Shown here: in pieces, positions 1-64,000 of the stretch
Layout of the letters: each line of letters begins with the position of its first letter
Position numbering within the stretch: position 1 is the stretch's first letter
Assembly: GCA_002104905.1 (NCBI GenBank)
Contig: MCFE01000120.1
Span: forward strand, 62,001-126,000
Origin: Basidiobolus meristosporus CBS 931.73
Taxonomy: Eukaryota; Fungi; Basidiobolomycota
Length of the DNA: 64,000 bases
Direction of reading: 5' to 3'
The notes under the pieces: model-generated
The model's database searches: none
What the model was told of the DNA's origin: nothing
The model's input: the letters and a program-made list of their open reading frames with translations, nothing else
Made by a program: the position numbers and the translations under genes

Positions 1-3000
1 TGTCCATTGTGGCTCAAACTTCTTCCGAGTGTTGTTTCTTAGCAATACAAAGTTCCCAACTGTCAATGCTTCTGGTGCTATAGTCTTATCAAATCTCTGC
101 TTCATCTTTTCTGCACTTTGAGATACTTTGGTCTGTGCCTCTTGACGTCTTTGTTCCAGTTGCTGGTGTCTACTTGGCTGACTGAGTTCATCTTCTAAGG
201 TGTCTGTAAGCTTTGGTTGTGTGAGATCTCCTGGAATCCTTGGTTCACATCCATAAACTAAGTAAAATGGTGATTGCTGGGTGGTGTTGTGTACTCTGAC
301 TCTGCATGCAAAGAGTGCTTGGTCTATATACTCATCCCATCTACTGACAACTCCATTTGCATACTTGGTCAGCATTTTTCCAAATAATCCATTAAACCGC
401 TCAGTGACTCCATTAGTTCTGGGGTGATATGCCGAGGTTTTCAAGTGTCTGATCCGCTGCATTTCCAGGTAAGCCTCTAATGTCTTTGCCATAAAGTTTG
501 CACCTCTATTGGATAAGATCTCCACAGGGCATCCAAACTTCATCAGGATCTCATGGTAAATGAAACTTGCAACTTCTTGTTCACTGGCTATTGGTACAGC
601 TTTAGCAACTGGCCATTTAGTGGCATGGTCAATTGCTACTAGGATCCAACGGTTGCATTTCCTGGTAGTTGGCAGTCTTCCAATAAAGTCAATTCCCCAT
701 CTCTCAAATGGTCTTACAGGCTCCAAAGGGAAGAGTTCGGCAATTCTTTGTGGCTGGCCCTGATTGATTTGGCAGTTTGGGCATGTTTTCACTAGCTTCT
801 CAATATCTTGTTTCATTCTGGGCCACCATGCTCTGGCTTTCACAAGGCTATAGGTTCCTTCAATCCCAAGATGTCCATATCCATTGTGTAGCTTATGTAT
901 TAAATCCAGGCGAGCAACATAAGGACAATAGGCAATAGGGCTTCCATCAACAATTCGGTAGAGTGTTTCATCCTGTACAACAAATTTGCTGGCTTCATCC
1001 CGGATTATCTTCTTGATATCTTCATCCACCTCATTAGGAATGGCTTGGTCCTCCAAGTACTTTGGTAATAGGCTAGGCCAATCTGATTCATGCACCAAGT
1101 TGAGTTGTGCAACTTGATCTAATCTTGATAAGGCATCAGCAATCGTGTTGTTTTTTCCAGGGCAGTAGACAATCTCCAGGTCAAATTGCTGAATGTATTC
1201 ACTCCATCTTGTCATTCTTCTAGAGAGTACCTTCTGAGTAAATATATACTTGAGGGAGGCATGATCAGTCTTCACAGTGCATTTGACTCCTTCAATATAG
1301 CATCTCCATGTCTTCAAACAGTGTATTATAGCAAGCATCTCCTTCTCATGAACTGGATAGTTTTGTTCTGCTGAGTTCAGTTTCTTGGATTCAAAGGCAA
1401 CAGGGTAGTCCTTTCCCTCGTGTTCTTGGCTCAGCACTCCACCAATTGCATAATCTGAAGCATCTGTGCACAGAGTGAACTCTTTTCTGAAGTCTGGTAT
1501 TCTTAAGCTTGGCAACTTAGCAAGTTCATTCTTTAGCGTCTGGAAGGCAGTCTCACAAGCTATGTCCCACTTGTAGGTATTGTCTTTCTTGAGGATATCC
1601 GTTAAAGGGGCTGCAATACTTGCAAATGACTTGACAAATCTCCGATAATAGGAAACCATTCCAAGGAAGGATCTGAGTTCTGATATGCTATGGGGCTGCT
1701 TCAAATTCTTGATTACTTCCACCTTCTTGGGGTCTAAGGTTACTCCTGTGCTAGTCACTATGTGTCCCAGATATTCTACGTGTTCCTTGAAGAATTCACA
1801 CTTGGCTAGCTTGCCATATAGCTTGTTCTCTCTTAGTTTCTTCAACACCTTTTCAATGTGTACCATGTGATCCTTTTCTGTCTTGCTGTATATCAATATG
1901 TCATCCAGGTAGATTATCACAAACTTGTCTAAGTACTCCTGAAAGACAGTCTGCATCAGCGTCATGAATGTTGCAGGGGCATTAGTGAGGCCAAAACTCA
2001 TGACTAAGTACTTGTAATGTCCATATCTGGTCCTGAATGCTGTCTTAGGGATATCTTCTGGTTTCACCCTAATCTGGTTGTATCCTGACACGAGGTCAAT
2101 CTTGCTGAAAATAGTGGCTCCATTAAGTTGGTCTAAAAGCTCATCAATCCGAGGTATGGGGTACTTATTCTTGACGGTAACTGAGTTCAGGGCTCTGTAG
2201 TCAATGCACATCCTAAGTGTTCCATCCTTCTTTTTCACAAAAAGCACTGGTGCTCCCCAAGGTGACTTGCTGGGCCTGATGTATCCTTGCTCCAATAGCT
2301 GATCAATTTGTTTCTTCATTTCCTCCAATTCCAATGGACTCATTCTGTAAGGTGTCTTGCTCACTGGAGGGCTATCTCCTGTGTCAATGGCATGATCCAC
2401 ATCTCTGACTGGTGGTAGGCTTACAAGCTCATCTGGAAACACGTCTGAATATTTCTTCAAGAGAGTCTGGACCTGCTGGGGTGCTGGGATAGAGGAATCC
2501 TCCTGTAATACCGCCATGAGGAACATCTGGGTACCTTTTCTAAGTGCTCTACAGAACTGGGTCTTGCTAAGTTCACTTGTCTCACACACACTGGAATTGA
2601 CCAAGTTGAAATCCAGCCTGGCAGGTAATAGCTCATAGGTCTTGTTGTCTTTTTGGATCTGAGTAGCATGGGTTCTCCAGTTGATTGATGGATTACGACA
2701 AAATAGCCAGGTTTTCCCAAGTACAAGGTCAAACTTGCAGTTCCCAAATATATAAGCCTGTAGGTCTTCTTCATAGTCATTGATCTTCATTCTTACTGGC
2801 TGGGTAATACGGTTGATTATGTGGGAGTTCCCATCAGCTGTGGAGACTGAAGTTGATTTGGTAGGTTCCGAGTTGATTCCAGCTTTCAAAGCAAATTGCT
2901 CTGACATGTACTCATGCGATGCTCCTGAGTCAATCATGATCTTGGCAGGTACTCCATTGATTGCTCCATTCAGGTACAATAACTTCCCTGAGTTTGAAGT

Positions 3001-3948
3001 CATTTGGGACAAGTACTCTTCTGTCATATGGAAGGTGAGTTCCGAGTCTTCTTCAAGCTCATCTTCCTCATTATTGTGTTCATGGGACTCAATATGGTTG
3101 AAGGTTCTTGTTGGCTGGTGTCCATTTCTTCTCTGAGGGCAGTACTTTGCAATATGTCCCTGCTGGTGGCAATTGAAGCAAAGTCCTCTCTTCTTGCATT
3201 CTTCTGAGGAGGGATTCTTCTGCATAGCGTCTATTTCCATTGGTACTGCTTCTGATTGTCTTCTTTCATAATGATTATAGCCTTTCTGACTAGTCACTGT
3301 AGGCTTCCCAACTCCAAACATAGCTGAGTCATAGTCAATGGCAATCTTGATGGCTTCTTCAATAGTCTGAGGTCTTCGGTAATTGACTTCCTTGCGAGTT
3401 CTTTCTTTCAACCCATCAATAAAGTATTCAACTTGATCCAAGGGGTCCATTCTTTCAATTTGTCCAAGTAGACATCTGTACTCATAGATGTATTCTTGCA
3501 CCATTCCTTTCTGTCTGAGTGTCTTTAACTTCCTTCTTAGTAGTGTCTGCTGGTGTGGAGGTTCAAAGGCATCCTGAATTTCCGACACAAACTCATCCCA
3601 GGTAGAGATTGTAGAGCATCCCATCATAGTAGCTGACCTGATCTTGTTGTGGTACCACTGTAAAGCTGCATCTGCCAGGTAAGAAGCTGCATAATGCAAC
3701 TTGCTCTCTGGAGCAATTCCTTTAGCTTTAAAAGCTTCTTCAATCTGAAAGAGCCAAGTTCCCAGGTTTTCATTGACTCTGCCATGGTACCGGTTGACCT
3801 TCACACTAAAGTTGCTCTTGACAGGGCTTTGCTGGCTCTGAGCCATGGTAGTCATTCCTTGTTGTTGTTGGCTGAGGATCTGGAGTAGCTGTTGCTGTTG
3901 GGCCAGGATTTGCTGCATGGCATTCTTCCATTCTTGATTGTCCGACAT
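1..3948 (-). CDS. gag-pol: Gag-Pol polyprotein, at least 1316 codons with no stop, running off the window edge (3' partial)
   Basis: Manual translation from ATG at 3948 ([13 protein letters not shown]) found no in-frame stop to base 1. Motifs: Gag (WLFQIEEAF), PMEID, zinc knuckle [14 protein letters not shown], protease [22 protein letters not shown], RNase [15 protein letters not shown], integrase HHCC and WGIDFIG...[10 protein letters not shown], ending at KFEPQWT. Confidence 0.93.
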
Positions 3949-3995
3949 CTTGAGGGTGGTTTCTTCTTTTCTTCAGGAGGGAGGTTTCTGGTTAT

Positions 3996-4006
3996 CGCTG
4001 CTACCA
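3996..4006 (-). other. Primer-binding site TGGTAGCAGCG (complementary to a tRNA 3' end, probably initiator Met)
   Basis: Starts with TGG 1 nt downstream of the 5' LTR. TGGTAGC matches the ...GCUACCA end of eukaryotic initiator tRNAs. Confidence 0.75.
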
Positions 4007-4007
4007 A

Positions 4008-4375
4008 TGTTACAAGTCTTGGTATAAGAGTTGTAGAGGAATAGGGAGTTTAGCTAGTATTGTATTCACTAAAACTTGAACTGATTTTTATTGAGGTTCC
4101 AGCAGCTCCTTATATACATTTTGCCAGATCAATTGCTGACTAATTGTATTTCCTAATGTAGGTTGTGGCTGATGACTCATTTGATTGCATCATCATCACC
4201 CAATAAGATCCTACTTAATATATCTATTTCTGTCTGATAAGGATCTGCTGATTCATTTGCTGACTAATGCTACTGATTTCATAGATAATACTGATGTACT
4301 GATAACCTAAACATATACTAACTGATTTGACTAAAAACTGATCTAACTTAAACATTCAAGCGGCAGATCATAACA
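4008..4375 (-). repeat. Family A 5' LTR (368 bp)
   Basis: TG...CA termini; clearly homologous to 8411-8779. Confidence 0.9.
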
Positions 4376-6927
4376 AATCTACCAGTTTCCATATTTCTAC
4401 GCTGATCAGTGATTGAGGCTCTTTCTGCATAGCTTGCTGCCATATAGTGCCATCTGGACTTTGCACTACTTGTTCCAGATGTTGTGGTTTGTCATGTAGT
4501 GCAAGATAAGTTTCTTCCTGATTATTGAAAGTCAGACATCCAGGTTAGGGGCATTTGTGCATCTGGTTCATCTCCTAAGAGGGACAATCTATTCAGATCT
4601 GCAACTGGTAGAATCTTCTTCCATATCTGGCTGAATAAGATATCCATCTTCCTCATTAGTGGTGATTGCAAGATTAGGTAGCTGGCCAATGAGCCCAATG
4701 GCTTTCTCATCTCAGTTTACCTGAAATACAACATCCTTGTTTTGGAGCAGCTTCTCAATTTTGCCATTACACTCTTTGCCCTGTAGTATATTCAAGATAG
4801 CCAAAAAAGTATCCTTTCTACTTCTTGGTGCTAACCATTAGTGTTTTTTGGCAGAGATATGATAGAACACTACTGCCAAATATCTGGAGGTGCTTAAGGC
4901 TTGGTTGTTTGCCTGCATATGCTTCAGTGGGTGTATAAGCATGTAGTGCTATTGTTGGCCATCTATTTTTGGTCTACACTGAGGTAGCCGCAAATACAGC
5001 CTAGAACTTGTGATCCATTTCTGTTTGATGTAGTATAGATCTTGCCATCTCCACTACTGCTCTATTTGCACATTATGCTACTCCATTTTGCTGTAGAGTA
5101 TGTAGAACAGTGGCTTGTTGAAGTATATTAGTTGATACACAATAATTGGTAAATTCCTTTGGGCAGTATTCCCCTTACTTGTACCTAAAGGTACCTTTCA
5201 CTTACACCCATTATGTGTACTGACATATTGCTCAGCTTGTTTGCCATATGAACATTCCTTCCAGACACTCAATCTGAAGAGAATTGAGTTATATAGGCCT
5301 AAAACAAGCTGATAATTTGCCAATTGGTTCACTTTCTGTTCCCCATGGTGTTCTAGCCTCCAATGCCTTGTGTCTTAGTTGGTTTCATCAGTTCCAGCAA
5401 TGTTGACTTACTCAGGCATAATGACTTCACATTTAACTTATACTAATTATTATCTTTGATTTCCAAAGCTGACTTTTGACTAATTTCACTCAATATCAAG
5501 CAGCTCAGCTTAGTCAAAATATACTTCAGTCCATGAGCAGTTGCTTTTCCAAATGAGAGTAGGTTCTTAGCTATTCCAGGCACATCAAGTACGTCAGTCA
5601 GCTTTGCTATTGTACCCCTGAGATATAACTCATATTTAGCTCCATAGACCTACTGGCAGTAGCTTCCCGTGCATAGTTGGTTCCCAGACAAACCTTTCTT
5701 ATGGCAAGAGTCTCTAAGTTGCTGAACCACTCCCTTATACCATGAATATGCAGTGCTCCTCCAGAGTCAATATACCATTCATAACTGTGATTATATGCAC
5801 TCTCTTGTATAGTTACTGATAACTGTTGATCGATGGTGATATAGTTTTCCTGCTCTAGTTTCTGTTTTTATCTGCTTACTTCTTCTTGCATCCTCCCTCC
5901 CAGTGTCCTGGCTTTGTACGGTAGTTACATCATCCTGATTTTCTTTGGTTTTGTTGCTTTCCATTCTTGTATGTGTACCACTCTAAGCTCAATAAAGCAT
6001 TATTATCATTTTTTCAGCTTGATCATTATTTCTGTGTTTTTCATAAAGAGGTTTTCCTATGGTCAGATTTTATTCTTTGCCTTCAATGGAGAGTATCAGT
6101 AGTCAATATTTGTCTAGTAAGCTGCAAAGCAGACAGAGTATCATTTCTTCACTGTCTAGACCAGTATTGATAATGTCAAGTTCTTCAGCAAGTGTCTCCA
6201 TTCTGGTAATGAGCTGTAGCTTGCCATCCTCTGGCATCTTCCTCATATTCAACAGCTTTCTTTTTATATACAGTTGATTGATATTGACTTCTGCTATGGG
6301 TTCTTCTCTAATGATTCCCAAGCTGCTTTGGGAGTATTAGAAGTATGAATTTGTTTAATGAAGGAATCTTGCACATTGATACATATGGCATGAAGGGCTA
6401 TACTCTGCTTCTCTTAATACTTTTGTACTTCTTTTGCTGTTCCATTGGGCTCAACTTCCTTTTCTGTTTCATTATTTTGGTGCTTTCTTTCTGCAAGATG
6501 ATTCTGTAACTTGATTCTCTAAAGTCTGTAGCTTTTCCGTCAAATTTCCCCTTTGCAGGGAAGATGTTTGTATTATTCTCCTTGTTGGTAGATTTCATCT
6601 TGAGTTTAGATTAAGGCAATGAGAGCTCATAACCTGTTGCAATTTAAAATGTGATTTGGATATCAGGAATTGATTATAAAATAACAATAGTAGTTGTACT
6701 GTTTTTTATTCACAGAAAAGCTCAGTACCTGTATCTTTGTAGAGGTAATACAGCTATAACACTGATGCAGAGGGGTTTCACAACATTCAGGAGCATTTTG
6801 TGACAGCTGAGGAGCTAGTAAATATTGTTAGATAAATGTGCAAATCTGATGAGGACTATAGGGCAATAATCCAGAGTTGTGAAGTTTTTAGCTGCTGAAT
6901 GATACCAAATAATCCCATATTATAACA
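4376..6927 (-). mobile_element. Degenerate Ty1/Copia element (family H): gag, protease, integrase and start of RT, plus putative 5' LTR at about 6635-6927
   Basis: Minus-strand remnants: EWYIDSGG (~5770), QQNGVA (~5085), SPDGTIWQQAMQKE (~4440). PBS GGTTATGAGCTC at 6623-6634 adjoins TGTTGC. Many stops and frameshifts; the LTR right end is uncertain. Confidence 0.8.
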
Positions 6928-6989
6928 GAATACTAGGTGGACTAGACTTTACATTGTATTCTCTGCATTTGCTTCTATAAATATTGAGT

Positions 6990-8410
6990 TTTTGCTTATT
7001 GAGATTTTGCCAATTTCAAGCAGGGTACTTTTGCAAGAGGAGATAAGCTCACAATTCTTGTGCAGGCCTTCTTCCTTGGAGCTATCAGTTTGCTTGTAAG
7101 AGCCATATGGGTGCAGTGAGCCCAAAGGCATTGCAAACTCATCTGACTATGCTTGTGTAATCTCTTATATAAAGTCTTGTAACATTGATAGCAACAATAA
7201 CCAGAAACCTACCCCTTAAAGTGGGAAGTAGCCACACACAAGACAATAGAAAATTAACAACAGCAGCATGCTATCATCCAATCCCAGCCTAAGAGCCACA
7301 TTTACTCCGGAGCCTCAGCCACAACAATAAGGAATGACTATGATAGCCCTAAGCTTGTCTAGAGCAACTTAAGTGTAATTGTCACAAGCACCATGACAGA
7401 GTCAATGAAAACCAGGGAGCTTAGCTCTTCCAAGCTGCAAAGAACTGTATGGCTGAAGTTATTGCCCTTGAAAGTAAGTTGCATTCCATTGTAATTCATC
7501 AATGAGCTAGTTAAGTTAATCAGCAAACATAGTGGCTCAACAAGTATAATCTACCCAATAGAAGTCATAGACATTCCAGATAGACCTCAGATAGTCACTG
7601 ATCTTGACACCTTCACCCAGCTTGGCTTTCACATTGGTGGGGTACCAGTTTCCTATCAATGAACCACTAAATATCAACCACCCACAATGGATCAGATCCT
7701 AGAAATTATCTTATCCCAACTGGAAGAAAAATATTTAGCTCCAAATTTTCCTGCATATTCCTATTCAGTCAAATTGAATTTTTATACAGCCATAAAAAGA
7801 AGCCAAGCCATTCCAAGTAGCAGTCTGTGTACTATTCCAGAATCTATTGTTACATTTGAAAACCTCCTGGAGAGTCAGCATGAAGATAACAATACCCAAT
7901 TTCACTTTCCTGTCAATACTAGGTGGATAAAGTAGTCCAGAATGGGCAGACAATGGGACTACCACTCAAGTCCCTGTCAATGCAACATACAATGGCCCCT
8001 TGACACTTGCACATAAGAAGGATGCTAATGGGAATACATGTATGAGGAGACCCTGTGTGGACTGCAGATCTCTGAGCAAACTTCACCATGATGACAAATT
8101 TCAAATTCCTGGAATCCAGGATATCTTTTCCTCACTCTAAGGAGGAAAAGTATTTGCTAAGTTGGATGTAAAGGATGCATATCACCAGTACCACACCCAC
8201 CCTTATCATCAGCATAACACTACCTTTACTTAGAGTAACTGGCAATGAATATTTCAGAGAGCTCCTTTTGGCCTAAAGGCACTGACCGGCAATTACCAGA
8301 GAGCCAGAACTATAACACTCAGGAAAACACTGAATGCATTGGTACTTGCTGACAATGTCATCATATAGTCTATAAACTATGATGATTATGCATCACATGT
8401 CATTGATGTA
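6990..8410 (+). pseudogene. pol: Highly degenerate Gypsy B-like gag end, protease and RT fragment
   Basis: ~7560-7660 translates EVIDIPDRPQIVTDLDTFTQLGFHIGGVPVSY, matching the B2 protease (EAFDIPDGPQVVIGLDTFTKLGFHIG). RT remnant KLDVKDAYHQ; cut by a family A LTR at 8411. Left boundary approximate. Confidence 0.75.
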
Positions 8411-9800
8411 TGTTATAAGTCTTGTTTATAAGAGTTGTAGAGGAATATGGAGTTTTGCTTGTATTGTATTTGCTCAAACTTGAACTGATTTTTATTGTGG
8501 TTCCAGCAGCTCCTTTTATACAACTTGCCCAATCAATTGCTGACTAATTGTATTTCCTAATACATGAAGTGGTTGATGACTCATTTGATTACATTATCAT
8601 CACCCATTTTGATCCCATTTGATACATCTATTTCTTTCTGATAAGGATCTGTTGCATCATTTGCTGATAATGCTATTGATTTTTTAGATAATACTGATCC
8701 AGTGTTAGACTCAACATAAAACTATTGGATTTGACTAAAAGCTGATTTAACCTGGCTATTCAAGCAGTGGATCATAACACTCTCCCCTACTAAAGTTGAG
8801 AGGGTTCCTCAGAATCTCTTCTCTTGTGATACCAATATCCTGTTGGTTCAGTATTGTCTGCAGGCCTTGCAAGCCTGAGTCTATCTCTATGAACTAAGTC
8901 TGCCTTGATAGTCTCTTCTTTGGCCACTAGTAAGTAAGTTGCAAATGAACATTCTCTGATGATCTTCAATGGTCCTGTCCATTGTGACTGAGGCTTCTTC
9001 TGTGTGTTGTTTCCCAGCAATACAAAGCTCCCAACTGTCAATGCTTCTGGTCGTATAGTCTTCTCAAATCTTTGCTTCATCTTTTCTGCAATTTGAGATA
9101 CTTTGCCAGCTGTGCATTGATGTCTTTGTTTTGCTTGCTGGTGCCTACTTGGCTGACTGAGTTTATCTTCTAAGGCCTCTGTAAGCTTTGGTTGTTTGAG
9201 ATCTCATGGAATCCTTGGTTTACACCCAAACACTAAGTAAAATGGCAATTGTTGGGTGGTATTATGCAATCTGACTCTGCAGGCAAAAAGTCCTTGGTCT
9301 ATATACTAATTCCATCTACTGACAGCTCTATTTACATATTTAGTCAGTACTTTTCCAAACAAGCCATTAAGCCACTCAGCAACTCCATTAATTTGAAGGA
9401 GATATGCCAAGGTGTACAAGTGTTTGATCTGCTGCATTTTCAGGTGAACTTCCAATGTCTTTGCAATAAAGTTTGCTCCTCAATTAGACAATATCTTTGC
9501 AGGGCATCCAAGCTTCATAGGGATCTTATGGTAGATAAAACTTGCAACTTCTTGCTCACTGAGTACCGGTATAGCTTTAGTCACTGGCCATTTAGTGGCA
9601 TGTGAAATTGCTACTAGTATCCAATGGTTGCATTTCCTGGTGGTCGGCATTCTTCCAATAAAGTCAATTCCACATCTCTCAAATGGTCTTACAGGCTTCA
9701 AGGGTAAGGTTCCGCAATACTTTGTGGTTGGCATTGGTTGTTTTGGCAATTTGGGCATGTTTGTAATAGCTTCTCTACATCTTCTTTCATTCAGGCCACA
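8411..9800 (-). mobile_element. Gypsy family A copy 2, 5'-truncated: 3' LTR 8411-8779, PPT, integrase C-terminal half
   Basis: LTR homologous to 4008-4375. PPT AGGGGAGAG abuts the LTR. ORFs 8790-9080 and 9480-9758 match the A1 integrase (RPFERCGIDFIG, SQWTGPLKI). No chromodomain. Confidence 0.9.
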
Positions 9801-10605
9801 TAGAAAATGTAGTTCAATACAAGTGGCACTCAGTCAATGAAGCAGTGAAATACCTAGTAGTAATAAAGGTAACAGTCAAGAGAAAATGATCTACCCAACC
9901 CATAGTCAGGGAAGCATGAGTAAAAGCTACAGCTTTCACAAATTAATGTTGTCAGCCCAGAGCAGGCTGAGTCTCATCACAGTCCTGAAGAACTACAAAC
10001 AGCACAAAAGTTGTATTTTCAAGAGTTAGAAGTGCAGCCAGTAGAGCTACACTCCAGTTAGGTAGATGCGTTTGCTGATAAAAGCAAGTTATCCACTGCT
10101 ACCTCTGCATCTTCAATTGTACATGTTGTGTAGGTCCCACTGTTGGACAAAATGACAATGACAAGAACCCAAAAGACTGTTACAAGGCCTACAATGGAAT
10201 TCTAGAACATTAACAGGCACATCAAGAGGTTGCAGCACTTCTTCAAGAGCAGTGTTCAAGAAAGCTCACTTGGATATATCAAGGATCCATTGCAAAGACT
10301 GGCAGATAAGGTGCTAGACCTGGCAGTTGCAGAAAAGGAGACAATAGCCAATAGAAGCGCACAAAAGCAGGATGTGATTGAGTGTCCAGGATCACAAAGT
10401 AAGAGAGTTTGCAGAGGACTAATAAAAAGCCACTTGTGTATTGTTGTGATGAGAGATTTTGACCAAGTTTATTGTGCAATCTGGGATGCAATCATTTTTC
10501 AACAATTTCTGCACAGTGACCTCATAGGATCAATACCTCTGAGCCATGGGACTTTAATTTTGTTGCAGTCTTTTTACCGGATAGGTATGAATGTTTATCA
10601 TAGGG
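9801..10605 (+). mobile_element. CACTA-family fragment: ORF2 3' part and ORF2-side terminus (...TTATCATAGGG)
   Basis: Homologous to 34650-35745. ORF 10230-10628 begins QHFFKSSVQE...LQRLADKVLDLAV; ends in the TIR. Confidence 0.75.
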
Positions 10606-10813
10606 TTGGCAGCATAGATATTCACTGACTTGATTTGGCCAAAGCATGAAAGGTCACAGTTGTGATGTAACAATGGCACTGGTAATGGTAACATGTAGCT
10701 TTACAATATATGTCCAATTACATGAGCTTTTTTAGACAGGACAGGACGGTAACATATCTAGAGTGTGGAAATTGTTTTCCTCCTATGCCCTATAAAAAAT
10801 TATTGAGATGATC

Positions 10814-12021
10814 TGTTGTGTTGTTTTATGATTAGTTTGGGGCTTGTTCTACAATGTAGAGGCTAATCAACAATATACAACAACTTTTAGTAGGCTAACA
10901 CTGAAATAGTTTATTGGGAGTTTGATATACAAATATAAGATATAACTTTCACTAATATCCTCAATCTTAGGCTCAAAATATACTATAGGCAGTGTTTCTC
11001 ACTTGTACAGCAGTGTTCTGACCCTCTGTCAACTAATGTGCTTATTTATTTGTATGGTAACTTTCCTTATTTGGAAGTCACACTACTTTATGAAAAATAA
11101 TTCCTAATATGGAAATTCTGACCTCCTCTCTAACCTAAAGGGGCATGTTGTAGGAGTCTCTAAAGGGGTGTCATTAGAGTAAATGGGTTTCTTGTAATAG
11201 TCTCCAAAGTGGACTTTTCACTGAAGGGATGCCTAAAGGGGTGCCTAAAGGGTCTTCTTTAATGTAAAGGGCTTCTTAAAGGGGTCTCTAAAGGGGTCTT
11301 TAGACTAAAGGGGTGTTTTCAGAGTAAATGGGTTTCTTAGAGGGGACTTTTGCAACAGAAAAGTGGTAGGTACTTGTAGAACTTAAATTGGATTCTAGTG
11401 CGCTTTGCAGACTCTTTACTGAATTAGTACCAATCAAAGTCAGAATACTCAACAGTACAAGTGATGCAGGGGAAGTCTTATAACCTTTAAACTTGTAATT
11501 GTAGTGTGGAGATTCTGGAAAGATAGGCCACCTTTATTTTTCAGCTGGGGAAGTCATATATATGATATTTCTGAATTATCAAAGTTTTTGGGCAATTGCG
11601 CAAGCAATACACATGATACAAAGCTAAAAGTTTGCAATGGCGCAGATCATACATAGGTGAAGCACCTGTAAAAGATTGCATGATTTCATTGGCTGGTTCA
11701 AAAACCACACGCTATCAAAGTCACCATAAAAATCCTAGCAAGAGTGGCCTAGTATATATAATAATTGAACTCTTTTGGTCATAACTCCTTAAGTACTGCT
11801 TCAAATAAGCTGTAATTTGCAACATATGTAGGGTACTGCATGTTTTGTATGACATATTTTTCTTGGGCGGATTGCTTGTCAGAGTCTGGAGTATTTGTCC
11901 CTCAAAGTTGGAATTTCTTGATCTTTCACTTGTGTGCTATGATAGCAAAAAGCAAAATGAAGAAATGAGTGCAATATTGGTTTTGAGATATTGTAGTAAT
12001 GAAAAGTATTCCATTACTACG
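10814..12021. repeat. Solo-LTR-like element family F copy 1 (1208 bp), TSD GATC
   Basis: TGTTGTG...ATTACTACG flanked by GATC/GATC. Empty-site homologue at 35720-35745. Internal (C)TAAAGGGG array at ~11140-11350. Confidence 0.85.
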
Positions 12022-13034
12022 GATCCCATAAAAAGGTCATCACAAAGTTAAAGTCCTGTGACTAAAAGGTACTGATCTTGTTGGGACACTGTCTGCAGAC
12101 CATTGAAAAATAACAGCACCCCAGATTTCACCAAAAAATTTGTCAAAATTTTTCATTGCAACAATGTATAAGTGGCTTTAGTTTGTTTCCCTGCCAATTT
12201 GCTCACTTTCTGATCCTGGACACTCTATTGCCTCCTACATTTGTGTGAATTGGTTGCTATTGCCTCTTTTTCACACCTCCTACCTCCTGACTGAACTGTT
12301 TCTCTTACTTTTCATGCGCACAAATTGATTTATTTCCATTGAAACTTCAGTTGTGCCTCATTTGCCAATTGTATTGACCTATATTTGTCTCTATACACCT
12401 CACTGATATTAAGCCCAACCCCACACTCAACAAGTAACCCCATTAAAATTGACCACTCCATAAGTATTTCTGCTGTAATGCTCTGGTTCCACAACTTTGC
12501 CCAGAACCCAACAGCTTTATGCTTCTGTTCATTCACTGGTTCCCACATGTCCTGGTCTTCAGCCAGTACTGCAAGGTCTAGCTTCTTATCTGCCAATCTT
12601 TGCAATAAATCCCTGCAATATTCCAGTGCATTTTCTTGAGCACTGCTTTTGAAGAAGAGCTGCAACCTCTTGGTGTGCCTATCAATGTTCAAAAACTCCA
12701 CTGAAGGCATTGTGATAGTCTTTCAATTTCTTGATGTTGTAGCCTTGTCTGTCAGTGGGATCTCCACTCTGTTAACAATGGAGGATGTGGAGGGTGTGGA
12801 GGCTGTGGTAGACAAATGCCTATTATAGCAAACTCATCCACCTTGCCTGAGTGTAGCTCAACCGGCTGCACTTCCAACTCTTGTGAAAACAGCTATTTTC
12901 TTGTTTGTACTTCTTCTTGGCTATGATGGGATTCAGTCTGTTCCTGGCTTGTGGCATTAATTGGCAAGACCTGCAGTTTTTTTTTATGCCTCCCTGTCTC
13001 AGGCTTGGGTAAATATTTTTTCCTTCATTACCGC

Positions 13035-13838
13035 TGTGGTAGGGTAAACATACCTCCCACAGACAAGTTTGCTCATATAGTCATTATGATATACTTATCC
13101 ATATTTTATCTTATCAGTATTATCCCATTTGTCTTTTGCCCATATTATCAGTATTATCCCCATGTGATGTTTACCCTGAATAGTTATTATCATTAGTTAT
13201 CCCAGATGCTATTCAGCTTTGTGATCAGTATATGTTTCTACATAAGGCAAGTACCTGCGTCAGTAACTGTGACACATGACCTAGGTCTGTGTTACCTTCC
13301 CTACCATTTCAATACTATATATGGTATTTCTGTGTTGCACAGGTTTCAGACTACTGATTCCTGATTGATTGAATATGCTGTGCCTTTTAGAACCTTCCAG
13401 GACATTATTGGTATATTTTTAGCTCATAGTGATGTCATTAAGAATTCCACTGATGCCTAGAATCTTCTAGAACCCTGTCATTAGTAATCACTTGGCAATC
13501 AGGAAAAGTATTTAAGGGAAAGCAATCCCTCATCAATACATCATCCCTTCTATCAGTAACACTTCTACCTTATTGATTAGCAGTTGATCACTGCACCTGC
13601 CTTCAACAGTTATCTCAGACCTGCCATCAAGGAGCTTTTCAGCGTAGTGCACAAGATACACAGAGGCCTTTGGAGACAGTTGGAGCACCTAGGAAGCTAG
13701 AGAAGCAGGAGCTTTTACCATAGTGAAATATTGACCAAGAGACCAGCAGTTTGGACACATAGGTGTATTGCACCCATCAGACACCTCACACACCTTGAGT
13801 TGTGTAGCTTCTCCCAGGAGTACCTCTACACTACCACA
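13035..13838 (+). repeat. Solo LTR family D copy 1 (804 bp), TSD CCGC
   Basis: TGTGGTAGGG...ACCACA, perfect 4-bp TSD, near-identical to 33827-34630; resembles the reverse complement of family E LTRs. Confidence 0.9.
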
Positions 13839-14595
13839 CCGCCAGGTCTTTCACTGCTACTTTGTCTGAGTGCTTCCTGTAAAGAACCATGTTTTCTCCA
13901 AGATAAATTCTGCTGTGACACATGTGTTTTAGCCTGCTGGTCCCTTGCTGGCACTCTTCTGGCTACCTGACGTTTCTTTTCCACTTGCTTTGAGCCCTCA
14001 ACTGCAGTTGTGACAGGCTCCTGTAAAAGCAGCTGGTTTTTATCACTGTCAGGTCCTTCATGGCTACTTTGACTGGGTGCTTCTTGAGTAGTACTACACT
14101 TTTTCCTTGATAAATTTTGTGTGGTGCATCCATGTCTGCCTGCTTGTCCCTAATTTGCTCACTTCCTGCTACCTGATGTCTTTTTGATGCTTGTCTACGG
14201 CTTTTGGCCCTGCTTGTAATGGGCTCTTGAGGAAGCTGCTGGTTTTATGCCTTGGCACTCTTGTTCTCCAGCCTTTGATAGTTTCTGCTATTCTTAAGAT
14301 ACCTTCTTAGCATACCAGTGCTGGTACAAAATCTATTTGCCTGTTTGAATCCTGGATAATGCTCATGGAGCAAGTCAAGTGCATTCTGCTTGGCCTTGAG
14401 TTCCCAATGATCCCATGATAAGCCAGCCTCAGGTGATGGCATGCTAGACTTCTGATGGCCTCCTGTATATAAGCCCACTCTTCAATATTGCACTCAATGG
14501 CTTCACAGATCTTCAATATCATTTGACTTCTAGGCTTTGGTATAAACACCACATTGTCTCCCTCCCACACTATGATAGATTCCTCTGCGGGCAAT

Positions 14596-14787
14596 AGACT
14601 TGTTCCATGATTCCAGCTGATCATAGTGCACAATAGTGCCATAGCATGCCAGATGGTGCCTGATCATGCCACAGAGTGCCAGATGGTGCCATACAGTGCC
14701 AATTTGGGATCAAAATTGACAGGCATATGACTCTAAAATATCAAATTAATAACAAAATATACATCAATGGCACAAGGGAACAGGTCT
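14596..14787. mobile_element. MITE (192 bp), TIR AGACTTGTTCC, TSD AAT
   Basis: AAT|AGACTTGTTCCAT...GGGAACAGGTCT|AAT inside CACTA ORF2. Internal ~10-bp units ending TGCC; second copy at 21272-21482. Confidence 0.85.
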
Positions 14788-15830
14788 AATATCTTTGGGC
14801 ACTGTTGTTGTGCTTTAAAGGCTGTACAGTGTTTTGCTGCTGTTACATTCTGAAATGGCGCAGTTCTTGGCTGTGACACTGAGCTTCTTGAGTTCCTTCT
14901 TTACAGCAAAGATACTGCTTTCTCTACCTGGGATATTAATTGCTCTAAACGTATTATCTGCTCATCCTGTTACTGGGCTATTTCCAGATTTCTCTGGGCC
15001 ATTGCATCTATCCTATCAGACACTGCACCTAATTGCTTCATTAATGCTGTGGTATGAGCTGGCAACATACTTGCTAATATGGGTGGTAGTGATGTTATCT
15101 TGGCCACTTGTTGTTCCTCAACTGAGGGTACTGTGTTTACTACATTCTCATCTGCCTCAGCATACTGGTGAGCTTGTGACTCTGCAGAGATTCTCATTTG
15201 CCTACTTGACTGAGAGCCTGAGGAGTCTGCATTATTACCTTCAATGGGCACACTGTCCACAGGGCCTTTTTTGGATGTAGCCATGGTTGTAGCACCAAAT
15301 GTCAAAGCAAGCTGTTGTCCAACCATTCTTCTGTTGCTGTCAGCAGTAGGGCTGGGTTGAGAACCAGACAACTTTGCTTTGTTTTTTGGCAGCCTATGTA
15401 TGGAAGTGAGTAAAACCAAACGTGAAATAGTGTTACATGTACATGTGTATGTGGTGCCACAACTTTATTTATAATGCTTACTATGGTGGGTCATCATTGA
15501 ATCATACATTCATATAGGTGCAATGTCTCAAATACCAGACTTTCTTAAGTTCACATGAGTATTGACCAAAAAGTGATTTAATATCATTATATTGTTGAAG
15601 GTCAAGCTGTTTGCCCCATGGACAAGACTACTTTGACTCAACACTGGAAGAGAAGAGAAAAAAGACCATGTGGCTATTGTGGCAAGCCTCTCAGCCATGA
15701 TGCATGCAGACAGCATAGGAAGTATTACAAGGATCATGGCCAGTGTTTTGTCACCCAAGTCATATTTGACCATTCATTGGTCACTACTGTACCAATATTA
15801 TCTTGCTGGCTAGTTGATACCTCTTGCAAA

Positions 15831-17075
15831 GTTGCCATATACCTTGTATTGCTGGTAACATATGCATCTTGCAAGCATATGCTTGTTGCCACCACTTCTG
15901 CATGAAATACCTCATGTTTATCCCCAAAGAACTTTTAGGTATTTGCCAATATATTTCTGCTCCCTGCTGGATTCTGGTCCCCCATATAGGTGTGCTCCAT
16001 CACTTATTTGTGTGAATTCTTTATTGAATGGTGCAAAAATTGGCTTGCAACTAAGAGAAATCCGGTATACCTTGGAAGCATTCTGCTAATAGAGATAGTT
16101 TCTTGTTGCACCTAACCCAACTTTGCATTACTCAACTGATTACCCACACATTGGGGCTGCTTAGCTTCTTAGTGCCATAGGTATAAGTGTCCCACATGCA
16201 CATCTGTTGTCAGTATTTTACAACTCTTTCAGGCTGTCCTCTATGTGACAACTCATCATGTTCATGACAGGCTTGAAGGTAATTTTATTGATGAGATTGT
16301 GATATGGTAGTACCTACAACTTGACTTGTCTTCCTATCTCCCCACACATCTACTGCATAGGAAACTCCCAAAAGATGAAGCAAGGTCCACTATTCTCAAC
16401 ACACCAAGCAAGATGGAGTACAAATGGATACAGTAGCAGCAGAGTTCTACATGTTCAGCTATATGCATGTACTATAGTTGCTTGAATCCTGTCACAAACT
16501 GTTTGTACAAAAGCTGTAGATGTATCAAGTTGAAATTGGTGATTCCCTTCTGGATGTTTATTCCTACAATGTCCACATATAAATTCCAATGCTTCCAATG
16601 TACTCTCTGCAGAAATGGCTTTAGAAGGCCACTTAAAAATACACATATCCAGTTAATCCAGTACTTGCACTTGTATTGGTGTATATCTGTATGTATGCTG
16701 ATTGGAGCCCATGAGAAATACTTGGGATAGTGGATATTTTGTGATATCTTGCCAATTTTTTCAAATTTCTCTGGCATCTCAAAGGGCTCATTCAGCTTGA
16801 AATGCCCCTTGTACAACTTGGTCATCAGTAAAGGGATAATGTTGAAAAGCAAATGCATTGCTTCCAGTGCAAAGCTTTTGCACCAACCGGTACCTTTATC
16901 TTAAGTATCTCTAGTTTCTGATTAATTTCATATTCTGGCAAATGGCTCATAGCTAGCCAACTTTTGTATAATTGCATGCCAACTTCTGTGCATTGTTTCT
17001 GCCAAAAGATTATGTTTTTAGTATAGGTGCTTGGGTAACAATAATGTGTGTCAGTTATGGAGTAAGTCCCCTGGA
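15831..17075 (-). pseudogene. CACTA/EnSpm (Tnp2-like) transposase, C-terminal half of the outer copy
   Basis: ORF 16472-16858 HLLFNIIPLLMTKLY...YPKYFSWAPISIH...YKCKYWINW; downstream CVENSGPCFIFWEFPM. Frameshifts and stops present. Confidence 0.85.
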
Positions 17076-18124
17076 CCCTATGAAAAATAACTTGGTGCTG
17101 CTAGTGGATCCAATCCAGACCCGCCATCAGGATCCCATTGAGAGACAATCATAATACCAGCAGCTTGGAATTAGTAACCCTCCTTACATTTGTTCAAGTC
17201 AGTGTTTTGCTAATCATGCAACCAACTAAAGGGATAAAACTTGACAATATTTTATTGGTGCTATGAAAAAATTAATATGGTATTGTTGTGGTCTTTTAGC
17301 ACTCTATAACTATTTTAAGTGGATCCAGTTGGCCAGGACATCCAATTACCTTATATGGCAAGAAATGTGATGGTACTTTGATGGCCTCACAGAAAGACTC
17401 TGATAGTATTATAATGGCAGTTTGACAGCCTGTTGTATCCAAGAGAAAAGTGAAATAAAACTCTTGAATGAGTTAACTGAACCCAAGTGACAACTAAGTG
17501 CAGAATCTTAGAATTGTCAAGCGTAACAGAAATATTAGCAGGGAAGTTCTGGTCTAATACTGGTTTTGTATGTAGCTGAGTTGGGCTATAAATGCAACAG
17601 AGTTGGTTTGCTATACAGGCTAGGCTTGGTGTTCTTGGGAATGCTAGATATGCTAAGCTTGGGTGAAAACTAGAACAGAATTGCTGAATTCTTAATTTTG
17701 CTAAGGCACAATCTTAATTTTGTTGAGACACACACTAAACCAAATGGTTCAGTAATCTTTATATGTTTCTGATCAAGTGGAATCAGTGGGCGCTAAGAGA
17801 CTGGACTAATTGAAATCTGTTGTGGTGTTGATAGGTGCATAAGATAAATGGAAATTTGCATCATTAACCAGCTGATGTCTTGGCAACTGCTAGGTGGTTG
17901 GATATATCTTGGATGACTAATCCGTTGGAAAGGCTTAGCAGATTAGTTGAGGACGTAATCACCACATGAGAATTGATCAGGTGTGACAGCTTAGAAATAG
18001 CTTTGGAGAAGTGATAGAATAAACCATAACCAGGATTTGTTATATTGGGTTAAGGAGAATCAGTAAGGGTACAAGATTTCTAACAGAGTGAAATTGGCTA
18101 AGTTTTATATGTTGATGCATAACA

Positions 18125-18340
18125 TCACTTGCTCCTGGGTGAGGAGTTTTCCAATACCCTCTGGGTTCCCCTGCAGCTCCAACACTGATCAATGATGGCA
18201 ACATCTTCATAGTTGTTGTATGGTTCCCAGGTATTGTGTTTGGCATCATAACTTTTCCACTTGATTAAATAAAGGCACTTAGGTTCTTCTTCATCATGGT
18301 CAACAATAGCTTCAACTTTATAGGATCCATAAGTTACTGG
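18125..18340 (-). pseudogene. Integrase C-terminal chromodomain of Gypsy B1
   Basis: Translates YKVEAIVDHDEEEPKCLYLIKWKSYDAKHNTWEPYNNY...SPRSK*, with the stop directly abutting the 3' LTR. Confidence 0.85.
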
Positions 18341-20043
18341 GTCTTGAGATATAAGCCTGAGTGAAGAATGTGGAAGGTTTTTGGGTAGCAGTGCTCAAGT
18401 ATTGTCCTGAAGTACAAGAAATCCTCTGGTGGTACATCTGACAAATTTGAATGGGTCTTCACACTTAGGGTCAAGTTTAGATTGTTGGATTGGGTCTAGT
18501 GTCATGACATATGACCCATCAGGGAAACTGCTGTTCCTGTGTCTTGATGCGTATGTTGAAGTCATCTTTTGCTGTGAGGTCTTACTTCTGGCACTAATTG
18601 CTTGGTAGATAATGTTGGTAAGGTACCCAATCCGGTTCTTTAGCTTATATGTATTTAACTTTGCTAACTCTGTGTTCTGGTAGTCTCCAAAGTGGTTGAA
18701 TTTTTTCCAAACATCAACAAAAATAGCATCATCAATGTAGAGCAGCAATTTTGGTGTTGATAGCATACTCCATTGTTGAAATGTACTTGTCCCAAATCTT
18801 CTTGATACTTCTGATAAATTTCTGGATGATGTCCACTGAGGTCTAAACATGTCTTTCAGCAAGGCCATTAGCTTTGGGATGATAGGGAGTGATCAGATGG
18901 TGATCAGTGAGGCTATTCTGGCAAAGGACTTTGATCAGGTGATTCACAAATTCTGTTCCATTATCCAATTGAATCACCTTTGGGAATCCCAATAGGCAGA
19001 AGAGCTTGATTAGTGCTTGCGCAATAATGGCAGCATACTTGTCTGGGATAGCTTTGAGGAAGACAAAATTTGTGCAGACATCCACAGTTACAAAGAGGTA
19101 GGGATTACCATCATCACTAGTGGTGAAAGGTCCAGTTTGATCAATTGCTATGTGATCCTTGGAAGGCCTTCATGGATGGGACTCACAGGGTGAAACCCAT
19201 GTAGGCTGATATTGTAAAGCTGACATTCTCTGCAAGACTTGACAAGCTCTAGGCAGTCAGCTTTGATATTTGGCCAGTGATATCCATCATAGTGTAGCTT
19301 CTTCATAAGTGTGCTAGCTCTAAAGTGGCCAAGCAAATGACTCCTCTCTATCAATGTTTTTCTTTCATTGGCATGTGGGATACTCCAAGTTGCTGAATCC
19401 AGTTGAGGAATTATTTTGGAAGCTGTAGTGAGCTTACTGATTGCGTCAGTAATCATATTTCCCTCCCAAGGTGAAGTTGTGAAATGTCTTGAAAGATGGT
19501 CAGGCAGGATGTTGAAGATTCCTGGGCAATGAATAACTGTGTATTCATAATCAAGTAGAGAATCAAGCCAGTTGGTAAGCATTGGAGTCAGAATCTTTTG
19601 AGTATGGATATAGATGAGGGCTTGGTGGTCTGTGTACAAAGTAAAAGGGTTATTCCATAAGTACTGATGAAACTTCTTCAAGGCAAAGACTACAGCAAGT
19701 AGCTCCTTCTTGGTGGCAGAGTAGTTTTGCTCAGCAGGTTGTAGGGATCTGGCTTGGAAAGAGATCCAGTGAGGCCAATTTTGGTCTTCATACTGGTATA
19801 GGACCAGTGAGGTAGATATTGGTCTTCATCATGGTAAAGGATAGCTCCTAACCCAACATTAGAGGCATCTGTAGGAGCAACTAAAGTCTTAGTAAAGTCT
19901 GGGTAGGATAGGGTGGGTGCTGGAGGGAGTAACTGGCAGAGTAACTCAAATTCTTGGTCATGAGCCTTGTTCCAGGCTGAGGGAAGTCTAGGACTATGGT
20001 GTAGTGCATCTAATGGGGCACTCAAAGAGAACATGAGAGGTAT

Positions 20044-21126
20044 TGTGGTAATGGAAAGTATTCCATTACTGTAATATTTCTAAACCAATATGGCACTAAT
20101 TTCATTATTTTGCTTTTTGCTATTGTAACACACAAGTGAAAGATCCAGAATTTCCAACTTTGCAGGACAAATGCACCAGACCCTGACAAGCAATCCACCC
20201 AAGAATATTATGTCATACAGAATACATAGTAGCCAGCACATGTTTCAAATTACAGCTCATTTGAAGCAGTACCTAGAGAGTTATGACCAAAGGAGTCCAA
20301 TTGTTATATATATTATGCCTTATTGCTAGGATTACTCCGGTGACTTTGATCATGCGTAACTTCCAAACCAGCCAATGAAATCACTTGTGATTTTCACAGG
20401 AGCTGCACCTATGTCTGATCTGCCCCACTGCAAATTTTAGATTTGTATCATGTGTATTGCTTGTGCAATCACACAAAACCTTGATCCTTCAGAGTTTTAA
20501 TATATTTGACTTCCCCAGCTGAAAAATAAAGGGAGAGCCTCTCTTTCCAGAATCTCCACACTACAATTACAAGCTTAAAGGTCTTAAGATTTCCCCTGCA
20601 TCACTTGCACTGTTGAGTATTCTGACTTTGACTGGTACTACATCAGTAAAGAGTTTGCAAAGCACACAGGAATCCAATCTGAGTTCTACAAGAAACTACC
20701 ACTTTTCTGTTGGAAAAGTCCCCTCTAAGAAATCCCTTTACTCTAAAGACACCCCTGTACTTTAAAGACCCCTTTAGAGACTTCTACAACACACCCCTAT
20801 AGGTTAAAGGGGAGTTCAGAATTTCCATATCAGGAATTATTTTTTTCAGAAAGGAAAGTGACTTCCAAAGAAGGAAGAGTTACTATCAAAGTAAATAAGC
20901 CCATTAGTCAACAGAAGGTCAAAACACTGCTGTAGAAGTGATAAACACTGCCTATAGTATATTTTAAGCCCAAGATTGAGGAAATTAGTGACAGTCATAT
21001 CTTCTATCGGTATATCAAACTCCCAATAAACTATTCCAGTATTTGCATACTGGAAGTTGTTGTATATTGTTGATTAGCCTCTAAATTGTAGAACAAGCCC
21101 CAAACTAATCACAATACAACACAACA
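20044..21126. repeat. Family F copy 2 (1083 bp, reverse of F1), TSD GTAT/GAAT
   Basis: TGTGGTAATGG...CACAACA inserted in B1 pol. The empty site GAGAGGAATGTGTTCC in B2 (~28446) defines a 4-bp TSD. Confidence 0.85.
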
Positions 21127-21271
21127 GAATGTGTTCCCTGAAATAGTTGAAAACTCCAAGATAATGTTGGAGTTGCTTGGTACTAGTGGGTTTTGGCCAT
21201 TCAGGAATATTGACCAATTTGAAAGGGTCAAGCTGGTAGCCATCTGGTGTGACAATGAATCCAAGTAGATT

Positions 21272-21482
21272 AGACTTGTTCCATTGTGCCATTGATCATA
21301 GTGCCAGCAAGTGCTGCATATTTTGTTATTAATTTGATATTTTAGGGTCATATGCATGTCAATTTTGATCCCAAGTTGGCACTGTATGGCACTATCTGGC
21401 ACTCTGTGGCATGATCAGGCACCATCTGGCATGCTATGGCACTATTGGGCACTATGATCAGCTGGAATGATGGAACAAGTCC
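21272..21482. mobile_element. MITE copy 2 (211 bp, reverse), TSD ATT
   Basis: ATT|AGACTTGTTCCAT...ATGGAACAAGTCC|ATT in B1 RT; empty site GTAGATTGATTTT in B2 (~28590). Confidence 0.85.
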
Positions 21483-24400
21483 ATTGACTTTGAGGCAAGC
21501 AAAACCGCACTTTATCAGCATTAAGAATCAGTCCAGCAGCTGTCAGTCTATTGTTTACATCAGTGACATGGGCTGCATGATCAGCACATTTGTGGAAAAT
21601 ATGATGACATCATCAACAACTACTAAGGTGTTTGGTGCATTCTTGAGTATTGAAGTCATAACTCTCTGGAACTTGCTGGTAAGTGTCTTTAGGCCAAAGG
21701 GAGCTCCATGAAACATCCATTGCTTATTAGTCCAGGTAAAGGCAGTCTTACGCTGACAATCAGGATGGATTTGGAATTAGTGATATGCATCCTTCAAATT
21801 CAATTTGGAGAATACCTTTGCACATAATAGTGAGGAAAAGATATCCTGGATTCTTGAAGTTGGAAATTTATCATCTTGAACAAGTTTGTTCATAGGTCTA
21901 GGGTCCAAACATGGTCTCTTCAGAGTTATATTTCCATTTGCATCTTTCTTGGGTGCATGCGTCAAAGGGCTGTTGAATGTTGTGTTGAGAGGGGCTTGAA
22001 TGATAATTCCATTGTCAGCATATTTTTGGACTACTTCATCAACTAAGTGTTTACAAGAATATGGAGTTGGGTATTGCCATCTCCATGCTGACTCAGCAGG
22101 TGGGGTTTCAAGTGCAACAATGCATTCTGAGATGGTGCTCAGTAAGCAATGGATTGTCATCACTAACTCCAGCTAGTCTCATTTGTCTCTGGAATCTATC
22201 ACAGAAGTATTGCACAGATTCACCTCTTTGCATTTTTAGTTTTCCATAAGTTGCAGTTTAGATGTGGTTTCTTAAGGGGATCTTCAAAATGGCTGCAAAA
22301 GAGGTTCTGGGCAACTTTCCATGTACTATTGGAAGGAATGTTCACCACAACCCAGTCAGCATCTTACATGGTGTAACACAGAGGCAGAAGTCCAGCCAAA
22401 TTGGTGTCAGGGTCTAGCTGGTGCCCAGCCAAGACATGACTAAGCTTGTAAAGAAACTCAGTAAGACTCTTTATGGCATTGGCTCCTTCAGCATCAAGAG
22501 GCAAGGATCTTGGCACAACAACCAGGGCAGGTCTAGATGAAGATGTTAATCTGGAGGATCCAAAGGCATGACTTCTTGGTGGCTGATGCAGAGCAAGGCT
22601 TGCTGGATTTTCAGTGCTGTCAATTGCAATGGCAACATTCTCCAGGGCTTCTTTGATAATTCCAATTTCATCTTGGTAACCAGAAATGACTACAAGAAGT
22701 TCATCTCTACAATGATTGTCAGATCTTGTCTTGGTAAGCTTGGAGTGCTCAAGCATCAAAGTGTTTCTTTCATACATGATGTTTCAAGCTGATCAGTTTG
22801 TTCTTCCTGATTTCTGCAGGCCTCTTGCAGCATAGAACAACTTGGATTGCTTGCTGCTGAGGACATATTGTAAAGGGGTTGAATGTAATGGAATCCAACA
22901 AAAAAAAAGTTGTATCCAAGAGAAAAGTGAAATAAAACTTTTGAATGAGTTAACAGTACCTAAGTGAGAACTAAGTGCAGAATCTTAGAATTATCAAGGG
23001 TGACAGAAATATTAGCAGAGAGGTTCTGGTCTAATATTGGTTTTGTATGGAGTTGAGTTGGGCTATAAATGCAACAGAGTTGGCTTGCCATAGAGGCTAG
23101 GCTTGGTGTTCTTGGGAACACTAGATATGCTAGGCTTGGGTGGAAACTAGAACAGAATTTCTGAATTCTTAGTTTTGCTGAGGCACAATTGTAATTTTGT
23201 TGAGACACACACTAAACCAAAAAGTTCAGTATTCTTTATTTATATTTTACTGAGCAAGTGGATTTAGTAGGTGCCAAGAGACTGGACTAATTGCAATCTG
23301 ATTGGGTGTTGATAGGTGCATAAGATGAATGAAAAATTGCATCATTAGCCAGCTGATGTCTTGGCAACTACTCAGTGGTTGGATGGTTCTCAGATGACTA
23401 ATCCTTTAAAAAGGCTTAGCATATTAGTTGAGGACGTAATTACCACATGAGAATTGATCAGGTGTGACAGCTTAAAAATAGCTTCTGAGAAGTGATAGAA
23501 TAAACCATAATAGGGATTAGTTTTATTGGGTTAGGAAAAATCAGTTAGGGTACTAGATCTTCTAACAGAGTGTAATTGGCTAAGCTTTAAATGTTGACAA
23601 ACAACACAGCCTACCGCTGGTCTGTATAATGCTACCATACCAATTTTCCTAATGATATATGCTTTTTCTACCTCCTCTTGTGCAACTCATATATTCCAAT
23701 GTAGTATCACCCTTGTTTATTTGCTTTACCACTACTACTATGGGTATTCCGCCTATTGTTTGAATCAAAAAAACTGTGGCCTCCTGCTTACCTACCTCTA
23801 CAAATGCACACACCCGCCACAATTGGCATGCTTCTATCACCTCAACTTTACAGCTTTTGAGTGTAATACTTGCAAAGTTGCCTTATACCTTGTACTGCTG
23901 GTAACATATACATCTTGCAAACATATGCTTGGTTATTGTCAATCATGTCATGAATACCTCCTGAATATCTACAAAGAACTTCTTGGCATTTAGCCAATAT
24001 ATTCCTTCTCCCTGCTGGATTCTAGTCTCCCCCATAGGAGCACTCTGGCTTTTGTTTGTGTGAATTCTGTATTGAATGGCATCTAAATTGGCTTGTGACC
24101 ATGATAAATCCAGCATACATTGGTAGAGTTTTCCTGATAAAAATTAGTTGTTTGTAGCACCCAACCCAACTTTGCATTACTTAACTGACTACCCATGCAT
24201 TTGGGCTGCTTAGCTTCTTAATGCCATAGACATAGGTGTCTCCATGTGCACATTTGACCTTGGTAATTTCCAACTCTTTCTGGTTGCCCTCCATGTGCCA
24301 ACTCATCACATCCAGGACGGATTTGAAGGTAATTTTATTGATGAGATTGGCATTTGGTAGTACTGGTGAGTTGAATTGTCTTTCTATCTCCCCACACATA

Positions 24401-26593
24401 TGCTCCATAAGAAACTCCCAAAAGGTGAAGCAAGGCCAATATTCTCCACACACTATGCAAGAAGGAGTAGAGAATGAATACAGTAGTGGCAGAGATCTAC
24501 ATGTTCAGCTTTATGTTTGTAGTATAGCTGCTCAAATTCCGTCACAAACTCCACACACAATAGCTCTAGATGCATCAGTTTGGCATTCATGATCCACTTC
24601 TGGATAAATATGCCTACAATGTCCACATATGACTCCCAATGCTTGCAATGTACTCTTGGTAAGAATGGCTTCAGAACACCACCTTAATAAGTACATATCC
24701 AGTGCATCCAGTCTTTGCATTTGTATTGTTGCATATGTGTATGAATATTAATTGGGGCCTGTGAGAAGTACTGAGGGTAGCAAATACTCTGTAATATCTT
24801 GCCACTTCTTTCAAATTTCTCTGGTACTGCAAAGGATTCATTTAGCTTGAAATGCCTCATGCACCACTTGGTCATTAGTAAAGGGATATTGTTGAAAAGC
24901 AAATGAATTGCTCCCAGTGCAAAACTTTTGCTGCAACAGATACCATCAATCTTAAGTATCTCAGGTTTCCAATTGTTATCATACTCTAGCCAATGGCTTA
25001 TAGCTTGTCAACTTTGCTGCAATTGCATGCTGACTTCTGTATGTTCTCTCTGTGGAAACTTGATGTTCTTAGTGCTGGGGTTTGGGTAATAATAATGTGT
25101 GTGAGTTATGGAGTAAATCCCCTGGATCTCACACATTTGACAGCAATACCATCCAGGGTACCCAGAAAAACCTGCTTTCTTGCTGATGGCTGGGGTATCT
25201 CTAATGCAGATAATAATATATGCTTTTACATGACAAACATTTAGTGCTATCTTGCCGGAAAGCATACAAAACTTACCCAGCAATGGATACAGGTTACTAT
25301 CCAGTTTGGACAGCAACTTAGGCCCAGATACCAGTGATACTTCCATCAGATTATTGCTCTGCTACTGTAATATGGGCAGCAGATTCAGGTTGATGAGAAT
25401 CAGTGGCCAGCAAGACTTACTAATAGAGTACTTGTTTAATGAGAATCCATCAAGTGCCAAAGCAAAGGCATGGTCATATATATCTTCAAAGTAGCCCTTG
25501 CTTCTTAACAGTTTGTAATGTTTGCCATCAAATATACTGGATATGTTTCAGCTTGATTGATACTGAGTGCGCTACTGTATAGCTTTGCAATATTTTAGAA
25601 CTGCTTCCGCTTCCTCAGATGGGGTACAACCGGAATATATCCAGAGTGTGAACAATGTTTTCCCTCAATGGTGGTGGATTCCTGACAATTTGGATATGTT
25701 GCAATGGCAGCATTTCTGTATGTGAATGCCATGCAACTGTTTACACATGCTAGAAGCAGGACAGTCTCTGGAACATATGTTACCAACCGCATGATGGTTG
25801 TCCACTTGTACCATGTACATGGTAAGTTACATCCTGGTATGAGTTTGGCAAGAAGTAGTAATAAATCCTCAAAGCCCCCATTACTGATATTAGTGTTGTA
25901 TCCAAGAGAAAAGTGTAATAAAACTCTTGAATGAGTTAGCTGAACCTAAGTGATAACTAAGTGCAGAATCTTAGAATTTGTCAAGGGTGACAGAAATATT
26001 AGCAGAGAGGTTCTGGCCTAATATTGGTTTTGTATGGAGTTGAGTTGGGCTATAAATGCAACAGAGTTGGTTTGTTATACAGGCTAGGCTTGGTGTTCTT
26101 GGGAATGCTAGATATGTTAAGCTTGGGTGAAAACTAGAACAGAATTGCTGAATTCTTAATTTTGCTAAGGCACAATCTTAATTTTGTTGAGACACACACT
26201 AAACCAAAAGGTTCAGTAATCTTTATTTATATTTTTCTGATCAAGTGGAATTAGTGGGTGCTAAGAGACTGGACTAATTGAAACCTGGTGGGGTGCTGAT
26301 AGGTGCATAAGATAAATAAAAAGTTGCATCATTAATTAGCTGATGTCTTGGCAACTGCTAAGTGGTTGAATAAATCTCAGATGACTAATCACTTGGAAAG
26401 GCTTAGCAGATCAGTTGAGAATGTAATGACCACATGAAAATTGATCAGGTGTTACAGCTAAAAATTGATTCTGAGAAGTGATAAAATAAACCATAACAGG
26501 GATTAGTTATGTTTGGGTTAGGGAAAATCAGTTAGGGTACTAGATTTTCTAACAGAGTGAAATTGGCCAAGTTTTAGATGTTGATGCACAACA

Positions 26594-29500
26594 TCACTTC
26601 ATCCTGGGAGAGGAGTTTGCTGATACCTTGTGGGTTCCCCTGTGGCTCTAATACTGATCAATGATGGCAACATCATCAAAGTTGGTGTAAGGTTTCCAGG
26701 TGTTGTGTTTGGCATCATAACCTTTCTACTTGATTAAATAAAGGCACTTTGGTTCTTCTTTATCATGGTCAACAATAACTTCAACTTCACAGGATCCAGA
26801 AGTAACTGGGTCTTGCAATATAAGCCTGAGTGAAGAAGGTGGAAATTCTTTGGGTAGCAGTGCTCCAGTATTGTCCTGAAGTACATAAGACCCTCCAGTG
26901 GTACATCCAACAGCTTTAAATGGGCCTTCATATTTGAGGTCAAGTTTAGACTGTTGGATTGAATCTAGTGTCATGACATATGACTCATCTGGAAAGCTGC
27001 TGTTCCTGTGTCTTGAGGCATATGTTGAAGTGATATTTTGCCGTGTAGCCTTACTTCTGGCACTGATAGCAGGGTAGACACTATTTTTAAGGTACTCGTA
27101 TTCAAACTTGCTAGCTCATAATTCTGGTAGTTGCCAAAGTGGTTGTATCTTCTCCCAAACATCAAAGAAAATGGTGTTGATCCATGTAGAGCAGCAATTT
27201 TGGTGTTGATAGCATACTGTATAGTGGGAATGTACTTGTCCCAATTCTTCTTGATACCTTTGATAGATTTCCTGATGGTATTCACAGAGATCTGAACATG
27301 TCTTTCAGCAAGTCCATTAGCTTCTGTATGATCTGGAGTGATCAGATGGTGATCAATGGCACTATTCTGGCAGAGGGCTTTGATCATATGATTGACAAAT
27401 TCTGTTCCATTATCCAATTGAATGACCTTAGGGAATCAAAAAAGGCAGAAGAGCTTGAATAGTGCTTGTGCAATAGTGGCAGCATACTTGTCTGGGATGG
27501 CTTTGAGGAAGACAAAACATGTGCAGACATCCACAATTACAAAGAGGTAGCAATTACCATCATCACTAGTGGTGAGAGGTCCAGCTAGATCAATTGCAAT
27601 ATGATCCATAGGAAGGCTTGCATGGACGGGACTCAGGGGCTGGAATCCATGGCAGCTGATATTTTAAAGTTGACATTCTCTGTAAGATTTGACAAATTCT
27701 AAGCAGTCAGCTTTGATATTTGGCCAGTGAAATCCATTAGAGTGTAGCTTCTTCATAAGTGTGTCAGCTCCAAAGTGTCCAAGTAGATGATTCCTCTATA
27801 TCTACATTTTCCTTTCATTGGTATGTGGGATTTTCCAGGTTGCTGAATCTAGTTGAGGAATTATTTTGGAAGTTGTAGTGAGCTTACTGATTATGTCAGT
27901 AATTACATGTGCCTCCCAAGGTGTAGCTGGGGAGAGTCTTGAAAGGTGGTCAGGCAGGACGTTGAAGATTTCTGGGCAATGAATAACTGTATATTCATAA
28001 TCAAGTAGAGTATCAAGCCAGTTGGTAAGCATTGGAGTCAGAGTCTTTTGAGTGTGGATATAGACCAAGGCTTAGTGGTTAGTGTACAAGGTAAAAGGCT
28101 TACCCCATAAGTACTGATGAAGCTTCTTCAAGGCAAAGACTAAGGCAAGTAGCTCCTTCTTGGTGGCAGAGTAGTTTCTCTCAGCCAGTTGTAGAGATCT
28201 GGCTTGGAAAGAGATCCAGTGAGGCCAATTTTGGTCTTCATACTGGTATAGGACAGCCCCTAACCCAATATTAGATACATCTGTAGGAACAACAAAGGTC
28301 TTAGCAATGCCTGGGTAGGATAGGGTGGGTGCCTGTGGGAGCAACTGGCAGAGTGACTCAAATGCTTGGTCATGAACCTTGTTTCAGGCTGAGGGAAGAT
28401 CAGGACTATGGCATAAAGCATCCAAAGGGGCACTCAATGAGGACATGAGAGGAATGTGTTCCCTGAAATAGTTGAATACTCCAAGATAATGTTGGAGTTG
28501 CCTAGCACTAGTGGGTTTTGGCCATTGAGGAATATTGACCAATTTGAAAGGGTCAAGCTTGTAGCCATCTGGTGTGATAATGAGTCCAAGTAGATTGATT
28601 TTGAGGCAGGAAAAGCTGCACTTTTTTGCATTAAAAATCATTCCAGCAGCTGTCAGTCTATTGATTACATCAGTGACATGAGCTGCATGATCATCATGGT
28701 TTGTGCCAAATATCATGACATCATCAACAAATACTAAGGCCTATGGAGCGTTCTTGAGTATTATAGTCATGGCTCTCTGGAACTTGCTGGTCAGTGTCTT
28801 TAGCCCAAAGGGAGCTCCCTGAAACATCCATTACATATTATTCCAAGCAAAGGCAGTCTGATGCTAATGGTCAGGATGGATCTGGAATTGGTGATATGCA
28901 TCCTTCAAGTCCAGTTTGGAGAATACCTTTGCACCCAATAGCAAGGAAAAGTTGTCCTGGAATATTGGAATTGGAAATTTATCATCTTGGAGAAGCTTGT
29001 TCAGAGGTCTAGGGTTCAAAGAGAGTCTCTTTAGAGTTAGATTTCCATCAGCATATTTCTTAAATGCAAGCATTAAAGGGCTGTTGAATGTTGTGTTGAT
29101 AGGGGCTTCAGTGATAGTTCCAATTTTGTACCACTTTGGGACTATGCCATCAACCAAGTGTTGACAAGAATGTGGAATTGGGTATTGCCTTCTCCATGTC
29201 AGCTCATCAGGTGGGGTATCTAGTGTAACAATCAATTCTGGATTAGTGCAGAAACTGTGCCTGGGAATGGCTTGATTTCTTTCTATGACCGGCTGAATTT
29301 CCAATTTGATTGACTGAGAATACGCTTGAAAAGTTGGGGTTGACTCCTATACTTCTGGATGGGGAGAAGTAATCTCTGGAATCTGATCCATTCTGGGTGG
29401 CTGAGACTTGGTGATTCCAGGATATGAAACTGATAGTCTGCCTATGTGAAAGCCAAGTTTGGTGAAGGTGTCTAGACCAATGACTACCTGAGGTCCATCT

Positions 29501-29800
29501 GGAATGTCAAAAGCTTCCATCTGATGGATTATAATTATTGAACCACTGTGTATGCTGATTGGGCTGGTGATACCAATTCTTGGGGCTGAGAGGTCCTTAG
29601 CCGCAAGTATGATTTTTCCTGCTTGCTTTTCTATTGCCAATTTGAGTTCTTTGACCACATTAGCTGATACAATAGAGTTGGATGATCCAGTATCCAAGAG
29701 TGCTATATATGATTGGCCATTGAGTTTGAGTGGGACCTCTATAGCTTTTGGCTGCGCAATGGGTTGCTCCTTTTCTTGGACAGTTGCAATTTAACCGGAA
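26594..29800 (-). pseudogene. pol: Gypsy B2 pol (PR-RT-RH-IN-CHD), disrupted
   Basis: ORF pieces 29347-29697, 28864-29304, 28384-28716, 28072-28344, 27802-28068, 26971-27417, 26726-26974. Confidence 0.9.
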
Positions 29801-30299
29801 TTTCAAAGAGGTTGTGATAATCTTGAACTGTAAGTTCTTCATATGCTTTCTCATACCCTGTCATATCAATGATTGCATGATTGTCTAGAATCTGAGTAAT
29901 TTTTGGCAATGGTGTAGAGTTCTTCTTAGGACAGGTAGGTGATCTATGTCCCATCTTTCCACATTTAAAGCACTTGTCATCAGCATATGGATTATCAGTT
30001 TTGGTGTTTTGCTGCTTCTCTGATGTGTTTCTGAACTTGTTTGACTGCTAGGTGATGCCTTTGTGCTCACTGGTACAGTGATAGCATCTTCCATGAAGAT
30101 CACAATGCTTGCTAGCGGTTGACTTCTTCTCAGTCATATGACCGCTCTCTTTTCTGGTTGTTGCTGCATCTTGAATGGAGTTGCCTGAAGCCTGGCTAAC
30201 AGCTGCAGTCATAGTGATTGTAAGTGTACATATCTCTGAGATTTTGTCATAGGTACATGCAGGATTGCATGCTTTGACAATAGCATTATTGAACAGTAG

Positions 30300-31055
30300 C
30301 TAGTGTGAAAGATTTGAAAGAAAATGAGAGGTAAGCAATGGATTTTCATCACTAATTCCAGCTAGTCTCATTTGTCTTGGGAATCTATCACAGAAGTGTT
30401 GCATAGATTCACCTTTTTGCATTTTAGTTTTACATAAGTTGTAGTTTAGATGTGCTCTCTTGAGGGGACCTTCAAAATGGCCACAAAAGAGGTTCTGCGC
30501 AACTTTCCATGTACAATTGGAAGGAACGGTCACCTCAGCCCAGTCAGCATCTTGTATGGTGAGACAAAGAGGCAGAAGTCTAGCCCAATTGGTGTCAGGG
30601 TCTAGCTGGTGCGCAGCTAAGACATGACTACACTTGTAAAGAAACTCAGTAGGATTCTTTATTGTATTGGCTCCTTCAGCATAAAGAGGAAAGGATCTTG
30701 GGACAACCACCAAAGTAGGTTTAGAGGGAGATGTAGATCTGGAGGCTCCAAAGGCATGACTTCTTGGTGGCTGATGCAGAGCAAGGCTTGGTGGATTTTC
30801 AATGCTGTCAATTACAATGGCAACATTCTCCAGGACTACTTGGATAATTCCAATTTCATCTTGGTAACCGGAAATAACTTCAGCAAGTTCATCTCTACAA
30901 TGATTGTCAGATCTTGTCTTGGCAAGCTTGGAGTGCTCAAGCATCAAAGTGCTTCTTTCATGCAGGATGTTTTCAAGCTGATCAGTTAGTTCTTCCTGAT
31001 TTCTGCCGGCTTCTTCCAACATTGAAAGATTTGGATTGCTTGCAGCTGAGGACAT
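30300..31055 (-). pseudogene. gag: Gypsy B gag N-terminal ORF (251 aa piece)
   Basis: ORF track 30300..31055, immediately downstream of the 5' LTR; homologous to B1 22364-22880. Confidence 0.75.
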
Positions 31056-32541
31056 ATTGTCTTGTAGATGAATGTAGTGGAATTCAACAAAAAAAATGTT
31101 GTAGCCCAGTGAAAAGTGAAATAAAACTCTTGAATGAGTTAATTGAACCTAAGTGATAACTAAGTGCACAATGTTAGATTTTGTCAAGGGTGATAGAAAT
31201 ATTAACAGAGAGGTTTTGGTCTAATATTGGTTTTGTATATAGTTGAATTGGGCTATAAAGGCAACAGAGTTGGTTTGCTTTACAGGCTAGGCTTGGTGTT
31301 CTTGGGAATACTAGATGTGCTAGGCTTGGGTGGAAACTAGAATGAAATTGTGGAATTCTTAATTATGCTGAGGCGCAATCATAATTTTGTTAAGACACAC
31401 ACTAAACCAAAAGGTTTGGTAAACTTTGTTATACTTTTCTGCTTGAGTTGCATTAGTAAATGCCAAGAGACTGGACTAATTGAAATCTGTAGAGGTGTTG
31501 ATAGGTGCATAAGATGAATGAAAAATTGCATCATGGATCAGCTGATGTGTTGGCAACTGCTAAGTGGTTGGATAAGTCTCAGATGACTAATCACTTGGAA
31601 AGGCTCAACAGATCAGTTGAGGATGTAATGACCACTTGAGAATTGATCAGGTGTGACAGCTAAAATAGATTCTGAGAAGTGATAAAATAAATCATAACAG
31701 GGATGAGTTATGTTTGGGTCAGGGAAAATCAGTTAGGGTACTAAATTCTCTAATGGAGTGAGATTGGCCAAGTTTTAAATGTTGATGGACAACAATCAGT
31801 AGAAACACGCCACTTCTCTAGCCACAATATTACATCATTCACCAGTAGATGGATTACAGAGCTCACTTGGCTCCATAAAGTATCCTTGGCAATTGTTGCA
31901 ACAAGTGTTGTCTCATTGCATATAGGGATTTGAACAGGCTCATATGTGGTACTGTTGTTAGGGGAGAGAGGCTCAAAATCTATCAATGAACCTTCTTAGT
32001 CAGAGCTATCACTCTGCATAACATATTCAGAAGGCTGAGGTGAGCCTAAAGGTGGCACCAACTCACCTGACTCAGTTTGCACAAGGTGACAAAGATGGCC
32101 AGGTGCCAATATAGAAGTTTCAACTGGCCAGCAAAATAAAACTGGTACAGTAATGACCAATGAATAGTCAAATATGACTTGGGTGGAAAAACACTGGCCA
32201 TGATCCTTGTAATACTTTCTACACTGTCTGCATGCTTCATGGCTGAGAGGCTTGCCACAATAGCCACATGGTCTTTTTTGTCTTCTCTTACAGTGTTGAA
32301 TCAAAGTAGTCTTTTTCATGGGGCAAACAGTTTGACCTTCAGCAATGTAACGCTATTATATCACTTTTTGGTCAATACTCATGCGAACTTAAGAAAGTCT
32401 TATATTTAAGACATTTCACCTACATAAAAGTAAGATTCAATGATGACCTGCCATAGTAAGCATTATAAATAAAGTTGTGGCACCACATACACACATATAT
32501 GTAACACTATTTCTGCTTTGGTTTGACTCACCTACATGTAT

Positions 32542-35414
32542 ATTCCGCTAAAAAAATAAAGCAAAGTCATCTGGTTCTGAACTAAACCCTACCACTGATG
32601 GCAACAGAAGAATAGTTGGACAACAGCTTGCTTTGACATTCAGTACAACAAGCAGGTCTATATCCAAAAAAGGCCCTATGGACAGTGTGCCCATTGAAGG
32701 TAATAATGCAGGCTCCTCTGGCTCTCAGTCAAGTAGGCAATTGAGAACCTCTGCGGAGCCACAAGCTGACCAATATGCTCAGGCAGATGGGAATGTAGCA
32801 GACACAGTTCCCTCAGTCAAAGATCAGCAAGTGGCCATGATAACATCACCACCATCAATATTAACAAGTCTGTTGACAGCTCACACCAAAGCATTAATGA
32901 AGCAATTAGGTGCAGCGGCTGATAGGATAGATGCAATGGCCTAGAGAAATCAAGAAATAGTGCAGAAAAAGGTTGAGTGGATAATAGGTTTGGAGCAATC
33001 AGTATCCCTGGTAGCAAAAGCAGTATATTTGCTGCAAAGAAGGAACTCAAGTAGCTCAATGTCACAGCCAAGAATTCAATCTTTTCCTGATGTAACAGCA
33101 GAGGAACACCATACAGTCTTTGAAGCACAACAACAGTACCCAAAGATAAAGCCCACAGGAAAATCTATCAAAGTGTGGGAGGGAGACAATGTGGTGTTTA
33201 TACCAAAGCCTAAAAATCAAAAGTCATTGAAGATCAGTGAAGATGTTGAGTGCAATAATGAAGAATGGGCTAATATATATGAGGTGGTCGGAAGTCTAGC
33301 ATGCCATCACCGTAAGGCCAGCATACCATGGGACCATCAGGAGCCCAAGACTAAACGGAATACACTTGACTTATTCCATCAGCATTATCCTGGATTCAAA
33401 TGGGCAAGCAGATTTTGGGCCAGCATTGGTATGCCAAGAAAGTATCTTAAGAATAGCAGAAACTATCAAAGGCAGAAGAACAAGGGTGCCATGGATAAGA
33501 ACCAGTGGCTTCTGCAAGTGCCTGCTAGAAGCAGGGCCAAAAGCTCCAGACAAATGTCAAAGAGACGTCAGGTAGCTGGAAGAGTGCCAATTAGGGACAA
33601 GCAGGCAGACATGGATGCACCACACAACATTTATCATGGAAAAAGCATAGTACCACTCAAGATATACCCAGTCAAAGCAGTAGTGAAGGACCTGGCAGTG
33701 ATAAAAACTAGCTGCTTTTACAGGAGCCCATCACAACTACAGCTGAGAGCTCAAAACAAGCAGAAAAGAAATATTGGGTTGCCAGAAGAGTGCCAGCAAA
33801 GGACAAGCAGGCCAAAACAGATGTGTTGTGGTAGGGTAAACATACCTCCCACAGACAAGTTTATTCATATAGTCATTATGATATACTTATGCATATTTTA
33901 TCTTATCAGTATTATCCCATTTGTCTTTTGCCTATATTATCAGTATTATCCCCATATAATGTTTACCCTGATTAGTTATTAGCATTAGTTATCCCAGATG
34001 TTATTCAGCTTTGTGATCAGTGTATGTATCTACATAAGGCAAGTACCCGCATCAGTACCTGTGAAACATGACCTAGGTCTGTGTTACCATCCCTACCATT
34101 TCAATACCGTATATGGTATTTCTATGTTGCACAGGTTTCACACTACTGATTCCTGAGTGGTTGAATGTGCTGTGCCTTTTAGAACCTTCCAGGACATTAT
34201 TGGTATATTTTTAGCTCATAGTGATGTCATCAAGAATTCCACTGATGCCTAAAATCTTCTAGAACCCTGTCATTGTTAATCACTTGGCAATTGGGAAAGG
34301 TATTTAAGGGAAAGCAATCCCTCATCAATAAATCATCTCTTCTATCAGTAACACTTTTACCTTATTGATTAGCAGTTGATCACTGCACCTGCCTTCAACA
34401 GTACATCTCAGACCTGCCATCAAGGAGCTTTTCAGGGTAGTGCACAAGACACACAAAGGCCTTTGGAGACACTTGGAGCACCTAGGAAGCTAGAGAAGCA
34501 GGAGCTTTTACCATCGTGACATATTGACCAAGACACCAGCAGTTTAGACACAAAGGTGATTGTACCCATCAGACACCTCACACACCTTGAGTTGTGCAGC
34601 TTCTCCCAGGAGTACCTCTACACCACCACAGTGTCAGAGCAGAATTTATCCAGGAGAAAATGTAGTTCTTTACAAGAGGCACTCAGACATATTAGCAGTG
34701 AAAGACCTGGCAGTGATAACAGAGAAGATAAAGGGAAAAATGTCTATCCAAGCCTGAGACAGGGAGGCATGCAAAAAAACTGCAGCTCTTACCAATTAAT
34801 GCCACATGCCAGGAACAGACTGATTCCCATCATAGCCAAGAAGATTTACCAACAAAACAGTTGTTTTCACAACAGTTAGAAGCACAGCCAGTTGAGCTAC
34901 ACTCCAGCAAGGTAGATGAGTTTGCTGAAAAAGGCAATTTGTCTACCACAGCCTCCACATTCTCCATTGTTAATAGAGAGATATCCCACAGACAGACAGG
35001 GCTATAATGTCAAGAGCTCAAAATACTACCACAATGCCTTCAGTGGAGTTTTGGAACATTAATAGGCACACCAAGAGGTTGCAGCACTTCTTCAAGAGCA
35101 GTGCTCAGCAAAGTGCACTGGAATATTGCAAGGACTTATTGCAATGACTGGCAGATGAGGTGCTAGACCTTGCAGTGCCAGCTGATGACTAGGATGTGTG
35201 GGAGCCAGTGAATGAACAGTGGCATAAAGCCATTGGGCTTCTGTCAAAGTTGTGGAACCAGAGCATTACAGCAGAAATACTTATTGGGTGGTGTACTTTA
35301 ATGGAGTCTCTTGTTGAGCATGAGGTTGGGCTCAATGTTAGTGTAGGGCATTGGGACTTGTATAAGTCAATACAACTGGCAATTGAGGTACAACTGAAGC
35401 TTCAACAGAAATAA
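32542..35414 (+). pseudogene. CACTA ORF2, unknown protein of about 690 codons net, interrupted by solo LTR D2
   Basis: ORF pieces 32633-32944, 32960-33826 and 35196-35414 with homologues in four other copies. The start is inferred from ATGCCACCAAAAGATAAAG at 37230 in the outer copy. Confidence 0.7.
33827..34630 (+). repeat. Solo LTR family D copy 2 (804 bp), TSD GTGT
   Basis: GTGT|TGTGGTAGGG...CACCACA|GTGT; near-identical to 13035-13838. Confidence 0.9.
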
Positions 35415-35745
35415 ATCAATAGGTACACATGAAGAGTAAGAGAAACAGCTGAGTCAGGAAGTAAGGAGCATGAAAAAGAGGCAATAGCCAATCAATGCAC
35501 ATAAGTGTAGGAGGGAATAGAGTGTCTAGGATCAGAAAGTGGGCAAATTGGCAGGGAATCAATCAAAAGCCACTTTTGTAATATTAGGATGAAATATTTT
35601 GACTAAGTTTGTCCTGAAATCTGGGGTGCAATTACTTTTCAATGGTCTCTGGATGGTGTCCTGACAGGATCAGTACCTCTTAGTCACAGGACTTTAACTT
35701 TGTGGCAGCCTGTTGACAGGATCATCCCAATAATTTTTCAAAGGT

Positions 35746-37009
35746 GGATCTTACATATTCAACAGCAATACCATCCATTGTGCCCAGAAAAGCCAGCTAT
35801 CATGCTAATGACTGAGGTATCTCCAAAGCATATAACAATATGTGCTTTTACATAATGGCAATTCACTGTTATCCCACTGGAAAGCATACAAAACTCATTC
35901 AGCCATGAACACAGTTAGCTATTCAGGTTGGCTGGTAGTTTAGGGCCAGATACCAGTGAGACTAACATCAAATTTCTGCTCTGATACCATAGGATTGGCA
36001 GCAGATTCAGGTTGATGAGAATCAGTGGCCAGCAGGACTCACTGGTAGTGCCAAGGCAAAGGCATGGTTGTACATACCTTCAAATTAGCCCTTGCTTCTT
36101 AGCTGTTTGTAATGTGTGCCATTGAGTATATCTAATATATCTGCACTTGATTGATACTAAGTATGCAACTTTATTGCTTCACAATATTTGTTGGACTGCA
36201 TGAGACTTCTTTATATGACATATAACTGGAATATATCCAGAGTGTGTACCATGTATTCTCGTAATGGTGGCATATTTCTGACAAGTTGCATACCTTGCAA
36301 TGGTGATAATTTCTGATGTGAATACCATGCAAATGTCAACACATGCTGGTCTCAGGATGGTCTCTGGGTCATATGCTGCCAGCTGCAAGATTGTTTTCCA
36401 CTTATACCATGTATATGGTAAGTTTCATCCTGGGATGATTTTGGCAAGTAGTAATAGGAAAATACTTGTTGCCCTCATTACTGATATTAGTGGAAGCATG
36501 CCACCTCTCTAACCACAATAATACATCAATCACCAGTAGATGGATTACTGGGCTCACTTGACTGCATAAAGTATCCTTACCATTTTCTTCCACAGGTGTT
36601 GTCTCATTGCTTAATGGGACTTTGCTAGGTTCATGCAGAGTACTGTTGTTATGAAAGATAGGCTCAAAATCCATCATTGAGCCTGCTTCTTCAGAGTTAT
36701 CACTCTGCATGCCATATTCAGAAGGCTGTGGTGAGCTTAAAGGTGTCACAAACTCTCCTGACTCAGTTTGTGCAAGGTGACAAGCACTGCCAGATGCTGT
36801 TGTAGAAGTATTGAGTGTCCAGCAAGATATTGCTAGTACAGTAGTCAGTGGTGAATGGTCAAATATGACTTGCATTACAAACACAGGCTGTGCTCCTTGT
36901 GATACTTCCTATGCTGTCTGCATGCTTCATGGCTGAGAGGCTTATTACAATAGCCACATGGACTTTTCTCTCTTCTCTAACGGTGTTGAATCAAAGTAAT
37001 CTTATCCAT
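35746..37009 (-). pseudogene. CACTA transposase N-terminal half of the outer copy
   Basis: ATG GAT AAG ATT ACT TTG at 37009; ORF 36402-36884; WPLILINLNL region at ~36000. Joins 17075 across the beta insertion. Confidence 0.85.
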
Positions 37010-37604
37010 GGGACAAACACTTTGCACTCAACAACATAATACCATTATGTCCCTTTTTGTCAATACTGATGTGAACTTACGACAGTTTTGTATCTGATAC
37101 ATTGCACAAACATGAATGTAAGATTCAAAGATGACCTACCATAGTAAGCATTTTAAATAAAGCTGTGGCACCACATGCACATGTATATGTAGCATCATTT
37201 CCCCTTTGGTTTGACTCACCTCCATACATATGCCACCAAAAGATAAAGTAAAGTCATCTGGCGCCCAACCAAACCCCATTGCTGACAGCAGCAGAAGAAT
37301 GGTTGGACAACAGCCTGCTTTGACATTTAGTGCAACAAGCAGAGCTATAATCAAAAAAGGTCCTGTGGACAGTTTGCCCAGCAGTGGGAATAAAGCATAC
37401 TCCTCAGGCTTTCAGTCCAGTTGGCAATTTGGGATATCTGTGGAGCCATAAGCTGACCATATGGCTGAAACAGATGAGAATGTGGCAAAAGTGGTATCCT
37501 CCGTTCAAGACCAGCAAGTGGCCATCATAATACAACCACCACCCATATTAGCAACTATGCTGTCAGCTCATACCAAAGCATTAATAGGCAATTAGGTGCA
37601 GCAG

Positions 37605-38671
37605 TGTGTTGGTGCATAGGTCCAAGGGAGAAATATGTCCAACACTTCTTAAGTGTTTTGTGTGTGGGGTGTTCACTGGGTGCAATAACCTCTGGCAAAC
37701 CCTGCTAGGAATACTTGTCTTCTGTCTCTAATCTATTGTGAAGGGGAATAAAGCCTCAAGCTTGTCAAAAGAAAACTTTTGAGCTAAAATCCCCAACTTA
37801 GTTGGCGTCTTAACAAATGTATATGCTGGGTTCAGTGTCCTTTGTGATGACAATGTACTAAAGCTTCCAAAGTCAATACAACTGTAAACTCCACCAGCAG
37901 GGACCTGATAAAAATGCAGCTGTGGTCAATAGTCACAAAGACAGAAAAGTGTCTTTGCCTGTACAAGAACAAACCTTGCAAGGAATCAAATATAATAAAG
38001 ATACCTACTCTGGGTATTCCTCACAAGTAGTGCCTCCAAGGTCAGTTGGATGTCAGCGTGGTCTCCTGGGAGTGTCCTGTGGTCTGGGGTTGGAAGTTCA
38101 GGTAGCAGCATGTAGCAGTGATCACACTAATCAGCAAGTCAGTATATTGATAAAGGGATGATGATTTATTGTTGAGGGATTGCCTCCCTCATATACTTTT
38201 CTTACTGGCTAAGTGATTACTAATCATGATGTCCCAAAAGGTTCTAGATATCAATAAATATCTTAATGACATCAGAATGACCTAATAATTTTCTAAGTGG
38301 ACACCCGAAGGCTCTAAGAGGCACTGCATATCCAACCAATCAGGAATCAGTATTCTGTAGCTTGTGCAACATAGAGATACCGTATATGGTATGAAAATGG
38401 TAGGGATGGTGACACGGGTTGACCATGTGTCACAGGTACTGGTACAGGTACTTGCCTAATATAGAAGCACTTGTAGCTACTAATCTTACATATAGTGAGG
38501 GGTAACTTATGCAATAAGTTAAGCAGGGGTTATAGTCAACTGGCTTATGGGATAGTACTGATCACGTAAGACAAATGGGATAAAACCAAAGTAAGTGTGG
38601 TAGAGATATAGGGAAGTAGAAATATGGGAACAAGCACATCTGTCAGTGGGTGTCACTGCTACCCCACTACA
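37605..38671 (-). repeat. Solo LTR family E (1067 bp), TSD GCAG/GTGG (ancestral GCGG)
   Basis: Homologous to 43835-44905; empty site GGTGCAGCGGCTGATAGG at ~32910. Confidence 0.88.
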
Positions 38672-39470
38672 GTGGCTGATAGGATAGATGCAATGGCCCA
38701 GAGAAATCAGAAAGTAGTTTAGAAGCAGGATGAGCAGATAAAAGGTATGGAGCAATCAATATTTCAGTTAGAGCAAGCAGTGTCCTTGCTGCAAAGAAGG
38801 AACTCAAGTAGCTCAATGTCACAGCCAAGAATTAAGCCATTTCCCTGTGTGACAGCAGAGGAACACTGTACAGTGTTTGAAGCACAAAAACACTCCCCAA
38901 AGATAAAGCCTACAGAAAAAATATCACAGCATGGGAGGTAGAAGATATAGTGTTTATACCAAAGCCCAAAATCAAAAGACATTGAAGATCCATGCAGCTG
39001 TTAAGTGTAATGATGAAGAGTGGGCTAGTATTCAAGTGGTCACCAAAGGTCTAGTATGAAAACACTGTAAGGCCAGCATATAATTAAACTATCAGGAACT
39101 TAAGGCCCAGCAGAATGCACTTGACTTGCTCCATGAGAATTATCTTGGATTCAAACAAGCAAATGGCTTTTGGGCAAGCATTGCTATGCTAAGAAAGTTA
39201 CTCAAGAATAGTGGAAACTATCAAAGGCAGAAAAACAAGTGTGAAATGGCTAAAAACTAGCAGCCTCCTCAAGAGCCTGTTAGAAGCAGATCCAAATGCT
39301 TCAAACAGGCATCAAAGAGGCATCAGGTAGCTGGAAGAGTGTCAAAAAGGGAAAGGCAGGCAGACACAGAATCACAAGCACAGCATATACCAAGGAAAAA
39401 GTGTAGTTCTACTCAAGAAGCACTCAGTCAAAGCAGCAGTGAAGGACCTGGCAGTGATAAACACAGGCAG

Positions 39471-40672
39471 TGTAGTAGGGTCACAGTGACATCAACTGAC
39501 AGATGTGCTCATTCCTGTATTTTCTACTTCCCTATATCTCTACCACACTTACTTTGGTTTTGTCCCATTTGTCTTACGTGATCAGTACTATCCCATAAGC
39601 CAGTTGACTATCACCCCTGCTTACCTTATTGCATAAGTTACCCCTCACTATATGTAAGATTAGTAGCAACAAGTGCTTCTATATTAGGCAACTCTACTGC
39701 ACTTATTGTATTTTTATCACATTTGTCCTACTTGAACAGTACTATCCATAAGCTGGCTGACTATGACACCTGCTTACCTTATTGCATAAGTTATCCCTCA
39801 CATTATGTAGGACTACCAGCTGTAAGTGCTTCTATATTAGGCAGCACCTGCTGCCATACCTGTGAGATATGGTCAGCCTATGCCACCATCCCTACCATTT
39901 CTATACCATATATGGTATCCCTACATTACACAGGTTTCCAAATACTGGTTCCTGATTGGTTGGATGTGCAGTGCCTCTTAGAACCTTCTGGCACCTACTT
40001 AAAATGCTCTTAGCTCATTCTGATATCATTAAGATTTCTATAGATCTCCAGAACTTTCTGGAACACCATTATTAGTAATATTTTAGCCAGTGAGAAAAGT
40101 ATATCAGGGAGGTAATTCCTCAACAATCAATCATCATCCCTTTTATCAATATTCCAACTTTTTGATTAGTGTGATCACTGCTATCTGCTGCTACCTGAAC
40201 TGCCAACCCCAGACCACAGGACACTCCCAGGAGACCACGCTGACAGCCAACTGACCTTGGAGGCACTACTTGTGAGGAATACCCAGAGTAGGTATCTTTT
40301 ATTATATTTGATTCCTTCCCAAGTTTGTTCTTGTACAGGCAAAGATACTTTTCTGTCTTTGTAGCTATTGACCACAGCTGCATTCTTATCAAGTCCCTTC
40401 TGGTCAAGTTTATAGTTGTTTTGACTTTGGAAGCTTTAGTATATTGTCATCTCAAAGGACAAGGAAGCAAGCACATACTTTTGTTACAATGCCAACTAAG
40501 TTGGGGATTCTAGCTCAAAGGTTTTCCCTTGTCAAGCTTGTGGCTTTATTCCCTATCACAATAGATTAGAGACAGAACCCATGTATTCCTTGTAAGCTTT
40601 TGCCAGAGGTTATTGCACCCAGTGAACACCCACACACATAATACTTGAGAAGTGATGGGTGTATCTCTCCCT
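39471..40672 (+). repeat. Family E LTR in reverse orientation, last ~20 bp missing, with internal ~153-bp duplication
   Basis: Starts TGTAGTAGGG (reverse complement of the E LTR end); ends at GTATCTCTCCCT and joins ORF2 sequence. Confidence 0.82.
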
Positions 40673-43600
40673 AGCCCAGGACAGACTGAATTCTATGATA
40701 GCCAAGAAGAGTTACCAACATGAAAGCAGCTGTTTTCACAATAGTTGGCAGTGCAGCCAGTTAGCTACACTTCAGTGAGGTAGATGAGTTTGTGGAGAAA
40801 GGCAATTTGTCTACTACAGCCTCCATGTCCTCCATTGTTGACAGTGCAGATATCCCACTGACAGACAAAGGAGCAACATCAAGAACTCAAAAGGTTATCA
40901 CACTGCCTTTGATAAAATTTTGGTATGTCAATAGGCACACCAAGAGGTTGTAGCACTTCTTCAAAAGCAGTGCTCAAGAAAACGCACTTGAATATTGCAA
41001 TGACTTTTTACAAAGACTGGCAGATAGGGAGCTAGACCTTACAGTGCCAGCTGAAAACCAGGACATGTGGGAGCCAGTAAGGAACAGTGGCATGAAGCCA
41101 TTACATTCCTGCCAAAGTCATAGAAAGAGAGTGGTATAGCAGAAATTCTTATTGAGTGGTGGATTTTAATGGAGTTGCTTGTTGAGCATGGGGTTGGGCT
41201 TAATGTTAGTGTAGGGTATAGTGACTTATATAGGTCAACACACTTGACAATGGAGGTACAACTGAAGTTCCCACAGAAATTAATCAATTCTTAGTGCTGA
41301 AGAATAAGAGAAACAGTTGAGTCTGGTAGTAGGGAGTGTAAAAAGAGGCAATAGCCAATCAATGCACACAAACATAGAAGGCACTACAGTGTCCAGGATC
41401 AGAAAGTGAGAAAATTGCCAGAGAACCAAGCAAAAGCCACTTTTGTATTGTAAGGATGAGAAATTTTGACCAGCTTTTTTATGATATCCGGGGTGCTACT
41501 ATTTTTTGAAAGCCTTTGCATGTTGTCCTGATGGAATCAATACCTCTTAGTCATGGGACTTAGAATTTGTGGCAGCCTTTTGATGGGATTGTTACAACAA
41601 CTCTTCATAGTGTTGTAAGAGTCTTGGAGATATTGGAGGTGATTTGGAGAACAAGTAGATTATGCGATTATCACTTAATGATTTATTGAATGTAAAAGTA
41701 GTATTTATACTTTTACCTGGTGTTGGCATTACAAACATCTAGAATTGGTTAAAGAAGGTCCCAAGAGCATGTGTGCAAAGTTTAGGGCTGTTTGGACAAC
41801 TTTGTGAATTTTCATATTCTGGGTACCTGGTATTTAGGTGAAAATATTCTAAGTAAATCCTGACAAGGAATTTTGGTCAGTACTCTCTAGGATTTGAAGG
41901 TGATGATCTAAGTGACTAAGTTAGGAGAATATTTGGGTGTAAATATGAATTTTTTCAACACTCCTACTCAGCTAAATGTTCATACTGACTAGTCCTAATT
42001 TTGACCTAAGATATTCAAACTTGTCTCTAGCTAATGGTTTTGTAAATATGTCTGCAATTATTTCATCTGTAGGACAGTAAACTAAGCTAATTAAGTTATT
42101 CTCTATAGCTTCACATATGAAATGATGTCTAATATCTATGTGCATGGCTCTGGCATGAAAAGTTGGATTTCTACCTAATTGTATACATCCTTGATTATCT
42201 TGAAATAAAGTAATAGACGTTTTTTGACATAGGCCTAAATCTTTAAAAAGCTTTCTTAACCACATTACTTCTTTTGTAGCTTCACAGGCTGCCATATACT
42301 CTGCCTCTGTGGTGGAAAGTGCTATGGTTGGTGGCTTTCTTGAATTCCATGAAATTGCTCCTTTAGAGTAAAGAAAGGTGTATCCTGTGGTGGATCTTCT
42401 GTCTTCTAAATTTGGTCCCCAATCAGCATCAGAGTATCCCAAACAATCCTGTTCTGAATCCTTATAAGTGTATCTTAAGCAGATATCAGCAGTTCCTCTT
42501 AGGTATCTGAAAATCCGCTTAACTGCTGCAATATGATCAGATCCATAGTTCTGATTATGTTGGCTAACAACTCCTACTGAGTATGAGATATCTGGACGTG
42601 TTCCAAGCATGATATACATCAGACTGCCAACCATAGATTGATAAGGAAAGTCAGGGCTTTTAGATGGCACCAAGGTCTCTTGATTTGGTTGAGTTTTGAC
42701 CAAGTTGAGGCTTGTCTCCATTGGGGTAGCTGCCAGTTTACAGTCTTCCATTTAGTACTTCTTTGGTATATCTTGAATATACTTGGATTAGCTTAGGCTG
42801 ATAATCTGGGTACTTCTGTCTATGGTGAACTTAATCCCTAAGTAGTAACTAAGTTCTCTTAGATTGGACATCTTGAACTCTTTAGATAGGCTGGATTTAG
42901 TCTCTTCCAATGTTGCTAGATTATTGGCGGTTATAATAAGATCATCCTCATATAGAGCTAATAGAACTGGAGTTGCTCTATCTGGTTTATAGTATATACT
43001 ATAGTCAGCATTACTCCTTGTGAAACTTAAAGATTCCAAATAAGAATCTATCTTGCAATTCCAAGCTCTTGGTGATTGTTTGAGACCATATAGTGACTTT
43101 TTAAGCTTGCAGACCAAATAGGGGTTATCTTAGTCAGCAAGCCCATCAGGCTGGTCCATATACACATCCTCATCAGGTTCTTCATTCAAAAATGCAGTTT
43201 TTACATCCATTTGATGAATAAAAAACTTACATTTGGCTGCAATTGCCAAAGTTAATCTGATGGAATTAAACTTGGCTACTGGTGCAAAGGTCTCAGTATA
43301 GTAAAGTCCTTTTGTTCAAGAGTATCCTTTGACTACAAGTCTTGCTTTGTATCTTTCAATTGTACCATCAGCCTTGTATTTTGTCTTGAAGACCCATCTG
43401 CATCCAATTGATTTTTGGTTGATTGGTAATTTGACCAAGTCCCAAGTTTGATTTTGCATCAGGGCCTGATATTCCTCAGTCATTGCAGATCTCCAAAACT
43501 TTGTCTGAGGGCTATTTAGGGCCTCTTTTACAGTCAGGGGCTCATCAATATGAACTGAATAGGCATAGGCTAAGTTTGTACCCTCATTGATAGAGTAATT

Positions 43601-43834
43601 TGAGCTATTTCTTGTCCGATTAGATCTCTGGGCATTTGATACTGGAACAATTACTTCTGGGATATTCCTGGGCACTGATTCTGGCTGAACCATGGTTGTA
43701 GAGTCCTCTGGAGTGAAAAAATTATCATTGTTTTGCTCTGATGCAATCCTGACAATTGGTGGACTTGAGATCAAATTTTTGTCATCATCTGATGCCATTT
43801 TTTGTGAAAATTTTGAATTTTCATCAAACAATGC

Positions 43835-46800
43835 TGTGGTGGTGTATAAGTCCAAGGGAGAGATACATCCAACACTTCTCAAGTGTTTTGTGTGTGGGGT
43901 GCTCACTGGGTGCAATAACCTCTGGCAAAAGCTTGCTAGGAATACTTGGGTTCTGCCTCTAATCTAATGTGAATGGGAATAAAGCCACAAGCTTGTCAAG
44001 GGAAAACTATTGAGCTACAATTCCCAACTTAGTTGGCGTCTTAACAAAAGTATGGGCTGGGTTCAGCGTACTTTGAGATGGCAATGCACTAAAGCTTCCA
44101 AAGTCAAAACAACTGTAAACTCCACCAGCAGGGACTTGATAAGAATGCAGCTGTGGTCAATAGTTACAAAGACAGAGAAGTATCTTTGCCTGTACAAGAA
44201 CAAACTTGAGAAAGAATCAAATATAATAAAAGATACCTACTCTGAGTATTCCTCACAAGTAGTGCCTCCAAGGTCAGTTGGCTACCAGTGCGGTTTCCTG
44301 GGAGTGTCCTGTGGTCTGGGGTTGGAAGTTCAGGTAGCAGCAGATAGCAGTGATCACACTAATCAACAAGTTGGAATATTGATAAAAGGGATGATGATTT
44401 ATTGTTGAGGGATAGCCTCCCTTATATACTTTTCTTACCGGCTGAGTGATTACTAATCATGGTGTTCCAGAAGGTTCTGGATATCAATAGAAATCTTAAT
44501 GACATCAGAATGACCTAAGAATGTTCTAAGTAGGTGCCAGAAGGTTCTAAGAGGCACAGCACATCCAACCAATCAGGAATCAGTATTCTGAAACCAGTGT
44601 AACATAGGGATACCTTATATGGTATGGAAATGGTTGGGATGGTGACACGGGTTGATCATGTGTCACGGGTACTGGTGCGGGTACTTGCCTTATATAGAAG
44701 TACTTATAGCTAGTAATCTTACATAAAGTGAGGGGTAACTTATGCAATAAGGTAAGCAGGTGTGATAGTCAACCGGCCTATGGGATAGTACTGATTGGGT
44801 AAGACAAATGGGATAAAACTAAAATAAGTGTAGTAGAGATATAGGGAAGTAGAAAATAAGGGAATGAGCACATCTGTCAGTGGGTGTCACTGTCACCCCA
44901 CTACATCCACCCCCCTCTCAGCTTTGAACTTGGATCAAAGCAAACTAATCTTGATGTGCAAAATTCCTATGCTTGAATAACTTAAGTTGGTTTCCAGCAA
45001 CTGGTGCTCTCAACTGGGTGTTGTCAAGCTCAGATATGTAATAACTTCCATTTCCAATCACTTTGGAAATGAGGTAGGGGCCAGTCCATTTGTTGTCAAA
45101 CTTGTGGCTCCATTGTTTGTCCAAGGTGGAATCATAGAGTAGTACTGGGTCTCCTAGTGATAGTGGTTTTGGTCTTGTTGGGTGAGATTTGTCAAAGGGC
45201 ACCTTGTTCTTTAGTTGTGTATCCTTAAGTTGTTCAGCAGCTCTGCTAATATTCAAGTCATGGTGATCAAGTTGCTGTATGCAAGTTGCAAGGTGGGCTT
45301 CAGTCTGCATATTGGATCTCCAATTCAATGAGTTCCAAGTGACTGTGTTTAACTCAACTGGTAGTATGCAGTCATGTCCATAGAGTAGCTTGAATGGCAA
45401 TAATCCAGTTGTTTGCTTGGTAGTAATTCTATCTGCCCAGAGTGCTAGATGTAATTGCTGTGGCCACAGTGTTGTGTTATTCTCACAGGTCTTGACAAGA
45501 GAGTTCACCAATGGTCCATATCCTCTCTCTATCATTCCATTGGCTTGAGGGTGGTAAGCTGTTGTAAAAGCAATGTGTATCTTGTACTTTGAGCACAACT
45601 CCTTGATCATTTGGGATGTCATCTCTCCTCTGTCAGCAACAAACTGCTGGATGCAGCCAAATCTGCAGATGATGTCTTCAAGTGTAAATCTCCATATGGT
45701 ATGGCTCTTGTTGTTGGGCAAGGCTTAAGCCTCTGCCCATCCACTAAGGTCATCTCTAGCAACAATCAGGTACTTTTTTGATCCAGCTGTTGGCATGTGG
45801 ACAAGGTCAATACCAACCTTTTGCCATAGACAGATTGTGTAAGTAGGATGCAGTGGTTCTTCATAACGCTTGGAGGATCTCTTCTGGCAAGCTACACATG
45901 ACTCAACAAAGTGCTGGATATCATAGTACATGTTTTCCCAGTAGTACCTCTGAGCTGTGGTATTGTAGGTGGCTTCTTGTCCTCTATGTCCTCCTGGTTT
46001 TCCTTGGTGGATGCTTGTCATGATGTTCAGTTGCTCTTGAGGGGTAGTGACTACTCTTCTTGGCATAAGTCCAGACTTCACTTGCTCAAAGAGAAGATCA
46101 TCTTTAAGATAGTAGTGATGTGCCTTCTTCCTGAGTTTTCTAATCTCCTGAATTTCCATCCAACTAGGTTTCTTAAGTGTCCTTAGATATTCCTTGATCA
46201 GACTCCAGGTAGTTCTCTCTTGGTCTTTGATGGCAATCTGTTGGATCTCTGCATCAATAAAATCATCAAAGTGAGGGTCCAAGTCTTCAAATAATTGTGG
46301 TCCTTTCCTGGAGAGTGCATCAGCCACAACATTTGTCTTGCCAGGGATATGTTTGACCTCAAAGTCAAACATTTTCAGCCATGCCATCCATTGGTTTGTG
46401 GCATCATCAGGTAGGTCAGGCTTGTTGATCATTCCTATAAGTGGCTTGGCATCTGTCTCCAGGATAAAATGTGTCATGTAGAGTTGTGACTTCAGTTTCC
46501 TCAGCATCTTCACAACTCCTAGTAGTTCTCTCTTAATCTGTGAGTATCTTTGCTCTCTAGGAGAGAATAGGCAGCTCTCATATCTGCAGGCATAGCGGTT
46601 GCCATCTTCATCATCTTGTCCAAGTAGTGCTCCAGCTCCTATGGGGCTTGCATCCACTGTCAAAATAGGTGGGCATTCAGTGTTTTAATAGTCAAGAGGT
46701 CTTAGAACTGGTGGAGATACTAAGGCCTCTTTCAGTAATTGCATGGCTTCTTCTTGCTCTTCTCCCCAGATAAATGGGGTGTTCTTTCTCTGTAGTTGGT

Positions 46801-49352
46801 AAAATGGTTCTGCTATCTCAGATAATCTTGGGATCCAGATCCTAAAGAACCCACAAGCAGCCACAAAGCCATGAGCTTGTGTGAGATTTGTGGGGGTAGG
46901 CCAGTTGCATATCTTTTGTGTCTTGGAGTCTCCAGGTGAACGACCAAAGGTGTTGCATTTTTGTCCAACAATGGATATCTCTGATACACCAAAGCTGCTT
47001 TTCTCACCACTGATGGTGAGTCCAGCTTCTTCAATGGCTCCTAATATGGCATCATTGTCTGCAATATGGTCATAAACAAACTTTCTTACTCCAGGCATAA
47101 CTTCAGTGGTGTCCCGGAATTTTGGTCCTTTGATGCCTATGTCATCCACAAAGACAGCAAGTTTCCCAGGTATAAACTGATACAGCACATTTACCATGCA
47201 TCTCTGGAACTGAGCCACGGAGTTTGTAGCCCCTTGGCTGAGTCTTGTCATCCTCAACAGTCCAAATGGTGTCTGTAGTGCAAACATATCTCTTGATATC
47301 TCATCAAGGGGGATCTAGTCATATCCTGAGTAGAGATCATATGTTGAGTAGATGGAGTGGCCACTAAAGCTTTCTGCAAAGTCATCAATAGATGGAGGTA
47401 TAGCAGCATCTCTGATAGTGACAGCATTTGCAGGTTGCATGTCTTGAATGAATTGGAGCTTTCCATTCTTCTTTTTGGTCACAAACCATCTGTTAGCATA
47501 GGGTCCATGGCAAGGTTCTAGGATACCAGCTTCTATCTTCTTCTTAAGTAGGTCATGCACATCAGCTTGGAGTCCCCTGGGCAGTGGGTAAGGCTTAAAT
47601 GACCAGGGTGTGTGGGGCACTGTATGAAACTTGATGGGTTTTTCAACCAATGTCTTTAAGAGTCCCATCTCCTTGTCATTATATGAGAAGACCTTGTCAT
47701 GCCTTTTCAAGGTCTCCTTGAATAATAGTATCTCCTCTGGTGTTAGGTTTCCATCACCAATGATAAGTTGCTTAGGTCTCTCAGGTGTAAGTTGTATATC
47801 ATCTGGTGTTTCTTCTGGTGGTCTAATATAATCAGCGGGTCAAGATCCATCAGTCAGTGGGGTAAGTGATGGTCTAATCTTCTGTTCTACTGTCTTGTAT
47901 TTTGCTTGAACCATAGCTGTTTGCTCCTGTATATCTAATGAGCAGCTCCAAATGTTGGGGTGTATATTGTCAGGCTCTTCATCTTCTTCCATAACAAGAT
48001 GTGCCTTCTGGCAAGCAGTATGTGTCCTCTTATTGTTGGGTGTTACACCACAAAAGGTTGACTGTAGTCCTGGATTGGATCCTTGTATGGTGTACCATAC
48101 TGACCCATTGGAATAGTTGGTAGTTGTAGCCTTAGTACTGGTTTCCCTTGGTCTACCTAGCAGAAGGTCAAAGTTTGCCTTCTGGCAGATGAAGAGGGGA
48201 AGCCAGACCTTGATTCCTTGTACCTCAATAGGAAACTCGTGTACTACACCATAGAGTGGACTAGATCCTGAGTTTGCATTGGTGTGGTGGTGTATAGGTC
48301 CAAGGGAGAGATACATCCAACACTCTCAAGTGTTTTGTGTGTGGGGTGTTCACTGGGTGCAATAACCTCTGGCAAAAGCTTGCTAGGAATACTTGGGTTC
48401 TGTCTCTAATCTAATGTGAAGGGGAATAAAGCCACAAGCTTGTCAAGGGAAAACTATTGAGCTACAATCCCCAACTTAGTTGGCATCTTAACAAAAGCAT
48501 GTGCTGGGTTCAGCGTCCTTTGAGATGACAATGTACTAAAGCTTCCAAAGTCAAAACAACTGTAAACTCCACCTGCAGGGACTTGATAAGAATGCAGCTG
48601 TGGTCAATAGTTACAAAGACAGAAAAGTATCTTTGCCTGTACAATAACAAACATGGGAAAAAATCAAATAAAATAAAAGATACCTACTCTGAGTATTCCT
48701 CACAAGTAGTGCCTCCAAGGTCAGTTGGCTGCCAGTGCGGTTTCCTGGGAGTGTCCTGTGGTCTGGGGTTGGAAGTTCAGGTAGCAGCAGGTAGCAGTGA
48801 TCACACTAATCAACAAGTTGGTATATTGATAAAAGGGATGATGATTTATTGTTGAGGGATAGCCTCCCTTATATACTTTTCTTACCGGCTGAGTGATTAC
48901 TAATCATGGTGTTCCAGAAGGTTCTGGATATCAATAGAAATCTTAATGACATCAGAATGACCTAAGAATGTTCTAAGTAGGTGCCAGAAGGTTCTAAGAG
49001 GCACAGCACATCCAACCAATCAGGAATCAGTATTCTGAAACCAGTGTAACAGGGGGATACCATATATGGTATGGAAATGGTAGGGATGGTGACCCGGGTT
49101 GATCATGTGTCACGGGTACTGGCGCGGGTACTTGCCTAATATAGAAGTACTTATAGCTAGTAATCTTACATAAAGTGAGGGGTAACTTATGCAATAAGGT
49201 AAGCAGGTGTGATAGTCAACCGGCTTATGGGATAGTACTGATTGGGTAAGACAAATGGGATAAAACTAAAATAAGTGTAGTAGAGATATAGGGAAGTAGA
49301 AAATAAGGGAATGAGCACATCTGTCAGTGGGTGTCACTGTCACCCCACTATA
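43835..49352 (-). mobile_element. Gypsy family E element with two ~1070-bp LTRs (43835-44905, 48283-49352), TSD ATGC, lacking gag and PBS
   Basis: ATGC|TGTGGTGG...CCACTATA|ATGC in the Copia integrase. PPT GAGAGGGGGGTGGA at 44906-44919 (minus). RT AVFVDDIGIKG, RH VDASPIGAGALL, IN KVGIDLVHMP...HPQANGMIERG. Confidence 0.92.
44945..48282 (-). pseudogene. pol: Gypsy E pol (truncated PR, RT, RH, IN)
   Basis: ORFs 47840-48316, 47315-47710, 46685-47287, 45725-46663 and 44945-45721, with a few stops and frameshifts. Confidence 0.9.
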
Positions 49353-51458
49353 ATGCATTCCTGGACTTGATCAGCTTCTTTGCTTTGGTATTGTAGAGTC
49401 TGTATTCCTTACTCTCATTGCAGTAGCCCAAAAATATGCATTTTACACTTTTTGGCTCAAATTTTGACTGATTTGCGGCCAGTTCTTTGGCATATGCTGT
49501 ACACCCAAAAATTCTTAGATGTTCTGCATTTGGTCTGTATCCATACCATGCTTCAAATGGAGTAGAATCATCAAGTATTCTGTTATAAATCCTATTTTTA
49601 ACATATACAGCAGTGGCAACTGATTTCACCCAAAAATCATAGGATAATTTTTGATCATGGATCATATATCTTGCCATATCAATTGTTGATCTGTTAGCTT
49701 GTCCTGCTACTCCATTTTGCTGTGGGGAGTATGGTACAGTAGTCTCTTGCTTTATCCTATGAGTTTTGCAGAAGTGGATGAAGAGTTTTGAGGTATATTC
49801 TCCACTATTGTCAGAGCATTTTTTATTTGATTTTTTCACCAGTTTCTCTCTCCACCATAGCTTTAAACTCCCTGAACTTAGACAGAGCATCTTCCTTTCT
49901 CTCCATGAATTAGACCCATGTGTATCTTGTATAATCATCAATAAAAGTGATTAAATACTTCATCCTGCCTAATAATAAATTTTGCATAGGTCCACACAGA
50001 TCTGAGTGAATTAGATCTAAATTTTTCTTAGTTTTAATTAACACAGAGCTCTTGTGCGGTTGTCTGGCTTGTTTCCCATATATGCAGACTTCACAGTGCT
50101 CCAAATTAGCTGGGGGATCAATTTTCACTCCAGAAATTAGCTGATCTTTGATCATTTTGCACAAATTATCAAAATTGATGTGTCCAAATATCCTGTGCCA
50201 AAACCTTGATGTTTCTTCCTTTAAGTCACTTATATTGGCTTCCAGATATGATGGAATATAAGTCAACTTGTATAGATTCTGATCTCTGATGCCAGAAGCA
50301 ATATGGGCACCATTTTGATCAGTGATCCTGCATCCAGAATTGTCAAAACTGAAACTGAGTCCTTCTTCTGTGGCCTTGCTTTCAGATAGTAGGTTCTTGC
50401 CTATTTCTGGTACATAGAGTACTTCTTTAAAGGTCAGTGTATGGCTTCCTTCACTGATTCTAAGGTTTACTTGAATATTTCCTTCTCCCACTGCATTATG
50501 TGTTCTATTGTCACCCATGAAAACCATCTTAATTGGAATTTCTTGATATTGGGTAAAAAGTTCTTTTTGGTGTGTAAAGTGTTAAGAAGCTCCCAAGTCA
50601 ATATACCATGTCTGAGAATCCTTGTTTGCGGTCATATTTAGTGCAGAAATGAATAGTCTATCTCCAGTTGTTGCAGCATCTCCATATTCAGGCTTCTTTT
50701 GCTGATTGTCTTTCTTTTTGAGAGGCCGGTCTGATGTGTGTCCTTTCCTTTTGCAGTAGTTGCAAAACAGGTTGCTGTTGCCTTTGTAGGTTCTTGGGTG
50801 CCTCCTTTGTTGGCTATCATTGCTTATTAAAGCATTTTCTTCTTCCTTCTTATTTGTGCTTGATTTTCTTAATTCTTCATCCAGGGGCCTTCCATATATG
50901 TAATTTAAGGTCAAATCTTCAGTTCTGGACTCTAGGGCTGATACAAGGCCCTGAAACCTTTCTTTCAGGCTATTCAGGATGGTAACTATCACATCCTCAT
51001 TGGTAGTTGGTACGCCCACAGATTCCATCTCATCTACCAGCAGGGTAATTCTGTTAATTAAATTTTTCATTTCTTCTCCTGGCAGCATCTTTGTAGTAAA
51101 GAATTTTTGTCTCAGATACATCTTTGTGGCAGCTGAACATGACTGGTAGGTGTCTTCTAATGCTTTCCAGGCATTCTTTGCCATTTTTGCTCTTGAGCAT
51201 TGAATTAGCAATTTGTCCTTGACATTAAGGCAAATGCAGTTAAAGGCACATTGTTCTTTCTTCTGGTACTTTAAGGCTTCCTCTTCCACGTTTTTAGGAG
51301 GGCATTCTTCTCCCATGACAATATCTCAAAGGTCTCTCTCTTGTAGCAGCATCTTCATCTTCACCTTCCACACTTAGTAGTTAGATCCATCCAACTTTTC
51401 AGCAGAAGGAAAAATTCCAGTGATAGCAGTAGTAGCCATTGCAGAGAGTGACAGCTTG

Positions 51459-51470
51459 GGGCTCATAACC
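51459..51470 (-). other. Copia PBS GGTTATGAGCCC, complementary to the tRNA-iMet anticodon stem-loop
   Basis: Plus strand GGGCTCATAACC abuts the LTR; the same site occurs at 60983-60994, with variants at 6623-6634 and ~55210. Confidence 0.85.
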
Positions 51471-51818
51471 TGTTGTAAGAGTCTTGGAGATATTGGAAGT
51501 GATTGGGAGAACAAGTAGATTATGTGGTTTTCACTTAATGATTTATTGAATGTAAAAGTAGTATTTATACTTTTACCTGGTCTTGGCATTACAAACACAT
51601 AGAATAGGTTAAGGAGGTCCCAAGAACATGTGTGCAAAGTTTGGGGCTGTTTGGACAACTTTGAGAATTTTCATGTTCTGGGTACCTGGTATTTTGGTGA
51701 AAATACTCTAAGTATATCCCAACAATGAACTTGGTCAGTATTCTTTAGGATTTGAAGGTGATGATCTAAGTTTCTAAGTTAGGTGAATATTTAGGTGGAA
51801 ATACAAATTTTTACAACA

Positions 51819-52870
51819 TCAGGTAGCTGGAAGAGTGCCAATAAGGGAGTAGCAGGCAGACTTAGATGAATCAGCATAATATTTATCAAGAAAAAGTGTA
51901 GTTCTACTTGAGAAGCAGTCAGTCAAAGTAGCAGTGAAGGAACTGGCTGTGATAAGAACAAATGGCTACCTCAGGAGCTCATCACAGCATGGGCTGAGAG
52001 CTTGAAACAAGCAGGAAAGAAGTGTCAGGTTGCTTGCAGAGTGCCAGCAAGGGACAAGCAGGCAAAAACAGATGCATCCAAGCAGCAATTATCAAGGAGA
52101 AAATGTAGTTTAATACAAGAAGCACTTGGACAAAGTAGCAGTGAAAGACCTGGCAGCAATAAAGAAAAAGATAAAAAGAAAAAGTCTAATCCAGCCAGTG
52201 ACATGGAAACATAAGAAAAATCTGCAGTTCCTGCCAATTAATGCTGTTAGCCCAGAACAGACTTAATCCCATCATAGCCAAGAAGAATTATCAACAAGAC
52301 AACAGCTGTTTTCATGAGAGTTTGAAGTGCAGTCTGTTGAGCTACACTCCAGTAAGGTAGATGAGTTTGCAGAGAAAGGCGTTTGTCTACCATAGCCTCC
52401 ACATTCCTCACTGTTGACATAGCTGAGATCCCACCAACAAGCAAATTAACAACAACAGGAACTCAAAAGGCTATTGCAATTCCTTCAGTGGAACTTTGGA
52501 ACATTAATAGGCACACCAACTGGTTGCAGTACTTCTTCAAGAGAAGTGCTCAAGAAAATGCACGTGAAAATTGCAAGGATTTATTGCAAAGACTGGCAGA
52601 CTAAGTGCTAGACCTTGCAGTGCTGACTGAGGACCAGGACATATGGGAATCAGTGAATGAACAGTGGCATAAAGCCATGGGGTACCCATCAAAGTCATGG
52701 AAACAGAGAGTTACAGCAGAAATACTTATTGAGTGGTGGATTTTAACAGAGTTACATGTTGAGCATGAGGTTGGGCTTAATGTTAGTGTAGGGTATGAGG
52801 ACTTGTATAGGTCAATACAATTGACAATGGAGGTACAACTAAAGTTCTAACAGAAATTAATCTATGTGCC
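51819..52870 (+). mobile_element. CACTA ORF2 fragment (repeat region and C-terminal domain)
   Basis: Homologous to 33570-35420 without the D insert; ORFs 52002-52214, 52383-52604, 52605-52850. Confidence 0.8.
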
Positions 52871-55568
52871 TTTAACAGGTCTTGGATCTCTCCTTTGTTG
52901 GCTAACATTACTTATTAAAGCATTTTCTCTTTCCTTCCTGTTGGCACATGATTTTCTTAATTCTTTGTCCAGGAGTCTTCCATATGTTGTAAAATTGGTA
53001 ATTCCACCTAATCATTCACCTAATGTAGTAACTTAGATCATTACCTTCAAGCTCTAATGTATACTGACCAAAGTTCTTGTCAGGATTTACTCAAAATACT
53101 TTCAGCTAAATATCTGGTACACATAACATGATAATTCTCAAAGCTGCTGAAACAGCCCCAAACTTTGCGCACATGTTCTTGGGACCTTCCTTAAGCTACT
53201 CTGTGTGTTTATAATGCCAAGACCATATAAAAGTATAAATACCACTTTTATATCAATAAGTTATTAAGTGAGTATTACAAAGTCTACTTGCTCTCCCAAT
53301 CACTTCCAATATCTCTAAAACCCTTACAACACCTTCTATATACATAATATAAGTTCAAACCTTCAGTTCTGGACTCTAGGGCTGATACATGACCCTGAAG
53401 CCTACCTGTCAGGTGGTTCAGGATAGTTACTATCAATCCTTGACAGTAGTTGGTACACCCACAAATTCCATCTCATCCACCAGCAGGATAATTCTGTTGA
53501 TTAGATTTTTCATTTCTTTTCCTGGCAGCATCTTTGTAGTAAAGAATTTCTGTTGAGGATACATTTTCTTAGCAGCTGGAAATGACTGGTAGGTGTCTTC
53601 TAATGCCTTCTGTTGTTTTGTTTATGATTAGTTTGGGGCTTGATCTACAATGTAGAGGCTAAATAACAACATACAACAACTTCCAGTATGCCAATACTGA
53701 AAAATTTTATTAGGGGTGTGATATACCAACAGAAGATACAACTTTCACTAATATCCACAATTTTAGGCTTAAAATATGCTATAGACAGTGATTCTCACTT
53801 CTACCGCAGTGTTCTGACCTTCTGTTGACTATTGGGCTTAATTACTTTTATTGTAACCTTTCCTTATTTGTAAGTCACTTTCCTTTCTGAGAAGCTACTT
53901 CCTAGTACAGAAATTCTGAACTCCCCTTTAACCTAAAGGGGTGTGGTGCAGAAGTCTCTAAAGGGGTCTTTAGACCTAAGGGGTGTTTAAAAGGGAGTCT
54001 TTAGAGTAAAGGGGCTTCATATAGTAATCTCTAATGTGGACTTTACACTAAAGGGGTGCCTAAAGGGGCTTCTTAAAGAGGTCTCTAAAGGGGTCTTTAG
54101 AGTAAAGGGGCTTCATATAGTAATCTCTGAAGTGGACTTTACACTAAAGGGGTGCCTAAAGGGGCTTCTTAAAGAGGTCTCTAAAGGGGTCTTTAGACTA
54201 AAGGGGTGTCTTTAGAGTAAAGGGGCTTCTTTGAGGGGACTTTTCCAACAGAAAAGTGATATTTTCTTGTAGAATTTAGATTGATTCTTGTGAGCTTTGC
54301 AGTTGCTTTACTGGTGTACTACCAATCAAAGTCAGAATACTCAACAGTGCAAGTGATGCAGGGAAGTCTTAAAACCTTTAAACCTGTAATTGTAGTGTGG
54401 AGATTCTGGAAAGAGTGGCTTTCCTTTTATTTTTCAGCTGGGGAAGTTGTATATATCAAAGTTCTGAAGCATCAATCTTTTTGGGTGCTTGAGTAAGCAA
54501 TACACAAGATACAAAGCTAAAATCCTGCAGTGGTGCAGATCAGATATGGGTGCAGCACCTGTGATAATATTACATGATTTAATTGGCTGGTTCAAAAGCT
54601 ACATGCAACCAAAGCACCATAGTAATCATAGCAATTGAGGCTTAGTATATTTAATAATTAGACTCTTTTTGTCATAACTCCTTAAGTACTGCTTCAAATG
54701 AGCTGTAATCTGAAACATGTGTTGGCTACTGTGTGTTCTGTATGACAAAATATTCTATGGGGGATTGCTTGACCAAGTCTGGAGCACTTGTCCTTCTTAG
54801 TTGTAAATTCTTGATCTTTCACTTGTGTGTTACAATAGCAAAAAGCAAAATAAAGAAATGAGTGCAATATTGGTTTGAGACATTGTAGTAATGGAATACT
54901 TTCCATTACCACACTTCCCAGCATTCTTTGCCATTTTTGCTCTTGAGCATTGAAGTAGCGACTTGTCTTCAACATCAAGGCAAATACAGTTAAAGGCACC
55001 TTGTTCTTTCTTGTGGTACATTAAGGGTTCCTCTCCCTTGTTTTTAGGAGAGCATTCTTCTCCCATGACAGTATCGCAAAGGCCTCTTTCTTGTAGTAGC
55101 ATCTTCATCTTCATGTTCCACACTTGGTGGCTGGATCCATCCAACTTCTCAGCAGAGGGAGAAATTCCAGTAATAGCAGTACTAGACATTGCAGAGAGTG
55201 ATGGCTTGATGTTTATAACCTGCTGTAAAAGTCTTGGAGATTTTGTAAATGCTTTAGAGTACAAGTAGATTATGTGACTATCACTTAATGATTTATTGAA
55301 TATGAAGTAGTATTTATACATTTACTTGATCTTGGCCTAAAAAACATGTAGAGTAGGTTTAGCAAGGTCCCAAGAAAATGTGTGCAAAGTTCAGAGCTGT
55401 TTGGACAACTTTGATAATTATCATGTTCTAGGTACCTGGTATTTTAGTGAAAATATTCTAAGTAAATCCCAATAAGAGATATGGTCAGTATACTCTAAGA
55501 TTTGAAAGTAATGATCTAAGTGATCAAGTTGTGTGAATATTTAGGTGGAGTTACATATTATCACAACA
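52870..55568 (-). mobile_element. Diverged Copia G copy 3: gag fragment plus 5' LTR 55221-55568; contains a reverse solo LTR (52985-53331) and F3
   Basis: ORF 54830-55321 AITGISPSAEKLDGSSHQVWNMKMKMLLQERGL; PBS variant next to TGCTGTAAAAG. Confidence 0.8.
53611..54913. repeat. Family F copy 3 (1303 bp), TSD CTTC, with expanded tandem array (96-bp period at 53998/54094/54190)
   Basis: CTTC|TGTTGTTTTG...ATTACCACA|CTTC in Copia gag; empty-site homologue at ~51157. Confidence 0.9.
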
Positions 55569-55790
55569 ATATCAAGTACCCAGCACATGATAATTCTCAA
55601 AGTTATCCAAACAGCCCCAAGCTTGGCACACATATTCTTGTGACCTTCCTAAGCCTATTCTACATTTTTACTATGCCAAGCACATGGAAATGTATAAACA
55701 CTACTTTTACATTCAATAAATCATCAAGTGAAAACCACATAATCACTTGTTCTCTAAATCACTTCCAATGGCTCTAAGACTCTTACAACA
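55569..55790 (+). repeat. Partial Copia G LTR in reverse orientation abutting LTR 55221-55568
   Basis: Ends CTCTAAGACTCTTACAACA, the reverse complement of the G LTR start. Confidence 0.75.
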
Positions 55791-56308
55791 ACTCCAATCC
55801 CATCATGAATATTACCTTCAAGTTCATCATGGTGGTGAAGAGCTGGCACATGGAGGGCAGCCAGGAGGAGGTGGAGAATATTCAGGACAGATGTGCACAT
55901 GGAGACACCTTTGCATTTAGCATTAAGAAGCCAAGTGGCACCAATGCAGGGGCAATCAATCTAGTGATGCAAAGATTGGGTGGACCTAACATGAAACTAA
56001 TTCTTACTAGGACATCTGTACCAATGAATGCTGGGTTTCTCCTGGGTATAAGCCAATTTATACAACATTCAATACAGAACTCACACAAGCAAGAACCAGA
56101 GCATACCTATAAGGGGGACTAGAATCCAGCAGGGAGAAACAATATATTGGTTTGTACTGAAAAGTGATTGCAGATACTTAGGAGGTATTAATGGCAAGAG
56201 TGATGGCAACTAAGCATATGTTTGCAAGATGTTTATGCTACCAGCAATAAAAGGTATACAGCAACTTTGCAAGTATCACACTGAAAAGCTGTAGAGTTGG
56301 GATGATAG
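55791..56308 (+). pseudogene. CACTA transposase C-terminal fragment (target of Copia G2)
   Basis: ORF 55805-56122 (WHMEGSQEE..CAHGDTF) matches 24181-24453; ends QLCKYHTEKL*. Confidence 0.8.
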
Positions 56309-59300
56309 TGTTGTAAGAGTCTTGGAGATATTGGAAGTGATTGGGAGGACAAGTAGATTATGTGGTTTTCACTTAATGATTTATTGAATGTAAAAGTAGT
56401 ATTTATACTTTTACCTGGTCTTGGCATTACAAACACGTAGAATAGGTTAAGGAAGGTCCCAAGAGGATGTATGCAAAGTTTGGGGCTATTTGGACAACTT
56501 ATCAAATTTTCATGTTTGGGGTACCTGATATTTTGGTGAAAATATTCTAAGTAAATCCCAACAAGGAATTTGGTCAGTATTCTCTAGGATTTGAGGGTAA
56601 TGATCTAAGTGACTAAGTTAGGTGAATATTTAGGCGGAATTACAAATTTTACAACACTCCCACTCAGCTAAATGTTCATATTGACTAGTCCAAATTTTGA
56701 CCTAAGATATTCAAACTTGTCTCTGGCTAATGGTTTGGTAAATATGTCTGCAATCATTTCATCTGTAGGACAGTAAGCTAAGTTAGCTAAGTTATTCTCT
56801 ATAGCTTCATGTATGAAATGATGTCTAATATCTATGTGCTTGGTTCTAGCATGAAAAGTTGGATTTCTACATAATTGTATACATCCTTGATTATCTTGAA
56901 ATAAAGTAATAGGCGTTTTGTGACATAAGCCTAAATCTGTAAAAAGTTTTCTTAACCACATTGCTTCTTTTGTAGCTTCACAGGCTGTCATATACTCTGC
57001 CTCTGTGGTGGAAAGTGCTATGGTTGGTTGCTTTCTTGAATTCCATGAAATTGCTCCTTTACAGTAAAGAAAGGTGTATGCTGTGGTGGATCTTCTGTCT
57101 TCTAAATTTCGTCCCCAATCAGCATCAGAGTATCCCACAAGATCCTGTTCTGAATCCTTATATGTATATCTTAAGCAGATATCAGCAGTTCCTTTTAGGT
57201 ATCTAAAAATCCACTTAACTGCTGCAATATGAACAGATCCATAGTTCTTATTATGTTGGCTGACAACTCCCACTGAATATGAGATATCTGGACGTGTTCC
57301 AAGCTTGATATACATCAGACTGCCTACCATAGATTGATATGGAAAGTCAGGGCTTTCAGATGGCACCAAGGTCTCTTGATTTGGTTGAGTTTTGACCAAG
57401 TTAAGGTTTGTCTCCATTGGGGTAGCCGCCGGTTTGCAGTCTTCCATTTAGTAGTTCTTTAGTATATCTTGAATATACTTGGATTGACTTAGGGTGATAG
57501 TCTGGGTACTTCTGTCAATGGAGAACTTAATCCCTAAGTAGTGACCAAGTTCTCCTTGATTGGACATCCTGAACTCCTTAGATAGGCTGGATTTAGTCAC
57601 TTCCAATGTTGCTAGGTTATTGGTGGCTATAATAAGATCATCCACATATTGAGCTAATAGAACTGGATTTGCTCTATCTGGTTTATAGTATATACTGTAG
57701 TCAGCATTACTCCTTTTGAAACTCAAAGATTCCAAATAAGAATCTATCTTGCAATTCCAAGCTCTTGGTGATTGTTTGAGACTATATAGTGACTTTTTAA
57801 GCTTACAGACCAAATGGGGGCTATCTTAGTCAACAAACCCATCAGGCTGGTCCATATACACGTCCTCATCAAGTTCTTCATTCAAAAATGCAGTTTTTAC
57901 ATCCATTTGATGAATAAAAAATTTATTTGGCTGCAATAGCCAATATCAATCTGATGAAAATAAACTTGGCTACCAGTGCAAAGGTCTCAGTATAGTCAAG
58001 TCCTTTTGTTTGAGAGTATCCTTTGGCTACAAGTCTTGCTTTGTATCTTTCAATTGTACCATCAGCCTTGTATTTTGTCTTGAAGACCCATCTGCATCCA
58101 ATTGATATTTGGTTGATTGGTAATTTGACCAAGTCCCAAGTTTGATTTTCCATCAGGGCCCAATATTCCTCAGTCATTGCAGATCTCCAAAACTTTGTCT
58201 GAGGGCTATTTAGGGCCTCTTTTACAGTCAGGGGCTCTTCAATATGAGCTGAATAGGCATAGGCTAAGTTTGTACCCTCATTGATAGAGTAATCTGAGCT
58301 ATTTCTTGTCTGATTGGATCTCTAGGCATTTGATACTGGAATGATCACCTCTGGGATATTCCTGGGCACTGATTCTGGCTGAACCATGGTTGTAGAGTCC
58401 TCTGGAGTGAAAAAATTATCATTGTTTTGCTCTGATTCAATCCTGACAATTGGTGGACTGGAGATCAAATTTTTGTCATCATCTGATGTCATTTTTTGTG
58501 AAAATTTTGAATTTTCATCAAACAACTCATCCCTGGACTTGATCAGCTTCTTTGCTTTGGTATTGTAGAGTCTGTATGCCTTACTCTCATTGCAGTAGCC
58601 CAAAAATATGCATTTCACACTTTTTGGCTCAAATTTTCACTGATTTCCGGGCAGTTTTTGGCATATACTGTACACCCAAATATTCATAGATGTTCTGCAC
58701 TTGGTCTATATCCTCACCATGCTTCAAAAGGAGTAGAATCACAAAGTATTCTGCTATAAATCCTATTTTTTGTTGTAAGAGTCTTGGAGATATTGGAAGT
58801 GATTGGGAGAACAAGTAGATTATGTGGTTTTCACTTAATGATTTATTCAATGTAAAAGTAGTATTTATACTTTTACCTGGTCTTGGCATTACAAACACGT
58901 AGAATAGGTTAAGGAAGGTCCCAAGAGCATGTGTGCAAAGTTTGGGACTGTTTGGACAACTTTGAGAATTTTCATGTTCTGGGTGCCTGGTATTTTGGTG
59001 AAAAAATTCTAAGTAAATCCCGACAAGGAATTTGGTCAGTATTCTCTAGGATTTAAAGGTGATGATCTAAGTGACTAAGTTAGGTGAATATTTAGGTGGA
59101 AAATACAAACTTTTACAACATTTTTAACATATACAGCAGTGGCAACTGATTTCGCCCAAAAATCATAGGATGATTATTGATCATGGATCATAGATCTTGC
59201 CATATCATTTATTGATCTGTTAGCTTGTTCTGCTACTTCATTTTGCTGTGGGGAGTATAGTACAGTAGTCTCTTGCTTTATCCCATGAATTTTGCAGAAG

Positions 59301-61343
59301 TGGATGAAGAGTTTTGAGGTATATTCTCCACCATTGTCAGTGTGTATTTTCTTGATTTTTCACCAGTTTCTCTCTCCATCATAGCTTTAAACTCCCTGAA
59401 CTTAGACAGAGCGTCTTCCATTCTCTCCATGAAGTAGACCCATGTGTATCTTGTATAATCATCAATAAAAGTGATTAAATACTTCATCCCACCTAAGGAT
59501 AAATCTTGCATAGGTCCACACAGATCTGAGTAAATTAAATCTAATTTTTTCTTAGTTTTGATTAACCCAGAGCTCTTGAGTGGTTGTCTGGCTTGTTTCC
59601 CATATATGCAGGCTTCACAGTGCTCCAATTTAGCTGGGGGATCAATTTTCACTCCAGAAATTAGCTGATCTTTGATCATTTTGCACAAATAATCAAAATT
59701 GATGTGCCCAAATCTCCTGTGCCAAAGCATTGGTGTTTCTTCATTTAAGTTACTTATATTGGCTTCCAAATATGATGGAATATAAGTCAACTTGTATAGG
59801 TTCTGGTCTCTGATACCCAAAGCAATATGAGCACCATTTTGATCAGTGATCCTGCATCCAGAATTGTCAAAACTGAAACTGAGTCCTTCTGCTGTGGCCT
59901 TGCTTACAGAAAGTAGGTTCTTGGCTATTTCTGATACATAGAGTACTTCTTTAAAGGTCAGTGTATGGCTTCCTTCACTGCTTCTAAGGTTTACTTGGAT
60001 AGTTCCTTCTCCCACTGCATTATGTGTTCTATTGTCACCCATGAAAACCATCTTAATTGGAATTTCTTGATATAGGGTAAAAAGTTCTTTTTGGTGTGTA
60101 AAGTGTTGAGAAGCTCCAGAGTCAATATACCACGTCTGAGAATCCTTGTTTGTGGTCATATTTAGTGCAGATATGAATAGTCTATCTCCAATTGTTGCAG
60201 CATTTCCATATTCAGGCTTCTTTTGCTGATTATCTTTCTTTTTGAGAAACCGGTCTGATGTGTGTCCTTTCCTTTTGCAGTAGCTGCAAAACAGGTTGCT
60301 GTTGCCTTTGTAGGGTCTTGGGTACCTCCTTTGTTGGTTATCATTGCTTATTAAAGCATTTTCTTCTTCCTTCTTATTAGCGCTTGATTTTCTTAATTCT
60401 TCATCCAGGAGCCTTTCATAAATGTAATTTAAGGTCAAATCTTCAGTTCTGGACTCTAGGGTTGATACAAGGCCCTGAAGCCTGTCTTTCAGGCTATTCA
60501 GGATGGTAACTATCACATCCTCATCAGTAGTTGGTAGGCCCACAGATTCCATCTCATCTACCAGCAGGGTAATTCTGTTTATTAGATTTTTCATTTCTTC
60601 TCCTGGCAGCATCTTTGTAGTAAAGGATTTTTGTCTCAGATACACTTTCTTGGCAGCTGAAAATGACTGGTAGGTGTCTTCTAATGCTTTTCAGGCATTC
60701 TTTGCTGTTTTTGCTCTTGAGCATTGAATTAGCAATTTGTCCTTGACATTAAGGCAAATGCAGTTGAAGGCACTTTGTTCTTTCTTCTGGTACTTTAAGG
60801 CTCCCTCTCCCACGTTTTTAGGAGGGCATTCTTCTCCCATGACAATATCCCAAAGGCCGCTTTCTTGTAGCAGCATCTTCATCTTCACCTTCCACACTTG
60901 GTAGTTAGATCCATCCAACTTTTCAGCAGAGGGAAAAATTCCAGTAATAGCAGTAGTAGACATTGTAGAGAGTGATAGTTTAGGGCTCATAACCTGTTGT
61001 AAGAGTCTTGGAGATATTGGAAGTGATTGGGAGGACAAGTAGATTATGTGGTTTTCACTTAATCATTTATTGATTGTAAAAGTAGTATTTATACTTTTAC
61101 CAAGTCATGGCATAACAAACACATAGAATAGGTTAAGGAAGGTCCCAAGAACATGTGTGCAAAGTTTGGGGCTGTTTGGACAACTTTGAGAATTTTCATG
61201 TTCTGGGTACCTGGTATTTTGGTGAAAATATTCTAAGTAAATCCCAACAAGGAATTTGGTCAGTATTCTCTAGGATCTGAGGGTAATGATCTAAGTGACT
61301 AAGTTAGGTGAATATTTAGGTGGAATTACAAATTTTCACAACA
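56309..61343 (-). mobile_element. Ty1/Copia family G copy 2, full length (LTRs 56309-56656 and 60995-61343), TSD GATAG
   Basis: Perfect GATAG/GATAG flanks. gag-PR-IN ORF 59278-60645 (WYIDSGAS, WHRRFGH, SDLCGP), RT 57448-58230, RH 56668-57447; PBS and PPT present. Confidence 0.95.
58771..59120 (-). repeat. Solo Copia G LTR inside G2 integrase, TSD TTTTT
   Basis: TTTTT|TGTTGTAAGAG...TTACAACA|TTTTT; empty site CCTATTTTTAACAT in G1 (~49590). Confidence 0.9.
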
Positions 61344-61419
61344 GATAGAATTGTGTCAATATTAGAAAATGAGCACATATATATTGGTCAGTATCAGGAG
61401 GCCATTGATTTTTTGATTC

Positions 61420-62347
61420 CAACTATCTAGTACCTGATTTTCCCTAACCCAAATGTAACTAATCCCAGTTATGGTTTATTTTGCCCATCTCAAAATCTAT
61501 TTTTAGCTGTTACACCTGATCTACTTTCATGTGGTCATTACTGTTGTAAAAAATTTGTAATTCCACCTAAATATTCACCTAACTTAGTCACTTAGATCAT
61601 TACCTTCAAATCCTAGAGAATACTGACCAGATTCCTTGTCGGGATTTACTTAGAATATTTTCACCAAAATACCAGGTACCCAGAACATGAAAATTCTCAA
61701 AGTTGTCCAAACAGCCCCAAACTTTGCACACATGTTCTTGGGACCTTCCTTAACCTATTCTATGTGTTTGTTATGCCATGACTTGGTAAAAGTATAAATA
61801 CTACTTTTACAATCAATAAATCATTAAGTGAAAACCACATAATCTACTTGTTCTCCCAATCACTTCCAATATCTCCAAGACTCTTACAACAATTACATCT
61901 TCAACTAATCTGCCAAGTCTTTCCAAGTAATAGATCTATCCAACCATTAAGCAGTTGCCAAGACTGATCCAGTCTCTTAGTGCTTACTAATTCAACTTGA
62001 TCAGAAAAGTACAAACAAAGCTTGCTGAGCATTTTGGTTTAGTGTGTGTCTTAACAAAATTAAGTTTGTGTCTCAGCAAAAATAAGAACTCAACAATTCT
62101 GCTCTAGTTTCTGCCTAAGCCTAGCATATCTAGCACTCTCAAAAACACCAAGCCTAGCCTATGTAGCAAGCCAACTCTGTTATCTATATAGCCAAGACTA
62201 GCTATGTCTAAGACCAATATCAGACCAGAATCTCTCCGCTAGTATCTTCACCACTCTCTGACAATTCAAAGTTTCTGTACTTAACTGTCCCTTTGGTTCA
62301 GTTAAACTATTAATGAGTTCTATTGTGCTTTTCTCTTGGATACAACA
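61420..62347 (+). repeat. Gypsy B solo LTR (reverse, diverged), split by a Copia G solo LTR
   Basis: Ends TTCTCTTGGATACAACA, the reverse complement of the B LTR start; left boundary approximate. Confidence 0.8.
61542..61891 (+). repeat. Solo Copia G LTR (reverse), TSD ATTAC
   Basis: ATTAC|TGTTGTAAAAAATTTG...CTCTTACAACA|ATTAC. Confidence 0.92.
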
Positions 62348-62354
62348 GTCACTT

Positions 62355-62885
62355 TGATCATTGTCTACAGATTTTAGAGAATTCTGGCCAAATTCCTTCT
62401 TGACATTTATGTAGTAACTTCTCATGTTCTGGGCACCTAATGTTTTGGGTGAAAATATTCTATTTGTCCAAACAGCACCAAACTCTGTGCATATGTTCAT
62501 GGGATCTTCCTAAGCATATCCTACTTGTTTGTTTTGCCAAGATTATGTATATGCATAAGCACTACCTTTACATTCAATAAATCATTTAGTGAGAACCACA
62601 CAATCCACTTGTTCTCTCAATCACTGCCAATATCTCCAAAACTCTTACCAAATATTTGTCACCTCCTGGGAGCTATATTGGTGAAATACCATAAGTTGTC
62701 CAAAGAACCCCAACCTTTGCACCCACACTGTCAGGATTGTCCAAAATATCCTCTACAGGTTTGCTTAGCCAAGACCATGTAACAGTATAAATACTACTTT
62801 TACACTCAGTAAATCATCAAGTGAAAACTCTATAATCAACTTTTACTCCCAATCACTTAAAATATCCACAAAATTCCTGCAATAA
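62355..62885 (+). repeat. Two old, diverged G-like LTR remnants
   Basis: Degenerate matches to the reverse G LTR (TTGTCCAAACAGCACCAAACTC..., ATCACTGCCAATATCTCC...). Confidence 0.6.
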
Positions 62886-62984
62886 TTCCAAGCTTCAACG
62901 TGACCCAATGGCGGAGGAACTAGTTAAGATCTCATGAAGTCAATGGAAGGGTTGGTTAGCAATGGGGAATGGTCAAGTTGAGTT

Positions 62985-64000
62985 GTCAATCTAAATGATC
63001 TCAACATCATCAAGCTCCACTGAAGCCAGAGCACTGTATCCATCAGCAAAAAGCCGATCATAAGCAGCCATTATAAGCTTGTAACATTTTCCAATGCCCA
63101 CATCATATTTCTACACTTTTCCGCAGTACTTGTGACATGCAACCTGCTTCTGGTATACACAAACAGTAGTTTCCAGCATCGTAAAGGCCAACGATGCAAG
63201 AATATAAGGCATCAACTCTCATCCAGACCAGATACCAGCATAGTAGGAAATGGTTGAGACTGCTACCAAAAACCATCAAGCCACCCGATCGGATCTGGTC
63301 CACGAACCCATCGGGCTATCAGCGAAACCTATGGGGCGCATGATTCATTGACCGCTACTGGCTTTCCCCGATGCAACGATTTCTTTAGGGAGGAATCTAA
63401 TAGCCTGCATCTCATCCTTCAGCCCGGATGCACCACGCTTACAATCAATTGGAGGTGGTATCCAATGGGGGGGATCCAGTTGTAGAAATGGTTTATTAAA
63501 TAATGTGCGATCCCTAGTTAGGGAGAAGTCAATATCAGATGGACATACGGTAATGAGTTGCATTATATAATTCCCGAGCGAGGGAGGACAAGATCCCTAC
63601 CGGATGGATAGAGTTCACATCTCAAACCACTCGGGAAGTCTAGTGGGACATGTTAGATATCCGCGATGACGTCGAGACATTGATTCGGGCCACAGCGACC
63701 TGAAGATCTATTTCTCTTTCAGTTCCGTGTCCAGAATCACCACTGGCTGCGGCTCTCCCTCGAACGAAAGAAGTGGCTTATCCATGTGGGAAGGTACGGC
63801 GTTAGTGTATTGGGGGGTGGTTGAAGTGGGCTTGACATCGACCAGCGGATGCCCGTTGCCTCCCTTGTTGAACGAGATTAATGGTTTGATTTTTTGCGAG
63901 CGCAGATTCTTCGACAGGGCCTCCTCGGGCTTTAGATCCAGTTGGAGTAGAGGCTGACCAGGATTGCGGCGGGAGACGGTGGTTCGAGAGCGTGACAAGC
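62985..64000 (-). pseudogene. CpG-rich, stop-interrupted reading frame of unknown identity (host pseudogene or unclassified TE ORF)
   Basis: ORFs 63708-63998 and 63345-63563 share a frame, which continues through TGA/TAG stops to ...AAYDRLFADGYSALASVELDDVEII*. No confident family match. Confidence 0.35.

Follow-up and report, generated by a model that had tools for sequence, protein, structure and literature searches.

A probable CMC-type transposon remnant with two outward-pointing genes in Basidiobolus meristosporus

Is the segment between positions 17076 and 35745 of the window, i.e., of the whole stretch of 64,000 nucleotides from Basidiobolus meristosporus that was analyzed, a single transposon with two genes, and is such a transposon a new kind of system? 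A first reading from the sequence alone had proposed an undescribed two-component transposon system, and this proposal stood in part. What holds is a CMC/CACTA-type element with CCCTA ends that occurs in three copies and carries a head-to-head partner gene without recognizable family. The term "undescribed system" was an overstatement, as CACTA elements normally possess a second, fast-evolving ORF of unclear function (PMC4158355, PMC1636069), CCC/CCCTA termini were reported for CACTA-related animal elements in 2006 (PMC1636069) and a large expansion of CMC-EnSpm elements in Basidiobolus has been published (PMC5751038). We put the probability at about 85% that the segment represents a dead, autonomous-type element that belongs to the cut-and-paste transposons of the CMC (CACTA/EnSpm-Mirage-Chapaev) type and has two outward-pointing genes. 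This element, termed element B in the following, is a member of CMC/EnSpm. What is unusual about it is that its genes are oriented away from a central spacer and that the second gene, ORF2, is an orphan.

Nested inserts and the decayed transposase gene

Once two Ty3/Gypsy elements, a solo LTR and their target duplications had been removed, an element of 5,775 bp was left, in agreement with the size of about 5.8 kb that had been proposed after removal of Gypsy B1, Gypsy B2 and solo LTR D2. Gypsy B1 (17431-23606, minus strand) has LTRs at 17431-18124 and 22909-23606 that are 88.7% identical, is flanked by the target-site duplication (TSD) CAGCC and contains a single ORF in which RT_RNaseH is followed by Integrase_H2C2. 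Gypsy B2 (25894-31794, minus strand; LTRs 25894-26593 and 31097-31794, 88.4% identical; TSD ATTAG/ATCAG) was assigned to the same family on the basis of 85% DNA identity to B1. Both show the TG..CA LTR ends, the 5-bp TSD and, with the pol order taken from B1, the RNase H domain ahead of the integrase that characterize Ty3/Gypsy elements. The solo LTR D2 (33827-34630, plus strand) lies inside ORF2, has TG..CA ends and is flanked by the TSD GTGT. An LTR 94% identical to D2 is present at 13035-13838 in another copy of the family, copy A, where it occupies another site and has the opposite orientation. The idea that the 804-bp LTRs of copies A and B reflect an internal inversion was rejected: the TSDs (CCGC vs. 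GTGT) and the sites differ, and the LTRs therefore stem from two independent insertions. Element B landed in the transposase gene of an older family member, was subsequently struck by the two Ty3/Gypsy elements and by one LTR, now solo, and has undergone neutral decay since then.

The transposase gene of element B is read from the minus strand. Its N-terminal part (31795-32319) begins with an ATG at 32319, a start that is conserved in copies A (15618) and C (37009), and encodes a CxxC...CxxC zinc-ribbon-like motif (CGYCGKPLSHEACRQC) with a weak DZR match (E 0.055). The catalytic and C-terminal part (23607-25893) has decayed and contains many stops and frameshifts; the stop codon of the gene, about 850-940 codons in length, is not placeable. 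Pfam searches returned three fragment matches to Transposase_21 (PF02992), two of them in element B (25365-25547 with E 0.002, 25011-25361 with E 0.028) and one in copy C (35918-36079, E 8e-6). The three matches are collinear and span profile positions 23-64 (E 0.002), 47-86 (8e-6) and 116-156 (0.028); because the gene is in pieces, all Transposase_21 fragments in the window stay below the gathering score. The closest relatives obtained with HMMER, P0002 with 31.7 bits and P0008 with 37.9 bits, exceed the Pfam threshold for Transposase_21, relative P0001 shows a weak DUF4218 match, and a tblastn search with P0001 and P0002 covers positions 25346-24184. In the translated pieces the motifs ALDGF, DTPA, CCQMC, HYCIH and FWEFLME follow each other in this order, and the same motifs align in relatives P0001 and P0008. 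The resulting succession D, D, CxxC, HxxxH, E, with a presumed catalytic E, is that of EnSpm transposases (PMC12730594). The collinear matches and the expected motifs bear out the Tnp2-like minus-strand transposase for which a Transposase_21 HMM check had been suggested, and a transposase of the Tnp2/Transposase_21 type is a hallmark of CMC/EnSpm. Neither hallmark of KDZ elements was found: Pfam on the transposase pieces gave only Transposase_21 instead of a KDZ-type domain, and the TSD has 3 instead of 7-8 bp. The N-terminal zinc-ribbon-like motif would allow the enzyme to bind the CCCTA ends, and the D-D-E triad would do the cutting.

The divergent gene pair and its orphan partner ORF2

Between the terminal inverted repeats, the transposase gene (minus strand) and ORF2 (plus strand) diverge from a central spacer and both point outward. 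The spacer measures 222 bp in element B (32320-32541) and 220 bp in copy C. In three copies with 76-84% identity, the starts of both genes and the spacer between them follow each other collinearly and without interruption, the starts lying at 15618/15397 in copy A, 32319/32542 in element B and 37009/37230 in copy C, which agrees with the spacer of about 220 bp and the threefold divergent layout read initially. A TATA-like box, TATAAATA (32464-32471), precedes the ORF2 start by 78 bp; it is equidistant in copy A (15466-15473, reverse strand) and takes the form TTTAAATA in copy C (37152). With its conserved TATAAATA 78 bp ahead of ORF2, the spacer would be a candidate bidirectional promoter.

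Element B is flanked on either side by one half of an older family member, copy AC. Its left half (15824-17075, minus strand), split off by element B, comprises the C-terminal part of the transposase and is 79% identical to 23869-25126. The right half, identical with copy C (35746-41610), contains the rest of the transposase gene (ATG 37009, minus strand), the spacer, ORF2 (ATG 37230, plus strand) and a right end reading CATAGTG, and has received two LTR-type inserts (37604-38669 and about 39471-40672). Copy A (12000-15823) is inverted and runs from its right end through ORF2 (minus strand, start about 15397) and the spacer to the transposase gene (plus strand, ATG 15618), of which it retains the first 68 codons; it shares 84% identity with element B, is cut off at 15823 and is joined there head-to-head to copy AC. 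Every copy of the family in the window is dead. Differences among copies A, B and C are spread flatly over the codon positions (108/109/96 and 162/153/184), and this test on the copies in the window gave no signal of purifying selection on either gene. Since the copies diverged by neutral decay, dN/dS is uninformative in the window.

ORF2 of element B consists of a first part (32542-33826, plus strand) with an N-terminal low-complexity region, a long helix, a first globular block and a basic/serine-rich repeat, and a second part (34631-35414, plus strand) that forms an all-helical C-terminal block and ends with the stop codon TAA at 35412-35414. We arrived at about 688 codons, close to the roughly 690 plus-strand codons given earlier, a length that is approximate as the frame cannot be followed from end to end in any copy or consensus. 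In copy B the start ATG is mutated to ATT. When five copies are combined into a majority consensus, a frame of 228 codons that ends at the ORF2 stop becomes open again; at this composition, an open run of roughly this length has a chance of about 1e-8 or less. Sequence of ORF2 is also found in the right-end fragments F10 and F52.

Searches for relatives of the protein were negative within their scope. Pfam on ten ORF2 pieces gave no match worth noting at E<=1, and no similarity to TnpA-type families (PF03004, PF03017; Transposase_23/24) was seen in these pieces. Word-indexed protein searches yielded no match for a 294-aa piece (targets of 162-514 aa) or for a five-copy profile of the C-terminal block (targets of 72-227 aa). 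Profile searches of the PDB with ORF2 returned nothing meaningful, and the ESM Atlas gave sub-threshold leads only, 0.84 to archaeal/viral clusters and 0.88 to Basidiomycota clusters. AF2 models of both blocks are of low confidence (mean pLDDT 54 and 59), the one exception being a helix that spans residues 1-35 in the 294-aa piece.

An orphan gene of this kind could be cargo, either a captured host gene or a passenger like TET/JBP in fungal transposons, that is not needed for movement. Extra genes in various orientations are indeed known from fungal EnSpm, Plavaka and KDZ elements (PMC12730594), and an independent acquisition would fit the lack of similarity of ORF2 to TnpA-type families, the way the gene is oriented and its separate promoter region. 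On the other hand, ORF2 is present wherever a copy or fragment extends over this region (A, B, C, F52 and F10), makes up more than one third of the element and has no cellular homologue that was detected in two large protein searches. We therefore regard the cargo explanation as rather unlikely and return to ORF2 as a possible partner of the transposase below.

Termini, target site and subterminal motifs

The junctions of element B read ...GTCCCCTGGA/CCCTATGAAAAAT on the left (17073-17088) and ATTTTTCAAAGGT/GGATCTTAC on the right (35733-35748). The left terminal inverted repeat CCCTATGAAAAAT (17076-17088, plus strand) begins precisely where the host copy is broken and is preceded by a GGA at 17073-17075; the right one (35733-35745, minus strand; reverse complement ACCTTTGAAAAAT, family consensus ...TTTTCATAGGG) is followed by the second GGA at 35746-35748. 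Eleven of 13 bases are identical between the two ends. Other right ends in the window read CATAGGG at 10605 and CATAGTG at 41610, an inverted stub CCCTATAAAAAATTATTGAGATGATC is located at 10788, and the terminal inverted repeats agree at five termini within the window. The family termini are CCCTATG...CATAGGG and thus depart from the CACTA...TAGTG (or CAC..GTG) ends of EnSpm. When the halves of the host copy (15824-17075 and 35746-41610) are rejoined with a single GGA, they align without gap across the junction and with 80% identity to the paralogous stretch 25045-25225, whose uninterrupted site (25137-25139) contains GGA once and represents the empty site for element B. Because the insertion sits inside an older family copy with a paralogous empty site, the ends and the GGA duplication of element B are proven, and the initially read terminal inverted repeats and 3-bp GGA TSD gain further backing from the right ends elsewhere in the window. 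Position 17076 had been suspected to be a wrong boundary since copy C starts where the block 23869-25126 ends; this suspicion was discarded, as the coincidence is the insertion site itself.

GGA on both sides is the 3-bp duplication characteristic of CMC/EnSpm, although the window offers a single testable insertion that can also be read with 4 bp. In that case the TSD would be TGGA, of a length atypical for EnSpm, and the right terminus would lack its last G. Such a reading draws on the right junction ...CAAAGG T GGA TCT and the empty site CCCCTGGATCT, where the T can be assigned to either side, but it is improbable in view of the other right ends, which finish with the seven bases CATAGGG or CATAGTG and pair with CCCTATG, and of the CAAAGGT of element B, which is equally long and carries two substitutions. 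The suggestion that a transposase-bearing element merely adjoins an unrelated ORF2-bearing repeat, prompted by the single left end in this dense mosaic of nested repeats, is largely refuted by the collinearity of both gene starts and the spacer in three copies at 76-84% identity and by terminal inverted repeats and a TSD that, as established by the empty site, enclose both genes.

Within the single two-gene transposon thus delimited, the non-coding ends carry short repeated motifs. The left subterminal piece (17076-17430), of which there is no second copy within the window, contains GGATCC at 17106, 17130 and 17321, and the right subterminal region (35415-35732) contains AGGATCA at 35529, 35667 and 35719. 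The terminal 300 bp show an enrichment of GGATC/GATCC sites (Poisson P about 2e-5, with palindromic sites counted on both strands): with one left end available, the 300-bp ends contain three GGATCC on the left and three AGGATCA on the right, and the 5.2-kb interior contains three sites. The right-end motif at -216 is present in all four right ends.

By analogy with plant elements, ORF2 may be an accessory protein, a functional counterpart of TnpA/ORF2, that may bind the subterminal motifs of the GGATC type and draw both ends of the element together. It is possible, though we consider it doubtful, that ORF2 founds an undescribed family of accessory proteins that bind such motifs and that one central bidirectional promoter transcribes the element outward, instead of an end-proximal promoter combined with alternative splicing. 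The copy in the window is a dead nested fossil, from which we infer rather than read a role of ORF2. Should ORF2 be required, the family would show that an unrelated protein, in another transcriptional layout, can restore the two-protein logic of CACTA elements, and a compact fungal system would be at hand for studying how DNA transposons come by their accessory proteins. In Basidiobolus the family is among the major repeats, and repeat annotation gains from a correct model (about 5.8-6.9 kb, with CCCTA ends, a 3-bp TSD and two divergent genes), which also keeps ORF2 fragments from being called host genes.

Comparison with known systems

Our literature searches turned up no description of a head-to-head CACTA element, a weak absence limited to papers. 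Plant CACTA/En-Spm elements (TnpD plus TnpA/ORF2) share with element B the Transposase_21-type DDE transposase, short terminal inverted repeats, a 3-bp TSD and a second ORF within the element whose sequence is poorly conserved, and their short subterminal motifs would have a candidate counterpart in the GGATC-type repeats of element B (PMC4158355, PMC1636069). They differ in their CACTA termini, as opposed to CCCTA, and in that their proteins are co-directional products of one alternatively spliced transcript, whereas the genes of element B are divergent. The CACTA-related "TRC" elements of animals and fungi (SmTRC1; Tribolium, terminal inverted repeat CCCTAGTAG...) have the CCC/CCCTA terminal core, the Transposase_21 domain and accessory proteins without similarity between lineages in common with element B (PMC1636069), but exhibit 2-bp direct repeats and co-directional spliced products in place of a 3-bp TSD and head-to-head genes. 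Fungal EnSpm, Plavaka and ESTA families of the "CMCT" clade likewise have TSDs of 2-5 bp and extra genes in variable orientation; their ends are CA..TG or CAC..GTG and their studied cargo is TET/JBP, while element B has CCC..GGG ends and an orphan partner gene (Kojima 2025, PMC12730594).

PIF/Harbinger elements, with a transposase and a Myb-like ORF, are also two-gene DNA transposons, in which the transposase depends on an accessory protein encoded apart from it. How the two genes are oriented differs among PIF/Harbinger families. Their transposase belongs to an unrelated superfamily and, unlike their accessory protein, ORF2 of element B has no Myb/SANT domain in Pfam.

Ends of element B and its nested inserts

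The sequence on either side of element B, the CMC/EnSpm (CACTA-type) DNA transposon at 17076-35745, provided information about how B had been inserted. In a self-BLAST of the window, the left flank (15824-17075) matches 23869-25126 with 79% identity and the right flank (35746-36492) matches 25123-25895 with 75% identity; since both match contiguous sequence within B, the two flanks belong together as neighbouring segments of a single older copy of the family, AC, with B between them. When 17000-17075 and 35749-35830 are joined with a single GGA, they align to B's uninterrupted 25045-25225 with a gapless junction, whereas the same join with both GGA copies retained has a 3-bp insertion. This paralogous empty site defines B at either end and demonstrates that 3 bp were duplicated, thus bearing out the sequence-only reading, which had placed an element with the TIR CCCTATGAAAAAT and the target site duplication (TSD) GGA at 17076-35745. 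A 4-bp TGGA duplication, an alternative permitted by the right junction, is improbable. The two termini of B agree in 11 of their 13 positions. Elsewhere in the window, right ends finish with ...ATCATAGGG at 10605 and ...TTCATAGTG at 41610, an inverted stub at 10788 has the sequence CCCTATAAAAAATTATTGAGATGATC, and comparison of termini across the window yields the family consensus CCCTATGAAAAAT(T/A)A. Three GGATCC sites lie in the first 300 bp of B and three AGGATCA sites in its last 300 bp, one AGGATCA site is kept in all four right ends, and the 5.2-kb interior has only three sites of this type. On this distribution, we consider GGATCC and AGGATCA candidate subterminal binding motifs.

B is interrupted by two elements with TG..CA ends and 5-bp TSDs, B1 (17431-23606, CAGCC) and B2 (25894-31794, ATTAG/ATCAG), whose LTR pairs are 88-89% identical. 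B1 has a single ORF with RT_RNaseH followed by Integrase_H2C2, which is the Ty3/Gypsy order. The 804 bp at 33827-34630 are a solo LTR, as judged by TG..CA ends and a GTGT duplication. Excision of all three inserts, with one TSD copy each retained, leaves 5,775 bp, in agreement with the approximately 5.8 kb proposed earlier.

The other large copies, A (12000-15823, inverted) and C (35746-41610, the right half of AC), also carry LTR-type inserts of the same or related families. All three (13035-13838 in A, 33827-34630 in B, about 39471-40672 in C) lie in the serine/basic stretch of the second gene, ORF2, which has internal repeats, at element coordinates that agree to within ~200 bp. The inserts of A and B, although 94% identical, differ in site (~80 bp apart), orientation (opposite) and TSD (CCGC vs. 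GTGT) and therefore represent independent insertions; their recurrence near one ORF2 site suggests a target preference.

Two divergent genes

A Tnp2-like transposase had been proposed for the minus strand, and several lines of evidence agree with this. Transposase_21 (Pfam) is matched by minus-strand open pieces of B at 25365-25547 (E 0.002) and 25011-25361 (E 0.028) and, collinear with these, by C at 35918-36079 (E 8e-6). With a 142-aa piece (16475-16900) as query, HMMER run in full against 1.84 billion representatives retrieved only nine relatives. Two of them, P0002 and P0008, exceed Pfam's Transposase_21 threshold, and a weak DUF4218 match is present in P0001; by tblastn, the relatives fall on 25346-24184 as well as on AC. 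The closest, P0001 and P0002 (44-52% identity), are fragmentary and come from short metagenome contigs in ENA. The translated pieces contain, in this order, ALDGF, DTPA, CCQMC (CxxC), HYCIH (HxxxH) and FWEFLME, which align with counterparts in P0008, and the same arrangement is given by Kojima for EnSpm and related elements (PMC12730594). A CxxC...CxxC motif is present in the N-terminal part, which begins with the ATG at 32319, and the gene comprises about 850-940 codons.

ORF2 runs on the plus strand from about 32542 to a TAA at 35412-35414, i.e., ~688 codons excluding the LTR, compared with a predicted ~690. Its start codon is ATT in B and ATG in C (37230). In a five-copy majority consensus, a 228-codon open frame ending at the ORF2 stop is restored, which supports an ancestral coding sequence; the consensus frame breaks off midway through the gene. 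Pieces of ORF2 matched no Pfam family, two large searches of protein collections matched no protein, no PDB chain was matched, and look-alikes in the Atlas were all sub-threshold. As the fungus's own copies seem to be absent from protein collections, these blank searches weigh less. AF2 models are of low confidence except for a long N-terminal helix in a 294-aa piece.

The succession of transposase start, spacer and ORF2 start is collinear across all three large copies (76-84% identity), so that the divergent layout claimed for three copies is confirmed, as is the ~220-bp spacer, which measures 222 bp in B and 220 bp in C. Upstream of ORF2, 78 bp from its start, A and B have a TATAAATA box, which in C reads TTTAAATA.

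Decay and rearrangement of the copies

The window is poor in CpG (~40% G+C, CpG observed/expected 0.10) and made up of repeats nested in a mosaic. Self-BLAST separates A, B and C as the large copies of a single DNA-transposon family, several fragments of this family, and LTR retroelements inserted into the transposon copies. Both the whole window and B show CpG observed/expected ratios of 0.09-0.10 and a TpG/CpA excess (1.45), consistent with exposure of all window repeats to heavy methylation and deamination of cytosines or to a RIP-like process. ORF2 differences by codon position are 108/109/96 for A vs. B and 162/153/184 for C vs. B, and those in the transposase N-terminus are likewise equal. 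Codon-position bias thus gives no signal of selection among A, B and C for either region; the copies diverged through neutral decay after insertion, and the window is uninformative on past selection on ORF2.

Two right-end fragments carry ORF2 sequence, F52 (51816-52921) and F10 (9802-10605). F10, in which the ORF2 C-terminal block is fused straight to the right subterminal region, is a deletion derivative and has the best-preserved right end in the window (...ATCATAGGG). At 15823/15824, inverted copy A, truncated after 68 transposase codons, directly abuts AC, whose truncation falls within the C-terminal region of the transposase, leaving two outward-facing right ends at about 12000 and 41610. 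This fusion could have arisen when DNA separating two neighbouring insertions was deleted, or it could be an aberrant transposition product. Copy A has ~195 extra bp in ORF2 (14592-14790, B-equivalent position 33147) that are absent from B and C; they were either gained in a small insertion or lost from the B/C lineage. The right third of the window has seven or more copies, in both orientations, of a 350-bp unit (41611-41960, 51471, 55221, 56309, 58771, 60995, 61542), which resembles the LTR of a further retroelement family in several nested or solo copies.

Relation to known elements

B is a dead nested copy. For head-to-head genes around a central spacer, we found no description in the searchable literature (Repbase and Dfam lay outside the search). 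The proposed CACTA two-gene element stands with regard to its ends, transposase and divergent ORF2. To call it an undescribed system is an overstatement, because the superfamily is known and a second ORF with an unknown function is a standard component of CACTA elements (PMC4158355). Accessory proteins of CACTA-related elements have no similarity between lineages (PMC1636069). CCC/CCCTA termini like those of B occur in animal CACTA-related elements, including the Tribolium TIR CCCTAGTAG... (PMC1636069), and Basidiobolus genomes have undergone a large CMC-EnSpm expansion (PMC5751038). Since second ORF, termini and expansion are all known, B is a member of a known superfamily.
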